Source of the DNA: Ignavibacteriota bacterium | GTDB lineage: Bacteria > Bacteroidota > Ignavibacteria > UBA10030 > UBA6906 | Reading direction: 5' to 3' | Assembly (NCBI GenBank): GCA_963801355.1 | Contig: CAWDEM010000008.1 | Location: forward strand, 576,001-640,000 | DNA length: 64,000 bases | Shown here: one piece after another, positions 1-64,000 of the stretch | How positions within the stretch are numbered: the stretch's first letter is position 1 | Layout: every line of letters begins with the position of its first letter | Made by a program: the position numbers and the translations under genes | Notes under the pieces: generated by a model | What the model was told of the DNA's origin: nothing | The model's database searches: none | What the model saw: only the letters and a program-made list of their open reading frames with translations

Positions 1-7
1 GTCATCC

Positions 8-1042
8 TTACATAGCGAACTTCACGGAAATGCGCTGGATATTGTTGAAGATCCTGTGAGGCATATACGAGTAATCGACCGCGATGCCGGCTTGCTGCAG
101 GCCGATGCCGGCCGTCAGGTCGTAGTCCGGATGATTGGTAATGTACCCCACCCGGACCGCAACTGTCTTGCTGAAGACATACTCACCGCCGATATTCAGA
201 AATTCCTCGTACGAGCGGGGGTGCACCGCATCGACAGAGGCGAAGAAGGAATGGTCCTCGCCGATTCCCGGCACGAGATCCAGCAGGTTCATGGAGATGC
301 CGATCTTGAACGAGAGTGGAAGCTGGAAGCTTTCACGTTCGTACTTGATTTCCGGTGCGAAATTATTGACTGCGACGCCGAAGGCGAGACTCTTCAGTCC
401 GGTCCTGAACATCGTGCCAAAATCGAATGCCAGGGTACCGATGGAGTAATCTCTCAACTCATTGGTAGTGTCCCGCCGCGTTGTCCCGTTACTGTTGACC
501 ACGGTCGTGTACAGGGGCACAACGCTCTGGCCGAGGCTCTGATATGCATATTTGACCTGTCCGCCGACAGAGAATTGGTCAGAGAGGGCTCTCCCGTACC
601 CGACTCCGATGACAAAAGCGCTGGGAAGCGGCCAACCTTCCATATCCTGGTACCCCTGATCGTTCGATGCAACCTGGGTGAAATGGAAATCCCCGTAGTT
701 GATGGTCATGAAGCTCACCCCGATAACACCGTAGTCGCCTTGAAACGGACGGAAGGCAACGGTCCCCGACACATATTTGATATCGGCGATCCATTTCATG
801 GGGCTGATCGAGAGGTCGACGAACGTCTTGATCCCGGCGAGGCCTGCGGGGTTGTAGAAGAGGGATGCTGAGGACCCCTCGATGGTTGTGAAGGCCTCTC
901 CCATGCCGGTGGCACGAGCATCCGTGCCGACGCTCAGGAAGTTGAATCCGGTTTGTCCCAGTTTGGCTTGTCCGAATGCCGCCGATGCGAGCAAACCGGT
1001 CACGACGACAATCGTTGCGCTCCACATCCCGATTCGTTTCAT
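8..1042 (-). CDS. PorV/PorQ family outer-membrane protein (T9SS shuttle-like)
   Basis: Signal peptide, then GFNFLSVGTDARATGMGEAFT...SLFYNPAGLA typical of PorV/FadL-like barrels; start MKRIG overlaps the upstream stop (ATGA). Confidence 0.8.
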   Translation of the reverse strand: MKRIGMWSATIVVVTGLLASAAFGQAKLGQTGFNFLSVGTDARATGMGEAFTTIEGSSASLFYNPAGLAGIKTFVDLSISPMKWIADIKYVSGTVAFRPFQGDYGVIGVSFMTINYGDFHFTQVASNDQGYQDMEGWPLPSAFVIGVGYGRALSDQFSVGGQVKYAYQSLGQSVVPLYTTVVNSNGTTRRDTTNELRDYSIGTLAFDFGTMFRTGLKSLAFGVAVNNFAPEIKYERESFQLPLSFKIGISMNLLDLVPGIGEDHSFFASVDAVHPRSYEEFLNIGGEYVFSKTVAVRVGYITNHPDYDLTAGIGLQQAGIAVDYSYMPHRIFNNIQRISVKFAM

Positions 1043-2247
1043 GGAAGAATTCCTCCAAAGTACGTCGCGCTCGTTTTGCCCCGGATGAGGAATTTTAAAA
1101 GCAGACCACTCGTGCTGCTCGCAAAGAGATCTTCCCCGCTTCCCCACCCCAGGAACTTGATACCGGTGCTGAAGAGGGATTGGTAGGCAACGTACGGAGC
1201 GTGGAAAGTTTTGTCTGACTCCACGATGACGAGTCCGTCTTGCGAGTCGGTGCCGATGTACAATACGCCGTCGGAGGAGAAGGTTATGGCCAATGGGACG
1301 GCGGTCGGATAGGCGGCGCCGAAGTCGAAATAGACCTCGGGTGTACCCAAAGCCCCGGAGGTGATCGGTGCCCGCCAGATCTTTTCTCCGGCGTCCGTCC
1401 TTGCGGCAATATAGAGGTAGTCATTGTACACCCTGACTGACCGGACGTAGCCGACAAACGGATACATCGCAGTGGCCTTGTTCTTGTCCACTCTGTAGAT
1501 GTTCGTGTTGTTCCCACCCCCCCAGATATTCCCGTCTTTGTCGAAATCAATATCGGAGATATACACACCGCTGCCGAACGACGTCCAGATGGCAGCGCTT
1601 GCGCCCCCGCCGGGATTGAACCGGTAAATTGCGCGGACATTTCTTACTCCGTACAGGTACCCTCCCGGCCCCATCTTCAGGCTCGTCCACTGTGTAACTC
1701 CCGTCGTCAGGGGTGCGTAGTTCGATCGGACACCGGCCGCAGTGAATTTCAAAATGCCGGCGTCATTGCCAAAGATGGCGTATCCTGCGTACAGGTTTCC
1801 CGCAGCATCGGTTGCGAGGGCGTTCGACAGGTCGCCGGCGGCAAGCCCGCCGAAGGACGCGGTCCCGGCGTGCAGCCGGTATTGGTACGTATTGCTGAAC
1901 GGCACTGCACCCCGGACGGCAACCCTTACGCCAATGCTGTCCATGGTGACGAGGGGCGCGATCATGCTGATCCGCGTGGGGGAGACCGAAAGCAGCACCG
2001 CCGGTGAGGAATTGAAATAGACGATATTGTTCGCCGGTACCGATGAAAAGTTCGTTCCCTGTATAGCGATCGTATCCATCCCGGCAAATGCGGCGCCTGC
2101 CGGACTGATGCTGGTGATCGTCGGTGAGAGACCTTGAGGCTCGTTGGGATCATACAATCCCATGCTTTCGGGTTCCGTACAGCCGCCCAGCGCAAAAAGG
2201 CCGAGCACCACAAGAAGAAGCGAAAGAGACGTGTTCAGAGGACGCAT
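1039..2247 (-). CDS. Lipoprotein with IPT/TIG domain and beta-propeller
   Basis: Lipobox LGGC; PTITSISP..IAIQGTNFS IPT motif; repeated D..GN(L/I)Y/W propeller blades. Confidence 0.75.
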   Translation of the reverse strand: MRPLNTSLSLLLVVLGLFALGGCTEPESMGLYDPNEPQGLSPTITSISPAGAAFAGMDTIAIQGTNFSSVPANNIVYFNSSPAVLLSVSPTRISMIAPLVTMDSIGVRVAVRGAVPFSNTYQYRLHAGTASFGGLAAGDLSNALATDAAGNLYAGYAIFGNDAGILKFTAAGVRSNYAPLTTGVTQWTSLKMGPGGYLYGVRNVRAIYRFNPGGGASAAIWTSFGSGVYISDIDFDKDGNIWGGGNNTNIYRVDKNKATAMYPFVGYVRSVRVYNDYLYIAARTDAGEKIWRAPITSGALGTPEVYFDFGAAYPTAVPLAITFSSDGVLYIGTDSQDGLVIVESDKTFHAPYVAYQSLFSTGIKFLGWGSGEDLFASSTSGLLLKFLIRGKTSATYFGGILP

Positions 2248-2389
2248 AGATGTGCCTTCCTCCTAGGATTCGAAGCTGTTTATGTGGCAGGTATCCGGGG
2301 TTGCTCGGAATGCATGGCGAAATGTATCTCTCTCATTTTCCAAAGTCAACTACTCAGCAAAAATGCTTGGGCTTCTTTTCTTGGGTCTC

Positions 2390-3217
2390 TTACTGCTGCA
2401 CCAACTCCACACGGCGGTTTTTCGCTTTGCCTTCTTCCGTGTCGTTGGAGGCGACGGGAGCATACGGGCCGTTCCCAAACGACTTTAGACGTGAGGCGGA
2501 GATTCCCTGTTTGTGGGTCAACATCTGTACCACGGCTGTCGCCCTGGCTTCCGAGAGCTTCATATTGGATTCAAGCCCGCCGACGTTGTCAGTATGTCCT
2601 ACTACGTACAACTTCAAACCGGCGTCTTTCTTGAGGAGTTTGGCAATCTCCCCGATGGCCTGCTCTGACTCAGGCTTGATGTCGGATTTGCCGGTGTCAA
2701 AGAAGATACCGTACACTGCAGTGTGGCCTGTGTTCCTGAGTTCATCCAAAAAGACGTCAGCGTTGGCAACGATGTCCTGGCTCATGGCCTGTTTCTCGAC
2801 AATGTACAACCAGTACTTGCCGGTGAATTCCGCCCTGACACACACCCAGAACTCCTTTCCGTCCTTGGTCAGCTGCATCGTCTCGAGACTCTTTTCGCTG
2901 TAGAGGACCTTTCCTCCAAGCTTCTTGACTGCATTCTCAAAGTTGCGCAAAATCTGGAGCTCGCTGGGTTTGACCTTTGCTGTCGCTTGAGGATAGTAGT
3001 CAATTCGCCAGAAATGTCCCTCGACCTGCTCGGTCTTCCCTTTCGCAACCGGGAACGCATAGGCGTCAAATGCTCTTTCAATGCAGCCGTGAATCCAGGT
3101 GGTAGGCATTCGTGTGAAGAGAGGATGATCCTTGCAGTCCTTAACGTCATTCTGTTGCGCCATTCCGAGAATGATGAAACACAATGTGCACGCGCAGAGC
3201 ACGATACTTCTTTTCAT
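2390..3217 (-). CDS. OmpA family peptidoglycan-binding protein
   Basis: FDTGKSDI...VGHTDNVG...NMKLSEARA...NRRVEL OmpA C-terminal motifs; signal peptide. Confidence 0.9.
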   Translation of the reverse strand: MKRSIVLCACTLCFIILGMAQQNDVKDCKDHPLFTRMPTTWIHGCIERAFDAYAFPVAKGKTEQVEGHFWRIDYYPQATAKVKPSELQILRNFENAVKKLGGKVLYSEKSLETMQLTKDGKEFWVCVRAEFTGKYWLYIVEKQAMSQDIVANADVFLDELRNTGHTAVYGIFFDTGKSDIKPESEQAIGEIAKLLKKDAGLKLYVVGHTDNVGGLESNMKLSEARATAVVQMLTHKQGISASRLKSFGNGPYAPVASNDTEEGKAKNRRVELVQQ

Positions 3218-3404
3218 TGAGGCCTCCGGAACGATTGACCGTTGATTGGTAATAGTGCGAGTGAGAAATGGCGATCAGTTGCCCATATCTTCGGAGAAAT
3301 AATAGCGAAGAATTAGCAGGAGGTCAAGGGCTCACGAAGATCTTGAATCTCGTAATGCAAAAGCATGCCCGGATGCGAATGCCGTTTGCAGCTCAGCCGA
3401 CTGC

Positions 3405-5102
3405 CTATCTTTCCAAACCGACCACGACAAGGAGCCTGAAACTCACCGGCTCCTGTACAGCCCAGACATTCCGTTGGGTGAGGTTGACAAGCGTGCTCCC
3501 GGACTCTGTAAGTTCCGTATTTTTCTCCAGCAGATATGCAAGAGGGAGTTGCATCGTCGCCAGGATCTGCATGGGGCCCCAGCCGCAGGAAAACCCGACC
3601 GAGCCGGACATCCAGGTTTCGTTCTTGAAGTCATGCCGCGTATGAGATGGAGTGAAAGCGTATTCCTTGCTCCCATCAGGGATTGCTGAACTGCCGTAAT
3701 CCTTCGTGATGAAACTGTATTTGCGGAGCAGCAGAAGTGAGGCCAGCGCAGAGAAGCGTCCGCTTATGGTGATACCGGTGGATGCTTCGAATCCCGTGGC
3801 AAAGAAAGTGCACCTGCCCCGTGAAAAGGATTCCCACGAAGGGCTGAAACCTCCCTCTGAGGGAGAGGAATTTCTGACGACACCATTTTGCGTCGCTCCG
3901 ATCGAGCCGTTCCACCTGGGGGAAGTGTTCACCATTCCGGTTGTGGAGAGCTCGAACAGAAGTCCAAAATCAAAATAGCTCTTGCCGAATCTGTATGTCA
4001 TCCAGGGGTTCACCTCAATCGTATATTCATTCTCCGCGTCGCTCCTGAGGGGTTCGCTGTCGAGATCGCTGTCGGTACTCACGGTGTTGTTGTCGCGATC
4101 GGCGTATTGCAGGAAGAATAACAGACCCACATCAGCGTCCCCGATTTTCCAGAAGCGGATCTTCGAGTAGGCACGTATCAGATCATCCGCTATTTTGTCC
4201 TCGTAGCGGCTGTCGGTGATGTATGTGCCGTGAAAATTTGAGCCCGGGACGGTATCGGCCAGGCTGCTGCGCCAGGAGTAGGTCTGCCCCCGCTCGCTCC
4301 TGTTTCTGTAGCGGATTGCGGACTTGTGATCACCGTGTTCGTAGCTCAGCTGCAGGTCGAGCTGCCCTCCCCTGTAGAGGGTATAGTCATTCAAGAACCA
4401 GGCGTCGAAGTTCTGACTGGACGTCTGAAAGATGTGCGCGCAGGGAGTTGTGGTCCAACCCCAGGTGATATGCTCCGATTTCGTTTCCGTGCCGTTCTTC
4501 GTGAATACGATTTCCGATTCCGGGCGTCCCGTGTTCTTGGATTGGTACTGTACTCTCAGTCCTACGGGATTGCCGAAGAGGTAGTTCGCATACACGAGCT
4601 GGACATCATAGTACCGTCTGACGGCGTCCGTTCGCGCATTTACCGGAATCAGCTCCATGGTACTGTTGTTTCGTACGATCCCGTCCGCCCTCAGTTCCAT
4701 GTCAATTCTGTTTGTTCCCAGTTCCAGGTAGACTTTCCCAAAATCGCCGAAACTCCAGATTCCCCCCACGCTATATCTGTTGTTGTAGGCATACGACGAA
4801 ACTCTCATGAAGGATCGGACTGCGATCGGGTCGCCGGCGTACCCGTCGGGGACGGGGAAATCGAAATTGTTGTAGTTACTTATGTATGTATCGTTCGGGC
4901 GTTCACTCATGTTTGTCACATGGCCCTGCCACGGAAGCGTCTGCGGATACATGTAGCAAAACGCAGCCTTGCCCGGCCACCGCAGAATGTCATGTGGATA
5001 GGCAAGAAATGTATAAAAGGGATTGCTGCCGATAGTGAAATTGGGATTGGCAGGGGCAGACAACGGTGACAGCAGCACGAAAGCAACGATCAGCCTTTTC
5101 AT
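3405..5102 (-). CDS. Hypothetical secreted/outer-membrane beta-barrel-like protein
   Basis: 565 aa ORF, signal peptide, aromatic-rich alternating strands; no family recognised. Confidence 0.6.
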   Translation of the reverse strand: MKRLIVAFVLLSPLSAPANPNFTIGSNPFYTFLAYPHDILRWPGKAAFCYMYPQTLPWQGHVTNMSERPNDTYISNYNNFDFPVPDGYAGDPIAVRSFMRVSSYAYNNRYSVGGIWSFGDFGKVYLELGTNRIDMELRADGIVRNNSTMELIPVNARTDAVRRYYDVQLVYANYLFGNPVGLRVQYQSKNTGRPESEIVFTKNGTETKSEHITWGWTTTPCAHIFQTSSQNFDAWFLNDYTLYRGGQLDLQLSYEHGDHKSAIRYRNRSERGQTYSWRSSLADTVPGSNFHGTYITDSRYEDKIADDLIRAYSKIRFWKIGDADVGLLFFLQYADRDNNTVSTDSDLDSEPLRSDAENEYTIEVNPWMTYRFGKSYFDFGLLFELSTTGMVNTSPRWNGSIGATQNGVVRNSSPSEGGFSPSWESFSRGRCTFFATGFEASTGITISGRFSALASLLLLRKYSFITKDYGSSAIPDGSKEYAFTPSHTRHDFKNETWMSGSVGFSCGWGPMQILATMQLPLAYLLEKNTELTESGSTLVNLTQRNVWAVQEPVSFRLLVVVGLER

Positions 5103-5348
5103 AGCGGTTCCCCGAGAGACTTGCCGACTGTGCTTTCATGAATCTCAAAGACCGTGCCATACGATCCCGCAGCAACGCGCCGGGTGTTTGTGACTCTCTG
5201 GAACTCCATCCGTTTGTAAAACAGTCCGGTGCTTTGCAATCTCTACTGTAACCCAAGTCCGGCAGTCGTGTCACTCGGGCTTGATGAACAAAAACAGTGA
5301 AGGCATCCTGAGAGGGATGCCTTCGGTGCACTGCGATGATTTCCGGGA

Positions 5349-6563
5349 CTACTTTGCGGTAACGCGCAGAGCGATCCTTCTGTTTAAAGCGCGCCCTTCC
5401 GGAACGTTGTTATCCGCGATCGGATGCTGGTCGCCGTATCCTTCCGCTGCCATCCGGTCCGCGGCGATACCGTACTTGACCAGTTCGTTCATGACATTTG
5501 TCGCGCGGTCCTGCGACAGCTTCATGTTTGCTGCAGGGTTGCCGACATTGTCGGTGTAGCCGCCGATCTTCACCTTCACAGCGGGGAAAGCCTTCAGGAT
5601 CTCGGCGATATTCTTGAGTTGTTCCGCTGATTCCGGCTTCAACGTTGCGGCCCCCGTCTCGAATTGGAGCCTGTCAAAGTCAAACCAGGTGGTCTTGTCG
5701 ATGGGCTTGCTTGCATCCTCGATGAATGCAAGAAGTGTGTTTTCGATCCCGAACTCCGGGATGTTCAGATCGACATGCGTGGGAAGGGATTTCTTCAAGA
5801 ATGCCCCGAGTTTGTCTGCGGCGGCATCGATCTTCTGCGCGGCTGCCTCAGTCACGACTTTAAGTGAGTCGACCGCCGCGGCCGGTTCCGTCTTTCCGCA
5901 TCCGCGAAGCAAGAGCCAGAGGCCGATGATGACGGCGAGGAGGATCAGTAGTGGCCAGAGCCAGGAGCTCCCCTTTTTCCCTGCACTCGCTGCACCGCTC
6001 ACGAGGTTGCCGCCGAGATTTTTCAGGTTGCCAAGGCCCAGAACGCCGGCAAGTGCTTGCGGGGCGGCGCTGATGATGCTGTCCTTCTGTGACACGAGCA
6101 AATTTGTCAGGCCCCCGAGATTCAGCCCACCCTTGCGGATGCGATCTCCCAGGACACCCATGATGAGGGGACCCGCCATACTGAGCAGCGAGCTGGCGGA
6201 AGAATTCTTGATGCCGGCAAAATTGCTGAGCACGCCGGCAATGGATGTCAACTTGTCACCGAAAATCGACGAGAGAAATTTCCCGCCGAGTGCGTTGATT
6301 GGATCCTTTGAACTCCCGCCCAGCAGGCTGCCGACGTTACTCAAGATGCTCCCGTCGTTTGCCTTGTCCTTCAGCAGGTCAAAGATCTGGCCCATTGCGC
6401 CGGAGTCCTGTGCTTTGCCCAGGATACCTCCAAGGATGGTCGGAAATACCGCTCCCACGGCCTTGGTCGTTGCACTTTCAGATTCGCCCAGCATGCCGCA
6501 GGCCTTGGAGATCAGGTCGGGGGTGACGAGCGCCTTCAGTGAATCAAGCAGATTTGTTGCCAT
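5349..6563 (-). CDS. OmpA family protein with N-terminal DUF937-like domain
   Basis: Gly/Leu-rich N-terminus, TM helix, FETGAATL...GGYTDNVG...NMKLSQDRA...NRRI. Confidence 0.85.
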   Translation of the reverse strand: MATNLLDSLKALVTPDLISKACGMLGESESATTKAVGAVFPTILGGILGKAQDSGAMGQIFDLLKDKANDGSILSNVGSLLGGSSKDPINALGGKFLSSIFGDKLTSIAGVLSNFAGIKNSSASSLLSMAGPLIMGVLGDRIRKGGLNLGGLTNLLVSQKDSIISAAPQALAGVLGLGNLKNLGGNLVSGAASAGKKGSSWLWPLLILLAVIIGLWLLLRGCGKTEPAAAVDSLKVVTEAAAQKIDAAADKLGAFLKKSLPTHVDLNIPEFGIENTLLAFIEDASKPIDKTTWFDFDRLQFETGAATLKPESAEQLKNIAEILKAFPAVKVKIGGYTDNVGNPAANMKLSQDRATNVMNELVKYGIAADRMAAEGYGDQHPIADNNVPEGRALNRRIALRVTAK

Positions 6564-6848
6564 AGGGTTTGCTCCTCTCGAGTGGTTGTTACATAAGGGC
6601 AAAGGGGGCTCGGATAAACGGTCATCGTTTAGCCAAACAATGATAACGAATTCCTATGTCAATAGATGCAGGCAGCAGGCAATCCTCAATGTATGCTGTT
6701 CCATTTGTCCCCGATGACGAGTAGGCCCCATATTGAGGCAAAAAGGCGACAGCTCAGCGCCTTTCAGAGAGTGTGCCGAATAAAAAACGAACAAAGGATG
6801 CCATGAAGTTATTTTGCGACGGACGGGGATTTGTTGAATTCCGCCCCA

Positions 6849-6874
6849 CCCGCTCCGGAAGAATCCGGAGCGGG
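6849..6874 (-). terminator. GC-rich hairpin downstream of the 6914-7285 gene
   Basis: CCCGCTCCGGA-AGAA-TCCGGAGCGGG perfect 11-bp stem; no clear U-tract. Confidence 0.45.
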
Positions 6875-6913
6875 CGTGACGAACAGAATCGTTACGCGGA
6901 CGACGGACCAGAA

Positions 6914-7285
6914 TTACTTTGGCGCAATCGCCAGCACTTTCACATCAGGCTTGCCGATCACCCCGGCTTTTTCCATGACTTCCTTGAGCTTTGGACTGGT
7001 CGCGAATGCGTCTGCAGCAGCAGCGCTGGGGAATTCTCCGACGATGCTGACCATGTTGGGTTTGTTCACATCCGCATAGACGCCCCGAATAACAAACCCG
7101 GCGCTCTTACGATTGAGTTCGTCCGCGTCGAATGCTTTGCGCCAGACAGGATAGTCCTTCACTTCGTGTGTAATAATGACTGTCACTTTGCCGGCATGCG
7201 TGGACGCCTTCATTGCCTCTTTCGCAGAGAGGCCGACAGCAAGGCACAGAGTCATTGCTGCCACAAGAACCAATTGTTTTACCAT
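6914..7285 (-). CDS. Small secreted protein, dimeric alpha/beta-barrel-like
   Basis: GGAG RBS, signal peptide, HEVKDYPVWRKAFD motif seen in small cyclase/ABM-like proteins. Confidence 0.65.
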   Translation of the reverse strand: MVKQLVLVAAMTLCLAVGLSAKEAMKASTHAGKVTVIITHEVKDYPVWRKAFDADELNRKSAGFVIRGVYADVNKPNMVSIVGEFPSAAAADAFATSPKLKEVMEKAGVIGKPDVKVLAIAPK

Positions 7286-7474
7286 AGTGCGCTCCATTGT
7301 GGTGGTTGAGTGTGAATTGGCGCGTAGAGTTGTTGTCTCACCTACGCCTATAGCCCTGTGAATTGTTAACCAAAAGATCCGCATATTCGTTCCGCGGCAA
7401 GTTTGACTCTTCCTTCCTCGCGCCGTACTTTCAATAGGACCCTGTTCTTTCCCTCTTGACACCGGAGTGCCTCT

Positions 7475-8599
7475 ATGATGCAGAAATCAGATTCAACCTG
7501 GTATCAGATTGAGAATGTCGATGAAATCGATTCGCCCGCGCTCGTGGTCTATCCGGACCGCGTTATGGCGAACATACGGGCAGCCAAGAAAATCGTGCAG
7601 GATGTGACATTGCTGCGGCCACATGTGAAAACGCACAAGTCACCTGATGCCGTACGGCTGCAGCTGTCCGAGGGCATCAGCAAGTTCAAGTGTGCCACGA
7701 TCGCGGAAGCCGAAATGCTCGCGCTCGCCGGAGCGAGGGACGTGCTCCTTGCCTACCAGCCGGTGGGTCCGAAGATACGACGGCTTCGAGCCCTGACACG
7801 AACGTACCCTCGAACGACATTCGCGTGCCTGGTGGACGACATGACCCCCGCAAACGCTATTGCAGACGTATTTGCGGGAGAATCTGAACCACTTCGCGTT
7901 TTCCTGGACCTCAACGTTGGTATGAACCGTACAGGTATCGTTCCCGGAGACGGTGCGCTGCAGTTATACCGCGCATGTGCTGCAATGCACGGAATCCGGC
8001 CGGTGGGGTTGCATGCCTATGACGGGCATATCCACGACAAGGATCTCCTGCTCAGGAGTCAGCGCTGCAGTGCGGCCTTCGCGCCCGTTCTCACGATGCA
8101 GGAGGACCTGATGCCGAACGGGGCCGGCGTGCCTCTCGTTGTTGCGGGTGGATCGCCAACGTTTCCTTTGCATTCCCGTCACGCGGGTGTGGAGTGCAGC
8201 CCCGGAACCTTCGTCTACTGGGACAAGTCTTACCTGGATGGGCTACCGGACCAGGGTTTTCTTCCTGCGGCGCTGGTCATTGCGAGGGTCATTTCTCGTC
8301 CGACTGCGCAGACTCTGTGCCTCGACCTGGGTCACAAGTCCGTGGCGGCGGAAAACGACATTCTTCACCGGGTGATCTTCCTGAATGCAGCCGGTGCGGA
8401 AGTCCTCTCACAAAGCGAAGAGCATCTGCTCCTCAGCGTGAGAGACAGCGGTATGCACGCGGTTGGCGAGGTCTTGTATGGATTGCCCTTCCACATCTGT
8501 CCGACATGCGCACTGTATGAACGCGCAATAACTATTGTGGATCATAGGGCGCAGAGCGAGTGGACCGTGGTGGCTCGAGATCGTTTCATCAACATATAA
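7475..8599 (+). CDS. D-TA family PLP-dependent enzyme (D-threonine aldolase/D-serine dehydratase-like)
   Basis: LRPHVKTHK PLP lysine, KCATIAEAE, GMNRTG, HAYDGH, SEEH, PFHICPT. Confidence 0.9.
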   Translation: MMQKSDSTWYQIENVDEIDSPALVVYPDRVMANIRAAKKIVQDVTLLRPHVKTHKSPDAVRLQLSEGISKFKCATIAEAEMLALAGARDVLLAYQPVGPKIRRLRALTRTYPRTTFACLVDDMTPANAIADVFAGESEPLRVFLDLNVGMNRTGIVPGDGALQLYRACAAMHGIRPVGLHAYDGHIHDKDLLLRSQRCSAAFAPVLTMQEDLMPNGAGVPLVVAGGSPTFPLHSRHAGVECSPGTFVYWDKSYLDGLPDQGFLPAALVIARVISRPTAQTLCLDLGHKSVAAENDILHRVIFLNAAGAEVLSQSEEHLLLSVRDSGMHAVGEVLYGLPFHICPTCALYERAITIVDHRAQSEWTVVARDRFINI

Positions 8600-8743
8600 C
8601 GAAGCGCCGTTCAGCTTCCCGTACGGTGCAAGCTGTTGGGGCGCGTGCTGTGTTTTCTTCAGGATATCGTCTGATGTGACATCACACACGTATTGTACAC
8701 GGCAGAGGAAGAGCTGATGTGTCGCGCAGCTTGGAGGAGTGAA

Positions 8744-11700
8744 ATGAAAGCAAAGGAACGACTCCAAAGGTTGCTGTCGCTATTTCTGATGGCAGGCACG
8801 CTGGTCGGTCTCCAGCTGTTCAGTGGCTATGGGTGGGCGGAGAGGGTTGTGCAGGAGGAGGTTCAAGAGGGGCTGCTCGCCAGTCACGCGCGAGCCACGA
8901 GCAGCGACGTCTTTGCTGACATCGGCGGACGCGACATTGAGGCGCGGCGCGAGCTACTTAGAGAAGTCACACCTCCGAAGATGCCCCGCAAGATGCTGTC
9001 GGCCGGAAAGTCTGATCCCCGCGCGGCCTTCGAGCCGACGCAGAAAATTGATACACCGGAGAAACTGAATGCGGAGCTGGCGAGGCAACGGAGCTTGTAT
9101 GCGCCGTTCCTCGAAGTTCTCGCGCCCGAGCTGCCATCCCTGAGGGAAGCGCTGCGGCTGGAGGACTTCCGGTGGCGCCTCGAAACCGATGCCGACCGCG
9201 TCGATTTTCAGCACACACTGAGTGGGGCCGGGGGCTGGACAGCAGTCAAAGTACCCCACTTCGGCGGGCCGATCGGACGTGCGGCGGCGTACTACCGGAC
9301 TACGTTTCCGGTAACGCAAGCGATGCTCGACAAGGGCGCGGTGTTTGTGCGATTCGGCGCCGTGGACTACAAAGCGCACGTGTTCGTCAATGGACACTAC
9401 CTCGGCTCGCACGAGGGCTTCTTCGCTCCGTTTTCGTTTGAGTGCACTGCATCCGTACGCGAAGGCGACAATATTCTGCTGGTGAAGGTTGAGAACGACG
9501 CGGTCTTCCTGGGCAACGACTCCTGGGGTCAGCCGGAGGAAGGCGACAAACTGTATGCTGCCACGAACCTCGGGTGGGACGATCCGGCTATAGGTTGGCA
9601 CCATTGCCCGCCGGGCTTCGGGATCTATCAGGATGTGTTTATTGAAGCGTGTGCGCCACTGCATGTGGCCGATCTCTGGGTACGCCCGTTGCCCGATGAG
9701 GAGCGTGCCGAGGCATGGATCGAAGTCTGGAACCGTGACCGCCGGAACCGGCCGGCCTCGGTCGAGATCTCTGTATTCGGTCAGAATTTCAGGCAGACCG
9801 TCATCAGCCGTCTCCGCTACACGCCCGGCACGCGGATTATCCCCGGTGTCGGCGACCTGCAAAAACCGACCGACAACCAGGACGTGACGCTCACGATGGG
9901 TGCCGGCTCGAATCTGATCAAAGTCCCGCTGGCCATTCCACATCCGCGCCGCTGGGATCTGCACACGCCGTGGCTCTATCAGATCCAGGTCAACCTGCTT
10001 GACGAATCCGGGCACGTGGTGGATAACGCCAAACGGCAGTTCGGCATGCGCACCTTCCGGCAGGAAAACGACAACGTGCCTCGCGGCCGGATGTTCCTCA
10101 ACGGCCGGGACATCAAGCTGCGCGGCGCAAACACGATGGGCTTTGAACAGCAGGACGTGTTCCGGAAGGACTTCCGGCAACTCGTGGACGACATTCTGCT
10201 CGCGAAGATCTGCAACATGAACTACCTTCGGCTGACGCAGAGGCCCGTGCAGCCTGAAGTCTATGCGTACTGTGACCGGCTCGGGCTGATGACGCAGACC
10301 GACCTCCCGTTGTTCGGTTGTCTGCGCTACAACAAATTCGCCGAAGCCATTCGCCAGACCGAGGAGATGGAGCGGTTGGTGCGGGGTCACGCCTGCAACA
10401 TCATGATCACGTACATCAACGAACCGTTTCCCAACGCCAGTGGCAAACCACACCGGCATCTTACCCGCCCGGACCTGCAGGCATTCTTCGGTGCCGCCGA
10501 TCGCGCCGTGCGTGTGCTGAATCCTGACCGCGTTGTCAAACACGTCGAGGGTGATTACGATCCGCCGAGCGAAACCCTGCCGGACAATCACTGCTATTGC
10601 GGGTGGTACAACGGCCACGGACTTGAGCTCGGCAAGCTGCACCGGGGCTTCTGGGTGCCGGTCAATCGCGACTGGCTCCATGCGTGCGGCGAGTTCGGGG
10701 CAGAAGGCCTCGACCCTGAGGACCTCATGCGCCGCCGTTATCCCCGCACATGGCTGCCCGGAGCCGATGAATCCTCCTGGTCACCCGATTCCGTTCCCGG
10801 CGCACAGACCGGAAAGTTCCACTACATGTGGTTCGACACGCAGCATACGCTGGCAGACTGGGTGCGGCTCAGCCAACGCCACCAGGCATGGGCCACACGT
10901 CTGTTCGCCGAGCGATTCCGCCGCGACAACAGGATGGTCAGCTTTGCGATCCACCTGTTCGTTGACGCCTTCCCGGCCAGCTGGATGAAGGCGATCATGG
11001 ACTGCGAACGCCGGCCAAAGCCGGCGTACTTCGCCTATCGGGATGCCCTGGAACCGCTCACTGTCAGCATTCGGACTGACCGCTGGGCGTTCACCTCGGG
11101 CGAACCGATGACGTTCGAATTCTGGATTTGCAATGACACCCCCGAGGCTCCGAGGACGCTTCGCTTGCGCTGGCAGATCGAGCAGCGTGGTCGTGTCATC
11201 TTTGCACAGCAATCTCCGGCCACCGTGGAAGCGACACGTGCGGCATTCCAGGGATTCTTCACGCAGAGCGCGCCAGACGTTGACCAACGGACCAGGTATA
11301 CCTTGCGCCTCGCACTCGCCGACGGTGAGAAGATTTTGCGCGACACCGACATCGAGTATGAAGTCTTCCCTGCCCTGCCGCCCCTGCGCGAGGTGCAGGT
11401 CAGCGTCGTCGGCACGGGCAAGGCGCAACAACTTGTGCGGGAGTTGGGCGGAAAACCGGATGCGAGAACAGCGTCGGTGTTTCTTGTGGATGACTATACA
11501 ACGTACGTGCAGCGGCGGCATGACATTGACCGCGCCGTGGCTGCCGGTGCGCGCGCAGTGTTCCTCGAGCTACCGGTCGGTGAGTACGAGATCGGCGGCT
11601 CAATGGTACGCGTTGTGGAGTGCGTGATGCGAGCCCGGGAGTTTGTGTCCCGCGCTACAGGGCATCGGCTGGTGACCGGGTTTGAACCGGAAGATTTCAA

Positions 11701-11950
11701 GTGCTGGTATGACCCGAAGGCCGGCTATTTCCGACCTTTGCTGGCGACGGTATTCGACGCTGACGGCTGGCGGCCGATCCTGACCAATGGTAACGGGATC
11801 TGGGGCACTGGAGCGTGGAGAAAGATGTTCGCCGCAGCCGAGAAGCCCAGCGGGGGCGGTTCGTATATCGTTTGCCAGGTCGCGCTGGCGGGAAGGACCC
11901 GCCATAACCCCGCTGCCGGCATCTTCGCGCGCCGGTTACTGGAGAGGTGA
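8744..11950 (+). CDS. Glycoside hydrolase family 2 protein
   Basis: FGAVDYKAHVFVNG...GSHEGFFAPF sugar-binding domain, FGMRTF, LNGRDIKLRGAN, NEP acid/base, GEFG nucleophile; GGAGGAG RBS. Confidence 0.85.
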   Translation: MKAKERLQRLLSLFLMAGTLVGLQLFSGYGWAERVVQEEVQEGLLASHARATSSDVFADIGGRDIEARRELLREVTPPKMPRKMLSAGKSDPRAAFEPTQKIDTPEKLNAELARQRSLYAPFLEVLAPELPSLREALRLEDFRWRLETDADRVDFQHTLSGAGGWTAVKVPHFGGPIGRAAAYYRTTFPVTQAMLDKGAVFVRFGAVDYKAHVFVNGHYLGSHEGFFAPFSFECTASVREGDNILLVKVENDAVFLGNDSWGQPEEGDKLYAATNLGWDDPAIGWHHCPPGFGIYQDVFIEACAPLHVADLWVRPLPDEERAEAWIEVWNRDRRNRPASVEISVFGQNFRQTVISRLRYTPGTRIIPGVGDLQKPTDNQDVTLTMGAGSNLIKVPLAIPHPRRWDLHTPWLYQIQVNLLDESGHVVDNAKRQFGMRTFRQENDNVPRGRMFLNGRDIKLRGANTMGFEQQDVFRKDFRQLVDDILLAKICNMNYLRLTQRPVQPEVYAYCDRLGLMTQTDLPLFGCLRYNKFAEAIRQTEEMERLVRGHACNIMITYINEPFPNASGKPHRHLTRPDLQAFFGAADRAVRVLNPDRVVKHVEGDYDPPSETLPDNHCYCGWYNGHGLELGKLHRGFWVPVNRDWLHACGEFGAEGLDPEDLMRRRYPRTWLPGADESSWSPDSVPGAQTGKFHYMWFDTQHTLADWVRLSQRHQAWATRLFAERFRRDNRMVSFAIHLFVDAFPASWMKAIMDCERRPKPAYFAYRDALEPLTVSIRTDRWAFTSGEPMTFEFWICNDTPEAPRTLRLRWQIEQRGRVIFAQQSPATVEATRAAFQGFFTQSAPDVDQRTRYTLRLALADGEKILRDTDIEYEVFPALPPLREVQVSVVGTGKAQQLVRELGGKPDARTASVFLVDDYTTYVQRRHDIDRAVAAGARAVFLELPVGEYEIGGSMVRVVECVMRAREFVSRATGHRLVTGFEPEDFKCWYDPKAGYFRPLLATVFDADGWRPILTNGNGIWGTGAWRKMFAAAEKPSGGGSYIVCQVALAGRTRHNPAAGIFARRLLER

Positions 11951-11956
11951 CGCCGT

Positions 11957-12373
11957 TTAGTTCTCGTACATCTGGAATGACTTCACAATATGGTCTTCAA
12001 ACTGTACCTGGAGCAAATATCCCTTGGTATTCCACCTGTACGTGTCGGACTTTCCGATGTGCGAGACTTTGTCGCCCGGGCCGGCCATTTTGAACACCTC
12101 TGCCTCGGTCATGCCCTCGCTGATCTTGGGAGCACCCGTAACCGCTTTGGGTTGATACCGTTCGGTGTCGAAAGTTTTCTTCGCGCACAATGGACAGTCA
12201 ATGGCGTCTTTTGCACGTTCCCCCAACTCGGAGTTTTCAAGTGCGAGGGAACAATTCCGGGTCATGTGTGCCGTTGCACAGTTGGTGTTCCCGTACATTT
12301 TTCCAACCCACACCTTTTGTGCAGCACATGTCATGGTACAAAACACCAGCAGTAATATGGCCGCTTTCATCAT
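11957..12373 (-). CDS. Hypothetical secreted protein
   Basis: GGAGG RBS, signal peptide, C-terminal ISEGMTEAEV..G.G SmpA/BamE-like segment. Confidence 0.6.
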   Translation of the reverse strand: MMKAAILLLVFCTMTCAAQKVWVGKMYGNTNCATAHMTRNCSLALENSELGERAKDAIDCPLCAKKTFDTERYQPKAVTGAPKISEGMTEAEVFKMAGPGDKVSHIGKSDTYRWNTKGYLLQVQFEDHIVKSFQMYEN

Positions 12374-12554
12374 CGCCTCCTTGTGGGATGGTGTGTTGGC
12401 CTGGCTTTCCGCTCCCCTCCATAGCAGCCTGTCAGCCGTCGATGAGGAGAGCCGTGTGTTCCGGGCCACAGGAAGTATACCGAACAGGACTCCCAGATGA
12501 ATAGGCTGAAAGGATGAAAGAGTAGTTAATCCCTTTGAGGAACAGAATCACCTC

Positions 12555-13451
12555 ATGAAGACAAACCGGGTTCTCACCGGCCTGCTCGTCACATGGACCG
12601 CGGCGTCTGTCTGTTTTGGACAGTCAGACTCACTGCGCACAAAGATCTTGAACATCATTGGTGCGAAACGTGCTGATGTAGGAGTGGCGATTCAGGGCTC
12701 CCATCCGGCCGACACGCTCTTCGTCCATGGTGACAGGCACTACCCCATGCAGAGCGTATACAAGCTGCATCTTGCATTCACGGTGCTGGATCTTGTAGAC
12801 CAGGGAAAGCTCTCACTCGATCAGAAGATCCTTGTGACAAGCAGCGATTTGCCTCCAAGGACGTGGAGCCCTCTTCGGGAACGATATCCAGGCGGCAATG
12901 TGGAATTGACCCTGCAGGAAATTCTGACTTCCACAGTCTCGGAGAGCGACAACAACGGTTGCGACATTCTGTTCCGTTTGATCGGAGGGACGGGAGTGGC
13001 CAACGCTCACATGCATAGCCTGGGTGTCACTGACGTCGCGATCGCTGCAACGGAACAGGAGATGCACAGGGCCTGGGATGTGCAATACCGGAACTGGACC
13101 ACGCCACGTGCGGCGCTTGAACTGCTCGTTGGATTCCGGGGCGGCCAATTCCTGTCGGCCGAAAGCCGGCAGGTTCTCTGGCGACTCCTCGTTGGAACGT
13201 CGACCGGACCGAAAAGGCTCAAGGGCCTGCTGCCGGAGAGCACGATCGTCGCCCACAAGACAGGTTCCTCGGGAAAAAATGAACACGGGCTTTCCGCTGC
13301 GACCAACGACATGGGCATCATCGTTCTTCCCGATGGAAGATGGATCGCCATTGCGGTGTTTGTGACTGAATCTTATGAAGATGAAGATACCAATGAGCGA
13401 ATGATTGCGGAGATAGCAAAGGCGATATGGGATTCTCAGAGGGCACAATGA
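12555..13451 (+). CDS. bla: Class A beta-lactamase (subclass A2, PER/VEB/CepA-like)
   Basis: YPMQSVYK (SxxK), SDN, E166-like ATEQEM, HKTG; signal peptide. Confidence 0.9.
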   Translation: MKTNRVLTGLLVTWTAASVCFGQSDSLRTKILNIIGAKRADVGVAIQGSHPADTLFVHGDRHYPMQSVYKLHLAFTVLDLVDQGKLSLDQKILVTSSDLPPRTWSPLRERYPGGNVELTLQEILTSTVSESDNNGCDILFRLIGGTGVANAHMHSLGVTDVAIAATEQEMHRAWDVQYRNWTTPRAALELLVGFRGGQFLSAESRQVLWRLLVGTSTGPKRLKGLLPESTIVAHKTGSSGKNEHGLSAATNDMGIIVLPDGRWIAIAVFVTESYEDEDTNERMIAEIAKAIWDSQRAQ

Positions 13452-13816
13452 AATCGCGTCAGGAAATCAAACGGGAATACAAGGAGCGGAAGAAACCAGC
13501 TGGCATCTTCCAGGTAAAGAACATCAGGAACGGCAAGGTCCTTCTTGGAAGCAGCCTGAATCTGGAAGGAGCACTGAACCGTCACAGGTTCGAGCTTGAA
13601 GTGGGGTCGCACCGCAGTAAGGAACTTCAGAGGGATTGGAATGAGTTGGGAGCCGACGCATTCGTTTTTGAGATCCTCGAGGAAGTGAAGGTGCGGGACG
13701 TTCCCCACTTTGACCTCGGCGATGAACTGACCCTTCTGGAGCAGATCTGGATCGAGGAGCTACAGCCATTCAGCGAACGGGGGTACAACAGGGAGCCAAA
13801 GATCCGGCAAGCGTAG
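13448..13816 (+). CDS. GIY-YIG nuclease superfamily protein
   Basis: AGIFQVKN...VLLGSS.N...LQRDWNELG...F.FEILE...GYN; ATGA overlap with bla. Confidence 0.75.
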   Translation: MKSRQEIKREYKERKKPAGIFQVKNIRNGKVLLGSSLNLEGALNRHRFELEVGSHRSKELQRDWNELGADAFVFEILEEVKVRDVPHFDLGDELTLLEQIWIEELQPFSERGYNREPKIRQA

Positions 13817-13846
13817 AAGGGACCAACGGCTCCTCAGGACGAGGGA

Positions 13847-16138
13847 CTACCTCAACACAACGAGCTTCTTTGTGTCGGTGAACGATCCCGTTGTCGGCGG
13901 AATCCCCGGGAGCGACCCTTCCAAGGGGTGGACAAAGAGTCTGTAGAAGTACACGCCGCTTGACAAATGCGAAGCATCAAACTTGACCTCGTGATAGCCT
14001 GCACCCGTCCTCGCATTCACCAGCACCGCTACTTCGCGACCCAGTACGTCATATACACTGAGCCGTACCCACCTATTCCCTGCTGCCTCGTGCCTATCGC
14101 CTGTTCCCGGTACCGTGTATCCTATCGTCGTACTCGGATTGAACGGATTGGGATAGTTCTGGCTGAGAAAGGCAGTCCGCGGCATTTGATCCGCGGGAGA
14201 GAGTGACAACCCAGCGGGCTCCCGACGGGGGGTGCCTGTGAGGAGTATGGTACCGTTGTCTCCTGCCGCCCACGCAACAGTGTCATCGAGAACGCTCAGC
14301 GAAAAGAGATCGTAGGCTGTTTTTGCGAATTCGGTGTTCCATGTCGATCCTGCGTCTGTGGAGCGAAGGATCAACCCTGTGTCACCGACCGCACGCGCCT
14401 GAGACATCGTCATGCCATCTACCGCAAACAGATTGCGCAATGTCCCGGTAGAGGTCGGAGTCCAGGTGGTCCCCCCGTCGGTTGTTCGCACAATGACACC
14501 GTTGCCACCACCGGCATACCCATAGGAGTCATCCGCAAACGAAGTGCTCCAGAGGACCGTTGATACCGGGCTTGCTTGCGGCGCCCATGAAGCGCCGTCG
14601 ATGGTGTGGTGGATAGCGCCGTATTCGCCGACCATCCATCCGAGTTCGTCGGATATCATCTCGATCCCGTACAAGGGTGTCGTTGTCCCACTCGATTCAT
14701 GTCTCCACTGTGCCCCACCGTCCTCAGTTCGTAGAAGAACTCCGTGATCACCCGCCGCCCAGCCATGAAGTTCATTGGTAAAGGCCACACTGAGTAACGT
14801 AAGGGTAGTGTACGTGGATTGTTGCATCCAGCTCATCCCACGGTCAGTCGAATGGAGAAGCACGCCCAGATCGCCGACCACCCAGATCTTGTTTCCTACG
14901 TATGATACGCCATAGAAGGAGTCCCCCGTCAGACCATTGTCCAGCTTCTGCCAGGTCAGTCCACCGTCGATCGTGCGCAGCAGGTATCCCCATTGTCCCA
15001 CGGCGATGCCGTTCATGGGGTCGGCAAATGTCAGCCAGTTGACCGACGGGAAGTTGCCGGCATTCAGATATGTCCACTGAAGTTCGGGTCCTCTGCGGGC
15101 AAGAAAGCCATATTCGCCGACGGCGACCAACGAGGCCCCTGCCTGTGCGATTCCGTTTGCGGAAGCAAAGGTTTCCCGGAACGGATCCGAAGTCCACTGT
15201 GAGCCGGCCGATGTGGAGTGTAAGACGGTCGCATCATCGCCCACGATCCAGGACTCCGTGCTGTTCGCGAGGAGAATATCGTTGAGTCCTTTGGTCGTGC
15301 CCGAAGCAATCTGGGACCAGGAGGTTCCGCCATTCGAAGTGGACATAATGAGGCCGCCGCCGCCGACTATGAATCCCGAAAGCCCGTCGGCAAGAAACTC
15401 GATCTTCAGACCGGGCGCCGCAAGTGTCTGAACGAGCGTCCAGACGGCACCCCCGTCAACAGATCGAAAAAGCGACCCTCCAGTGCCCCCCATGGCGCCG
15501 CCGTATCCTGCGGCCCACCCGTTGGTTGCCGTCGTGAACGCTATGCTGTTGACGCCGCCGTTGCCCTGTTGCGTCGGAAGGATCGCTCGTGCCCATGTTG
15601 CCCCTCCATCCGTCGTGCGGATGATCGTCTTGGCGTCCCCGCCCGCCCACCCATTCAGATAATCGCGAAACACGACGGCATTCAGACCGTTTGCGGTTCC
15701 GCTCGACTGCTCCAACCATTGCCACCCGCCGTTCGTCGTGTGCACAACCGTTCCGTTGTCACCGACTATCCACGCCGTCAGAGAGTCGACGACTGCCACA
15801 TCGCGCAGGTTGTCCGTGACGCCTTCGTATTGCAGGAGCCATGTCACGCCACCATCCTTCGTGGCCAGAATTGTTCCGGCATCTCCCACCGCGAAGCCGC
15901 AACGCTCACCGGCAAACGCGACCCTACCGAGGGTATTGCCTTGCGGCAGCGGATGCTGCCACCGCCACTCCGCAGTTTGTGCCGTGCCGATCTCTCGTCC
16001 GCACAAGAGCGCAAAAGTAACGGCCATCAAGAATGTGCTCCATGCTCGATACCCTGAGAAATTTCTATGCATCCGTCCGCTTCGTCCTGCTACCTGCATT
16101 GCTCCGTTCCTGGCTTCTGTTCTCATGAATTGTTCCAC
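13847..16138 (-). CDS. YCF48/BNR-repeat beta-propeller protein with T9SS C-terminal domain
   Basis: Many GW.VG..G.I..T.DGG.TW repeats; QNYPNPFNP...SGVYFYRL CTD; exact start uncertain. Confidence 0.85.
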   Translation of the reverse strand: MEQFMRTEARNGAMQVAGRSGRMHRNFSGYRAWSTFLMAVTFALLCGREIGTAQTAEWRWQHPLPQGNTLGRVAFAGERCGFAVGDAGTILATKDGGVTWLLQYEGVTDNLRDVAVVDSLTAWIVGDNGTVVHTTNGGWQWLEQSSGTANGLNAVVFRDYLNGWAGGDAKTIIRTTDGGATWARAILPTQQGNGGVNSIAFTTATNGWAAGYGGAMGGTGGSLFRSVDGGAVWTLVQTLAAPGLKIEFLADGLSGFIVGGGGLIMSTSNGGTSWSQIASGTTKGLNDILLANSTESWIVGDDATVLHSTSAGSQWTSDPFRETFASANGIAQAGASLVAVGEYGFLARRGPELQWTYLNAGNFPSVNWLTFADPMNGIAVGQWGYLLRTIDGGLTWQKLDNGLTGDSFYGVSYVGNKIWVVGDLGVLLHSTDRGMSWMQQSTYTTLTLLSVAFTNELHGWAAGDHGVLLRTEDGGAQWRHESSGTTTPLYGIEMISDELGWMVGEYGAIHHTIDGASWAPQASPVSTVLWSTSFADDSYGYAGGGNGVIVRTTDGGTTWTPTSTGTLRNLFAVDGMTMSQARAVGDTGLILRSTDAGSTWNTEFAKTAYDLFSLSVLDDTVAWAAGDNGTILLTGTPRREPAGLSLSPADQMPRTAFLSQNYPNPFNPSTTIGYTVPGTGDRHEAAGNRWVRLSVYDVLGREVAVLVNARTGAGYHEVKFDASHLSSGVYFYRLFVHPLEGSLPGIPPTTGSFTDTKKLVVLR

Positions 16139-16161
16139 CCCCCTGCCGCCGCGCCTCCTGG

Positions 16162-17454
16162 CTAGAAACCAATTCCCACACTGACGCCGACCTGATGGTG
16201 ACTGAAATCATTGTAATCGTCATTTGACTGGTTGCGCGCTGCACCGGCACTGAACGCAACATCCAATCCCACGCCGCCGGACAGTTCGAAATAGCGTGAC
16301 AGCCAGAGTTCTGCGGAGCCAAGGAGATCGATCCTGTTCCCAGCTATCACATCGCCATCCAGATTGAGCGCAGGCGCAGAGAAGCGTTTCCTTTGTGCTT
16401 CGACAGTCACGATCATCTGCAGCCCGAACGGGAGCGTCTGCCTGAAACCGACGCTCGACGACGGGCCCTCGTAGCTGAAGAAGTCGTTGTAGATATCTTG
16501 ATCGAGCATCGACGTATTGGCGTATTGCGCCAGATACCGCGATCCCGATCCAAGGTTGTGACGGTAGAGGATCTCCACTTTCAGGGACCCGGCACTCCAC
16601 GATGAGCCCGCGAACACTCCGCCGGCGAGCTGCGACGACGTGCCTGTGGTCGCGTTCACCAGGATTTCCTTGCCGGAAGGGACAACAAGCTTTGCGCCGG
16701 GTTTACCCTTGCCGTTGTTCTTTTCGACGTAGGTCCGTTTTGTTTCAAACCGTGTGGTATCATACAGATCGTTGGTGTAGTGCTTTATCCCTGCCTGGGC
16801 CGAGACGCCGAGTGTGAGTGCGTGAGGCGAAAAACGTCCGAGCTGAACCGACACCACGTCGGAAATATTGGAGAGTTCCTCGAGGTTCTGATATGTTCGC
16901 AGACCAAGATCGTTATGGATCCGCATAAAGAGGGCTCCGATGCGAAAACGGTAGGCAGCAGTGAGCGACGCACCCGTATTGTCGAATTCACGGAACACGG
17001 CCTTGTCATATCTGCCGCCTATCCGGGCGGCAACATCGAGGTAGGACTTCACGGAATCCATGTCGGCCGATTCCTCTTCCTCCACATCACTTTCGTCATC
17101 GGCATCTTCGGCCCGTGGCGAGGGAGCAATGGCGCCGAAGACCTGCTGCAACGCGACGCGCCCATTGTGCTCATAGTAGTTGCGGTCCGTGAAGGCATTG
17201 AAGATCATCACACCGCCCACATACCCCGCAGATATCGATCCGTTGCCGACAGGGTGCGCATACTGCAGCTCAAGATACCCCTGGCGCAACTGGTCGCCGA
17301 TTGCCTCATAGTTGTACAGTGGATTGCGATGATACCCGTACGACACGGACATGAAACCGGACACCTGGGCAGACGCGGGCAGACGGCCCACGAGGCAGAA
17401 CAGGAGAAGGCTGCTCCATCGGAGAACCCGTGGAAACACGATGTCAGAGGTCAT
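16162..17454 (-). CDS. Putative outer-membrane beta-barrel protein in polysaccharide operon
   Basis: Signal peptide, terminal VGVSVGIGF beta-signal, overlaps GT2 stop. Confidence 0.65.
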   Translation of the reverse strand: MTSDIVFPRVLRWSSLLLFCLVGRLPASAQVSGFMSVSYGYHRNPLYNYEAIGDQLRQGYLELQYAHPVGNGSISAGYVGGVMIFNAFTDRNYYEHNGRVALQQVFGAIAPSPRAEDADDESDVEEEESADMDSVKSYLDVAARIGGRYDKAVFREFDNTGASLTAAYRFRIGALFMRIHNDLGLRTYQNLEELSNISDVVSVQLGRFSPHALTLGVSAQAGIKHYTNDLYDTTRFETKRTYVEKNNGKGKPGAKLVVPSGKEILVNATTGTSSQLAGGVFAGSSWSAGSLKVEILYRHNLGSGSRYLAQYANTSMLDQDIYNDFFSYEGPSSSVGFRQTLPFGLQMIVTVEAQRKRFSAPALNLDGDVIAGNRIDLLGSAELWLSRYFELSGGVGLDVAFSAGAARNQSNDDYNDFSHHQVGVSVGIGF

Positions 17455-18730
17455 GCGAAGTCTCCGGAGTGTGAACCACCTCGAACCGTTCAGTCTTTGC
17501 CCATACGCGCTTATCTTTCCGCACAACATCGGACCATAACGCCTTGACGACAATAACCATCCAGAGTTGACAGTAGGTGAAATACATTACCACCGTCAGA
17601 GCCATATTGCGGAGAGTGTCTTCCCGATCATACGAAAGGGTCACCAGCATCTCGCCCATGAACAGGAAGAACGCAAGAATCCATACCGCTGTGTAGGGAC
17701 CGGGGAGTGCAATGCTGACCAGCCTGGATACGCTCAAGACAAACAGCAGGTCCGAGATGACGATTGCGGCGAAGAAGACGTAATAGAGCGCGAGCGTATA
17801 GAAAAGATCAAATCGCAGGCGTCGATTCTTGAAATGCGGGATGAGCCTGAAGAATTTAGCGATGACATAATTGTTTCCCCGGACCCACCGCATGCGCTGG
17901 CGAATCCAGACAGCCCACTCCTGCGGTTCCTGCTCATACGTGATCGCATACGGGATGTACTTGATAATATAGCCTTCCTCATAAATGCGGATGCTCAGTT
18001 CAGAGTCCTCCGTCAGGGCTTGTTCATCCCACCCGTTGAGCTGACGGATCAGCGCCGTGCGCATGACGAAATTGGTCCCGGGCAACGTGGCGATATGGTG
18101 GAGCTGCGATCGCCCCGCCTGGAGCATGGATTGAAAACTCAATGTCTCAATGTTGATGAAACGCGTCAGGAGCGTCGCATTCTTGTTCACCGTCCGGAAC
18201 TTGCCCAGCACGGCTCCCAGCTCGGGGTGCAGCACAAGCTGCGCCACCAGGTACCGCAACGCGTGCGGGTCCGGAGTATTGTCGGCGTCATAAACAGCCA
18301 CGACTTCCGAATCCACCTGATGAATCCCGAGGTTGAGAGCTCTGGACTTCCCTTTCCCTCCTTTGCCTTCCGGAACATCATACAGGACAATGCGCGGATC
18401 GGATGCCGCCATCTCCTGGATGATGTCTTTCGTGCGATCAGAGGACCCGTCGTTGATCACCACGATCCGCAGCCGTTCACGGGGATACTCCAGCCGCAGC
18501 ATGGCCTCGAGGGCCTGGCGGATCACTTTTTCCTCGTTGTGTGCCGGGATCAGAATCGTGCAGCTGGGAAGATTGGGAGCCAGCACATCCACTTCCCTCT
18601 TTTCGCGAACAGACCGAAGGAAATTGGCGTACCCAAACAACGTCAGTACGAACTGGTATGCGATCATGAACCAGATCAGGATTACGGCAAGGACGAAGAG
18701 CGCACTCAGATCAAGCTCAAGCAGAGTCAT
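17444..18730 (-). CDS. Processive family 2 glycosyltransferase (YdaM/IcaA-like)
   Basis: IPAHNEE, NDGSSD, YDAD, LTED, QRMRW (D,D,D,QxxRW) plus TM helices. Confidence 0.9.
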   Translation of the reverse strand: MTLLELDLSALFVLAVILIWFMIAYQFVLTLFGYANFLRSVREKREVDVLAPNLPSCTILIPAHNEEKVIRQALEAMLRLEYPRERLRIVVINDGSSDRTKDIIQEMAASDPRIVLYDVPEGKGGKGKSRALNLGIHQVDSEVVAVYDADNTPDPHALRYLVAQLVLHPELGAVLGKFRTVNKNATLLTRFINIETLSFQSMLQAGRSQLHHIATLPGTNFVMRTALIRQLNGWDEQALTEDSELSIRIYEEGYIIKYIPYAITYEQEPQEWAVWIRQRMRWVRGNNYVIAKFFRLIPHFKNRRLRFDLFYTLALYYVFFAAIVISDLLFVLSVSRLVSIALPGPYTAVWILAFFLFMGEMLVTLSYDREDTLRNMALTVVMYFTYCQLWMVIVVKALWSDVVRKDKRVWAKTERFEVVHTPETSHDL

Positions 18731-21700
18731 GGGAACCCCTGCCTCGCTGTCCACGCAAACCGGCGACGCCGGAGAACAACCATTGCATACATCAGGAGAA
18801 GAACGGCGACCGATGCCACGCCGAACAGGGCTATCACTGTTGATGACCAGAAGCTCGTCAGATTGACGCCGTACGAAAATGCATTCCCGGCCACCAGCTC
18901 GACCGTATGGTTCCCGGGTGGGAGGGTGACCGTGTAGCCGTCGTTTCCCTTCATCGTTTGAAAATGACTCGCACGGCCATTCACACTCAGCGTGCGGGGT
19001 TCGCAGCTGACAGTCACAAGGCAGCGCCCCTCGGAGGCATACGCAAAAGTGAGCTTGCTCATGTCGGACCGCACAGACAGCAGGGTTCCGGTGCTGGACA
19101 GAATCCGGGGATAGAACTGATACGGGGACAGTGCTCCGCTGACGTTTCCCACAGGTCTGACGACATGCCGGCCAGCCGGGATGAGGTACATGTTGTCCCG
19201 TACCGGCGCAAGCGGGTTCCCATCAAGATCGATCTCTGACACTTCACGGGGAAAGTGCATCATGAAGTGATGCGGCGATTCCAGGTTGTAGGTTTCACCG
19301 CTGCGCGTCATCACCACGTTTCCGGCATACGCGGATGCAAGGGACATCATGTCTTGCGGGTTGACGCTCGACTCGGCGTAGATAGTCGCCCGGGGGGCGC
19401 CCAGCGCAGCCGCCCGCACGAGATGGAAGCTCTCCGTGCCGGTCTGGATCAGCGTAGGAAACGGGGTGGGCTGACCGGGATCCCGGAACGCGAGGATATT
19501 CAAGTCCAGGAGCAGCTGCTTGGGCGAACCGATGAGGTTCGAGTAGTGATTCCCGATCGCAACATAACGCATCGGATCCGTGGACCACTGATGTTCCGGG
19601 TCTTCGACCTGCAGAGCGAATCCGAACTCTTTCTGCAGCGCGAGGATGGACTTCATGTCCACACCGATGTATTCACGCAATTCAGGAGATCCGTAACTAT
19701 CCATTGCCGTGACGATCACCTCAAATCCATCACGATATCTCTGGATATCGGACACACTCTTCAGGATGCGGCGGTAAAGCTGCTCAAGCTTCTCCACACG
19801 ATAGTTGGTGAGAGCCGACCGGATCTCCGGATGGTCTCTCCAATACACCGGAGATCGTGGATCGAAAACCCGCACGGGGTCAAAACCGAGCCGGCCCCGC
19901 AGTTCTTGACGGGCGCTGGGATGCATCGGCGTGTACGATAGCGAATCCTGAAATCCCCTTCCCGCCTCAAAATAGAGTTCCGCAAGGTTGACACCATCCC
20001 AGTCATACTGCCGGAGAAAACTGACGAAGTCATTGGTCATCGCAGCAACACACCTCGCGTCGGTTAACGCGACCGGGTAGCGCCATGAGGGGCGCACGTC
20101 TTCACCCCGAAAATTCTTTTCACGCCATTCAGCATGTTCCTGCCAGAATTTCTGACTCACCTGTGGCGGCTCCAGCCAGGCGTAGACCAGAATTCCGTTG
20201 GCATGGGCAAGGTCGATGAGCCGCTTGTAGTCATAGGTGTACTTCGGGTAGGTGTGCCACCCCGCCACATGAATACGGCGAATCCCCTGCTGCACCCAGA
20301 GACGCACGAGATGCTCAATGCTCTGGGTGTGCCGAAAACCGGGATCAAAGTACATCTCGAGTGATTCCCGCCGCAGAATCGGGGCGAGCCCCATGTACGT
20401 GCGGATGTATTCGAACAGGAATGGGTAATGGCTGTAGCCGAGTTGCGTGTGCGGGTCAAATCGTGTCGCGATAAACAGGAGCTTCCCCCCGCCGACGTTC
20501 CTGCCCACAACCAACGGGACCTCGCTGGCATTGTCGGTGCAAAACACCTCGTCGATATCGTCCGCCTCAAATTTGGTGATCACTTCGGGCGTTCTCCAGG
20601 TGATCTGCTCTTCCGGGAAGAGCTTGTCCACCACTTTACTCACCTCCAGTGTCGTGTTGCCGAACCGGATGCCGAACTCTTCGACGAGGTAGTTACGCGT
20701 GTCAGTAATGAGCGCCCCACCGTCCCGCACCCACCGGACAAGAGCGTCGTATTCCTCCAGCTTCAAGGAATCCACGAACCCGAACGGTACGACCGCAAGG
20801 TTGTAGGGCGACAGGGTGATCGGCTGACCGACAAAGACCGTGTCCACGGGAATGCTCAGGCTCGCAAAAAGCGCGGCAAACGACGCTTGGTCGTTGTAGG
20901 CTGCACCGCGCGCGTACTGGTTCCAGAGAATAACCGGACGAGCTTCTTTCCAGGATTCCTCCGTGGAGAGCACGCGCCCTATGGTTCTCGTGACACCTTG
21001 CACTGTCTTTGCAAACAGCGACTGCTGGCGTTCCTTGAATTCAGTCGGCTCGCCCCTGTACACTTCACCGGGCTTGAGCTCAACGCTATGCGTGCTCGTT
21101 CCTGAGAGCCGCGTTTCCGACGTATTCCGGCGCACTACCTCGCCATCCCTGTCAATCACTGTTTCCACAAGATACTGATCGGCAAGCGTAATGTTGTACG
21201 TCTGGGACCCGGTGAGGATGATCCGATCGCGGGTCTGTACCCGGTTCTCGTCATCACGAACATCGATATACGTGTACCCCATCGCCTGCACGGAATCCAC
21301 AAGCTCTTCAAGCAGCGAGAGGTCCAGGAAAGCGTGAAAGAACGACGCAGCAAAACCATCACGGACACTCAGGTTTGTGCGCGCGTTCCGGACGATATCG
21401 AGAACGTATGCCCGACTGGAATCCTTGTTAGCCAACAGCGGCACATACCCCAGATTCTCCGGATAGACCTTTTGCCCGAAGAGATCCCGCTTGATCATAT
21501 AGGGGAAGTACTGGCTGTAGTCGGCGTGTTCGATGGTCAGACGTTGCTCCATTGCGCTGCTGAAGTACTCACCGATCACCCGGTACAGCAGGAACGAAGC
21601 GGTGTAGTGCGGGGTCTCCCATAGCAACGGGTACAAGCCATTCCTCATGAACTCCTGTATTCCCGTTTCGATCTTGCGACGTATCGCCGCTTCCGTTTCT

Positions 21701-22686
21701 CCCTTAATCGGGCGACTCGTCGATTCATCCCAGAATTCGTAATCAGCGCCGGTCGTGCCTTTGTATTGATGGGTGACCCCATGCATCACAATGGTCCCGC
21801 CGTTGCGCACCATGTATTTCAGTGCATCCACGATTTCGGGCTTGTCGGAGAGGCTCACACGGAGGCCTTCGCCCGGGTCCACGTAAAACGGGGAGACGCC
21901 CACGAGAAACGGAATGCCCTGGGAGGAGAGGACGTCTGCGACATCGCGCAGCCGGTCCGGGTTCTCCAACGGGTTGACGTCTTCAATCCTGATGATGGCA
22001 GAATGGGATCCCTCATGCTCTTCACCGAGAATGTCATGCAACATATCGGCAAAGAGAATGTAGCGATCGCCCGGGCCGGCCGAAGCGAACGGAGAGTCTG
22101 CGACATAGATGAGATTCCGGGAGCGGACGATGTACGGCACCCTGCGCTTGGATTTCTCCGCATACGCTGTGGCCAGGACGTCGACTAGTTTGCGATTGGC
22201 AATGGTGACAATGTTGAGATTCGGCTCTTCCTTGGAAAACCGGTCCGCACCATGCTCGATAGTGGAGAAGCCGCCAATAGAATCGATATGGCTTACCGAG
22301 AAGCCATACCGCGTGGCGAGATCATACCGAGCCGAGAATTCTGCAAATCCCGTGTGGATCCAAACGATCGGCACAGATGCCGAAAGGACATCGTCAAGAA
22401 ATTTCGAGGGCACGGTGTTGCGCGCGTTAAAACCGATATAGAAGACGTGATCGTACGAGAGGAGCGACCGTGGAGCATAGTCGTCAACGCCGATGACGGT
22501 TGAAGTAACATCAAAGTGACCCAGCAATGCCGCAAGTTGCCGTCCATCGCCCACCGGAAAGCTCGTGATATCGGTCTTTCCCTCCACCACGATCAGCACC
22601 TTCTTGGTGGCCCGGGCGTCAACACTGCATGTGAGCGCGATGAGGAATACAGCAAGTCCCATCACGAGTATCCGACCTCTGTTCAA
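18727..22686 (-). CDS. DUF2334 polysaccharide deacetylase-like multidomain protein (YdaL-like) with C-terminal TM anchor
   Basis: IRIEDV, VMHGVTHQ, WETPHY, ENLGY DUF2334 motifs; later TIM-barrel-like YDWDGVNLAELYF; TTG start after AAGGAG. Confidence 0.75.
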   Translation of the reverse strand: MNRGRILVMGLAVFLIALTCSVDARATKKVLIVVEGKTDITSFPVGDGRQLAALLGHFDVTSTVIGVDDYAPRSLLSYDHVFYIGFNARNTVPSKFLDDVLSASVPIVWIHTGFAEFSARYDLATRYGFSVSHIDSIGGFSTIEHGADRFSKEEPNLNIVTIANRKLVDVLATAYAEKSKRRVPYIVRSRNLIYVADSPFASAGPGDRYILFADMLHDILGEEHEGSHSAIIRIEDVNPLENPDRLRDVADVLSSQGIPFLVGVSPFYVDPGEGLRVSLSDKPEIVDALKYMVRNGGTIVMHGVTHQYKGTTGADYEFWDESTSRPIKGETEAAIRRKIETGIQEFMRNGLYPLLWETPHYTASFLLYRVIGEYFSSAMEQRLTIEHADYSQYFPYMIKRDLFGQKVYPENLGYVPLLANKDSSRAYVLDIVRNARTNLSVRDGFAASFFHAFLDLSLLEELVDSVQAMGYTYIDVRDDENRVQTRDRIILTGSQTYNITLADQYLVETVIDRDGEVVRRNTSETRLSGTSTHSVELKPGEVYRGEPTEFKERQQSLFAKTVQGVTRTIGRVLSTEESWKEARPVILWNQYARGAAYNDQASFAALFASLSIPVDTVFVGQPITLSPYNLAVVPFGFVDSLKLEEYDALVRWVRDGGALITDTRNYLVEEFGIRFGNTTLEVSKVVDKLFPEEQITWRTPEVITKFEADDIDEVFCTDNASEVPLVVGRNVGGGKLLFIATRFDPHTQLGYSHYPFLFEYIRTYMGLAPILRRESLEMYFDPGFRHTQSIEHLVRLWVQQGIRRIHVAGWHTYPKYTYDYKRLIDLAHANGILVYAWLEPPQVSQKFWQEHAEWREKNFRGEDVRPSWRYPVALTDARCVAAMTNDFVSFLRQYDWDGVNLAELYFEAGRGFQDSLSYTPMHPSARQELRGRLGFDPVRVFDPRSPVYWRDHPEIRSALTNYRVEKLEQLYRRILKSVSDIQRYRDGFEVIVTAMDSYGSPELREYIGVDMKSILALQKEFGFALQVEDPEHQWSTDPMRYVAIGNHYSNLIGSPKQLLLDLNILAFRDPGQPTPFPTLIQTGTESFHLVRAAALGAPRATIYAESSVNPQDMMSLASAYAGNVVMTRSGETYNLESPHHFMMHFPREVSEIDLDGNPLAPVRDNMYLIPAGRHVVRPVGNVSGALSPYQFYPRILSSTGTLLSVRSDMSKLTFAYASEGRCLVTVSCEPRTLSVNGRASHFQTMKGNDGYTVTLPPGNHTVELVAGNAFSYGVNLTSFWSSTVIALFGVASVAVLLLMYAMVVLRRRRFAWTARQGFP

Positions 22687-22739
22687 GTCTCGTTCTCCTT
22701 GTACCGTCTTCACGCCACCCCCATGAAATATACACATAC

Positions 22740-22756
22740 TACAACTTCGGTGCCAA
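22740..22756 (-). promoter_or_regulatory. Possible sigma-54 promoter of the polysaccharide operon
   Basis: TTGGCACCGAAGTTGTA vs consensus TGGCAC-N5-TTGC (mismatch at -12), about 55 bp upstream of the start. Confidence 0.35.
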
Positions 22757-23036
22757 ATCACTTGGGGGAAAACAGCGGAGAAAGGTGGTTTTTGTCGTTG
22801 ACGGTTCGACACAGCTGCCCTGGAGCGGCAGAATTGTCGAAGCAAATGATTTGTGCGCCCATTGTGCGTGGTTCTCCTCACAGGATGGTTTGTTGACCTG
22901 TGTGTCGTTCCCACATTCCCACGGATAGGCATCAAGCAGAAGGGGAACCTTCTGGGGGGTAAGCACGTTACACCGGCAGGACATCGTCACGGGATTCACC
23001 TGCACAGGATGTCCGCACGATCCAGGGAGACACGGA

Positions 23037-23780
23037 ATGGCACGAGGGATGCTTCGGGGAATGCTTGGCGGTGTGCTGATGTCCGTCGTTGCGCTTACCG
23101 CCCACGCGCAGGGCATCTCGTTTGAAATCCTGCATGGGAATGACCGGAAGGCAGTGGACAAGGGGACGTATATGCCCGGCATGTTCAGGCAGGAGGGCGA
23201 GGATGGAGAAGTCAGCATCTTGCGGCTGGACAAAGAATTGATGATCACCCTGATCCCGTCGAAAAAGTCCTACAGGGAGATGACATTTGCAGAGATGGGG
23301 ACACGTGTCAAAAAAGGTCGCTCCATGGCCACGGATGCAATGAAGAAACGGATGCAAGGCATGCCGCCCGAACAGCGAAAGAAGCTGGAGGAACGGATGG
23401 CAGCGTTGACCGGGACTGGGGAGGACGTGAAAACGGACATTGTTCAGACCGGAGGGCAGAAAACCATCGAGGGGTACCGTTGCACGGGCTACGTCGTCAA
23501 GCGGAACGGCAAAGATGTGGAAACAATCTGGGCGAGCAAAGATGTGCCGAATTTTGCATCGGTGCGCCACGACTTCCAGCGTATTGTCGCTCTGTTCAGC
23601 TCGATCGGCTCGGGCCGGAACGCCTTTGCTTCGATTGAAAAGATCGATGGCTTCCCCATTGAAACCATTGGCACGGGCTACACGGAGAAGATTACCAAAA
23701 TCCGGTCGGGATCATTCCCAGTTTCCGCTTTCGAGGTTCCCCCAGGCTACACGAAAGCAACATCTGAAGATTCTGACTAG
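23037..23780 (+). CDS. DUF4412 domain protein
   Basis: Signal peptide; TGGQKTIEGYRCTGY, W.SKD, GFPIE, FEVPPGY motifs. Confidence 0.8.
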   Translation: MARGMLRGMLGGVLMSVVALTAHAQGISFEILHGNDRKAVDKGTYMPGMFRQEGEDGEVSILRLDKELMITLIPSKKSYREMTFAEMGTRVKKGRSMATDAMKKRMQGMPPEQRKKLEERMAALTGTGEDVKTDIVQTGGQKTIEGYRCTGYVVKRNGKDVETIWASKDVPNFASVRHDFQRIVALFSSIGSGRNAFASIEKIDGFPIETIGTGYTEKITKIRSGSFPVSAFEVPPGYTKATSEDSD

Positions 23781-23788
23781 CATCCATC

Positions 23789-25486
23789 TCAGCGAAAATA
23801 CGCCTTCACGACGTACTGCAAAATCATGCGCTGGGTGTGAAAGAACGAGCCGTTCAAGGCTATGGCATGGCGCATGATGTCGATGAAACGGTTTCGGTCA
23901 TGGTAGAACATCGGGATGACCACTTGATCGAGCTTTGCATAGAGCGACGCGGCGTCACAGGCAGATCTGTCGTCGTCCGTCTTGACGGGATCACAACGTT
24001 CTCCGATAGCCCAGCCGGTCACTCCCTCGATGCAGCCTTCGATCCACCATCCATCCAGCACACTGAGGCTTGGCACGCCGTTGAGGGCGGCTTTCATGCC
24101 GCTCGTGCCTGAAGCTTCGAGTGGCGGCTGGGGTGTGTTCAGCCATACATCAACACCGGCGGTCAGGAGTCTTCCGAGTTCCAGATCGTAGTTGGGAAGG
24201 TAGGCGATATTGATGCGACCTTTGAGCGCCTCCTTGGCCTGAAAAATCCGCTTGATAAGTTCCTTTCCACCCATGTCATGAGGATGAGCCTTGCCCGCAT
24301 AGACCACCTGGAACTTTTCAGCCCTGGCGGCAATCTCCTTGAGCCGGTCCATGTCATGAAACAGCAGGTCCCCTCGCTTGTACGCTGCCGCGCGGCGTGC
24401 GAATCCAAGCGTCAAGACATTGGTGTCCATTCCGGAATTGGTCTCGCGGTTGACGCGGTCGATGAGCTGGCGTTTGGCCTGAACGTGTGCTTCCCATACC
24501 TGCGCTGCCGGAATGCTCAAAGCATAGCGCAGGCTAAAACTGTCCCCCCGCCAATCGGGAATCTGTTCGTCAAATAACTTCTGCAGCGGCTGTGCCGCCC
24601 AGGTGGCGGAATGGACGCCGTTGGTGATGGCATCAATCCGGTACTGGGCAAACAAGTGGCGGGAGACTTCGCCGTGTTTCTTGGCAACCCCGTTCACGTA
24701 ATGACTGAAGTTGAGGGCGAGATAGGTCATGTTGAGAGTGCCCTCGAGGCAGAACACATCTTGCATGGCCGCTATTTCTTCGCGCCCGAGCACGCGTGTG
24801 GCCATATCAATCGGAAACTGGTCATGCCCGGCCGGGACAGGAGTGTGGGTGGTGAACACGCATAGCTGGCGGACCGGCTCAATGTCGTCGCGGGTAAATG
24901 TGCTGCGACCCGCCTTTCGCGCTTGCTCATCGAGAAGGGCAACTGTGAGGAGGCTCGCATGTCCCTCGTTCATGTGAAACCGCTCAAGCTGGTCGTAGCC
25001 GAGTGCCCGGAGCATCTTGACGCCACCGATGCCGAGGATGACTTCCTGGCAGAGGCGGTAGTGCAGATCGCCGCCGTAGAGGTAGTTCGTGAGCGTCCTG
25101 TCCCAGTCGGTGTTTTCGGGCAGGTCGGTGTCAAGCAGATAGACCGGGACATCGAATCCATCGTAACCGCGTATTTCGTATTTCCAGGCGCGGATCTGGA
25201 CAGTCCTTCCCTCGATAGTCACCGCCGCCCGCGCAGGCATCTCCGTCAGGAAATCTTCAACAATCCATTCAACGGGCTCTTCCGTCTGCCAACCGCCCTG
25301 ATCGAGTTTCTGATAGAAGAAGCCTTTCCGGTGCACCAGAGTTACGGCGAGCAACGGGACCTTCCGGTCCGCGGCGGCACGAATGGCATCACCCGCCAGC
25401 ACACCCAGTCCCCCGCTGTAGGTCGGGATATCGTTCGCGAGTGCAATCTCCATTGACAAATATGCAACCAGCCTTCTGTCATTCAT
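23789..25486 (-). CDS. glgP: Alpha-glucan (glycogen) phosphorylase
   Basis: [27 protein letters not shown]...[16 protein letters not shown] motif. Confidence 0.95.
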
Positions 25487-25497
25487 GGGAGACTCCC

Positions 25498-26478
25498 CTA
25501 TCGTTCTTCTTCTTCGCCGGCCGCTTGCCGAGATTGATCTGCACTGCCGTCCGGTGATTTGTCCGTCCGGTCCAGTGTGGCATCATGCAACGAGGCGGGA
25601 TCAGTCAACGGCTCCAGATGGGCCAGCACGGTGACATTGGGCAAGGCACTACGAAGATCGGCCTCGAGGCTCTCCATCAGTTGATGCCCGTGCTGAACCG
25701 TCCAGAGGCCGGGGACCAACATATGGAAAGAAATAAAGCGGCGTGTCCCTGCCTGGCGTGTTCGCAGTGCGTGATACTGTATGTCTGCTTGTCCATGCCG
25801 TTCAAGCACTGCCTGTATCGCTTGTTGTTCCTTGAGAGGCAGCGCCGTATCCATGAGTCCCCGCACCGAGCTTCGCATGATATGCACGCCCGACCAGATG
25901 ATATTCCCGGCGACGATGAACGCCACAATGGCGTCAAGTTCATTCCACCCTGTCAGAGCCGCTGCCCCCACACCAATCAGCACACCTGCTGATGTCCACA
26001 CGTCCGTCATCAGATGGCGGGCATCGGCCTCCAGTGCAATGGAGCCGTACCGTTGAGCCGCCTTGGACAAAGCCAGCGAGACAAACAGGTTCACGAGGGA
26101 GGCCACGACCGAAATCCCCAACCCCAGCCCGATCTGTTCCAGCGGCCGGGGTGCAATCAGCCTCTGTACGGCTGTGACGGCGATGCTGAGAGCGGCGACT
26201 CCGATCAAGCCCCCTTCTACCCCGCTGGAGAAATACTCCGCTTTGCTATGGCCGAAGGCATGGTCCGCATCTGCCGGGCGAGCTGCAATTGTCAACATCG
26301 CGAGTGCCATTACCGCGCCGGCGAGATTGACGCAGGATTCCAGTGCATCGGAGAGCAGCCCGACCGATCCTGTCATCATGTATGCCGCGGTCTTCAGTGC
26401 AATGGTGAGTATGGCCGCGGCAATGGAAAGCCAGGCAAAGCGTGCGAGGGAGGGACTACAGGTTGTGTTCGATGGCAT
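25498..26478 (-). CDS. Cation diffusion facilitator (FieF-like) transporter
   Basis: [32 protein letters not shown]-terminal H.EP; start uncertain. Confidence 0.9.
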
Positions 26479-26524
26479 ATCCCGGCCCGTCAACGTCCTT
26501 GAAGTGGGTACATGCGTGCGCCGC

Positions 26525-27799
26525 CTAGAAGTCAAAATCCAGAATCAGAGCAAACTGGTTCTCGTCGATGGTGTTCTCTTTTCCTGTCTGTCTGAACGTG
26601 TACTCGGCGTGAAGCGCAACATTCACCGCGGACCAATCACCAAGATAGTAGCGCAACAGGAATGAGTAGGCATTGACGCTTCGTTCCTGGTCAAGCGATG
26701 GAGGACGGACCCAGTTGTACATTACTGATGCCACCAGCCGGTTGTCGAGTAGGCCTGCCCAGTTGAGCTCCGCAAACCCACCTGTGTAATTGTAGCTTTG
26801 CGTTTGGTCCAGAGCATTCAGTGCCTTATCATCGCTTCCCGTCATGAACAAGACGCCGAGATTGAACATCTCGTAGTTCAGACTTCCGTCGATGCCCATC
26901 CTGTAGAACGGTTTGTTGTCGGTGCCGTTTGTCTCGCCGGTCGGTGCGACGATGTTACCTGTGAGCCGTGTTGGCTGCCATCCGTAATAGGCAAACGCGC
27001 CGATCCGCTGCCCTGCGCTCTGGCCTTCGCCTTTCCCGAATGTCTGGAAAAGGCTGAGGTAGAAGTCTTTGGCATTGTTCACATCAGGGCTGCCACCGCT
27101 CCCGTTTACGACGCCGAATCCATACTTGAAACCGCTTCTGAAGTGTCCGGTTGCTTCGACGCCCATCTGATTGTCATCGAAGACGAATCCGTTCGCCGGT
27201 GTCGTGAACGAGTATACCTCGTAGGGAGCGAAGACGTTGTATTTTCGCTTTGAACTGAACTGATGATACGCAGGTTCGAACCGCCCGATCCGGATGTTCA
27301 AGGCGTCCTCAACGACGTTGCTGAAGACAAGATTGGCCGATTCCAGGGCGGCCAGTTGTGCAGGATTGTTGCCTGAACCGCCTGCGCCGGTGTAATCGGC
27401 CGATGGTTCATCGACCCTCGGAGTGTAAATCATAAGGAATGAAATGTTCTTGTGAAGAACACCCGCAGCGAGAAGGTCCAAGCCGAAGAGGTTGAATCCT
27501 GCCGTCGTCCCGGACACTGAACCATGCTTTCTGGAGTACACTGAGAGTCCGGCTGTTGTTCTCATGGCAATCGGCGGAGGGGTGTCGAAGACAGTCTTTT
27601 CGCCTCCGACCTGGCCGGGGAGCTGATACCCGTTGTCCCGGTAGCGCTGGCCGAAATCATTCAGCTTGGTGTACGCTGTGTGGCACATGTTGCAGTTAAA
27701 ACCATACTTGCGGGCAAAGGCCGGGATTGCGTCGGCGGCTGACGTGAGGAAGAGCAACGCGACGAGAACCATAACGAGAGACGCGAAAGGCGCTTTCAT
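26525..27799 (-). CDS. Cyc2-like monoheme cytochrome c-porin fusion
   Basis: Signal peptide then [16 protein letters not shown]...[13 protein letters not shown]; beta-barrel body ending LDFDF. Confidence 0.75.
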
Positions 27800-27811
27800 G
27801 ACATGCACTCC

Positions 27812-28879
27812 TTACTTTGGCATCGCTGATTGTGGAATGGGCTTCACGTTTGCCACCTCTGGGTTGAGGCTCGTCATCGCTCGTTTCATAAAGGCGACAA
27901 GGGCATCCTTCTCTTTCTGTGAAAGTCCGAGTGGCACGATCAGCGGGTCGAGATTGGAGTCATCAGTATCACCGCCACGGTTGTAGAAATCCACGAGCGA
28001 CTCGAGATTCTTCTCCGATCCATCGTGCAGGTACGGCGCGCGCAACCCGGCATCCCGGACCGTCGGAGTTTTGAATGCCCCTTTGTCTCTGGGATCCTTC
28101 GTTATGTCGAATCTGCCCATGTCCGGCTTGGACGGATCGCCCGGCTTCACTCCGATGTTGTGAAACCTCCCATCAGTGAAGTTCGGCCCCCAGTGGCACA
28201 ACGTGCAATGCCCTTTGCCGTTGAAAATCTCCAGACCGTCTTTTTCCTGCGGCGACATGGCCTGGTCATCCCCTCTCACGTATCTGTCAAATGGTGAGTC
28301 GGTGGTAACGACTGTACGCTCGAATGCCGCGATTGCCTGTGCGACCAGATCAATCGTGACCGTGGAGGACCCGAATGCCGCCTTGAATTCTTCCGCATAG
28401 CCCGGAATATTGTCGACCGTCTTCAACATGGCATCATGGGTGTTCCCCATCTCGATGGGGTTCGCAATAGGTCCCTTTGCCTGCTCCTCGAGGCTCGGCG
28501 CCCTTCCGTCCCAGAATTGCAGCGGGAGATAGGCTGCGTTCGACACCGGCGGTGCCCTCCGTCCTCCCCTCTGCCCGGCGATACCCGCGCTTGTCGGGCC
28601 GTCATCCGACCAGCCCTTGGCGGGATCATGGCAGGTCGCACAGCTTATGGTATTGTCTTTTGAAAGACGTGCATCGAAGTAGAGCTGTTTCCCCAGGAGA
28701 ATTTTTGCGGCCGTCTGTGGATTGTCCGGCGGAGAGACAACCGCGGGAAGATTCCCCAGTTTCTGCGGACCGAGGACCTGGACGTTGAGTGCTGTCGTCG
28801 GTTTGTCGGGTCCATCCGCTGCGCTCAGAAGATAGGGAGTGATCAGCAAGGCGATAATCAACAAAAGCGTCTTGTACAT
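27812..28879 (-). CDS. Di-heme cytochrome c peroxidase (CcpA/MauG family)
   Basis: LGKQLYFDARLS, CATCH, QFWDGRA, NPIEM, CTLCH, FKTPTVR, PYLHDG. Confidence 0.92.
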   Translation of the reverse strand: MYKTLLLIIALLITPYLLSAADGPDKPTTALNVQVLGPQKLGNLPAVVSPPDNPQTAAKILLGKQLYFDARLSKDNTISCATCHDPAKGWSDDGPTSAGIAGQRGGRRAPPVSNAAYLPLQFWDGRAPSLEEQAKGPIANPIEMGNTHDAMLKTVDNIPGYAEEFKAAFGSSTVTIDLVAQAIAAFERTVVTTDSPFDRYVRGDDQAMSPQEKDGLEIFNGKGHCTLCHWGPNFTDGRFHNIGVKPGDPSKPDMGRFDITKDPRDKGAFKTPTVRDAGLRAPYLHDGSEKNLESLVDFYNRGGDTDDSNLDPLIVPLGLSQKEKDALVAFMKRAMTSLNPEVANVKPIPQSAMPK

Positions 28880-29225
28880 GTCATCCTCCTGTGAAATGAG
28901 AAAGGGTTGTTGAAAATGAACGGGGGACCTGCATCCTGGAAAGGTATCTGTAGTGTTCTCGAGCGCGTTATTGCATATTCTGGCTTAAGGACATGCTATG
29001 GTAGCAAAGGTCGGGTGGAATATCAAGAGGATTATAACTCAGGGCATCCTGGAGCGAATAGGAGGCGCTTCAACAGTGCATCGGCAGGCGTTTCGTTACT
29101 GCCGGGTACGCTAGGGGGCAGGGTCTTGATTCCGGAGAGAAAACGTGAGGTTTCAGGCATGCAATGATGCACGCTCCTTGCGGAGAGTGTCACCGTGGAA
29201 TTGAATCGGAAGTGGCAACTACACT

Positions 29226-30326
29226 TCAGTCATATCTCCCATACCTCTCCACCAGCTCTCCTACCCGTCTTACCCGGTACTCGAGACAATCGGGTGGCAC
29301 CTGGTCGGCAACACCAAGCACATAGCGAGGATGAGACCGCATAACAAGCAGGACGTTTTGTACATGACGGTCAAACTCTTCGTCAGTCACTTTGGATGTG
29401 AAATACCCCCCTGGAATACCGCCCCAGAGAATTGTCCTGGGGTTAGCGGCCTGAGCCGCCCATTGGTCGATCGGCAGGTCTCCAACGGGATCAGGAGTCA
29501 TTGCCTCGATCACGTTGACGCCTGTTGATGCCTCTTCGCGGAGGAGTCCCTTGAGCGTGCCATCCATATGGATGAAGGAATGTTTTCCCACGCCGGCGAT
29601 CTCTCTGATCCACTCCTCCTGATAGGCGCGCATGTACTTCTCAAAAAAGCGGCGACCGACCATCTCGGCCGAAAGGTTCTCCGGAATCATCAACACTTCC
29701 GCCGGACTCTCAACAGCGATCCGGGCGGCTTTGTCAAACGTTGACTGCATGACGGCGAGGGTTTCGGCAAATGCATCCGGCGCTGCAGCCACCATAAAGG
29801 TCACGGCGGCTATGCCTGCCTCCAGAGCGACGAGTTGCATAAACGGGCTCTTAGGAAGATAGCAGAGAAGGATGCCCTGATCCCCGATCTGCCCCAGCCG
29901 TCGATTGGCGAAATCGTAGTCTGGTTCCCAGTCGGTACGCGAATACACATAGCGCAGGGCGGGCAGATCTTCTTCTGATTTGACCAGGTGCTCAATAGGG
30001 GCTTCGGCATACGATTGAGGGAGGTATTCCCAGCACTCCCGCAGGTTTCCTTTCGGTGTGACAAGTTCGTGATACCGGCGGTTGCCTTCATGCCATGTGC
30101 GTTCCTGAACGTCAAGGATCGCGCGAAACGGGAAGTACCCCTGAAGATACAATCCCACCCCCAGGGAACGATGCCATTGAACGTATTCAGCAGTTCCTTT
30201 GAATCCGTCCGGCTTCCTTCCCTGGGCTATCAGTGCCGTAGCCCAATAGTCCAGATCCCCGAACCAGGGAACCTGATCCGGCCGATCACCTTTCAGTAAA
30301 GCCAGGATTCGCTTTCTTGGTGTCAT
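29226..30326 (-). CDS. Uroporphyrinogen decarboxylase superfamily protein (MtaA/CmuA-like)
   Basis: MTPRKRILALLKG..PDQVP, FIHMDG, ILWGGI, VLGVADQVP. Confidence 0.75.
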   Translation of the reverse strand: MTPRKRILALLKGDRPDQVPWFGDLDYWATALIAQGRKPDGFKGTAEYVQWHRSLGVGLYLQGYFPFRAILDVQERTWHEGNRRYHELVTPKGNLRECWEYLPQSYAEAPIEHLVKSEEDLPALRYVYSRTDWEPDYDFANRRLGQIGDQGILLCYLPKSPFMQLVALEAGIAAVTFMVAAAPDAFAETLAVMQSTFDKAARIAVESPAEVLMIPENLSAEMVGRRFFEKYMRAYQEEWIREIAGVGKHSFIHMDGTLKGLLREEASTGVNVIEAMTPDPVGDLPIDQWAAQAANPRTILWGGIPGGYFTSKVTDEEFDRHVQNVLLVMRSHPRYVLGVADQVPPDCLEYRVRRVGELVERYGRYD

Positions 30327-30553
30327 CGATGGCGCCTAGCACAACTAGTGAACAATCTACAAGCCGGATTGCCAAATCTCTGCAAGGCAATTTCTGACAA
30401 TTGTGTAGGAAATTCAAGATCCGCACAACGAATTCTCCGGACCAATCCCTGACCCTCGTCCAGGACCCAGGTGTGTTCGAAAGTCCATCATGAAATAGCC
30501 AACGACCTTTGTTATCGGCATTTATATTGGTATTTTTCAACACTCACACTTTT

Positions 30554-30597
30554 TGTGAGTCAATAAATCATGCCATGTGAGTCATTGAATCATACCA
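30554..30597 (+). promoter_or_regulatory. Tandem 22-bp direct repeat upstream of SGNH hydrolase (candidate regulator site)
   Basis: TGTGAGTCAATAAATCATGCCA / TGTGAGTCATTGAATCATACCA. Confidence 0.55.
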
Positions 30598-30630
30598 TGG
30601 TACTAAGAGAGCTCTGTCCTTAAGCATAAA

Positions 30631-32703
30631 ATGGGGAATTCAATAATGTCTCATAGATCTTCAATGCATAATATTTCTGCTGGTGGACTTCTTCATTCAT
30701 GGCGCCGCGTGTTCAGCACCTTTGCGGTTTCAACGATAGTACTCTTGGCTTTGAGTCCTCTCTCTTTTTGTTTTGCCGAACCGGCAGGCTCATCCAGCTC
30801 TGCAAAGAAATGGGTTGGAACCTGGAGTACCGCACCACAACTCGTTGAGCCAGGTAATAATCCCCCGGCACCTGGTTTGAGCAATAACACACTTCGACAG
30901 ATAGTGCGCGTTTCACTTGGTGGAGACAGTTTGCGCATGCGATTGTCAAATGAGTTTAGCGCAAGTCCTGTAACATTGCATGCAGTTCACGTTGCTCTCT
31001 CTAAAGGTGGTGGTACAATTGACACGAGTACTGACAAGGTCCTCTATTTTGATGGAAAGACGGAGGTCGCAATTGCGCCAAGGAGTGCGATTACATCGGA
31101 TCCTTTTGAGTTTGTTGTTCAACCACGGAGTGAGGTTGCAATCACGATTTATTTTGGCAACACCTCACCGGATGTAACCGGTCATCCTGGATCAAGAACC
31201 ACATCATACCTGCTTACAGGGGATCAAGTGTCCAAAGTGGATGTTTCCGGCGCTGTCACGACGGATCATTGGTACAACATCAATGCGATTGATGTGCTGG
31301 CACCGTCGACTGCAGCTTGTGTTGCAATTCTTGGCAACTCCATTACCGATGGGCGCGGTTCAACAACAAACATGCAGAATCGATGGACAGATGTGTTTTC
31401 AGAATCTCTTCTGAAGGACTCAAGTACTCGGCAAGTAGGTGTTCTTAATTTGGGCATTGGAGGGAATTGCGTGCTTTCCGGTGGTTTAGGCCCGACTGGA
31501 GTAAGCCGATATGACCGCGACATTCTCAATCAACACGGCGTACGTTGGGTTATCGTTTTTGAAGGGGTAAATGATATTGGTGGGGTCAACTCTGCTGCTT
31601 CTGCAACGATGACTGCCAATAATCTCATTGCTGCATACAGGCAGATGATTGCTAAAGCTCATACCAAAAACATCAGGATATACGGTGGAACCATTCTGCC
31701 CTTCAATGGTAATTCGTACTATAATCAATACAGTGAATTATGCCGAAATGCCGTTAATCAATGGATTCGCACCAAGGGCAATTATGATGGGTTCATTGAT
31801 TTCGATAAGGTGATGCGAAATCCACAGGATACTACGAGACTTGTGTCAACATATCAAAACGACGGTCTGCATCCTGATGCGGCAGGATACAAAACGATGG
31901 GTGAATCCATTGATCTCAATTTGTTTACCGGGGCAGATACGGTTTTCCAGCAAGTGACGGGAATTGAGTCGTTGTGGTTTGAAGCTGAACGTTTTCCGAC
32001 GGTTGGTAGTAGGTTTACTGTCGTAAGTGATGCGGCAGCTTCAAATGGAAAATACATAACTGTTCAGGCTGGTGTACAATCACTTTCCGCAGCTCCAACC
32101 GATAGTGCTGGGTTACTCACCATCCCTTTTACGGTGACCAAGGATTCAACCTACTACGTATTTGGCCGCGTAAACTGTCCAACGTATGATGACGATTCGT
32201 TTTGGGCAAAAGTGGACGATAGTACGTTTGTGAATTGTAATGGATTGAAAACAACCGGATGGGCGTGGATGAACTTGACCAGTTATCCACTGACAAAGGG
32301 TAGTCACACCCTCATTATTGGCTATCGCGAGGATGGAGCCTGTCTTGATAAATTATGCATTACCAATGATATGATTGCTCCAACAGGAATGGGCGAAGCT
32401 GATCCTACATTGGTTGGAGTAAATTCTATAGAGGCAATTGATGGCTATGAATTGGGACAGAATTATCCAAATCCGTTCAATCCTATCTCAACAATACGCT
32501 ACGACATACCTCATGCAGGTATTGTTTCGTTGAATGTTTACGATGTCATTGGCAGAGAGGTGGGGAATCTTGTGAATGAGGTGCAAGAACCGGGAACATA
32601 TTCTGTCTGCTTCGACGCCTCCACATTCTCGAGCGGAATGTATCTGTACAAGCTTGCATCAGGGAAGTTCAGTCAAACGAAAAAGATGATCGTGGTAAGA
32701 TAG
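30631..32703 (+). CDS. SGNH/GDSL esterase with CBM-like domain and T9SS C-terminal domain
   Basis: GNSITDG, GIGGN, EGVND, DGLHP; QNYPNPFNP CTD; visibly AT-richer than flanks; start uncertain. Confidence 0.88.
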   Translation: MGNSIMSHRSSMHNISAGGLLHSWRRVFSTFAVSTIVLLALSPLSFCFAEPAGSSSSAKKWVGTWSTAPQLVEPGNNPPAPGLSNNTLRQIVRVSLGGDSLRMRLSNEFSASPVTLHAVHVALSKGGGTIDTSTDKVLYFDGKTEVAIAPRSAITSDPFEFVVQPRSEVAITIYFGNTSPDVTGHPGSRTTSYLLTGDQVSKVDVSGAVTTDHWYNINAIDVLAPSTAACVAILGNSITDGRGSTTNMQNRWTDVFSESLLKDSSTRQVGVLNLGIGGNCVLSGGLGPTGVSRYDRDILNQHGVRWVIVFEGVNDIGGVNSAASATMTANNLIAAYRQMIAKAHTKNIRIYGGTILPFNGNSYYNQYSELCRNAVNQWIRTKGNYDGFIDFDKVMRNPQDTTRLVSTYQNDGLHPDAAGYKTMGESIDLNLFTGADTVFQQVTGIESLWFEAERFPTVGSRFTVVSDAAASNGKYITVQAGVQSLSAAPTDSAGLLTIPFTVTKDSTYYVFGRVNCPTYDDDSFWAKVDDSTFVNCNGLKTTGWAWMNLTSYPLTKGSHTLIIGYREDGACLDKLCITNDMIAPTGMGEADPTLVGVNSIEAIDGYELGQNYPNPFNPISTIRYDIPHAGIVSLNVYDVIGREVGNLVNEVQEPGTYSVCFDASTFSSGMYLYKLASGKFSQTKKMIVVR

Positions 32704-32790
32704 CCGAACGCTCTCGTCATTGTCAAATGCGTTCGCAGCTCCTGCAATCGGTGTTGAATCGGTGCGGACAACGAGCGACTGCGTAACTTC
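32702..32790. repeat. About 85-bp element-end repeat, copy 1
   Basis: GAACGCTCTCGTCATTGT...CTGCAATCG.TGTTGAATC.GGTGCGGACAACGAGCGACTGCGT matches the copies at 36.46, 36.82 and 38.20 kb. Confidence 0.85.
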
Positions 32791-32826
32791 ACAATGACGA
32801 GTTGTAGTCAGTAGAAGTAGCTGGCA

Positions 32827-33327
32827 CTACTGCTTGTCAGCCTTCGCTGTCACCGGTATGCCAGAATCGTGGCTGTAGATTACTTTCCATTGACCCGCGA
32901 GATTCTTGAAGACCATCGTATAGGCGTGCGGGTTGAATGTAATCTTGTCTCCGGACTTCAGGATGGTGTCATCCTTGCCATCCCAGGCGCAGATGACGAT
33001 GTCCTTAGCGATGAAGATGAAGTCCTGGCGAGTGGTGGTCCATTTGCAGGCGGCTACAGACTTGGCCCAATCAGGGACAAACTTCTTGAAGGTTTGATAG
33101 TCCCACCGTGAACCGTCAGCATTGACCATTCCCCAATCACGCGAATCGGCATAGTAGTCTAACCACCCCGCGTCTACCCTCGCAAGTTTTGATATGATGC
33201 TGTCGCATACCGCCTTGATTTCGCTCTTTGTTTGGTCCTTTTGTTGCTGGGTCAATTGATCGCTTGGTGGCGAAGTGCACCCAAGAAACGAGAGCAGCAG
33301 GGCTCCAACAAAGATTTTCGCTTTCAT
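32827..33327 (-). CDS. NTF2/SnoaL-like lipoprotein
   Basis: Lipobox FLGC; C-terminal YTMVFK...GQWKVIYSHDS. Confidence 0.75.
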   Translation of the reverse strand: MKAKIFVGALLLSFLGCTSPPSDQLTQQQKDQTKSEIKAVCDSIISKLARVDAGWLDYYADSRDWGMVNADGSRWDYQTFKKFVPDWAKSVAACKWTTTRQDFIFIAKDIVICAWDGKDDTILKSGDKITFNPHAYTMVFKNLAGQWKVIYSHDSGIPVTAKADKQ

Positions 33328-33399
33328 CGTGACCTCCGTTTGGTGGACCTGCCTAGATTACCAGCGCGCGACTCCGTTAACAACGTGTCGTCACGAGAA

Positions 33400-33786
33400 T
33401 TAGGTCGAGTCCTTCTTCTTTAAAGTCAAAACAGTGTCCACAACCAAGGCAAGCAGTACTCCGACTGCATTCGCAACAAGGTCCATGCTGTCGTATACGT
33501 TGGTCATGATTCCGAACCCATCGAAGACTTCGAACAGCTCTACCGCCGCAAGGGCAAGACCCGCCGCCCAGAGCCGCTTGTATCTAGACTGGACCGGAAC
33601 GAAAAGTGCATTGAAATATACTGCGAAAGATACCGCTACGTTGGCCGCGTAGGCATCAATAACCGCCTCAAACGGTCCCGAATAATGTCTCTTGAACACA
33701 AGCACAGCCACGCCAAGCATGACAAAAACAATGTTGCGCATGCTGGTCATGCCGTCAGAACTGAAGCCCTGTCCTTTCACCGGCAT
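33400..33786 (-). CDS. Small membrane protein (VanZ-like)
   Basis: Four hydrophobic segments, ELFE...YDSMDLVANAVG. Confidence 0.6.
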   Translation of the reverse strand: MPVKGQGFSSDGMTSMRNIVFVMLGVAVLVFKRHYSGPFEAVIDAYAANVAVSFAVYFNALFVPVQSRYKRLWAAGLALAAVELFEVFDGFGIMTNVYDSMDLVANAVGVLLALVVDTVLTLKKKDST

Positions 33787-33833
33787 GGTACGTCCTCCGA
33801 GAGGCCTGACGCACAGTCACGTGTCCTGGGTCC

Positions 33834-35945
33834 TTATTTCAACAACATCATTCGCTTTGACTCGACATAGTTTCCAGCAGTCAATCGGCAAATGTACACG
33901 CCCGACGAGAGCTTCGCTCCATTGAATTCGATCTGATACTTGCCCGGAGCCTTCTGCCCATCAAGCATTACCGCAACCTCCCTGCCGAGCAGATCGTACA
34001 CAGCCAACCTCACATGACTGGTCGCTGACACCTGAATCCTAATTCCTGTTCTCGGATTGAAGGGATTCGGGTAGTTCTGATGCAAGACCATAGTTCGTGG
34101 AATGCCATTATCATACTCTTGCACCGATGTCATTTCCGAAACCAGCCTTCGCCAGACTCCATTGGAAGATGATCCAGCAAATAGATTTGCGCCCAAAACG
34201 GCAAGGGAGGAGCCACCAGAGCTCACCCAACCCGCGTTGACATGTTTCCAATTTGCGCCGCCATCGGTCGATAGAAACACGCCGCCAGACGTTGCGGCAA
34301 AGAGATTCTCTTCGCTAAGAATAAGAGCAGAGACATTCCGGTATGTCAAGCCGGAATTGTCGGCCGTCCAAGTGGCACCACTGTTGCTAGAACGGAAAAC
34401 ACCACCGGTGGTTCCAGCGAAGAGATTCGTGCCGATGACGGCCAGAGCTTGGACATTTAAGTTCGTCAGGCCCGAATTGACAGCAGTCCAACTGGCACCG
34501 TTATTCGTGGAAAGAAAGACACCATCGTAGTAGGTCCCGGCAAAAAGATACGCCCCGCTGATGGCCAGAGCTTGAACACGCAAGCTCGTCAAACCGGGAT
34601 TGACAGCAGTCCAATTGGTACCGTTGTTTGTGGAAAGAAAGACACCACCGCCGTAGGTTCCAGCAAAGAGATTCGTGCCGCCCTCCCCGTTGAGGCTGAT
34701 GGCAAGAGCTCTGACATCCCGGGTCGTCAAACCCGAACTGGCAGCAGTCCAACTCGTGCCTTGGTTAGTCGACAGAAAAACGCCGCCAGCGTTGGTTCCG
34801 GCCAGGAGATTCGTGGCATTGACGGCAAGAGCCTGGACATTCAAGTCCGTCAAGCCTGAATTGACGGCGGTCCAATTGGTGCCGTCATCCGTAGAAGAAT
34901 AGACGCCACCAACGGCAGTTCCGGCGAAGAGATATGGGCCGATGGCGGCCAGAGCTCCGACAAGCCCGCTCGCCAAACCCGAATTGACTTGTGTCCAACT
35001 GGAACCACCGTTGGTAGTACGAAAGGCGCCACGAAGGAGGGTTCCGACAAAGAGATCCGTGCCGCTGACGGCAAAAGCGTAGACCTTCGCCATGATGGGC
35101 AGATCCGATTGGACCGAAGTCCAAGTACCACCGTTGTTGGTTGAACGGTATACACCATTGCTTGTTCCAACAAAAATATCTGTGCCGCTGACGGCAAAAG
35201 CGATTACTGACGCCGAGATCGGCAGACCCGAATTGGCAGCAGTCCAACTGGTTCCGTCGTTGGTAGAGACGAAGACGCCCATATAGAATAATGTTCCGGC
35301 AAAGAGATTCGTGCCGCTGACGGCGAGAGTCCGTACGTCCGGGTTCGTCAAGCCGGAATTGACAGCAGTCCAAGTACCACCATTGTTTGTAGAACGGAAC
35401 ACGCCACTGTGGGTTCCAGCAAAAATAGTCGTACCCCTGACGGCGAGGGTCCAGACATCCGGGTCCGTCAAGCCGGAATTGACAGCAGTCCAACTAGTGC
35501 CATTGTTCGTGGAAAGGAAGACACCACCACCGTAGGTTCCGGCAAAGAGATACGTGCCGTTGATGGCAAGTGCTTGGACATCTAAGGTCGTCAGGCCTGA
35601 ATTGACGGCAGTCCAACTGGAACCGTTGTTGCTGGAGAGAAAGACGCCACCGTCGGTTCCGGCAAAGAGATTCGTGCCGCTGACGGCAAGCGCCCAGACT
35701 GTCCCACTCCCCAAACCCGAATTGACAGCAGTCCAACTGGCACCGTTGTTGGTCGAGAGATAGACGCCACCATCTGTAGTTCCGGCAAAGAGATTTGCGT
35801 CACTCACGGCAAAACACCGGATGGTTTCCCCTGCGGGCAATGTGGTACGCACCCATTGGGCATCCATTCGTGAGAGACATACAAGCACGCCAAAGAACAG
35901 AAGACTGTGACTCGAAGTTTTCACGTTACACCTCCGCGGAAGCAT
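33834..35945 (-). CDS. Beta-propeller repeat protein with T9SS C-terminal domain
   Basis: About 13 near-identical LFAGT.GGVFLSTNNG.SWTAVNSGL repeats; QNYPNPFNP CTD. Confidence 0.88.
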   Translation of the reverse strand: MLPRRCNVKTSSHSLLFFGVLVCLSRMDAQWVRTTLPAGETIRCFAVSDANLFAGTTDGGVYLSTNNGASWTAVNSGLGSGTVWALAVSGTNLFAGTDGGVFLSSNNGSSWTAVNSGLTTLDVQALAINGTYLFAGTYGGGVFLSTNNGTSWTAVNSGLTDPDVWTLAVRGTTIFAGTHSGVFRSTNNGGTWTAVNSGLTNPDVRTLAVSGTNLFAGTLFYMGVFVSTNDGTSWTAANSGLPISASVIAFAVSGTDIFVGTSNGVYRSTNNGGTWTSVQSDLPIMAKVYAFAVSGTDLFVGTLLRGAFRTTNGGSSWTQVNSGLASGLVGALAAIGPYLFAGTAVGGVYSSTDDGTNWTAVNSGLTDLNVQALAVNATNLLAGTNAGGVFLSTNQGTSWTAASSGLTTRDVRALAISLNGEGGTNLFAGTYGGGVFLSTNNGTNWTAVNPGLTSLRVQALAISGAYLFAGTYYDGVFLSTNNGASWTAVNSGLTNLNVQALAVIGTNLFAGTTGGVFRSSNSGATWTADNSGLTYRNVSALILSEENLFAATSGGVFLSTDGGANWKHVNAGWVSSGGSSLAVLGANLFAGSSSNGVWRRLVSEMTSVQEYDNGIPRTMVLHQNYPNPFNPRTGIRIQVSATSHVRLAVYDLLGREVAVMLDGQKAPGKYQIEFNGAKLSSGVYICRLTAGNYVESKRMMLLK

Positions 35946-36302
35946 CCATCACCGAACTACTTGAGCCGCACCAACAATGAGTCCAGTTCTCAACGTTCTA
36001 GTGCCTCGGGGCCAGAAACGGATAGGGATCACTTGCATTGGCAGACCCCGATGGGGCGAGAGTGCTCGTTAGGGATTCGGGACTGGATGTCTGCCCAGAA
36101 TACCCCCTAAGCACGCTTCCCTCCGAGGACGCACTATCCACGAACAAGATACTCCGGTGTGTGCGAATTGTCAAGGAATGGGAACAGGCTGGATGGATCC
36201 CAAGAATTGGAACCCATGAATCGAAAAAAAGGAGGCGGAGGAAAAACAAATGGCGGATCGAATATCGAAAATCGAGGATCGAGGATGCTGATAGTAGTAT
36301 GA

Positions 36303-36460
36303 CGCATTGCCTCAGAGCTCCTGCGAAGCGGGACCTCGCCTGCTCCGAACTACGCAGAAGTCCGTGGCGCCGAGAGCGACAAAGACTCTGTGCACAAACT
36401 CAAGGTCGTGCTCAAGGAACTCAATGAGTCGCTGGTCTGGCTTGCGATAATTCAGAGAGA
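36303..36460 (+). pseudogene. Four-helix bundle protein (IVP/TIGR02436-like) fragment
   Basis: Hand translation IASELLRSGTSPAPNYAEVRGAESDKDSVHKLKVVLKELNESLVWL; no start, cut at the 85-bp repeat; preceded by heptamer repeats. Confidence 0.75.
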
Positions 36461-36535
36461 GTCGAATGCGCTCGTCATTGTGAGTGGGGGCAAACTGTTA
36501 CTGCAATCGCTGTTGAATCGGGTGCGAACAACGAG
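36457..36535. repeat. About 85-bp element-end repeat, copy 2
   Basis: GAGTCGAATGCGCTCGTCATTGTGAGT...CTGCAATCGCTGTTGAATCGGGTGCGAACAACGAG. Confidence 0.85.
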
Positions 36536-36595
36536 GGAGAATCCGGCTGTGCCGTCCACTCTTCTTTAAGAGATATTCCTGTTCACATCGTGCGA

Positions 36596-36772
36596 CTATT
36601 TCAACTTCTCCACAACCATTAGGAAGTCAACTTGTACCCCGTAGAATAGGAAAAATGGACGGACATTCGGCATCACCGCAACAACATCTCCATCCAGCCC
36701 GTTCAACAACTGTTCAAGCTTTTCCTGCATATTGTCTTTGTTGACTTCCACACGATGCACTCTGTATTTCAT
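36596..36772 (-). CDS. Small hypothetical protein
   Basis: 58 aa MKYRVHRVEV...VDFLMVVEKLK with GAGG RBS, flanked by two end repeats. Confidence 0.6.
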   Translation of the reverse strand: MKYRVHRVEVNKDNMQEKLEQLLNGLDGDVVAVMPNVRPFFLFYGVQVDFLMVVEKLK

Positions 36773-36819
36773 ATCGTCCCTCTGCGTTCTTGTGGTGTCT
36801 TCTGGACTATCACTTTGCC

Positions 36820-36905
36820 ACGCTCTTGTCATTGTGAGTTGGGTTCAACTGCCCCTGCAATTGCTGTTGAATCGGGTGCGGACAAGGAGCAATCGCGTCA
36901 CTTCA
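36820..36905. repeat. About 85-bp element-end repeat, copy 3
   Basis: CGCTCTTGTCATTGTGAGTTGGG...TGCAATTGCTGTTGAATCGGGTGCGGACAAGGAGC. Confidence 0.85.
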
Positions 36906-36984
36906 CAAGAGAACAGTTGGATAAAATGTCCCGCTTTCAGACGATAGACATACACACCACTCGCAAGATTAGAACTATCAAATT
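36898..36984 (-). pseudogene. Remnant of a T9SS C-terminal domain gene
   Basis: Translates FDSSNLASGVYVYRLKAGHFIQ then frameshifts; similar to the end of 38285-39517. Confidence 0.7.
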
Positions 36985-37008
36985 CGGCCTCGTGGGCTCC
37001 GACTCTCT

Positions 37009-37599
37009 TCACTCGTTCCCCAACGTAGACACCCCACGGCTGAGCAACGGGTGAGAACGCGCTAGCCAGACAAGGCCAAGACCAGTCACAATACCGTACA
37101 CCAGAGAATCCAACCCATCACCAGCACGGAAACTAATCCAGGCCAGCCCGGTCAGCATCCATCCTGTCACGCTAAACAAGACCCACAGGCTTGCGAGTTT
37201 CATGTGCCGACGGAAAATCCACCATTGTGGCACACCCAGAAACAACCCAAATGTAACAACGGCCGACCAATATCCCGTCAGGTGCAAGCTCCAATGGAAC
37301 GCAATGTTGGCTTGGATGGTCTGTCCAAGTGGATAACCTGCCGCAAAGCCGACGGCGCTTGCTACAAGGAACCGTACAGGGAGCACACCAACGGTTCGAA
37401 CGATGGGCCATTGCAGGCCACCTATAACTGCACCCCAGACCAACCCCTTACCAATACGAGCCCATATCAATGGCTCGCCCCCCAACAGTCTGGCTGTCTC
37501 ACTGCCCAGTTCATAACCCAGGAACATCCCAGCCGAGGAGAGCAGAACGCCGATAAGCCCTGGTTTAATGTTAGTCCAAGTAAACAGTCGCGTTGTCAT
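37009..37599 (-). CDS. Hypothetical membrane protein
   Basis: Gly/Trp-rich multi-TM protein with internal repeat GGLQWPIVR / GVPQWWIFR. Confidence 0.7.
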   Translation of the reverse strand: MTTRLFTWTNIKPGLIGVLLSSAGMFLGYELGSETARLLGGEPLIWARIGKGLVWGAVIGGLQWPIVRTVGVLPVRFLVASAVGFAAGYPLGQTIQANIAFHWSLHLTGYWSAVVTFGLFLGVPQWWIFRRHMKLASLWVLFSVTGWMLTGLAWISFRAGDGLDSLVYGIVTGLGLVWLARSHPLLSRGVSTLGNE

Positions 37600-37679
37600 T
37601 ATTTTCGATTCTCCAAGGCGGGTTCAATGCAACGCACCGACTCCTACACCGAGTCAGAGCGCGCAATGTGTGTGGCGGA

Positions 37680-37708
37680 AATGTACCTCCCCCCTTCTCC
37701 AAAGTCAA
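37680..37708 (-). promoter_or_regulatory. Sigma-70-type promoter facing cargo (Pc-like), copy 1
   Basis: TTGACT-N17-TACATT on the minus strand. Confidence 0.65.
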
Positions 37709-37970
37709 CTTCAATAAGGAATCGCAAGGATTTTCGGCGGTCTATGAGAACACCTACCGATGGAGATGAGCCACGACCAAGCATCACCGTCAGCAGTTGA
37801 CCAAGCACCTATCGGGAATGTGTTGCCCCTCACTTCCCGACCCCTCCAGACGATTCCCCACTGATTCCAGTTGTAGCTCGACTGGAGGGCTGATACCTTG
37901 AGAAAGGCAGGAAGAATAACTGCTGACAGAATTGTTGACAAACAGGCTTGGGAACGGGTATGAGGATTGG

Positions 37971-38003
37971 GAAAAAGAACAACCCCGACGTGATGCCGGG
38001 GTT
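37971..38003 (-). terminator. Intrinsic terminator downstream of tRNA 3' copy
   Basis: AACCCCG/CGGGGTT stem followed by GTTCTTTTTC on the minus strand. Confidence 0.6.
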
Positions 38004-38066
38004 GAGGGAAAAGCTGGAAACTCAATCGACAATAGTCGATAGTCCATCGACTATTGTCCATCGTTT

Positions 38067-38200
38067 GTGCACCCACCAGGACTCGAATCCCGTCCCGACC
38101 GAAGTTAGCTAGGCGAAGCCGCAGCTAACTTCGTTGTCGGGACGCGGATCCTCGTCCCGCGCTGCGCGCGGGGCGGGACCTGGAACCCACTGATTAAGAG
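38067..38200 (-). repeat. tRNA-Lys 3' fragment (att remnant) interrupted by 91-bp insertion
   Basis: GTGCACCCACCAGGACTCGAA [38088-38178] CCTGGAACCCACTGATTAAGAG identical to the tRNA 3' half. Confidence 0.92.
38088..38178. mobile_element. 91-bp palindromic (REP/MITE-like) insertion, copy 1
   Basis: TCCCGTCCCG...CGGGGCGGGA termini, two internal hairpins; 90/91 identical to 52227-52317. Confidence 0.8.
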
Positions 38201-38291
38201 AGTCGAACGCTCTCGTCATTGTGAGTTGGGGCAAACTGCTTCTGCAATCGCTGTTGAATCGGGTGCGGACAACGAGCGACTGCGTTACTTC
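38198..38291. repeat. About 85-bp element-end repeat, copy 4 (abuts att remnant)
   Basis: Starts right after the tRNA fragment and ends at the stop codon of the T9SS gene. Confidence 0.85.
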
Positions 38292-39517
38292 AACAGAATG
38301 AGTTTTTTCGATTGAACGAAATCCCCCGCTGTCAGACGGTAGACGTACGCACCACTCGCAAGATTCGAACCATCGAACTTGACCTCGTGAACGCCAGCAT
38401 CTCTCCTCTCATTCACCAACGGGGATACCTCACGACCAAGCATGTCATGGAGACTCAGGCTGACATGCGATGTCTTGGACAAATCGAACTTGATGGTCGT
38501 TGTCGGATTGAATGGGTTTGGATAATTTTGTGAAAGCGAAGACTCTCCGGGCATTTCGTCGGTCTGCCCTGCATTGACAGACGTTGTTCCCCCGTTTGTG
38601 GTTCTGACGATTCTGCCGTTTTCAGCAACAGCGGTCCCGTTATTTGCATCGGTAAAGGAGATGTCAATCAAATGCTTTGTTGTTCCACTTGTTTGTTGTG
38701 TCCAGGTTATACCTCCGTCTGTAGTTCTGCGGATTCTGCCGTTCTCACCGACGGCAGTGCCGTTATTTGCATCGGTGAAGGAGACACTATATAGCTTGTT
38801 TGTTGCTCCACTTGTCTGTTGCGTCCAGGTTATTCCTCTGTCCGTGGTTCTGAGGATTATGCCGTTGTCACCAACAACAGTTCCGGTGTTTACATCGGTG
38901 AAGGAGACATCATACAAATCGTTTGCCGTTCCGCTTGATTGTGAAGTCCAGGTTGTTCCTCCGTCCGTGGTTCTCAGAATCGTACCCTCATAACCGACAG
39001 CCGTCCCGTTGTTCAAGTCAATAAAAGAGACTCCCTCCAGATATCGTGTTGTTCCGCTTGATTGTGAAGTCCATGTCGTTCCGCCGTTTGTGGTTCCGAC
39101 AATTCTGCCGTTTTCACCGACAGCCGTCCCATTGTCTGCATCGATGAAGGAGACGTCATACAGGTCGTTTGTTGTTCCACCCGATTGTCGAGTCCAGGTT
39201 GTTCCTCCGTTTGTGGTTCGGAGGATTCTGCCGTTCTCACCGACAGCCGTTCCGATGTTTACATCTCTAAAGGATACAGCCAGCAAAAAGTCTGATGTTC
39301 CGCTTGTCTGCTGTACCCAGGTTGTCCCCCCGTTTGTCGTCCTGAGGATTCTGCCGTTTTCACCGACAGCTGTTCCGTTGTTTACATCTGTAAAGGAGAC
39401 ACCGCCCAAATCTTCTGTTGTGCCGCTTGTTTGCTGATACCACTGCCCAAATGACGGGCATACGGAGAACACGAGCGGAACCACGACGAGGAATACACGC
39501 TTGAAGTTCCTTTTCAT
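38285..39517 (-). CDS. YCF48-repeat protein with T9SS C-terminal domain
   Basis: Seven 41-aa repeats VSF.D.N.GTAVGENGRI.RTT.GG.TW; QNYPNPFNP CTD. Confidence 0.9.
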   Translation of the reverse strand: MKRNFKRVFLVVVPLVFSVCPSFGQWYQQTSGTTEDLGGVSFTDVNNGTAVGENGRILRTTNGGTTWVQQTSGTSDFLLAVSFRDVNIGTAVGENGRILRTTNGGTTWTRQSGGTTNDLYDVSFIDADNGTAVGENGRIVGTTNGGTTWTSQSSGTTRYLEGVSFIDLNNGTAVGYEGTILRTTDGGTTWTSQSSGTANDLYDVSFTDVNTGTVVGDNGIILRTTDRGITWTQQTSGATNKLYSVSFTDANNGTAVGENGRIRRTTDGGITWTQQTSGTTKHLIDISFTDANNGTAVAENGRIVRTTNGGTTSVNAGQTDEMPGESSLSQNYPNPFNPTTTIKFDLSKTSHVSLSLHDMLGREVSPLVNERRDAGVHEVKFDGSNLASGAYVYRLTAGDFVQSKKLILLK

Positions 39518-39738
39518 GAGATGTCCCTTTCACCTATATACAGAGAAAAGCGACGCACGAGGGGACGTCGGCAGGTCGTCGGGTACAACGCAGGACGGAA
39601 CATTCGGCGGCACGCTGAGTCCCACTTTTGCTTGTTTCGGAAACCAAACGACTGGTTGTAGGTTGAGCATTGTAGTCCATCGTAGCTATGCCCGTGCCTT
39701 CGCGAGCACAGGCCTCACAACCAATGAACTACACTTGC

Positions 39739-40125
39739 TCAGAGAGCTTGCACACCAGGAGGACTTCGCTCGTGAACAAGCGAAAGAATACAGTTCGAAG
39801 GGAGTGAAACAACGTGGGGAATGTGAAAAGCACATAAACAGGTTCGAATGTCTAACGCAGGCTTGCAGGGGCACGCGGTCTCAACGGAAATCTTGCGCAC
39901 TCGGATGCGCTGGCAGAGGAAACTCTTCTTGCGTGGAGTGATCTGCTTCTGTTTGTGCGGGGGGCTCTTTTGCCTGGCGTGACTGTGGGGCTTCGATTCA
40001 CCGGCCAGCGTTACCGTGTGTGGGGGGGCTATCCGCGTTTGAGCATACAGACTCACACGCGGTGCAGAAAAGCCCAATGAAAACAGAAACACCAAAGGTA
40101 TGGAGAAGACTCTCTTCATGACCAA
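39739..40125 (-). CDS. Hypothetical protein (signal-peptide-like N-terminus; possibly degenerate)
   Basis: GAGG RBS upstream, MKRVFSIPLVFLFSLGF leader; remainder unrecognised. Confidence 0.35.
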   Translation of the reverse strand: MVMKRVFSIPLVFLFSLGFSAPRVSLYAQTRIAPPHTVTLAGESKPHSHARQKSPPHKQKQITPRKKSFLCQRIRVRKISVETACPCKPALDIRTCLCAFHIPHVVSLPSNCILSLVHERSPPGVQAL

Positions 40126-40384
40126 AATACTATCCTCGTACCTTTAGGAAGCGGCCACCACTAATGGATATCAACCCCATGTCATCCCCTGCTACAACAC
40201 CAACCGTCTCGAGGACCTCGCTGACGATACTTCAGCGCGAGCTGAACACAATGAACTTGAATCTTCTTGAGACCGGTGCCTGACGAAAGATGTCGGCCGG
40301 TCGTCGGGTTAGACGGTATCTCATAAACACTCGGCGACTCGCTGACTCCTACATCGAGTCGGAGCTCGTAATGTGTGTGACGGA

Positions 40385-40413
40385 AATGTACTCCCCCCCC
40401 TTTCCAAAGTCAA
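40385..40413 (-). promoter_or_regulatory. Sigma-70-type promoter facing cargo (Pc-like), copy 2
   Basis: TTGACT-N17-TACATT, divergent from the integrase. Confidence 0.65.
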
Positions 40414-40630
40414 ATGCACTCAAGAATCCCAAGGGTTTTCGGGGGTCTTTAGGAAGTGAGACCCTCGGAACTGCGTCAAGTCGGCTATCGGACAAAAGTA
40501 CCCCTCGGGACTGTGTTGCCCCTCACTCCCCGACCCCTTCCAGACATTGCCCCACTGATTCCAGTTGTGGCTCGACTGGATAGCCGATATGTTGTTCTCA
40601 GTGAATCGAGAACAATCAAGGGTACATCCG

Positions 40631-41662
40631 ATGTTGAACCACACCAAACTGTCTCTCTTCAAGCGTTCGAATGGAATATACTACCTGGGGTATGTCGAGG
40701 GGAATCGCAGACGGTGGAAGACAACCTCTTGCACCACCAAGTCGGATGCACTGCAGTTCCTGCGAACCTTCGAAGGAACCAAGAGAGAGATGGAACGCAC
40801 TCCCCTGCTCTCCGAACTCTTCACGCGGTTCGAGTCTACACGCGGTAACTCCATCCGTCCGTCAACGATGGACAATTACCGTCTTGCGGTCAACCGATTC
40901 AAAGAGGTCTGCGGAGACAAAGTCATTGACCAATACACCGTTTCAGATATCGAGACATTCAAGAACGCTCAGATTAGCCAGAAGGTGTCGAAGATATCCG
41001 TGAACATCTGGTTGCGTGGTGTCAAATCAGTTCTCGGTTTCGCAGTCAAGCACGAGTGGTTGACCAAGAACCCCGTGCAACGGTCACTTGAGTTTCCGAT
41101 TCCTCAACAGTCCCCAACCTATGTCACCAAAGAGGATTTCCAGAAACTCCTCGGTAAGGTACACGAATCCGTCCTCCGCGACCTCTTCCTTTTCGCCGCA
41201 CTCAGTGGTCTGCGTCTCTCAGAGATACTACACCTCAAGTGGAGTGCGGTGGACTTCGAGAAGAGACAGTTCACAGTATCCAACAGTGAGACCTTCACTA
41301 CGAAAACGGGAAGAGAACGGACGGTACCGATGCACGAGGAGGTGTACAAGGTTCTGTCACTGCGAAGGGGTAACAGTACGGAAGACGGTCTGGTGTTCTG
41401 CAAGAAAGGTGGATACCGCCTCGAACGGAACTATGTCTCGAAGAAGTTCAAGGGGTATGTTCGTGACGCGGAACTATCGGAGAAACTGCACTTCCACAGT
41501 TTGCGTCACAGTTGTGCGAGCTGGCTTGTTGATGCGGGCGTATCTCTGTATGTGGTGCAGAACATCCTGGGACACTCCAATATCAGTACGACCCAAATCT
41601 ACTCACACCTCTCACAGAACACACTGCACGAGAGTGTGAATCGGGTTGCACTCTGCGTTTGA
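40631..41662 (+). CDS. Tyrosine recombinase/integrase
   Basis: SGLRLSE (R), TKTG (K), HSLRH, LGH, TTQIY; short N-terminal arm-binding-like segment; no IntI-type insertion seen. Confidence 0.95.
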   Translation: MLNHTKLSLFKRSNGIYYLGYVEGNRRRWKTTSCTTKSDALQFLRTFEGTKREMERTPLLSELFTRFESTRGNSIRPSTMDNYRLAVNRFKEVCGDKVIDQYTVSDIETFKNAQISQKVSKISVNIWLRGVKSVLGFAVKHEWLTKNPVQRSLEFPIPQQSPTYVTKEDFQKLLGKVHESVLRDLFLFAALSGLRLSEILHLKWSAVDFEKRQFTVSNSETFTTKTGRERTVPMHEEVYKVLSLRRGNSTEDGLVFCKKGGYRLERNYVSKKFKGYVRDAELSEKLHFHSLRHSCASWLVDAGVSLYVVQNILGHSNISTTQIYSHLSQNTLHESVNRVALCV

Positions 41663-42622
41663 GCCTATTAGGGTAGGATTGGGAGGTATCGTTGTTGTTG
41701 GTGGGATTGGTGGTAAGGTGCCTCGTTCTGTTCGCTCCGTGTCTTCGACACTTCGCTCACCCCGACTGAGAAGCGTCGGGAATCACTCTCCGCTATTCTG
41801 AAGGATGAGGAAGTAGATTCAGAACGCTCTTTGTTCTGAGTCCGAAGGACAAATGCCTCAAGGAAGTCTTACCTCGCAAACAACGCTCGGTTGACCTCAC
41901 GAAGAACGTTCGGTCAATCTCTCTTCTTCCTTCTGTATGGAAATCACACTAAGTGAGGTAGTGAATACCGCGCTTTGTGCGGTGTGCGAACGTCTTCTGT
42001 TCGCACGATGTGTTCCTTACAAGACATAGTACGACTTGATGTCGTTTAGAAATCTGCGGTTGGTATGGTTAGCACTTTCGTTCTTACTAATGGACGCCTC
42101 GGACTCTCGTACCGAGGAACGTGTGTCTCTTCAGATTTGCCACACTTTGGTTTAGGACTTTTTCAAGGTCAATAGTGTGCGGACACAAGGACAGACTCCA
42201 CCAAGCGAGTTGCGACAATGGAGTGGTCGGTTGCGACAACTGGTTCCGTTCAACTTGTGTTCATCTCTTCAGTTCCTTTCCAAAACAAATCCCTCACTAC
42301 GAGTGTGTCTTCGCGGGCACTCATAATGAGGGAGTCAAACAAACCCTTCAGAGGGTTGTGTCGTACATTCATCTGTGCGAAGACATCTTCTCGTCTCTAC
42401 CTATACATATCATCGAGAAATCCCAAACGCTCACTTTTTCTGCACGACCGAGATAATATCTTCAATACGCCTATTGTGACACGGTCACAATCTGACCGCC
42501 TTAGGGGTGTCAAGGGTCGGATAAGTGGTCGGCTATCCACTTCCAGCAGTAAGCCTTGTCAACAGTGTCCGCTCGCCACTCTTGCCTTGCATCGCCTTGT
42601 CCGCTTCACTGGTGACTGTGAA

Positions 42623-42922
42623 TCACTGGACGATTGCCGAGTGCATCCAGACCCTCGCTTGTCCGTCCCACGGAATCGGAGATGGACTCACACTTCCGTC
42701 CACCGCCTCCGTTCGCCCCTTGACCGTGGAGAGGTGTGCCGCAATTCTGGGGTGTCCGAGGATGGTCTGAATACGAGAACCTCTCATATCGCAATCCCGT
42801 TCGATTGCGGAGATTGGTGTCAGAAATCCACGGACGCTTGAGGTTCCTACCGCATTTTGACAGACAAGCAGTGCATCGGGAACACCACCCCGCGTGTCAA
42901 GGTGCACTCCCGTGGTGTTCAT
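42623..42922 (-). CDS. Hypothetical protein, possibly the 5' part of a decayed gene
   Basis: Strong GAGGAGG RBS; downstream minus-strand frames look coding but contain stops. Confidence 0.35.
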   Translation of the reverse strand: MNTTGVHLDTRGGVPDALLVCQNAVGTSSVRGFLTPISAIERDCDMRGSRIQTILGHPRIAAHLSTVKGRTEAVDGSVSPSPIPWDGQARVWMHSAIVQ

Positions 42923-43103
42923 AATGCACCCTCCTCAACGCTTCGCCGACTGCCCCCATCCAGTTTGTCGTGAATGAAAAAACTGAACCTTCGTGCGATT
43001 GCTGAGGGAAGGTCTCTCGTATCGAGGTCGCCAGAATTGCCGCTGACGCATCTCCTCGGTTGCGAGATACTTATGGGAAACACACTCACCGTGAGGAACT
43101 GAA

Positions 43104-43418
43104 ATGCCGCAAGGAACGCAAGCCACATATGAGGAAATGCCATACGACCGACTCACACTCGTGGGGAAGGAATTGGGGGACTACAACTCGAAGGAATATA
43201 TCTATCGCGGTCAGTTGGGTGTGTACCGTCTGCGAGTGGGAGAATCCGTCACGGACGAAGGGAAGGTGTTCTACATCTACCAGAACAACAAGTTCTGGCT
43301 GAATCTGTATCCGTCAAACACCAAGAAGGTCTTCGTAGGAAGGGACGATGACGACTACTACATCTTCCGATTCGAGGGGAAGTATGTCTCGGTGTTCAAG
43401 CGGAAGTACGATATTTGA
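43104..43418 (+). CDS. Hypothetical protein
   Basis: GAGGA RBS, 104 aa, Tyr/Lys-rich beta-type composition. Confidence 0.65.
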   Translation: MPQGTQATYEEMPYDRLTLVGKELGDYNSKEYIYRGQLGVYRLRVGESVTDEGKVFYIYQNNKFWLNLYPSNTKKVFVGRDDDDYYIFRFEGKYVSVFKRKYDI

Positions 43419-43539
43419 CCGCTGACGATGGGGTGTCGAACTCAAAACAGAGTCCCGAAATTGTAGACAAGGCTGTTGACAAACTGGACGCAAAAGTAGG
43501 TCGGGATGTGGGGTGTGCGAGGGATGATAGCGAAGGGTC

Positions 43540-43573
43540 AAAAACACCGAACCCCTTCACACGGAAGGGGTTC
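43540..43573 (-). terminator. Intrinsic terminator downstream of tRNA 3' copy
   Basis: GAACCCCTTC-ACACG-GAAGGGGTTC 10-bp stem then GGTGTTTTT. Confidence 0.65.
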
Positions 43574-43578
43574 TGAGA

Positions 43579-43623
43579 GTGCACCCACCAGGACTCGAAC
43601 CTGGAACCCACTGATTAAGAGTC
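43579..43623 (-). repeat. tRNA-Lys 3' fragment (att remnant), uninterrupted
   Basis: 45 bp identical to 60509-60553. Confidence 0.95.
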
Positions 43624-43947
43624 CGGCAATGATCAGCCAAAACGTGCAAAATAGGGCACTTCTCGGCAGTTGGGTTGTCATAACTTGTCATAAACTGCCA
43701 TCGATTAGCATAAAGTCACTACACTTTCACTACACTCGTTGGGGACGGGGGCCGCCTTCGTCCATGAATATCTCAAGCTGTATTTGACATTGTCAAAAGA
43801 GCATTGTCATTGACGCTCACCGCACTCATCTGGGGCAGGCTTTAACCATGGTGGGATCCAGAATCGACCGCTCGCGGGGGAACAACCTGCGCCCGTTTGA
43901 TTCTGAGACTGCCCTGCGCTATCTTGTTGCATCAGAGAGGTTCACAC

Positions 43948-44253
43948 GTGACGCCAGCAATTCAAGTCAGCCGCAAACAAGTAGCCGAATTCTGTGCACG
44001 GCACAGGATCCGCCGGCTTGCGCTCTTTGGCTCCGTTCTGCGCGCGGATTTCCGCCCCGAGAGCGACGTCGATGTGCTTGTTGAGTTCGAACAGGGAGCT
44101 GCTGTTGGTTTTTTCGGGCTTGCCCGGCTTGAGCGTGAGCTATCCTCTCTTCTCGGAGGCCGGAGGGTCGACCTTCGCACACCGCAGGACCTCAGCAGAT
44201 ACTTCAGAGACTCCGTTGTCGATCAGTCCTACGTGATTCATGGACCAAGCTGA
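43948..44253 (+). CDS. MNT minimal nucleotidyltransferase antitoxin
   Basis: [22 protein letters not shown] (GSX10DXD); GTG start. Confidence 0.9.
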
Positions 44254-44593
44254 CCTGATCCGGCTCCGCCACATGCGAGACGCAGCGGCCGAGGCTCTCC
44301 AGTTTGCAGCGGGGAAGACGCGTGCCGATCTTGACCACGATCGCATGCTCATCCTGGCTATCCTGAAGGATCTCGAGATCATCGGAGAGGCGGCAGGCAG
44401 AGTAAGTCCCTCGGTCAAACAGGACAACCTGGCAGTTCCCTGGGAGGAGATCGTTGGGATGCGAAATCGACTCATCCACGGTTATTTCGATGTCAATCTG
44501 GACGTTGTGTGGGAAACAATCTCGCATGATCTTCCGCACCTCCTCATCGACATCGATACAATCCTGAGTCCACCGGAACAGTCTCAACAGTGA
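44240..44593 (+). CDS. HEPN (DUF86, HepT-like) ribonuclease toxin
   Basis: [22 protein letters not shown] (RX4HXY). Confidence 0.9.
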
Positions 44594-44658
44594 AGCCAAT
44601 GAGGTCCGGGGCATAGTTCGAGTTCGGACTTGGACAGTTGGGGCATCCTCCAATTGCG

Positions 44659-47526
44659 CTATTTCAAAAGAAGAAGCCGCCGCGTCTGTACAAAGTCCCC
44701 TGCCTGCATCCGGTAGAAGTACACTCCGCTTGCAAGCCCTGAACCGTCGAATTTCACTTCATGGTTCCCCGGTGCCATCTTCTCGTTCACCAGCACCGCC
44801 ACCTCTCGGCCCAGCAGATCATACACAACGAGTTTCACATTGCCGGCAGCTGGCAACTGATATCTGACGACTGTCGAAGGATTGAACGGGTTCGGGAAAT
44901 TTTGGCTAAGCCCATATACTTTGGGCACATCAGGGTTTTCGGTGACGCTCCCTGTCAGAGGAACGGCCAGAGCATTCTCGCACGCGCCAATATCCGGGTT
45001 TGAGCCCGCAGGGTTCGGACGCGCTGAGCCGTAGAAGCACGTGTTGGACGTTCGGTGCCACACGCCGCCAATCTTCAGAGAATCTATTCCGGCGCCAATG
45101 CAGGGGCTCCGTACGGAAAGGCGATAGGTGCTGTCTACGAACAGTGGTTCCTGTACAATATTTCCGGTGCCTGCGTATCCCCCTGCAACATCGCAATATT
45201 GAATGACCGGCGCCGCCCCGGTTGCATTGATCTCGGGCCCGGTCGTAGCAGTATCTCCCCAGAGAATATTGTTGAACGCAACAACGTTTGCAGCGTTAAC
45301 GATATCCAGCCCACCGCCAGTTGTTGCCTTGTTCCCCACAAAAGTATTGTTCGCGATCATCTGCTCCGTTCCCACATCAGGAGCATTCTGAACCTGCAGC
45401 CCTCCGCCAGATGTAGTCGACTGGTTTTCCGTTATGATGTTGTTTTCGATCTGGAATGAAGATCTGATCGCTTGAATCCCCCCTCCTCTCGCATCGTTTG
45501 AGCCCGCCGCAGTGTTTGCAGATATCAGATTCCCTGTAACCGTCGCCACTGTGTGGAACAGATCGATGGCACCTCCCCAGTTCTCCACGTTCTGACCTTG
45601 AACGTGGTTCCCGACGAACTGATTATGTGTGAGCCACTTGCGCCCAGGTCCCACGGCCTCTCTGTCGTCAATGCATATGCCTCCCCCTATGGCCCAACCA
45701 TTGAGCACTGCGGTCGCAATGTTTCCTTCGAAGGTGTTCTCGGTGAACACGACGGGTCCCGTCGAGTAGCAGAAAACCCCTGCACCAGTTGCAGCACCAT
45801 CTCCTCCTGAAGGTATTCCGTTCGCAATGTTGTTCCGGAAGATGTTCCCCTGAACAAATCCTTCGGGGAACGGCGCAGAGGTAGTCAATCCATACAGATT
45901 CAACCCACCTCCAATCGCAATGGAGACTCCAATGGCAGTATCCCTTTCAATCACATTGCCAACAACCCGAAAGGACATGCCGTTGACATCAACTCCCCCA
46001 CCCGTTCCCCACGTATTGCCCGAAGTTCCCAGCACATAGTTGTCTGTGATTCGGTTATCTTCGAGCACGAGCCACAATGGCGTAGCGCCAAAGCTAACTG
46101 TTCCCACTCCTCCGCCGCCGGATGCCCCGCCAATTACTCTGTTGAGGACGATGTTGTTGCTTACGAGCTTGGCTCCCGCAGAATCGCAAAACACCCCTCC
46201 GCCCTCGCGCCACGTTGTACCATCCGGACCAAAATATGATGTTCCCGTTCCACCGGTAATTGTGAAACCGCACAGGACCGACGTTGTGTCTTCATTGTCG
46301 GCAAAGCAGACCACCGATCCCCCATTCGGATCTGTCGCGTGGCTCCCGTCGATAATTGTTTTCGCAATGTGCGATGTGTCGCCTGTTGTGAGATACGTGC
46401 TGGCGACAACGATGCTCTTCCCTTTGAATCGTATGTTCTCGTAGTAGGTGCCGTCAGAAACGAGCACAGTGTCGCCATTGTGGGCGGAGTCAATCGCGGC
46501 CTGGATTGTCGCATAGTTCTGTGGAACGAGACGACGGCTTCCGGCGACTGGCGACGTTGCATGGCCTATCCGGATGAGATATGTGCTTGCAGGTGACCTC
46601 CAACCATCGTACCAGAAATGGATCGCGTCTCCCCGCAAGAGTACGGCATCCACCATCGCAGCGGTGGCATCCCACCCTCCGGGGGTAGTGTTAAGTACAG
46701 GATTCGCAGGGTGTTTAACCCACGGGGAATTCCCGTCTAGGGAGGTGGCCAAACCAGACCTGGAGTTACCGCTCGAGTACCACATGTAGTACGAGTTTTT
46801 AATCAAGACGACTTTCGGGCCTGCAACTCCTCCTGCATCCCATTCCCCTGGTTTGCCAGCATCGAGCATCGGGTTGTTTGCTGCATCCCGCGTCCAGTGG
46901 ATTCCATCTGGAGATGTCGCAAGTCCGATCTTCGTAGCACTCAGGTCCGCATTGTAGCCATAGTACCACATCCTGTAGCCCGTCGGGCTGATCCGCATGA
47001 CGGTCCCAACGTCAGGGCCGCCAACTTCCCATGCCGCAGTTCCTTGTCCGAAGACGGGGTTGCCTGGATACTTTGTCCATTGAATGCCATCCGGTGAAGT
47101 AGCGTAGCCAAGATCTGCGGTATCTCCTTTCCATGAGCCATACCACATCTTGTAGGATCCATTCTCACGCAGGACTATGTGGGAAGAAATCGAGGCATCG
47201 TCCCAGCTGCCAGGGGTTCGTGACATGACCGGAGATGAATACGAGGTCCAATTCACTCCATCGGGTGATTTAGCGAACCCGACTTGCCAGGGGTGGCCGT
47301 AGTTTTCAAGGCTGGGCGTCGCCGCAAACCACATTTCATACCTCGAAGAGTCTTCATTGTAGATCACACATGCATTGAAAACATGTTTGTTCCACGTGCC
47401 CTCGCTTCCACCGGACAAGACCGGGTTTCGGGAATCCTTCGTTATCGTGAATTGCCCGAATGCGCTGCCATTTCCGAAGAACAGAATGGCCACAAGTGAA
47501 ATGCTGCAAACCATTGCGTTTCTCAT
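44659..47526 (-). CDS. Secreted protein: five-bladed glycosidase-like propeller + parallel beta-helix + T9SS domain
   Basis: Five NPV...WD...YxMWY...G.A.S.DG..W repeats; VPQNYATIQAAID..GDTVLV..GTYYENI; QNFPNPFNP. Confidence 0.82.
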   Translation of the reverse strand: MRNAMVCSISLVAILFFGNGSAFGQFTITKDSRNPVLSGGSEGTWNKHVFNACVIYNEDSSRYEMWFAATPSLENYGHPWQVGFAKSPDGVNWTSYSSPVMSRTPGSWDDASISSHIVLRENGSYKMWYGSWKGDTADLGYATSPDGIQWTKYPGNPVFGQGTAAWEVGGPDVGTVMRISPTGYRMWYYGYNADLSATKIGLATSPDGIHWTRDAANNPMLDAGKPGEWDAGGVAGPKVVLIKNSYYMWYSSGNSRSGLATSLDGNSPWVKHPANPVLNTTPGGWDATAAMVDAVLLRGDAIHFWYDGWRSPASTYLIRIGHATSPVAGSRRLVPQNYATIQAAIDSAHNGDTVLVSDGTYYENIRFKGKSIVVASTYLTTGDTSHIAKTIIDGSHATDPNGGSVVCFADNEDTTSVLCGFTITGGTGTSYFGPDGTTWREGGGVFCDSAGAKLVSNNIVLNRVIGGASGGGGVGTVSFGATPLWLVLEDNRITDNYVLGTSGNTWGTGGGVDVNGMSFRVVGNVIERDTAIGVSIAIGGGLNLYGLTTSAPFPEGFVQGNIFRNNIANGIPSGGDGAATGAGVFCYSTGPVVFTENTFEGNIATAVLNGWAIGGGICIDDREAVGPGRKWLTHNQFVGNHVQGQNVENWGGAIDLFHTVATVTGNLISANTAAGSNDARGGGIQAIRSSFQIENNIITENQSTTSGGGLQVQNAPDVGTEQMIANNTFVGNKATTGGGLDIVNAANVVAFNNILWGDTATTGPEINATGAAPVIQYCDVAGGYAGTGNIVQEPLFVDSTYRLSVRSPCIGAGIDSLKIGGVWHRTSNTCFYGSARPNPAGSNPDIGACENALAVPLTGSVTENPDVPKVYGLSQNFPNPFNPSTVVRYQLPAAGNVKLVVYDLLGREVAVLVNEKMAPGNHEVKFDGSGLASGVYFYRMQAGDFVQTRRLLLLK

Positions 47527-47592
47527 GGGTCCCTCCATTGTTGGTTGTTCGCCGGAATATAGAAAGGCTGGAGGGGGATGTGGTAGGAATGC

Positions 47593-47620
47593 TTAGACAA
47601 AGAATGCGAGAATCTGGACA
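47593..47620 (-). promoter_or_regulatory. Candidate HTCS/AraC site: direct repeat at 21-bp spacing
   Basis: TTAGACA...CTGGACA, upstream of a TATATT -10-like box. Confidence 0.4.
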
Positions 47621-47669
47621 TCAGACAGGAATACGCTCGTTCGTCCCGAGAGAGGCCATAGTAGGCTCT

Positions 47670-50600
47670 TCAGAGGGCGATCTGGTGGACCTCGGAGGGC
47701 AAAATCCCGAACCGTTCGTGGAAACAAGAACTGAAGTACGAGGGATCGCCAAAGCCGACCTGAAAAGCGATCTCAGCCACAGTCGCGGCATTCTTCTCAA
47801 GAAGCTCGCGCGCACGCTGGAGACGTAAGTACTTGATCAGTTCGGCAGTCGAGAGATTGGTCAGCCCCATCAGCTTGCGGTCGAGATGTCTGCGGCTGAG
47901 GGCAACCTCGCGGGCGATCTCTGCGGCACCGAGGGTTTCGTCACTCATCCGTTCCTCTATCGCAGTCATGACTCGCTTCAGCAACGCGTCATCGAGAGAG
48001 GAGACCACCACTTCTCCAGGCTTCAGGACAACACCCGCCGAGAATTTCGCCCGAAGCTGCCGCCGTTGCTCGATCAGGTTCCGCACACGAGCCAGCAATT
48101 CCTTTGAGTCAAACGGCTTTGTCACATAGTCATCGGCGCCAATATCCAGCCCTTCTATCTTGCTGTCGGTGCCCGCCCGCGCGGTGAGTAGGATCACCGG
48201 GACGTGGCTGGTGCGCACATCCTTCTTCAAGGCACGGCAGAGTTCCATACCATCCATTTCGGGCATCATCACGTCGCTGATCACAATGTCCGGCACGATC
48301 TCCAATGCCCGATCATATCCTTCCTTGCCGTTTCCTCCTTCCTGCACTTCATAGTCGGATTGCAGAAATTCGCGAATATATGTCCTGAGGTCGGCATTGT
48401 CCTCCACAACGAGCACGATCGGTTTCCCATCGGTTGGTGGTATGGGTGGAACAGGACTGGACGCAACCGCAGAGACTCCAAATCCTACGCGTTCTCTTAT
48501 CTCGACTTCAGGCGGAGACGCGGCAGTCTCCTCAGGCTTGTATGCTGACCTGTCAGTGGAAAGGGTCACCGTGAATACCGATCCCTTCCCGGGTGTACTC
48601 TCGACTGCGATCGTCCCGTGGTGAAGGTCGACAAGCTCCTTTGTCAGCGCCAAGCCGATCCCCGTGCCTTCGGTTGTGTGTGTCTCGTCGGCACGGTAGA
48701 AGCGTTCGAAGATGTGGGGAAGATGCTTTGGCGAAATGCCGGGACCGGTGTCGGAAACCCTCAACCCCCATGCCCCTCTCCCATTTGGGGAGAGGGGGAG
48801 CGAGGGGGTGAGGGTAACCGTCACGCTTCCTCCTTCCCCCGTAAACTTCACCGCATTCGACATCAGGTTGTTCAGAATCTTCTCCAGTTTGTCCCCGTCG
48901 AAGAAGCCAACGGCAGTGTTGGCACCAGGGTGGAACTCCAGCGAGATCTTCTTCCTCTCCGCCCACGACTCAAATGACATCACCGTACGGCGGACGAACT
49001 GCACAATATCGGACTTCGACACCTGCAGCTTCATCATCCCGGATTCAATACGAGAGAAGTCCAGCAACTGACCGACCAACGTAAGGAGCTTCTTGGCGTT
49101 GTCCCGTATGAGTTTGAACTTCTCTGGTGTGGACGGATCTCCGTTCGCCTCAATACCCTGTTCTGCCGGTCCCAGAATGAGCGTCAGTGGCGTTCGAAAC
49201 TCGTGTGAGATATTGGCAAAAAAACGAGACTTGAGGCGATCCACTTCTGCGAGGCGTTCTCTCTGGAAGTGCTCCATCTTCGCCGTCTGCTGCAAGCGTA
49301 TCTGGCGAATCCGGAGCCGATATGCTCCAAGGAGTGCTCCAACAAAGAGTGATGCATACATGGCATATGCCCACATCGTCTGCCACCACGGGGGTGAAAT
49401 GACTATAGCGACTGACGTGCCGGTTTCATTCCATAGCCCTTCGTTGTTCGATCCCTTCACCTTAAAGACATAGTCACCCGGGTTCAGATTGGGATACGAA
49501 GCATAACGCCGTGTCCCGGAATAGACCCAATCTTCATCCACTCCCTCCATCTTGTAGGCATACTGGTTCCTTTCCCCGTTCAGGTAGCTCAACGCGGCAA
49601 ACTCGAAGGATATGAAGTTGTCATCATGAGCCAGACGAACCTCATTGGACAACGGACAAGGTTTGTCGAACTTCCTAAAGGAGGTTACTACGACAGGAGG
49701 GACGTACAGATTGTCTTCTATGCTGTCGGGATGAAAACGCGTCAGGCCGTTTGCACCCGCGAAAAATATCTCGCCGTCTCCGGTTTTGCACCCCGAACTG
49801 TTTACTTTGTCTGACGGCAAGTCCAAACCATACGAGACATCATAAAACCTGAAGCGACCTGTTTCGGGATCGTATTTTGCCATCCCCTTACTCGTGTTGA
49901 GCCACAGAGAGCCGTGATTATCCTCCTGTATGCCGCGCATGCTGCTACTCGGCAGGCCACACCTTTCGGTGATGTCACTGAAATCTTCTGTCGATCGCTC
50001 ATATCTGAAGAGACCGGCCCAGGATGCAAACCACAATCTGCCCTTGTTGTCCTCACGCATCTGATAGACCGTATTCGAATTATTGCGTCCTGGGCTTTGG
50101 TGTTTCTTGTCGGTAACATGTTCGGAAAGAGTACCTTTTGCATGATCATAGCAGAACAGTCCACCCCAGCCAGGGGCAACCCAGAGGAGGCCGAAGCTAT
50201 CTTCGAACATATACATAATTTCTTTTCTCAGGTTCGCAACTTCCGTAACCCGTTGTGTCGTTGGGTCAAGCAGATAGAGACCGCCTGTGGCGGTTCCGGC
50301 GTAGTAACCTCTGTCGGTCTTCTGGACACAGGAGAGAGAGTGATTGAAGGCCTTCCAGGAGGGACCGAGGGAAAACGTTCTGTTGCCAAGTGTATCTCGG
50401 ATGTAAAAGCTCCCATCTATTGTTCGAAATGCCAAATCGCCTTCCGGGCAAACGAAGCACAGGAGGTCGGTTCCAGAGGAGTATGGAACAAACTGCCCTA
50501 TCCGCGGGTCAAATTGAAGCCATCCTCGTTCGTTGAAGGCATACACCCATATCTTCCCCTCGTTCCCTTTCACAAGGTTAAGGGCGACTCCCCCCATGGG

Positions 50601-51689
50601 GTAGGTTTTGAACGGCGGTTTCGTTCGGTTGAGCTTTTTGAGTTCAGTATCTGTTCCGACCCATAGTGTTCCGGATCGCTCCCGATAGACAGAGAGTATT
50701 CCCTCATCAAGCAGGCTGCTGAATTTCTTAGATCTCGTGTCAAACGATAGAAGCCCCTTGGGGGATCCGATCCAAAGAATACCGGATACAACATCCTGGC
50801 AAACTGAGGTGAGCAGATTCTCTGGATGCTGCAAATTCAAGGGATCTCCTGATTGATAGCGGTAGACTTTGGACGTACCTTTCCTAGTGTTGCACTCAAC
50901 CAATCCCCCGTTCGTCCCCAGCCAGAGTATGCCGGCGTCATCACCACAGATTGTGTTGACAAAGCATTCTGAAGTGTTGACGAAGTGTACTTCAGGGCTT
51001 GTCGGCATCGAAGTGTGCCTGGTGCCCGGTTCACTCCAGTAGCGTCTGAACTTACCAGTCTCGAAATCATATTTCGTCAATCCTGTCGCAGTGCCGATCC
51101 AGAGCGATCCCTCCTTGTCTTCATACATTGCCTCGATCGGAACACTGCCAAGATCAGTGCTATCAAGTCCCAGGTACGTGTATTCTTCTCTCACCCTGTC
51201 AAACCTGCGAAGGCCAGCGGCTGTGCCAATCCATAGGGCGCCGTCTTTGCCCTCACAGATGTGGTAGACGCGGTTGCATACGTCAACTACTGCATAGGCG
51301 GATGGATTCGGAGGGTAGTGTTTGAATGTGACGGATGCCCGGTCGAATCTCTCAAGTCCCATCGTGATACCAACCCAAAGAACGCCGGATTCATCTTCAA
51401 AGAGCGTGAGCACTGTGTTGCAATTGATGCTGGATGTATCGGCAAGGTCATTCTTGTACGAAATGAAACCGTACCCATCGTACCTGTAGAGCCCATCCGC
51501 AGTGCCTATCCATAGGAAGCCCGTTCTGTCCTGAAGAATACATGAAGCTTGCGCGAGGACACTTTGATCAGGCGAGAGAGTTACGAAAGCAGCCTTCTGT
51601 GGCTGAGAGCGAAGAGAAGCCGGGAGACCAACAACAAATACCAAGAGGAATAGGAAGAGTCTTTTCACTGCAGAAACGGGACCAGGCAT
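47670..51689 (-). CDS. Hybrid two-component system (propeller sensor-Y_Y_Y-HisKA-HATPase-REC-AraC)
   Basis: LWIGT..GL repeats, NISHEFRTPL, SNAVKFT, GTGIGLAL, DVMMP, IAFQVGFGDPSYFS. Confidence 0.95.
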   Translation of the reverse strand: MPGPVSAVKRLFLFLLVFVVGLPASLRSQPQKAAFVTLSPDQSVLAQASCILQDRTGFLWIGTADGLYRYDGYGFISYKNDLADTSSINCNTVLTLFEDESGVLWVGITMGLERFDRASVTFKHYPPNPSAYAVVDVCNRVYHICEGKDGALWIGTAAGLRRFDRVREEYTYLGLDSTDLGSVPIEAMYEDKEGSLWIGTATGLTKYDFETGKFRRYWSEPGTRHTSMPTSPEVHFVNTSECFVNTICGDDAGILWLGTNGGLVECNTRKGTSKVYRYQSGDPLNLQHPENLLTSVCQDVVSGILWIGSPKGLLSFDTRSKKFSSLLDEGILSVYRERSGTLWVGTDTELKKLNRTKPPFKTYPMGGVALNLVKGNEGKIWVYAFNERGWLQFDPRIGQFVPYSSGTDLLCFVCPEGDLAFRTIDGSFYIRDTLGNRTFSLGPSWKAFNHSLSCVQKTDRGYYAGTATGGLYLLDPTTQRVTEVANLRKEIMYMFEDSFGLLWVAPGWGGLFCYDHAKGTLSEHVTDKKHQSPGRNNSNTVYQMREDNKGRLWFASWAGLFRYERSTEDFSDITERCGLPSSSMRGIQEDNHGSLWLNTSKGMAKYDPETGRFRFYDVSYGLDLPSDKVNSSGCKTGDGEIFFAGANGLTRFHPDSIEDNLYVPPVVVTSFRKFDKPCPLSNEVRLAHDDNFISFEFAALSYLNGERNQYAYKMEGVDEDWVYSGTRRYASYPNLNPGDYVFKVKGSNNEGLWNETGTSVAIVISPPWWQTMWAYAMYASLFVGALLGAYRLRIRQIRLQQTAKMEHFQRERLAEVDRLKSRFFANISHEFRTPLTLILGPAEQGIEANGDPSTPEKFKLIRDNAKKLLTLVGQLLDFSRIESGMMKLQVSKSDIVQFVRRTVMSFESWAERKKISLEFHPGANTAVGFFDGDKLEKILNNLMSNAVKFTGEGGSVTVTLTPSLPLSPNGRGAWGLRVSDTGPGISPKHLPHIFERFYRADETHTTEGTGIGLALTKELVDLHHGTIAVESTPGKGSVFTVTLSTDRSAYKPEETAASPPEVEIRERVGFGVSAVASSPVPPIPPTDGKPIVLVVEDNADLRTYIREFLQSDYEVQEGGNGKEGYDRALEIVPDIVISDVMMPEMDGMELCRALKKDVRTSHVPVILLTARAGTDSKIEGLDIGADDYVTKPFDSKELLARVRNLIEQRRQLRAKFSAGVVLKPGEVVVSSLDDALLKRVMTAIEERMSDETLGAAEIAREVALSRRHLDRKLMGLTNLSTAELIKYLRLQRARELLEKNAATVAEIAFQVGFGDPSYFSSCFHERFGILPSEVHQIAL

Positions 51690-52168
51690 GAGTTCAGTCT
51701 CCTCTTTGCGCGCATCGGCGAACAGTCTGGCGGCTATTGGCCTCAGAGGTCTTGTTCCGGAGAATCCTGGGGAGTCAGATCTTGCGTTCGACGGGAGAGT
51801 GCGAATGCAATCAAAGTTCAGGTGCGCTTCCAGATCTGACGCGGGGACCCCGACCACCGCATTCGACCTATGTAAGCTCACTGCGAATATACAAACTGGA
51901 TCGTCGAAAGTCTGTAGGAAGAATGCTGATTCTTCGTGTAGGAAAACTCTTACGCACAGGAATTCTTGCGGCGCCTTCGGGCGGGAATTGCGTGAGGTTT
52001 CGAACCTCCGAACCACTGATTATTTTTGCTGCAATGCGGGCTGAAAACGCCGCGTGGATACATCTTTGGGGGTGGAAAGTGGCCGAACCAAACTGCAATC
52101 GCAAATCACAGATTACTACACTTTCACTACACTCGATCAAAAACCGGTTATCACCCCTCCCCCACAAC

Positions 52169-52204
52169 AAAAAAACCCCGAATGCGCTTCACATTCAGGG
52201 TTTT
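52169..52204 (-). terminator. Intrinsic terminator downstream of tRNA 3' copy
   Basis: AAAACCCCGAATG/CATTCAGGGTTTT stem with A7 on plus (U-tract on minus). Confidence 0.7.
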
Positions 52205-52205
52205 C

Positions 52206-52344
52206 GTGCACCCACCAGGACTCGAATCCCGTCCCGACCGAAGTTAGCTAGGCGAAGCCGCAGCTAACTTCGGTGTCGGGACGCGGATCCTCGTCCCGCG
52301 CTGCGCGCGGGGCGGGACCTGGAACCCACTGATTAAGAGTCAGT
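52206..52344 (-). repeat. tRNA-Lys 3' fragment (att remnant) interrupted by 91-bp insertion
   Basis: GTGCACCCACCAGGACTCGAA [52227-52317] CCTGGAACCCACTGATTAAGAGTCAGT. Confidence 0.92.
52227..52317. mobile_element. 91-bp palindromic (REP/MITE-like) insertion, copy 2
   Basis: Same sequence (1 mismatch) and same position as 38088-38178. Confidence 0.8.
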
Positions 52345-52586
52345 CCATAACGACTCAATACGCACAAAACAGGATCCTTTTCTTCAGTCGAGTTGCTATA
52401 AACTGCCATAGATTGTCACAGATTACCATAGTTTCACTACAATTTCACTACACTCCTTCGGGGCGTTCATCCCCGCTTTTGTAAGTATCCACGGAACGGC
52501 GGCTCGTTATGTCTCGGTCACACCGCGCTAGAAAGAGAGGGCGGACGGCCCTGTCTGCCCTTGCGCAAGCAGGACACCTCGCGAGT

Positions 52587-54671
52587 TTATTTCAAAAGCA
52601 AGAGTCGGCGCGTCTGCACAAAGTCTCCTGCCTGCATTTGGTAGAGGTATACGCCACTCGACAGCCCTGAACCGTCGAACCTTACTTCATAGTTCCCCGG
52701 TTCCTTCTTCTCTTTCACGAGCAGGGCCACCTCGCGGCCAAGCATATCATGGACAACGAGCCTTACCGGACTCGTCACTGGCAACTGGTAACTGATCGTC
52801 GTGACTGGATTGAAAGGATTTGGATAATTCTGTTCGAGAACAAATGCACCTGGTTGCGCTGCCGGCTGGCCGTCGACACTCACTGTTGGATCATATGTTA
52901 CACTACCCACCTTGCAGAGCAACCATCCCTTCGGATCCACAGCGATCGAGTCTACGATTCTTGAAGTTGCGATCCGAAATGTGTCGGTCAGACTACTCTG
53001 GAACACCCGGACAGTAGTATCTGCGCCTGCATATGTCAGCTTGAACTCCAGAGAGGTCTGAAAGAGCGGCGTTACCAACGGCATCGAGGGGGACTGCGTT
53101 GATACGATCTTCACCCCTCCTGATTCTCTGGTCCAACGGAGGGTGAAGGTGGGATATCCTTCCCCATAATACCACTGGGAGAAGAACGCAGTGAAATCTC
53201 TTCCTGTTTGCCGTTGAAGAAAATCTTTGAATATCTCTCCGGTGACGGCGCGACCAGCAAACTCCGCGAGGTACTCTTTCAAGAGCCGGAAGAATAGTGA
53301 ATCGCTCCCCAGTTCAAACCGGAGCATGTGGAGAATTGTGGCTCCCTTATAATACGTCAGACGATTATCCAAAACCCGCGCTTCGTTGTACCTGTCAGCG
53401 GGGGGAATGTAGACGCTTCCACCCGGAAGCGACATCACCAACGCTCTGCTCAACGTCATATTGCGTCGGCCTACCGACTCAGGAAGAAAATGCTCCATCG
53501 CAATCTGCTCTGCATAGGTCGCGAACCCTTCCGCGAGCCATAGATCGCATTCTGTCAATGGACCAACTGTTGAGCCGAACCATGAATGACTCAACTCATG
53601 GGGAACGAAGTATGCAAGATAGCGTCCCCCGTAGTCCACCACTGCGGTGTCGAGCCGGAGTTCAGAAAAGAGTGAGAGCCCAAGGACGTACATTGCGCCG
53701 CCGGTCCAATCGGTGGTCACGAAATGGTGCTCATTTCGCCAGAAGGGGATGACGCCAAAGTGAGAAGTGAAATATGCAAGATATTCCTTCGATTTCTCCA
53801 TGACGGCGATCTGCTTGCTCAAGTACGGGCTTGCCGGGAAAAAGAAGCCACGGATGACCATCGAATCGCTGACGGCGGGTTGATAGAAACTGGTTCTGTA
53901 TTCCGCGTACGGTCCCACCACAAACGTGATGTCAGTCGGAGGGAGGGGCCACCGGCTGGAGAATTCCCATCGGGTTTTTCCGGCATCCGCAGGCAAGGTC
54001 CGGATCAACGCTCCTGTCGCCACGACCTTGTTCGCCGGATCGGTCGTGATGGCGATATCCACAGAATCTGCCCAATCTTCAAGCATATCCTTGCAGGGGA
54101 ACAAGTAGGATGCGTAAATTGGCCATATATAGGAGTATATGAATGTCATGCCGTACTTATATCCACGAACCAATCCTACCCCTGCGTTGGCATCGTCACC
54201 ATGATAAAAGACCCGTGAAGCAAATGAGCTGCCACCCGGAATCGGAGGATTCAATGGGATCTGAATGAGGTTGTTTTGATGGACGAAAGATCGCCAGGTT
54301 CCATCGACAATGACTGAATCAGTGATCATGGTTGCGCCGCCGGCCGTGTTGATCAGTGCGATGACGAGAGTGTCAATTGGTGTGCCACCCACCGAAGCTC
54401 TCATCGTTGTGTTCCCTCCGAACGCTGTAGCGGCGGTGGAGATGTTGAGATCCAACCCATAATATTTCACATCGTAGAGCAAGAGTTTATCGCGCATTGC
54501 AGAGGTGGTGGCATTGAGGGAAGCGGCCGAACTGGCAACAACACTTTTCGGTATCGCTCTCTCTTCATATATATTTCTTTGGCCAAAAGCACACGCCGAA
54601 TTGATCAGGAGCATTGCAGGAACAAATCCGAGAATGCTCAGCATACGTTGGCCCCGTTTCATAGACCACAC
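52587..54671 (-). CDS. M1 family aminopeptidase with T9SS C-terminal domain
   Basis: HELSH...WLAEGFATY (HEXXH-X18-E), YYKGA..LHMLR; QNYPNPFNP. Confidence 0.9.
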   Translation of the reverse strand: MWSMKRGQRMLSILGFVPAMLLINSACAFGQRNIYEERAIPKSVVASSAASLNATTSAMRDKLLLYDVKYYGLDLNISTAATAFGGNTTMRASVGGTPIDTLVIALINTAGGATMITDSVIVDGTWRSFVHQNNLIQIPLNPPIPGGSSFASRVFYHGDDANAGVGLVRGYKYGMTFIYSYIWPIYASYLFPCKDMLEDWADSVDIAITTDPANKVVATGALIRTLPADAGKTRWEFSSRWPLPPTDITFVVGPYAEYRTSFYQPAVSDSMVIRGFFFPASPYLSKQIAVMEKSKEYLAYFTSHFGVIPFWRNEHHFVTTDWTGGAMYVLGLSLFSELRLDTAVVDYGGRYLAYFVPHELSHSWFGSTVGPLTECDLWLAEGFATYAEQIAMEHFLPESVGRRNMTLSRALVMSLPGGSVYIPPADRYNEARVLDNRLTYYKGATILHMLRFELGSDSLFFRLLKEYLAEFAGRAVTGEIFKDFLQRQTGRDFTAFFSQWYYGEGYPTFTLRWTRESGGVKIVSTQSPSMPLVTPLFQTSLEFKLTYAGADTTVRVFQSSLTDTFRIATSRIVDSIAVDPKGWLLCKVGSVTYDPTVSVDGQPAAQPGAFVLEQNYPNPFNPVTTISYQLPVTSPVRLVVHDMLGREVALLVKEKKEPGNYEVRFDGSGLSSGVYLYQMQAGDFVQTRRLLLLK

Positions 54672-54867
54672 TCCTTTCTGCGCGTTGTTACTGTAACAAT
54701 GGGAAGAATGCCACGGGGAGCCAACCTGGTGATTGGGCAGAGGTCAAGAACCTTGAATACTATCTGTAAGGGAGAAACGGTTTGCATTGGATCTCCTTTC
54801 GTGGTGGGGGGATTCACCTTCGGTCAGGGAATAAGATACCACTTATGGGAGGGGGGCAAATAGGATG

Positions 54868-54897
54868 TATGTTGCAGTGTTGGGCCACTACGTTGCA
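54868..54897 (-). promoter_or_regulatory. Candidate HTCS/AraC site: direct repeat at 21-bp spacing
   Basis: TATGTTGCA...TACGTTGCA, upstream of a TATCTT -10-like box. Confidence 0.5.
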
Positions 54898-54955
54898 TCC
54901 ATTCAAAAAAACCCTCTGTGGGGCGATAAATGCAGATTTTCAGCTTGCGGGCAGG

Positions 54956-57900
54956 CTAGGCCGAGTTCTTGGATCCTCCGGTGGCCTCGGAGCCTTTGAG
55001 GAACTCGCTTGGTGTGACGCCAAATTGCCGATGGAAACTCCTCGAGAAATGTGATGGGTCGGCGAAGCCTACCCCATAAGCGATCTCCGAAATAGTCCCG
55101 GTCCCATTCTTGAGCAAATCCACTGCTCGATGGAGCCGTAAGTACCGGATGAAATCACTTGCCGCAAGGTTTGTGAGGGCGGTGAGCTTGCGGTGAAGCT
55201 GCGAACGACTCATGCAAAGCTCTGTGGCAAACTCCTCGACATTGAACTTCTCATCTGCCATTCGCCCTTCGGCTACTGCCTTTGCGCGCTGGAGAAATGC
55301 ATCATCCATTGAAGCGACAGCAATCTCCCCAGGCTTCAGCGGAACCGAAACTCTGAACCGTTCCCTTAGCTTTCGGCGAAGATCGATCAGGTTCTTCACC
55401 CTGGCAAGAAGCTCCTTTGGTTCGAATGGCTTGATGAGGTAGTCGTCAGCGCCAATCTCCAATCCTTCAATTTTGTTTTCACTGGCCGCTTTTGCGGTGA
55501 GCAGGATTATGGGAATGTGACTCGTTTTCTCGTCAAGCTTCAATGCTCTGCAGACTTCATATCCATCCTTTTTCGGCATCATCACGTCGCTGATGATGAT
55601 GTCCGGTATGATCTCCAGGGCCTTTTCAATGCCTTCCTCACCATCCCGTGCTTCTGCCACTTGATAAGCTGAAACAAGATAGTCCTTGATGTATGCACGC
55701 ACATCTGCATTGTCCTCGACGATGAGGACGATCGACTTCTCACCCTTGGCCTTTTCGAATCCTGGTTCTTCCGCTAGCTCTTGAAAAGGCTTGTCGGCAT
55801 CAAGAACGTACACTTTATGAAGCGGAGGCTCGTCGCTGGCAGGTGCTTCGATGATCTCATCGTCCTTCAGGTGGCTTCGCCCCAAGGGAAGTCGAACCGT
55901 GAACGACGTTCCTCGTCCGACTTCACTGTGCACCTGGATTGTCCCATGGTGTAAGTCAACCAGCTCCTTCACAAGCGCAAGTCCGATGCCGGAGCCTTCA
56001 TGCTCACGGGTTTGCGAAGCATCGACCTGGAAAAAGCGATCAAAGACCTTGTCGAGCTGATCTGGTGGTATGCCGATGCCCGTGTCGGAGACGGAGAGCT
56101 CAAACCATCCCCCCCCTCCCCCACTCACCCCCTCCCGAAGATTTGCAGTTGCGTCAACGGGTGAGGAGGAGAGTTGCACTTCGACCCTCCCTCCCTCCGG
56201 CGTGAACTTGAACGCGTTCGAAAGCAGGTTCGTCAGAATCTTCTCCACCATATCTCTGTCACAATAGACCTCAATCTCTTCCCGGTCGTTTACGACCTCA
56301 ACTGAAATACCTCGTAAACCCGCGGACGATTCGAATGAGTTCGCAATGCCTTTTACAAAAGGAACGATGTTCATTCGAGTAGCGTGTAATTCAATCGCCC
56401 CCGCCTCGAGCTTTGAAAGGTCGAGCAGCTGGTTGATGAGCCTGAGGAGGCGCTGACTGTTTCGCTGCATCATGCTCAGGCTCTGTCTTTTCTTCTCTTC
56501 CTTCTCCTCAGCCAGCATCCCATTGAGCGGACCGCTAATAAGTGTCAGAGGGGTGCGGAATTCGTGCGAGATATTGGCAAAGAACCGGGATTTAAGACGG
56601 TCGACCTCAGCGAGATGCTCCGCTTTGAAGTGATCCATCTCGGCCTGCTGCTTCAGTTGAACCCCTCTCAATCGAAGTCGGTACCCCACAAAGAGCAGTC
56701 CAATGAGGATGCCAGCGTACGCAGCATATGCCCATTTCGATTGCCACCAGGAGGGGGCAATACTAATAGCAAGTGAAATCTCCTGGTCAGGCCATTCATT
56801 GCGCATCGAGCCGGCTCTCACTTTGAAGAGGTAGTCACCCGGACGCAAGCCGGGGTATCGTACGAAGCGACGGTCCTCCGGCTTCACCCACCCCTTCTCT
56901 AATCCTTCAAGTTTGTACATGTACTGGACCAGGTGTGGAGCGTCAATATCGATTACAGCAAAGTCGAACTCGATCACATTCTGGTAATGATCCAATTGCA
57001 TGGAGCCAGTACCACCCGTAAGAGCCGGTGCGAAAGTTGGGTTGTCATTAACTGACAGTTTTGTGATGAGCAACGCTGGTGGAGGACGTCGTGGTTGAAT
57101 ACTCTCGGGGTCCACGATGTTTATGCCCGTTCCTGCGAGTAGCACCATCCCGTTGTCCAGGGTTTCCATTGCACGCACCGCGCCACAGACGCCGTCAGAC
57201 GGATCAAAGTCTGAGAATATCCCGGTCGTAGGATCGAGAATCTCAAGCCCGTGGGGAATGTTCCGCACCCACAGGCGACCCTTTCTGTCGGCACCTAGCG
57301 GGAAGACATGCTTCGTACCTTTCAGAGCAGGATTGGAGAATCGTGAGAATGATCTGGTCGCGGGATCCCAGAGGTTGATGACAGAAGTTGCGCAGATCCA
57401 GATTCGTCCCGACGCGTCCTCGTAGGTCAAGCGCGTACGGTCACCGCTCAACGAGCGTGGGTTAGAGGGATCGTGAACATACCGGTCCGTATTTCCGGTG
57501 ACCGGATCGATCACCAGAAGTCCGTCATGCTCCGTCGTGACCCACATCTTCCCGTCACGAGCCCTCATAATGGTGTTGGTCCTGGTAGTGCCGAGGCTCT
57601 GGAACTGCCCGGAGGCAGGAGAGAACTTCATCAAGCCGCATTCCCCGCCGGACACCCAGAGTGTATCCCCTGGGCCCTGTGCGATACTCATGACCTCGGG
57701 TCGATTGCCCAACTGACTTGCGTAGCGATAGTTTTTGACCAGTCCTGTAGCAAGGTTGACCCGATAGAGGCCCAGCCCATTGGTGCCATACCAGAAGTCG
57801 CCATGTGCGTCAATCAGCGAGATGGTGCGATCTGGCCACGTGAGGTCTGGACTTCTTCCCTTGAAGAGATCAATTGTTCTGAGAACCGTCAGATTCGCGA

Positions 57901-59140
57901 TGTCGATGCGAGAGAGCTTTCCCGCCCATGACATGAACCAGTAGTTCCCCTCCCGGTCGACATCGACAGTGGCATAGCCGGTCAACCATCCGTTCCCTTC
58001 CGGAACCTCATAGTGCGGAAACCGTCGGGACTTTGGACTCACAAAGAATATTCCGCCTGCGTTCGCCCCTGCCCAGAGCGTACCAGTGCTGTCAACGGAC
58101 AGAGCTATTGCCTGTCCTTGCGGGGTCTGACCCCACGCCAGGTAGGGATCGCAACGTCCCTCCTCGGGAGAAAACCGATCAAGTCCCTCCGGGGTCGCGA
58201 TCCAAAGAGTCGCTTGTCGATCGCGTACGATATCCGAGACCTGGTCAGATCTGATCGACCCACTGTCGTGTTTGTTGTGTCTGTAGTTCAGGGCGGCAGC
58301 ACCTCCCCTGGAAACTCGGAACAGTCCCTCCGCGAACGTCCCCAACCAGAGGGTCCCATCGGGATCCTGGTACATGCAAGCAATGGCCAGCGAATCAAGG
58401 CGACGTCCGGCGGCACCGGCAAAGTTTGGGCGTGAAACTGAGAGAGTTGCCGGATCCAACACGAACAATCCGCCGAGAGAAGAGACAAGAAGCTTCCCGT
58501 CCGCACGTTCGCAAATATCGCTCACTTCGATGTCTCTGGGGCCCAGAGGCACTGAAGTAAAGCGGATATAGCGGGCAATTGAATCAATGCCATATGGTTC
58601 GGCGCTACTTGGGATGTCAATCCGCACCACACCTGTCGACGTCCCCACCCACAGAGTGCCCCGCCGATCTTCCAGGATTGCATAGACCGACTTTGCCTGA
58701 AGCCAGGAAGAATCTCCCTGACGGGGAGTGAAGTTGACAAATCGTTCACGCGAGACATCCAAGACACTTATGCCCGTCTCCCAGGATCCCACCCAGAGAC
58801 GCTTCCTGCTGTCGAATCTAACCACGGATGTTACGTTTGAGGAAATCGAAGTCGGATCGTCCGGGACGTTTCGATAGACCTTGCAGCCATATCCGTCATA
58901 CTTCTCGAGTCCGTTCGCAGACGAGATCCAAAGCGTGCCATCCTGGTCCCGGATCAGACGGTGCATGCTGTTTTCATCGGGGAGACCCTGGATTCGCTGG
59001 AAGTGGAAGACGGGGAGGAGTCGCTCTTGGGCGGAAAGAGGAAAGCAGAAGGAAAGCATGAGAAACAGCCCCAGCAATCCAGTCCTGACCTGATGGATTC
59101 GCCCAAAAAGAGTGAGGAAACAGATGGTCAAGCTGCCCAC
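54956..59140 (-). CDS. Hybrid two-component system (propeller sensor-Y_Y_Y-HisKA-HATPase-REC-AraC)
   Basis: NISHEFRTPL, SNAFKFT, GSGIGLAL, DVMMP, IAYGVGFADPSHFS; AAGGAGG RBS. Confidence 0.95.
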   Translation of the reverse strand: MGSLTICFLTLFGRIHQVRTGLLGLFLMLSFCFPLSAQERLLPVFHFQRIQGLPDENSMHRLIRDQDGTLWISSANGLEKYDGYGCKVYRNVPDDPTSISSNVTSVVRFDSRKRLWVGSWETGISVLDVSRERFVNFTPRQGDSSWLQAKSVYAILEDRRGTLWVGTSTGVVRIDIPSSAEPYGIDSIARYIRFTSVPLGPRDIEVSDICERADGKLLVSSLGGLFVLDPATLSVSRPNFAGAAGRRLDSLAIACMYQDPDGTLWLGTFAEGLFRVSRGGAAALNYRHNKHDSGSIRSDQVSDIVRDRQATLWIATPEGLDRFSPEEGRCDPYLAWGQTPQGQAIALSVDSTGTLWAGANAGGIFFVSPKSRRFPHYEVPEGNGWLTGYATVDVDREGNYWFMSWAGKLSRIDIANLTVLRTIDLFKGRSPDLTWPDRTISLIDAHGDFWYGTNGLGLYRVNLATGLVKNYRYASQLGNRPEVMSIAQGPGDTLWVSGGECGLMKFSPASGQFQSLGTTRTNTIMRARDGKMWVTTEHDGLLVIDPVTGNTDRYVHDPSNPRSLSGDRTRLTYEDASGRIWICATSVINLWDPATRSFSRFSNPALKGTKHVFPLGADRKGRLWVRNIPHGLEILDPTTGIFSDFDPSDGVCGAVRAMETLDNGMVLLAGTGINIVDPESIQPRRPPPALLITKLSVNDNPTFAPALTGGTGSMQLDHYQNVIEFDFAVIDIDAPHLVQYMYKLEGLEKGWVKPEDRRFVRYPGLRPGDYLFKVRAGSMRNEWPDQEISLAISIAPSWWQSKWAYAAYAGILIGLLFVGYRLRLRGVQLKQQAEMDHFKAEHLAEVDRLKSRFFANISHEFRTPLTLISGPLNGMLAEEKEEKKRQSLSMMQRNSQRLLRLINQLLDLSKLEAGAIELHATRMNIVPFVKGIANSFESSAGLRGISVEVVNDREEIEVYCDRDMVEKILTNLLSNAFKFTPEGGRVEVQLSSSPVDATANLREGVSGGGGGWFELSVSDTGIGIPPDQLDKVFDRFFQVDASQTREHEGSGIGLALVKELVDLHHGTIQVHSEVGRGTSFTVRLPLGRSHLKDDEIIEAPASDEPPLHKVYVLDADKPFQELAEEPGFEKAKGEKSIVLIVEDNADVRAYIKDYLVSAYQVAEARDGEEGIEKALEIIPDIIISDVMMPKKDGYEVCRALKLDEKTSHIPIILLTAKAASENKIEGLEIGADDYLIKPFEPKELLARVKNLIDLRRKLRERFRVSVPLKPGEIAVASMDDAFLQRAKAVAEGRMADEKFNVEEFATELCMSRSQLHRKLTALTNLAASDFIRYLRLHRAVDLLKNGTGTISEIAYGVGFADPSHFSRSFHRQFGVTPSEFLKGSEATGGSKNSA

Positions 59141-59390
59141 GAGACCCCCCTCCTTTTGCTCAAGGGTGATGAAAGACTGGATGAGTGGAGATGCCCTTCG
59201 GGGAGAAAATCGAGAATGGTTCGGAGAGTGTCAAGATTCGGCCATGTGTCACTCGCCAGATTGTGTCAATCACCAGATCACAAACCTAACGGATCGGTGT
59301 TCGAACCAACGGACTATTCGAATGATTCTTGACCGAATCCTACAGGAGCGGAGTTTCGAATATGGATGGAGCGTTTGCGGTTCCATGGAA

Positions 59391-59729
59391 TCAAGCAGGT
59401 GAGGATAGGTCCCGGACGGCCTCATACAACGAAGACAGGTCCTTGCCAAGTATTGCCCACACCCTTATCACATTGATTCCAAAATACTCATGCACCAGCA
59501 CGTCACGCATCCCGGCAATGTTCCGCCAAGGGATGTACGGGTGCTTGGCACGCTCCTCTGGTGGAATGTGTTTCACTGCCTCGCCGATGATTTCAAGCCG
59601 ATGTATCACCGCGTCCTGCAACTGAGGATTTGACTGGAACTGATCGAGAGTATAACCAGCCGTGTATTGACGGATCTTGTCTATGCTCTGGAGGACGTCC
59701 TCGTAGTAGAGTTGTAGATCTCTCGTCAT
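59391..59729 (-). CDS. HEPN (DUF86, HepT-like) ribonuclease toxin
   Basis: LEIIGEAV, IPWRNIAGMRDVLVHEY. Confidence 0.9.
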   Translation of the reverse strand: MTRDLQLYYEDVLQSIDKIRQYTAGYTLDQFQSNPQLQDAVIHRLEIIGEAVKHIPPEERAKHPYIPWRNIAGMRDVLVHEYFGINVIRVWAILGKDLSSLYEAVRDLSSPA

Positions 59730-60004
59730 AGAATTGGGACCTGTTCTGCGAGGATCCGGTCCCGAAGCAGTGGCTTCACGCTATCGTATTCGACAAGGTC
59801 CACATTCCTTGAAAGAGCATCTTCCAAGTCAAGCTTCAGAGCCACATAATCAAGCAGAGACGTTTTCGGGTCAAGCTCAACCAGAACATCCACGTCGCTC
59901 TCGAAGGATGCTTCGCCACGGGCAAATGAACCAAACAACCCGGCACGGGAAACGCGATGCCGTGAAAGAACCGATCGAATGATTTCAAGGGTATGGGGAT
60001 TCAT
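59726..60004 (-). CDS. MNT minimal nucleotidyltransferase antitoxin
   Basis: [21 protein letters not shown]; ATGA overlap with HEPN. Confidence 0.9.
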   Translation of the reverse strand: MNPHTLEIIRSVLSRHRVSRAGLFGSFARGEASFESDVDVLVELDPKTSLLDYVALKLDLEDALSRNVDLVEYDSVKPLLRDRILAEQVPIL

Positions 60005-60415
60005 ATCAATACCATCATGCATCTCAAGTTACGGAGCACGCAGAACAAACACAACCGTCCGGTATTCTGTCACTCATGATATCTATCTATCCATGATGCG
60101 GTCTCCGGAAGAGGTCGGAGAACTCCGGACAGTCGAGTGGGCACCCGCCATGCTCGACATGAATACGATCCATGCGACAGAAGCGCAGGACCAAGCTCGC
60201 AAGTTCATTCATGGCAAAGAGCAACGACGGACGCCCGACAGAGTCGAACCTTCTAACCACTGATTTTTGGTCAAGCCAGCTCAGTCAACAGGCAATAAAA
60301 TGGGTCATTGGGAGGACTTTGAGCGTCGAATCATCGCGCCGAAATGAAAAATCACTACACTTTCAATACACTCGATTCAACTTCGGTTATCAGCCGGTAC
60401 ACCCAACAATAGTGA

Positions 60416-60435
60416 AGCCCGACGTTGGTCGGGCT
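60416..60435 (-). terminator. Hairpin downstream of tRNA-Lys
   Basis: AGCCCGAC-GTTG-GTCGGGCT; weak U-tract. Confidence 0.5.
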
Positions 60436-60509
60436 CGGCTGTAACTCATTGTCTTATCCACATTTGATTGACTATAGTCCATGGACAATCGACTATTGTC
60501 AATCGGTCG

Positions 60510-60582
60510 TGCACCCACCAGGACTCGAACCTGGAACCCACTGATTAAGAGTCAGTTGCTCTACCAATTGAGCCATGGGTGC
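60510..60582 (-). tRNA. tRNA-Lys(CTT)
   Basis: GCACCCA TGGCTCAATTGGTAGAGCA ACTGA CTCTTAA TCAGT GGGTT CCAGG TTCGAGT CCTGG TGGGTGC A folds as a cloverleaf; CCA not encoded. Confidence 0.97.
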
Positions 60583-60589
60583 ATTGTTG

Positions 60590-60922
60590 CTACGGCGCAC
60601 TCACCGGCGACTGCGCCGGAGGCAGCTGTGGAGTTGTCGCAGCAGGCTGGTTTGTATTGTTCTGCAACACACTGTTGCCCTCAGTCACACCCCGCGGCAG
60701 GAAAAATATGTTGATGACAAGCGCCAGCACCAGAAATGAGGCCGCAAGGATCTGCGTCGCTCGCATCAAGAAATCAGTTGTGCGGCGAACGCCAAATACC
60801 ACGCCTACCGAACCGCCGCCAAATGTGCCCGCCAATCCACCGCCTTTGCTCGACTGCATCAAGACGACAAGTATTAACAGGACACTTATAATCAGCTCAA
60901 ATACCATCAGGAACGTGAACAT
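60590..60922 (-). CDS. secG: Preprotein translocase subunit SecG
   Basis: VLMQSSKGGGLAGTFGG, two TM helices, followed by a tRNA. Confidence 0.95.
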   Translation of the reverse strand: MFTFLMVFELIISVLLILVVLMQSSKGGGLAGTFGGGSVGVVFGVRRTTDFLMRATQILAASFLVLALVINIFFLPRGVTEGNSVLQNNTNQPAATTPQLPPAQSPVSAP

Positions 60923-60978
60923 GGATTTCCGTCTTTAGGTTTATAGAGAATTAAGTATACGAAACACCCCTGGAAAAA

Positions 60979-61632
60979 TCAAGTACCAATGCCCCAACGG
61001 GCGAGTTTTTCAGCGGTTATCCCCTCCTTCGCAGAGCCCTCCTTCCCTTCAGTCACTATCCTTTCGATGTACTTCCCCACCAGGTCAAATTCGAGGTTTA
61101 CGCGAGTACCCTCGCGGGCCTTCCCCAACGTCGTGTGCTCCAGCGTGTGGGGAATCACTGATACCGTAAACGTACCCCCCTCCAGCCGGGCAACAGTCAG
61201 ACTGATGCCATCAACCGCAATGGACCCGACCGGGATCAGGTACTTTGAAAACTCCAGGGGATAGGATATTGAGATGAGGTGGCTGCTTAATTGCACTTCA
61301 ATTTGCTTGATGACACCGACGCTATCCACGTGCCCCGCAACAAGATGCCCTCCAAGACGATCACTAAAACGAAGGGGTAGCTCAAGATTCACAAACGACC
61401 CGGTCGCCAGTTCACCCAGGGTCGTCTTGCGGAGGGTCTCCTCCACTGCCTCGACGTGAAACGTTGTGCGATCCTTGAATATCACGGTCTGACAAACCCC
61501 ACTCACTGCCACGCTGTCGTTCACGTGCAGCTCTCCTGCGCATTGCGGGGCGTGAATGGTCAGTCCTATGCCCCCTCCCCTGCGTTCTATGCTCCGGACC
61601 GACCCGATTTCTGTAATGATTCCCGTAAACAC
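60979..61632 (-). CDS. ribE: Riboflavin synthase (alpha chain)
   Basis: (M)FTGII, GVCQTV, VNLE...RLGGHLVAGHVD, GSIAVDGISLTV. Confidence 0.95.
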   Translation of the reverse strand: MFTGIITEIGSVRSIERRGGGIGLTIHAPQCAGELHVNDSVAVSGVCQTVIFKDRTTFHVEAVEETLRKTTLGELATGSFVNLELPLRFSDRLGGHLVAGHVDSVGVIKQIEVQLSSHLISISYPLEFSKYLIPVGSIAVDGISLTVARLEGGTFTVSVIPHTLEHTTLGKAREGTRVNLEFDLVGKYIERIVTEGKEGSAKEGITAEKLARWGIGT

Positions 61633-61634
61633 TC

Positions 61635-62738
61635 TCACTCCTCCATCCTGAGCCATTTCACCATGATGTCCCTGCCGATCATTCCGGTGCTGAGGTTGTC
61701 AAACCCGGCAGGCCGCGCAGTCGACTTGCCGGGAGCATACACCGGCACCCCATCACCGATGATGGTGGGCGCTATGAAGACCGTCAATTCGTCGACAAGA
61801 TGCGAGCGAAGAAACTGGCCGAACACATCCCCGCCACCCTCCACCAGAACTGATCCCAGGTTGCGGGAGTAGAGAGACTTCAACAACGCTGCCAAGGAAA
61901 TCCTTGAGCGGGACGGAAATGGCAGCAGCACGACGCCGGCTTTTTCCAGTCTCGATACCACACGTCTCCTGCGCTCAAGCGCCGCGCGGGTCGTGGCGAC
62001 AAACACACGGCGGCGCCGCAGGTTCCGAAACAGTCGCGCATCCGCGGGGACAGAGAGGTTCCCATCGACGACGACCACAGCCGGGTTCCTCCCCCCCTCA
62101 ATCCTGGCGGTCAGCCGGGGGTCATCCTCGCGCACGGTCCCCGCTCCGACGAGCACAGCATCATACACCGAACGCCAACGGTGTACGAGCTCACGTGCTT
62201 GCGGCCCGCTAATCCACCGGCGCCTTAAATGCGAGGAGGCAATCATGCCGTCCAGAGACTGTGCGATCTTTACGTGAACGTACGGACGCCCGTGCGTGAT
62301 CCCCATGACAAAATGTCTGTTCAATGCGCGTGCTTCGTCCGCCAGGACCCCGACATCCACCTGTTTCCCGGAGGCGCGCAGATGCGCGATTCCCCTTCCG
62401 CTCACGAGCGGATTCGGGTCAGCCATCGCGATAACAATGCGCGGGATAGGTGTGGCGGCCAGCAGATCGGCACAGGGGGGAGTCTTGCCGTAGTGAGTGC
62501 AGGGTTCAAGATTGACATACAGCGTCGTGCCGTCAAAGCTGCCGCGGTATGCCGCAAGGCACTCGACTTCCGCATGGGGACCGCCGTATGCCTTGTGGAA
62601 CCCTCTGGCCACGATACGGCCGTTCCTGGCCAGCACGGCCCCGACCATAGGATTGGGACTCACCGAGCCTTCGCCGTTCCGCGCAAGGCGGATGCACTCC
62701 AGCATTGCGGTGCGATCCTGGTTCATAGGCCGGTTCAT
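61635..62738 (-). CDS. ribD: Riboflavin biosynthesis deaminase/reductase
   Basis: SPNPMVGAV, PHAE, LEPC.H.GKTPPC, AQSLDG, DDPRLT, LVEGGG. Confidence 0.95.
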   Translation of the reverse strand: MNRPMNQDRTAMLECIRLARNGEGSVSPNPMVGAVLARNGRIVARGFHKAYGGPHAEVECLAAYRGSFDGTTLYVNLEPCTHYGKTPPCADLLAATPIPRIVIAMADPNPLVSGRGIAHLRASGKQVDVGVLADEARALNRHFVMGITHGRPYVHVKIAQSLDGMIASSHLRRRWISGPQARELVHRWRSVYDAVLVGAGTVREDDPRLTARIEGGRNPAVVVVDGNLSVPADARLFRNLRRRRVFVATTRAALERRRRVVSRLEKAGVVLLPFPSRSRISLAALLKSLYSRNLGSVLVEGGGDVFGQFLRSHLVDELTVFIAPTIIGDGVPVYAPGKSTARPAGFDNLSTGMIGRDIMVKWLRMEE

Positions 62739-64000
62739 CGCTTGAGCGTGAAGAAGAACGTGCTCCCCACACCCACTTTGCTGCTGACGCCGACGGTCCC
62801 GCCGTGCGCTTCGACGATGTGCTTTACGATCGCCAAGCCGAGTCCGGTGCCTCCGACGTCGCGGGAGCGCCCCTTGTCGACCCGGTAGAAGCGCTCGAAG
62901 ATCCGTTCCAGGTGCTCGGCGGGAATGCCGCATCCGGTGTCCTGCACCTCCACCCTGCAGCGGTTCTCCGCAATCACACCCCGCAAAATCACCGATCCGC
63001 CGGGCTCCGTATACTTGACCGCGTTGTTGACAAGATTGGTAATTACCTGGCGGAGGCGGTCACGGTCACCCATGGCCATGACATCGCCGGTGAGTTCCGA
63101 TTCCAGGGTGAATCTCAAGTCATAGGCTTCAGCATGCGGCCGCATCTCCTCTGCCATCTGTTCAAGAAACTCCCGCAGATTGAAATACCGGAAGCTCATT
63201 TTCATCTCTCCCGATTCGATCTGCGAGATCTCAATAAGATCATTCAGCAGCGTGTTGAGGCGCAGGGCCTGGGCGTGTGCCCTATCGAGGAACTGGCGGT
63301 TCACCTGGGGATCGTCCACCGCTCCGTCGCGAAGGGTCTCCAAAAAGCCCTGAATAGAAAAAATGGGTGTGCGCAATTCATGGGACACATTCCCGAGGAA
63401 CTGACTGCGAACCTTCTCCAGTTTGGTGAGCCGTTCGATATCGCTGCTGAGCCTTTCCGCCATTTCGTTGACGGACGTCGCGAGCGAGGCAATCTCGTCG
63501 TTTGTCGAGACCGTGACGCGCTGACGCAGATCCCCATCTCTGATCGCCTGTGCGGTCGTTGCGATATCCAGTATCGGCTTGGTGATGCGGCGCGCGACCC
63601 GGAGACTCAGCAGCAGAATCAGCGCGGTGATGGCAAGTCCGATTGCCCAGATGGTGAGTCTGACGTACGTCGCCACGGCACGCAGCTCCGCCAGGTTCAT
63701 GGCCACACGGACATAGCCGTTCGTCATTGAGGGGTCCGCTGTGCGGTTGAGTACCCGGGCTGCGTAACGATATTCTTCTCCTGTGGTTGCGCTCTTCCGC
63801 GTTGCCATGCCCACCCCTCCCTGCCGCGCGGACAGCACCTCCGCCCTGTCTGCGTGGTTACTCACCCTGGCGAGAGAATCCCGTGGCATGCTTGAGTCGA
63901 ACAGCAAACGACCATCGCTCCCGATAATGCTCAGACGCACCCGGAGGGCATGTGCAGCTCCGCGCAGTGTTGCGTCGCTGGTACCGGAGGGATCAATGGA
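62735..64000 (-). CDS. PhoR-like HAMP sensor histidine kinase (5' end outside window)
   Basis: HAMP (DEIASLA..VNEMA), NVSHELRTP, NAVKY, FERFYRVDKGRSR..GGTGLGLAI. Confidence 0.9.
   Translation of the reverse strand, partial: SIDPSGTSDATLRGAAHALRVRLSIIGSDGRLLFDSSMPRDSLARVSNHADRAEVLSARQGGVGMATRKSATTGEEYRYAARVLNRTADPSMTNGYVRVAMNLAELRAVATYVRLTIWAIGLAITALILLLSLRVARRITKPILDIATTAQAIRDGDLRQRVTVSTNDEIASLATSVNEMAERLSSDIERLTKLEKVRSQFLGNVSHELRTPIFSIQGFLETLRDGAVDDPQVNRQFLDRAHAQALRLNTLLNDLIEISQIESGEMKMSFRYFNLREFLEQMAEEMRPHAEAYDLRFTLESELTGDVMAMGDRDRLRQVITNLVNNAVKYTEPGGSVILRGVIAENRCRVEVQDTGCGIPAEHLERIFERFYRVDKGRSRDVGGTGLGLAIVKHIVEAHGGTVGVSSKVGVGSTFFFTLKR

Follow-up and report, generated by a model that had tools for sequence, protein, structure and literature searches.

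The window, a stretch of 64,000 nucleotides from the genome of an Ignavibacteriota bacterium, raises the question of whether an integrase, a divergent promoter and exchangeable cargo genes here form a gene-capture and expression device convergent with integrons, as the original prediction held. That reading started from two diverged copies of one platform, in which a promoter points away from the integrase position. The copies, at 37639-37895 and 40344-40589, do share 75% identity over 260 aligned columns (E value 2e-42), and both carry TTGACT-N17-TACATT on the minus strand (37708>37680 and 40413>40385); a genome-wide search found no further full copy in the near-complete 4.8-Mb genome. The TTGACT-N17-TACATT promoter is not special to the element: its exact motif occurs 10 times in the genome against about 0.3 expected, and eight of the ten occurrences sit outside these two copies, ahead of unrelated genes. 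Each platform copy is a divergent promoter module, here called P.

37639..37900, unstranded: P1, leftward -35/-10 at 37708>37680, rightward candidate TTGTAG-17-TACCTT at 37871-37899, not followed by an integrase
40344..40594, unstranded: P2, leftward -35/-10 at 40413>40385, rightward candidate TTGTGG-17-TATGTT at 40565-40593, ahead of the integrase

Among 31 copies of P examined, of which one was dropped, TAnnnT lies 17 bp past the leftward -35 box in 26 of the 30 distinct copies and reads TACATT in 18, the -35 box having been located by pattern and the -10 box not; the rightward TAnnnT is retained in 18 of 19 copies. A promoter divergent from the integrase and predicted from these motifs to drive the cargo is thus present. 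At the right end of P, the forms with and without an integrase diverge just past the rightward -10 box, and in 6 of 19 distinct right ends this box runs straight into an arm, with an att copy 176-183 nt further; the window's left copy is of this direct promoter-to-arm type. On the cargo side, the homology of the two window copies does stop about 41-44 nt past the -10 box, close to the 40 bp first claimed, but the stop is specific to the left copy, as the right copy and most homologues run on through a leader hairpin to about 90-100 nt past the box. The single breakpoint does not hold across the family: shared sequence ends 0-17 nt past the -10 box in 6 of 30 copies, at 38-44 in 5, at 55-58 in 5 and at 75-100 in 14, some of the short values reflecting insertions inside the leader. 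The window's own junction near 40 bp was inherited together with a 196-aa cargo gene that locus L091 shares. The original prediction had itself set scattered breakpoints against its reading, and these promoter-side junctions are scattered.

The integrase behind P2 is, as proposed, not an IntI.

40631..41662, plus strand: tyrosine integrase, 343 aa, with R195, K225, H289, R292, H315 and Y324 present

Its catalytic residues are conserved across 68 integrase homologues. It scores 81 bits against the IntI profile TIGR02249, whose cut-off is 265, and this profile finds nothing above cut-off in the host genome; the IntI insertion (about 31+11 residues, with two IntI proteins of relatives as reference) is missing as well. 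The structural model (mean pLDDT 89.9) has N-terminal strands at residues 8-11, 17-23 and 26-31 and a helix at 37-46, and its top Foldseek match is lambda Int. Three strands and a helix are described, in the available part of the source, as the arm-binding domain present in most phage and ICE integrases (PMC8138268). As modelled, the integrase is of the lambda type with a predicted arm-binding domain, and this domain together with the catalytic residues is what is looked for in an integrative element. One related locus carries a 73% identical integrase. Of the 68 family genomes, 20 contain IntI itself; the eight with a strong match to the E arm described below all lack it, although these genomes are kin and not independent.

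The remaining parts of an integrative element are displaced copies of a tRNA gene and the arms beside them.

60509..60582, minus strand: intact tRNA-Lys(CTT), the integration target (ARAGORN; Rfam RF00005)
52206..52344, minus strand: att copy with a palindromic insert, 99% identical to 38064-38200
43579..43623, minus strand: att copy closing the integrase-bearing unit on the right, with 45 bp that match the tRNA 3' part exactly
38067..38200, minus strand: att copy with the same palindromic insert, of about 90 bp, in the T-loop

The copies of the tRNA-Lys(CTT) 3' part at 52206, 43579 and 38067 divide the region into tandem units. The one at 43579..43623 ends just past the anticodon loop; that at 38067..38200 is the joint of an integrase-less unit on its left and the integrase-bearing unit on its right, and that at 52206..52344 is the joint of two more integrase-less islands, with another arm type. 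A target tRNA gene with a displaced direct-repeat fragment, as expected of a tRNA-targeting integrative element, is therefore found. Comparable fragment stacks stand at tRNA-Pro and tRNA-Arg genes of the host genome.

One arm, called E, is 95 bp long; its four copies lie within 32696-38292, each at the 3' end of a cargo block, and none occurs elsewhere in the genome.

32696..32795, unstranded: E1, left end of the array, with a degenerate-overlap joint across the stop codon of a GDSL gene
36456..36543, unstranded: E2, with foreign DNA attached through a degenerate 7-bp overlap, probably a secondary att site
36820..36908, unstranded: E3, core end missing, joined to the start of a 58-aa ORF
38195..38292, unstranded: E4, attP-derived arm adjoining the att core, terminating in TGCGGACAA
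37916..38058, unstranded: right arm of the integrase-less unit, with TGTTGACAA at 37933 and two minus-strand terminators
43446..43573, unstranded: right arm of the integrase-bearing unit, with tandem TGTAGACAA/TGTTGACAA and a minus-strand terminator

Searching the fetched loci with a profile of E yielded 74 matches, 56 of them distinct. The left neighbour is the tRNA-Lys 3' part, directly, in 24 of the 56, and the start of the 58-aa cargo gene, as at E3, in 9; 12 copies are missing the left part, in 5 a degenerate anticodon-loop copy forms the joint to foreign DNA (E1 and E2 of the window among them), another 5 carry a hairpin inserted at the core and the last lies at a contig end. These classes place the crossover at E's left edge, inside the anticodon loop, which is among the integration subsites listed in the accessible part of the Islander paper (PMC4383910). 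The right edge ends in TGCGGACAA, which resembles the repeats beside the opposite att end, and we infer that the repeats of the E edge and of the right arms are putative arm-binding sites. A TGYDGACAA-like arm motif has 8 matches against 0.7 expected, an enrichment that is partly circular because the motif was defined on the same sequences. The right edge is sharp, with conservation of 0.76-0.92 at positions -7 to -1, 0.56-0.88 at +1 to +7 and 0.28-0.52 further out. Such sharpness is also expected of a capture site, and it counts against the explanation preferred below.

E was detected in 9 of the 68 family genomes (one match being weak), in 5 of 401 genomes of the class (two being weak matches outside the family) and in 37 metagenome stretches. 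It was considered as an attC site for its GTT-like end box and because the stop codon of T9SS cargo overlaps it, and rejected: its folds are inconsistent among copies, the bases past its edge do not fit insertion by IntI, and the attC profile of the family misses it.

Put together from these parts, a unit reads att, E, cargo (directed towards E), a leader palindrome M, P, then integrase, non-coding segment and a 104-aa gene where present, the second arm, a terminator and att. Twelve of 20 att-to-att intervals in relatives, 650-5512 bp long, begin with E; 10 of these 12 contain P or M, 3 have a near-full integrase and 9 have none, and integrase fragments occur among the units. Integrase-less units span 0.65-2.7 kb, and one of them adjoins the integrase-bearing unit of 5.5 kb in the window. 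Integrase-less units that keep both att ends and stand in tandem with an integrase-bearing element are the arrangement by which CIMEs and accretion are recognised. In genome G018, two integrase-bearing units stand in tandem, with integrases 74-76% identical and different cargo, and one unit of this genome has an internal deletion. No excisionase, relaxase, replication or T4SS/transfer gene was recognised among the unit ORFs scanned.

The cargo is co-oriented, as first described: the seven ORFs read as genes in 32827-40125 all lie on the minus strand, and a broken plus-strand ORF of the same region is presumably the remnant of a four-helix-bundle-like protein.

32827..35945, minus strand: older cargo, comprising a 703-aa repeat protein with T9SS tail, a 128-aa ORF and a 166-aa lipoprotein-like ORF
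36596..36772, minus strand: 58-aa ORF, flanked by E copies on both sides here and in several relatives
37009..37599, minus strand: 196-aa hydrophobic ORF
38285..39517, minus strand: 410-aa YCF48/BNR repeat protein with T9SS tail, stop codon 12 nt from the E edge
39739..40125, minus strand: 128-aa ORF, no family

Homologues of the 196-aa ORF lie in E units of four metagenome loci, one of them with the same promoter joint. The claim of a constant promoter with variable cargo was borne out, both by the 30 distinct copies of P, which precede different cargo, and by the two tandem units of G018; likewise, the sequence adjacent to E falls into 25 classes among 53 anchored E copies, three without an anchor having been dropped. 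Five T9SS cargo genes end 12 nt from E and have tails that are 55-82% alike, while their middles are unrelated in 9 of 10 pairs, which implies that those swaps fell inside the gene. Beyond the E edge, conservation drops in two steps.

The reading that we consider probable, with some reserve, is that the integrase moves whole units at the anticodon loop and that homologous exchange changes their cargo. A lambda-type integrase would bind the arms through the TGYDGACAA-like repeats and recombine at the 7-bp overlap of the anticodon loop; units would leave as circles and insert at the tRNA gene or at an att copy, which would produce the stacking, and integrase-less units would be moved by the integrase of a neighbour or by one acting in trans. 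Cargo would be replaced by homologous or microhomology exchange between conserved flanks, the leader on one side and the T9SS tail plus E on the other, rather than by site-specific capture. Homologous exchange cannot cover every swap, because non-T9SS cargo has no conserved 3' flank past E. Four of 13 sequencing runs were compared with the window; their contigs all come from related organisms and give evidence of neither expression nor excision, none of the runs having more than 9% of the words, and no circle or empty site was observed.

Unlikely, but the most serious alternative, is plain decay, in which successive independent islands lost their integrases and the small units are immobile scars that merely inherited the promoter. 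Truncated copies are indeed many (including the 12 E copies without a left part); integrase fragments, the internal deletion in G018 and the fragment stacks at tRNA-Pro and tRNA-Arg also fit, and the same three-step path has been described for CIMEs in the accessible text of PMC5704250. On the other hand, six units without an integrase, drawn from different genomes and metagenome contigs, have the same promoter-to-arm junction and att spacing with different cargo, and the -10 box and arms are conserved among copies while the spacers drift. One junction with different cargo points to a lineage spreading without an integrase and not to repeated decay, and the six units may belong to such a non-autonomous lineage.

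Another alternative starts from the leader palindrome M.

39553..39640, plus strand: M1, second leader palindrome, ahead of the 410-aa cargo gene
40278..40366, plus strand: M2, imperfect palindrome in a cargo leader, folding on the strand opposite the cargo mRNA

All 10 copies of M in the host genome lie 5' of an outward gene, two of them preceding window cargo genes, and 9 of the 10 are within 31 kb of a tRNA gene, against 38% of the genome. Among the 33 full-length sequences of 47 copies, the strand opposite the mRNA gives the better fold in 29 as DNA and in 32 as RNA. The alignment has 14 consensus pairs on that strand and none on the other; 91% of its cells pair, a level reached by none of 500 shuffles in a control that takes no account of kinship, and there are 158 G-T cells to 49 A-C cells. 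This strand bias is the pattern of a single-stranded DNA site or of an antisense RNA, and the best model leaves it unexplained. M might accordingly be read as a site of recombination or capture on single-stranded DNA, analogous to attC and placing new genes behind the promoter; the opposite-strand folding, the 14 pairs against none, the G-T excess and the genomic placement all favour this. We nevertheless hold it to be improbable. The counts are not independent because the copies are related, there is no fixed breakpoint at the end of M, and several units lack M or part of it. attC sites have a characteristic geometry, with an asymmetric spacer and an extrahelical base. M has neither, and the integrase appears to be of the arm-binding, double-strand type.

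The preferred reading, units moved whole by a lambda-type integrase, also leaves unexplained a conserved non-coding segment of about 700 nt behind the integrase.

41741..42460, minus strand: conserved non-coding segment that may be a structured RNA or cis element, with two full sequences only
43104..43418, plus strand: 104-aa conserved beta-rich protein of no known family, core gene of complete units

Of 277 genomes of the order, 2 contain the segment, one being the host genome. Between the window and G018, positions 41861-42286 are 89% identical with no codon bias (mismatches 17/15/14 by codon position, against 170/57/51 for the integrase). Across 41741-42460, substitutions disrupt fewer of the pairs predicted for the minus strand than shuffled substitutions do; this is so in 4 of 6 settings (p 0.002-0.014) and not in the other two (p 0.08 and 0.50), in none of 6 on the plus strand and in none of 4 controls, all from two sequences. 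Recent exchange of the segment could yield the same identity. An integrase pseudogene considered at 42623-42922 was dropped, as the block has no PHROG match and no codon bias. Searches of Rfam with M, E, P and 41741-42460 produced nothing meaningful; viral contigs gave no match for the E pattern, the post-integrase pattern or the 104-aa family, and phage and plasmid collections none for 41700-43450. For the 104-aa protein there was no usable Atlas match, and its best structural Z, 7.6, is to common beta-barrels and uninformative.

At tRNA-Gln, genome G078 has an element whose integrase is 52% identical; it also contains the 104-aa gene and cargo accompanied by M, P and an arm, so the M-P module, as its sequence indicates, also serves elements at other tRNA genes. 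This element encodes a 455-aa protein whose best Atlas match is named a family A polymerase palm protein (0.97, an automatic name), with no support from Pfam and no match in the host genome of the window. The segment was also considered as a decayed polymerase gene and rejected, since tblastn and tblastx found no convincing similarity to the 455-aa protein. A bolder combination of these parts would be integron-independent gene capture, in which non-autonomous att-cassettes are served by the lambda-type integrase, the M hairpin, as strand-specific DNA, sets where new secreted-protein genes are joined behind a strong promoter, and the 700-nt segment, as a structured RNA or origin, takes the place of the polymerase gene in members that depend on a helper; we give this as little credence as the reading of M as an attC analogue.

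A stationary integrase-promoter platform capturing cassettes at one site about 40 bp past the -10 box is very unlikely: the divergent promoter pair adjoining the integrase, the variable cargo and its polarity agree with it, but the scatter of the junctions largely refutes it (a stop close to 40 nt is seen in only 5 of the 30 copies of P, and the window's junction is common by descent with L091), the platform travels with each unit, every unit having its own promoter, the recombination site is the tRNA-Lys anticodon-loop att beyond the cargo, an attC profile built from 38 sites in the integrons of four relatives finds nothing in the window (and one remnant elsewhere in the host genome), and E, M and P are absent from the integron loci of relatives apart from one weak 21-nt match to M.

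The proposed convergence with integrons is supported only in part: IntI, attI and attC are missing, and shared sequence ends anywhere from 0 to 100 nt past the -10 box in the 30 copies, leaving no single attI point. A scan with a hand-written attC pattern was discarded; it gave zero matches even in true integrons and carries no weight because it misses true attC sites. The locus is not a new kind of integron, because promoter and cargo belong to mobile units stacked in the tRNA-Lys gene; it is a compact form of the known accretion of tRNA islands, with a shared promoter module.

Comparison with known systems, as the available portions of the respective papers present them, places the family among such islands. 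Integrons likewise line up single genes in a polar array and combine a tyrosine recombinase with a pair of divergent promoters, whereas here the promoter moves with the unit and the att site is probably double-stranded, tRNA-derived and flanked by arms (PMC8618304). The CIMEs and accretion of ICESt1-related elements in Streptococcus likewise stand in tandem at the 3' end of a target gene, with integrase-less members that keep attL and attR and chimeric att sites between neighbours; CIMEs are described as decayed ICEs or IMEs, whereas the present units of 0.65-2.7 kb have a common junction and their own promoter module, with no conjugation genes seen among the ORFs scanned (PMC5704250). The ssrA islands of Dehalococcoides are likewise tandem, with direct repeats, a motif beside each repeat, a conserved module that some members lack and discordant cargo (PMC3146451); they measure about 12 kb, with a multi-gene module and the tmRNA T-loop as the site, whereas here one- or two-gene units use a tRNA anticodon loop and a single tyrosine integrase. 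Tycheposons likewise combine a tyrosine integrase at tRNA genes, partial tRNA copies, cargo and an optional replication module, and their newcomers push older elements inward (10.1101/2020.12.28.424599); the present units belong to another phylum, are smaller and share a cargo promoter and leader. The tDNA islands found by Islander likewise have a displaced 3' tRNA fragment reaching to the anticodon loop and form tandem arrays, but the small units would escape Islander because tandem members each need their own integrase (PMC4383910). A literature search, mostly without subscription papers, found no paper on this element family.

The general stacking pattern is thus already in print. What sets the locus apart from most integrase-less arrays is that a clonable unit of 5.5 kb brings together the target, the two arms and an integrase that is a candidate for the cognate one. 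If the small units still moved, ordinary lambda-type att sites would have given rise to an integron-like array, and the movement of units would explain the variation of secreted (T9SS and lipoprotein) genes in these bacteria.

Within and outside the array, the tandem small units bounded by att copies of the tRNA-Lys(CTT) 3' part, further features were located in the window and in G000, the genome that holds it:

36249-36460, broken gene, cut by E2 (the copy of the 95-bp att arm at 36456..36543)
38088-38177 and 52227-52316, palindromic insert of ~90 bp that interrupts the T-loop of an att copy
39553-39640 and 40278-40366, leader palindrome M, which precedes cargo genes
43624-52205 and 52345-60508, two more islands without integrase
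G000 C4:442721-527443, tRNA-Pro(TGG) fragment stack, similar to the array
G000 C4:1655163 with C8 fragments, tRNA-Pro(CGG) fragment stack, similar to the array
G000 C8:799889-836603, tRNA-Arg(CCT) fragment stack, similar to the array

Arms of the two islands have a repeat of another type, CACTACA; in G031 an arm of this kind is adjoined by an integrase of only 27% identity. Encoded on the first island are a nucleotidyltransferase-HepT pair (Pfam), a hybrid sensor and a protein with a T9SS tail; the second island, as judged from its sequence, appears to resemble it. The two palindromic inserts are 99% identical, with kin elsewhere in G000 (C8:1515713 and C4:522571). Genes similar to the broken gene, which we take to be four-helix-bundle-like, lie directly downstream of tRNA-Lys in G034 and G024. 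True integrons were found in relatives (L129 and L131, from G074 and G075), each of which contains repeated cassettes and over 20 attC sites, all long at ~160 bp.

Following the tyrosine integrase (40631..41662, plus strand), segment 41741-42460 is conserved, non-coding and without a match in Rfam, and its minus-strand pairs were kept more than by chance in a test on two sequences. Its slot is occupied in one relative by a polymerase-like gene, and in G012 (L151) by a non-coding segment in which one ~40-nt motif of 41741-42460 recurs, inverted. Two related elements have family-A-polymerase-like genes, neither with a Pfam family:

L150 8776-10143 (G078, tRNA-Gln), convergent with the integrase
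L153 148-1044 (G001), convergent with the integrase

M is present in eight further copies in G000, and its folding strand is opposite to the mRNA. The copies, mostly close to tRNAs, sit 5' of outward genes, many of which encode secreted proteins; a second hairpin, related to M, follows two of the genome copies.

In the divergent promoter module P, CCCACTGATT and then CAGTTG, together reminiscent of a tRNA anticodon arm minus its loop, lie over the rightward promoter (37855-37876 and 40550-40570). The promoter part of P, its -35 and -10 boxes unchanged, recurs far from the array, before an unrelated gene (2303-2390). The CCCACTGATT/CAGTTG site of P is possibly an operator of the integrase.

Follow-up and report, generated by a model that had tools for sequence, protein, structure and literature searches.

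Among described systems the closest are the Ssn nucleases, single-domain GIY-YIG proteins of about 90 amino acids (family cd10448) whose genes are linked to NTS/SRM hairpin repeats and which are reported to cut single-stranded DNA beside their own hairpin (Chenal et al. 2025, PMC11893778). REP/BIME repeats with their RAYT proteins and the miniature derivatives of IS200/IS605 are likewise small, palindromic, extragenic hairpin repeats without target duplication, as is the element described below. In fungal mitochondria, elements made of two adjacent GC-rich hairpins are mobile, and mobile endonuclease ORFs bring a new copy of a gene end while the old one stays in place behind them. tRNA genes, for their part, are classic landing sites of islands, and the tRNA pieces that remain there are commonly regarded as inert scars. 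In the stretch of an Ignavibacteriota genome analysed here (64,000 nucleotides, hereafter the window), the same 91-bp double hairpin splits two such scars, the tRNA 3'-end repeats familiar from tandem-accretion islands. We report its structure, its family, its site preference, its presence/absence polymorphism and its link to GIY-YIG cassettes in relatives, all read directly from the sequences, and propose how the two copies may have arisen.

Results

Twin-hairpin inserts in two tRNA-Lys remnants

The two copies lie on the plus strand at 38088..38178 (copy 1) and 52227..52317 (copy 2). They are 99% identical, and the sole mismatch, T at 38134 against G at 52273, falls within a predicted unpaired 2-nt bulge of the long hairpin. 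Folded as single-stranded DNA, the insert is predicted to form two hairpins of 61 nt and 30 nt, the long hairpin B at 38088-38148 and 52227-52287 and the short hairpin A at 38149-38178 and 52288-52317, with a fold energy of -40.5 kcal/mol on the plus strand (z = -8.7) and -38.8 kcal/mol on the minus strand (z = -7.9). TCC(N)CGTCCC forms the 5' foot of each hairpin and GGGACG(N)GGA the 3' foot, and the two hairpins join at a GGATCC-centred palindrome. The element strand is defined as the one with the best covariance-model score, the plus strand, which is antisense to the tRNA; with model R1, copy 1 scores 104.6 bits on it versus 37.1 bits on the minus strand, and copy 2 scores 103.7 bits. Shuffles of the window contain zero matches to the 91-bp repeat. 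Sequence comparison and fold prediction thus bear out the initial annotation, which had described a 91-bp double-hairpin repeat with one mismatch at these two places.

On the plus strand both copies are flanked by ...GTGCACCCACCAGGACTCGAA and CCTGGAACCCACTGATTAAGAG..., and on the tRNA-sense (minus) strand the junction reads CCAGG^TTCGAGTCCTGG, that is, between nucleotides 53 and 54 (G53^T54). Target duplication is absent at both copies, with a boundary ambiguity of 1 nt (A). The earlier placement of the insert at the T-stem/T-loop junction without target duplication is therefore correct.

The hosts belong to an array of islands at an intact tRNA-Lys(CTT) gene (60509..60582, minus strand), the integration target of the array and the one tRNA that ARAGORN reports in the window. 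Four exact copies of the tRNA-Lys 3'-end 21-mer bound three islands. Island A (52345..60508) encodes a hybrid two-component regulator, an M1 peptidase that ends in a T9SS sorting tail and, at 59391-60022, the toxin-antitoxin pair HepT/MNT; its paralogue, island B (43624..52205), the ends of which resemble those of island A, also encodes a hybrid two-component regulator, together with a protein bearing a T9SS tail, and an integrase is absent from both. Island C (38201..43578) carries the array's only tyrosine recombinase gene (40565-41662, plus strand; Phage_integrase, 134.6 bits), and the nearest NCBIfam models of its product are XerC/XerD/XerA types, all under their cut-offs.

Three tRNA-Lys(CTT) 3' remnants, all on the minus strand, mark the distal island ends, and two of the three bear the insert. 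Remnant att1 (38067..38200), at the end of island C, is split by copy 1 into nucleotide 54 to the 3' end (38067-38087) and approximately nucleotides 32-53 (38179-38200), with 23/23 and 21/21 bases identical to the intact tRNA. Remnant att3 (52206..52344), at the end of island A and abutting the start of island B, is split by copy 2; its positions 52317-52344 match 60529-60556 and 52204-52226 match 60507-60529. Remnant att2 (43579..43623), at the end of island B, is an empty site, 45/45 identical to the tRNA. As the initial annotation had stated, this remnant and the functional tRNA are both uninterrupted. The features of an island att repeat, namely a tRNA 3' direct repeat at the borders and a recombinase in the array, belong to the host of the insert, not to the insert, which leaves the 45-bp tRNA repeat in parts of 21 and 22-23 bp and takes away half of its T-arm symmetry.

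An order-wide family with conserved pairing

Plain BLAST with the 91 bp finds only 3 copies in this genome and matches in 16 of the 68 genomes of the bacterial family. Because BLAST missed the remaining copies, a covariance model was needed; built from the insert, it matches 37 of the 68. In a sample of the phylum, 10 of 151 genomes were matched, every one in the same order. The copy number in this genome of 4.8 Mb is about 4-6, with four strong copies. The element had been proposed to be repeated, structured and non-coding, and the genome-wide BLAST and covariance searches uphold this with a family that extends beyond the window. A scan of the region against Rfam at E up to 10 gave no family, the insert being overlapped only by a microRNA model at 13.9 bits versus a threshold of 70.

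Pairing is strongly conserved. An alignment of 10 sequences has compensatory changes in 17 of 35 pairs, and in a set of 81 distinct sequences the paired share of cells is 96.5%, with double changes at 31 of the 35 pairs. This level of pairing was reached by 0 of 500 shuffles, and slid controls were 27-47% paired. The pair cells comprise 2409 Watson-Crick, 49 G.T and 23 A.C (Watson-Crick about 95%, 2409/2547). Given that the pairs are almost wholly Watson-Crick, the element most likely acts at the DNA level.

Site preference

In 52 of 83 distinct flank pairs a tRNA gene piece lies on the hairpin-B side. The most frequent junction lies exactly at G53^T54 (n=18), followed by tRNA 5' fragments ending at nucleotides 15-35, D loops included (16), positions immediately behind the tRNA-Glu 3' end (8) and the anticodon loop or variable arm (7); other sites are the loops of other repeat hairpins and the position behind the 5' end, present in duplicate, of an mnmA-type gene. 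The targeting of T-arms suggested at first thus stands for 3' fragments, where the T-stem/T-loop junction overwhelmingly prevails, but not for the family as a whole, given its copies in D loops, anticodon loops and variable arms, at the tRNA-Glu 3' end and at the mnmA-type gene. In this genome all four strong copies sit at T-arm-like NG^TTCRA and in tRNA fragments, with none in 47 intact tRNA genes, as expected from the earlier proposal that the insert survives only in dispensable copies. No simple target consensus was seen among the tabulated flanks, and the bases to the left of the element vary (GAA, AGC, TAG, CAG, TAC, TTG, CTT, AAG, TCA). At 16 loci read by eye the long hairpin points toward the displaced end piece and the short hairpin toward the intact gene, the tRNA-Glu lineage (5 loci) being the exception to this polarity. 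At several loci the remnant lies 0-31 nt behind the intact tRNA, without an intervening island.

Filled and empty sites

The flank junction at the start of island B is filled in this genome (G000) and empty in its relative G030, whereas the junction at the end of island B lacks the insert in both G000 and G030 and holds, in G028, a copy 80-82% identical. All three remnants are empty in G030. Filled and empty orthologous sites differ by a clean 91-bp insertion. Since orthologous remnants are filled in one sister genome and empty in another, the element is gained or lost independently of the islands, and the polymorphism could reflect loss instead of gain. For the tRNA-fMet-side copy, a search for an empty orthologue within the genus returned only repeated flanks and no clean empty site.

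The nearest relative of each copy usually shares the tRNA type of its flanks, and identities of 99-100% between copies are confined to sites with homologous flanks. Given this restriction, homology-assisted copying is the probable origin of the two window copies, and of the alternatives offered initially, spread by gene conversion fits them best. Against such copying, shared flanks of 21-23 bp are at the lower bound for RecA-type conversion.

No public sequencing run contained at least half of the words sampled from the stretch, the best reaching 0.20, and the matching contigs come from relatives. In one run a joint that skips the 91 bases was considered as a trace of excision and rejected; its shorter side is only 20 bases and fits an intact tRNA-Lys or an empty remnant of another organism.

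Small GIY-YIG nuclease genes beside family members

The initial annotation had asked for a co-occurring nuclease or transposase. GIY-YIG genes do stand beside family members in relatives and at tRNA-Pro of this genome, but no nuclease or transposase gene was found near the window copies; a weak GIY-YIG-like match in the window at 13499-13786 (18 bits) was discarded, as it has no Pfam match at E 0.001. At tRNA-Pro the model matches, at 31.9 bits, a twin hairpin just upstream of an 87-aa GIY-YIG gene (C4:442478-442738), whose product scores 63 bits with Pfam GIY-YIG and has UPF0213 as its nearest PDB entry. Genome G024 holds tandem arrays, also matched by the model, of the form tRNA 1-22, hairpins, tRNA piece and GIY-YIG ORF, and related arrays are present in G045 and G051. 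With G049, this makes five genomes in which hairpin-family members lie just upstream of small GIY-YIG ORFs. More generally, D-loop copies in 5' fragments adjoin small GIY-YIG nuclease genes, often in tandem arrays. Across the 68 genomes the association is weak: 26 have both hairpin and nuclease, 11 the hairpin only, 15 the nuclease only and 16 neither. The 11 of 37 hairpin-positive genomes without a GIY-YIG homologue to this query include the same-genus G027, G028 and G030, which have T-loop copies.

Discussion

We propose that the insert belongs to a family of twin-hairpin DNA modules that occurs across the order and lodges in redundant gene fragments, and that the second window copy arose by homology, a reading that we consider somewhat more likely than not. 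The module would be non-coding, selfish or non-autonomous, working as DNA and not as RNA, and would enter redundant gene fragments precisely and without target duplication. Its preferred hosts may be the tRNA fragments that islands or small end-replacing cassettes leave beside intact tRNA genes, and within 3' fragments it would favour G53^T54. In the window, an ancestral copy in one tRNA-Lys remnant would recently have been copied into a second remnant, probably through the shared 21-23-bp tRNA flanks, by gene conversion or by recombination of the att repeats with each other. With the att repeat split and the T-arm symmetry broken, the islands would incidentally be expected to become harder to delete or excise, an effect akin to the locking of islands that the initial annotation had raised. 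As the installing enzyme, the best candidate is the small single-domain GIY-YIG nuclease found together with this hairpin family at tRNA 5' ends.

Here such tRNA scars are the preferred home of a conserved, structured DNA element that also accompanies minimal nuclease genes and forms tandem arrays. If it moves by a hairpin-guided mechanism, it would represent a very small new type of bacterial mobile DNA and a natural substrate for single-strand-specific GIY-YIG nucleases, and if the splitting of att repeats stops excision, this would account for the fixation of islands. For annotation, such inserts conceal tRNA fragments and att repeats from island-finding software. A conserved structured insert within tRNA gene fragments beside intact tRNAs and islands appears to be new to the literature, as we could not find it in print; neither hairpin elements in bacterial tRNA gene fragments nor GIY-YIG cassettes at bacterial tRNA genes were found by full-text literature searches, although the supplements of Chenal et al. 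may list tRNA-adjacent loci.

It is possible, if doubtful, that the hairpins are not an independent insert and instead act in cis as the outer end of a mobile cassette, which would enter a tRNA gene at a loop and supply the severed gene end anew. A 3'-type cassette would consist of nucleotides 54-76, a trailer or cargo, an older tRNA piece and the hairpins, and a 5'-type cassette of the hairpins, a tRNA piece, a GIY-YIG ORF and nucleotides 1-16/22; tandem arrays would result from repeated entry, and the window islands would be long-cargo versions. Put more broadly, and just as tentatively, the twin hairpin would be the cis-acting end of an undescribed class of bacterial mobile elements, hairpin-ended gene-end-replacement cassettes that enter the loops of tRNA genes and some protein genes as DNA, carry in a new version of the severed gene end, which would account for the swapped T arms, pile up in tandem, are driven by a tiny hairpin-specific GIY-YIG nuclease that acts on single-stranded DNA, and shape or freeze island arrays. 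The polarity, fixed in both the 5' and 3' types, and the island-free remnants 0-31 nt behind intact tRNAs suit such a role at least as well as they suit free insertion. Tandem arrays with periods of 100, 183, 192, 212, 229, 347, 355 and 412 bp, whose units are one hairpin pair plus one tRNA piece and which end in an intact tRNA, argue in the same direction, although unequal crossing-over can also enlarge arrays. At four loci (L029, L039, L075, L006) the two halves of the remnant's T stem are still able to pair but differ from the T arm of the adjacent intact tRNA, with the same acceptor 3' strand, which looks like a newly installed gene end, and the 5' end of the mnmA-type gene shows the same design. 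However, one genus has the same island end both with and without hairpins, some remnants hold several nested hairpins, and copies in the sister family of bacteria occur in ordinary intergenic DNA. Moreover, the piece before the hairpins in the window is a full 22-nt anticodon-to-T-stem fragment, typical of an integrase att repeat.

We think it unlikely that the hairpins are a folded arm or core of the islands' own site for a Xer-like recombinase, comparable to integron attC or to XerCD acting on folded phage DNA, and move only with the islands. Their position within the distal att repeats of the tRNA-Lys and tRNA-Pro island arrays would suit this, as would the array's sole recombinase, whose nearest models are of the XerC/XerD/XerA and integron types, a partly degenerate relative of the hairpin at the end of island A that is also present in G029, and the small gene-cassette arrays of G049 and G046, which have hairpins between cassettes. 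Yet the island B end is filled or empty depending on the genome and the remnants of G030 are all empty, and within flanks of about 1.5 kb most copies in relatives have no recombinase homologue, the only tblastn match to the window's recombinase lying beside tRNA-Pro of G000. An integron attC site as such is rejected: the feet TCC(N)CGTCCC / GGGACG(N)GGA lack attC-type core sites (RYYYAAC / GTTRRRY), and the recombinase scores 81 bits against an integron-integrase cut-off of 265. An RNA element, be it an intron-like insert, a small RNA or a terminator in a transcript of the tRNA region, we regard as quite improbable. Covariation is strong, the 5' cassettes have the modelled strand as sense upstream of the GIY-YIG ORF, and G.T exceeds A.C cells 2:1 on that strand, a count that the choice of strand by the model may bias. 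The Watson-Crick share, in contrast, is that of DNA palindromes; the window hosts are fragments without the tRNA 5' half, the strand modelled has the opposite sense to the tRNA at T-loop sites but the same sense at D-loop sites, the hairpins are not followed by a T run, and no Rfam family matches. A tRNA intron in particular does not fit hosts that start in the anticodon loop, and ARAGORN with introns allowed reports only the adjacent tRNA-fMet at the third copy. That one copy stems from collapsed or mis-joined repeats is very improbable, even with 98.5% identity over 137 bp between the copies and their tRNA-derived flanks. Beyond the tRNA-derived bases the flanks differ, and the same filled arrangement is found on contigs of other genomes of the genus (L007, L014), which makes a collapsed repeat unlikely; in addition, the single difference between the copies is internal, and the assembly has 8 contigs and 100% completeness.

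Returning to the twin-hairpin DNA module as an insert in its own right, the comparison with known systems shows partial likeness to each. The basal stem of one hairpin variant (CATTCCGAC...GTCGGAATG) resembles by eye the NTS core of PMC11893778. The SRM search pattern published there, on the other hand, matches 0 of the 101 aligned copies on either strand, and its 52 matches in the 4.8-Mb genome are at the level of chance (11 in the first Mb versus 7-15 in 5 shuffles). Copies of the present element number about 4-6 in this genome, not hundreds, and they sit inside tRNA gene fragments, whereas tRNA goes unmentioned in the main text of that paper. Low copy number likewise separates them from REP/BIME repeats. 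The absence of target duplication and the hairpins reaching both ends are features of IS200/IS605-derived miniatures, but no conserved 4-5-nt target adjoins the left end here. A Y1 transposase or RAYT was rejected as mobiliser: the one Y1_Tnp gene of the genome (C8:1730724) is flanked by unrelated inverted repeats, and the best model score in the locus of about 3.3 kb around it is 7.7 bits. A conserved structured element in the middle of the repeat is not part of the known model of tandem accretion, and a term search of a paper on tRNA gene fragments (PMC9897764) gave none. Compared with the GIY-YIG cassettes at tRNA 5' ends, which have the nuclease gene at hand, the window copies lack one nearby and occupy 3' fragments, at G53^T54, at the ends of kb-sized islands. 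The mobile double hairpins of fungal mitochondria, compared by description only, differ from the present family in their setting, as the latter resides in a bacterial chromosome and has tRNA genes as its targets.

Twin-hairpin inserts in tRNA-Lys remnants

The sole tRNA gene of the window is tRNA-Lys(CTT) (60509-60582, minus strand). Its final 21 bases are repeated exactly at 38067, 43579 and 52206, and the remnant at 43579-43623 reproduces the tRNA without a mismatch from its anticodon loop through the 3' terminus (45 of 45 bases). These repeats are the signature of three islands accreted at the tRNA 3' end, A (52345-60508), B (43624-52205) and C (38201-43578), which terminate distally in the remnants att3 (52206-52344), att2 (43579-43623) and att1 (38067-38200), respectively. 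Among the three, island C alone encodes a tyrosine recombinase (40565-41662); the remaining cargo consists of hybrid two-component regulators, T9SS sorting-tail proteins and a HepT/MNT pair.

We find one and the same 91-bp insert in two of the three remnants (38088-38178 and 52227-52317), which it interrupts, in the tRNA sense, at CCAGG^TTCGAGTCCTGG, between nucleotides 53 and 54, with no target duplication at either copy beyond a 1-nt ambiguity. The two copies differ by one base, located within an unpaired bulge. On either strand the insert folds as a long hairpin of 61 nt and a short one of 30 nt (z = -8.7 and -7.9 for the two strands, relative to shuffled sequence). Given that both hairpins open with TCC(N)CGTCCC and close with GGGACG(N)GGA, their junction forms a palindrome around GGATCC. 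The description of the insert in the initial annotation was correct in every checkable detail.

A 37-bp imperfect palindrome (caatcgacaatagtcgat...), at 38025-38061 and 60466-60503, directly adjoins the 3' end of both the att1 remnant and the intact tRNA-Lys; possible functions are termination and recombinase binding. Islands A and B have att copies bordered on each side by short direct repeats of the CACTACACTTTCACTACACTC type (43640-43745, 52100-52156, 52390-52465 and 60342-60395), which are likely to be arm-type sites for a recombinase whose gene the array has lost. A repeat of 80-230 bp (76-92% identity) recurs near genes of T9SS-tailed proteins (32696-32791, 36456-36538, 36820-37046 and 38195-38292), one copy beginning exactly at the inner edge of att1. 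Two genes encoding secreted BNR/sortilin-type propeller proteins contain internal tandem repeats in a register of about 120 bp (34267-35814 and 38583-39441; 67-78% identity).

A conserved palindromic fold

BLAST detected one further relative in this genome, adjoining tRNA-fMet (79% identity). A covariance model, R1, was built from 10 copies, in which 17 of the 35 pairs already show compensatory change; it recognises a fourth copy in this genome, within a tRNA-Pro-like remnant (C4:522476-522566). Matches occur in 37 of 68 genomes of the bacterial family and in 10 of 151 genomes sampled evenly across the phylum, every one in the same order. In an alignment of 101 matches (81 distinct), which was fitted to R1 and therefore favours structure somewhat, pairing holds for 96.5% of cells, and both sides have changed in 31 of the 35 pairs. 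None of 500 shuffles attained the observed values, and slid controls were 27-47% paired. Cells at pair positions include 2409 Watson-Crick, 49 G.T and 23 A.C combinations. Because the pairs are nearly all Watson-Crick and both strands fold, we interpret the element as palindromic DNA and not as a structured RNA. It has no counterpart in Rfam, and the proposal of a non-coding element is borne out.

Location of the copies

To survey the flanks, the 13 bases beside the long hairpin were compared with all predicted tRNA genes of the surveyed loci and of this genome, covering 83 distinct flank pairs. Eighteen are tRNA 3' fragments joined exactly at G53^T54, and seven are 3' fragments joined in the variable arm or anticodon loop; 16 are 5' fragments that break off at nt 15-35 (in the D loop, D stem or anticodon loop), eight lie directly behind the complete 3' end of tRNA-Glu(CTC), and three match tRNA otherwise, two of these being reverse-strand repeats of the same elements. 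The 31 flanks without a match under the 13-base rule include, by eye, several T-arm-like sites of a tRNA-fMet-side lineage, nine copies that occupy the loop of a different repeat hairpin and stand between small gene cassettes (G049 and G046), two at the 5' end of an mnmA-type gene, one of which directly follows a duplicate of the gene's first codons, and several ordinary intergenic copies in a sister family. The junction bases show no shared consensus, and targeting of T arms, as first supposed, fails as a simple rule: D-loop, anticodon-loop, tRNA-Glu 3'-end and other sites are also used. In this genome every one of the four strong copies lies within a tRNA-like 3' fragment, at an NG^TTCRA site, and none of the 47 intact tRNA genes holds one, in agreement with the initial view that the element is confined to dispensable tRNA pieces.

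By eye, polarity is constant in 16 loci, the long hairpin being turned toward the displaced end fragment and the short one toward the intact gene; the exception is the tRNA-Glu lineage (5 loci). Remnants often have additional small hairpins, either within the T loop or replacing the anticodon arm. At locus L042 (G063:C316) the element (1501-1584) lies between the duplicated first ~13 codons and an intact mnmA-type tRNA-modification gene (PF03054, 228 bits; ORF 371-1474, minus), indicating that the end-duplication design is not restricted to tRNA genes. At L073 (G049:C30:7000-12500) and L080 (G046:C9:223000-229500), gene cassettes of roughly 0.9-2 kb form arrays that resemble an integron in layout, each cassette followed by a twin hairpin seated in the loop of another repeat hairpin, CGCGGC...GCCGCG. 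According to Pfam, they encode an MNT-type nucleotidyltransferase, a BrnA/CopG-type antitoxin and a T9SS sorting-tail protein.

Association with GIY-YIG nuclease cassettes

Elsewhere in this genome (C4:442361-442796) a twin hairpin splits a tRNA-Pro(TGG) 5' fragment in the D loop and is followed by an 87-aa GIY-YIG ORF (Pfam, 63 bits) running into the intact tRNA. R1 recognises this hairpin (31.9 bits), which makes it a member of the family to which the window insert belongs. The nearest solved relatives of the GIY-YIG protein are UPF0213 proteins. In G024 a tandem array contains at least six units of 412 bp, each composed of tRNA-Pro nt 1-22, hairpins, a tRNA piece and the GIY-YIG ORF, and arrays in G045 and G051 have ORF-bearing units of 347 and 355 bp. 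Other arrays in relatives contain no ORF; those with units of 183, 192 and 229 bp terminate in intact tRNA-Pro, a 100-bp array in G050 (nt 45-53, hairpins, nt 54-76) stands behind an intact tRNA, and a 212-bp array behind tRNA-Glu.

Counted over the 68 family genomes, a GIY-YIG homologue was found in 26 of the 37 hairpin-positive genomes but not in the other 11; among hairpin-negative genomes it was found in 15 and not in 16. The nuclease does not accompany the hairpins everywhere, and this query found no homologue in the three same-genus genomes bearing T-loop copies.

At two loci, L046 (G008:C13:15243-18332; tRNA-Val) and L011 (G049:C43; tRNA-Pro), a single tRNA gene is bordered by a GIY-YIG cassette on its 5' side and is closely followed by a 3' remnant with hairpins. 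The tRNA-Pro(TGG) of this genome, with its 5' GIY-YIG cassette, is closely followed by a recombinase gene, and about 80 kb away lie 3' remnants resembling tRNA-Pro, one of which holds the fourth twin hairpin; this region (C4:442361-522600, outside the window) is possibly a long island array.

Gain, loss and probable copying

The hairpins may serve as the cis-acting outer end of a cassette that re-supplies a cut-off gene end. Several loci, whose hairpin-bearing remnant follows an intact tRNA after 0-31 nt and without an intervening island, are consistent with such a role, as are four loci in G045 and G030 (L029, L039, L075 and L006) where the T-stem halves flanking the hairpins pair together. 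At these four the remnant's T stem is unlike the T arm of its intact neighbour, and the acceptor 3' strand is identical. Either the gene acquired a new end, its former one being displaced outward, or recombination via the acceptor strand placed a foreign hairpin-bearing fragment behind the gene; the swap fits both. On account of these observations we keep a cassette-end role as a less likely but serious reading.

Comparison within the genus indicates that the element is gained or lost at given remnants while the island is unchanged. The junction with the start flank of island B is filled in this genome (att3) and empty in G030; in G028 that flank abuts intact tRNA-Lys, so that the comparison does not apply. 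The junction with the end flank is empty here (att2) and in G030, and filled in G028 by a copy 80-82% identical. All three tRNA-Lys remnants of G030 are empty, filled and empty sites differ by a clean insert, and G029 has a related, partly degenerate hairpin at the end of island A. The closest relative of each copy is usually found in the same tRNA type, and pairs of 99-100% identity are confined to homologous flanks (the window pair, two copies in G045:C1 and the tandem arrays), which speaks for copying through tRNA flanks. The recent event in the window was thus probably copying via these flanks, by conversion, as the initial annotation had suggested, or by att-repeat recombination; a fresh site-specific jump is less likely. 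The initial interpretation is upheld in part; its further idea, a locking of the islands through altered att sites, is speculative.

Relation to known systems

REP/RAYT and IS200/IS605 miniatures fail as parallels in two respects, the transposase link and the target rule, and attC in its core sites and its integrase. Reading the insert as a tRNA intron fails because the hosts are tRNA fragments. Full-text literature searches did not turn up any account of comparable inserts within tRNA fragments of bacteria, and none is described in the passages of PMC9897764 covered. The Ssn nucleases with their NTS/SRM hairpin repeats (PMC11893778) are the nearest described system; the SRM pattern published there matches none of the 101 copies of this family, and tRNA is mentioned nowhere in the main text of that paper. 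The element family is akin to small palindromic repeats linked to hairpin-specific nucleases, of which it represents a variant.
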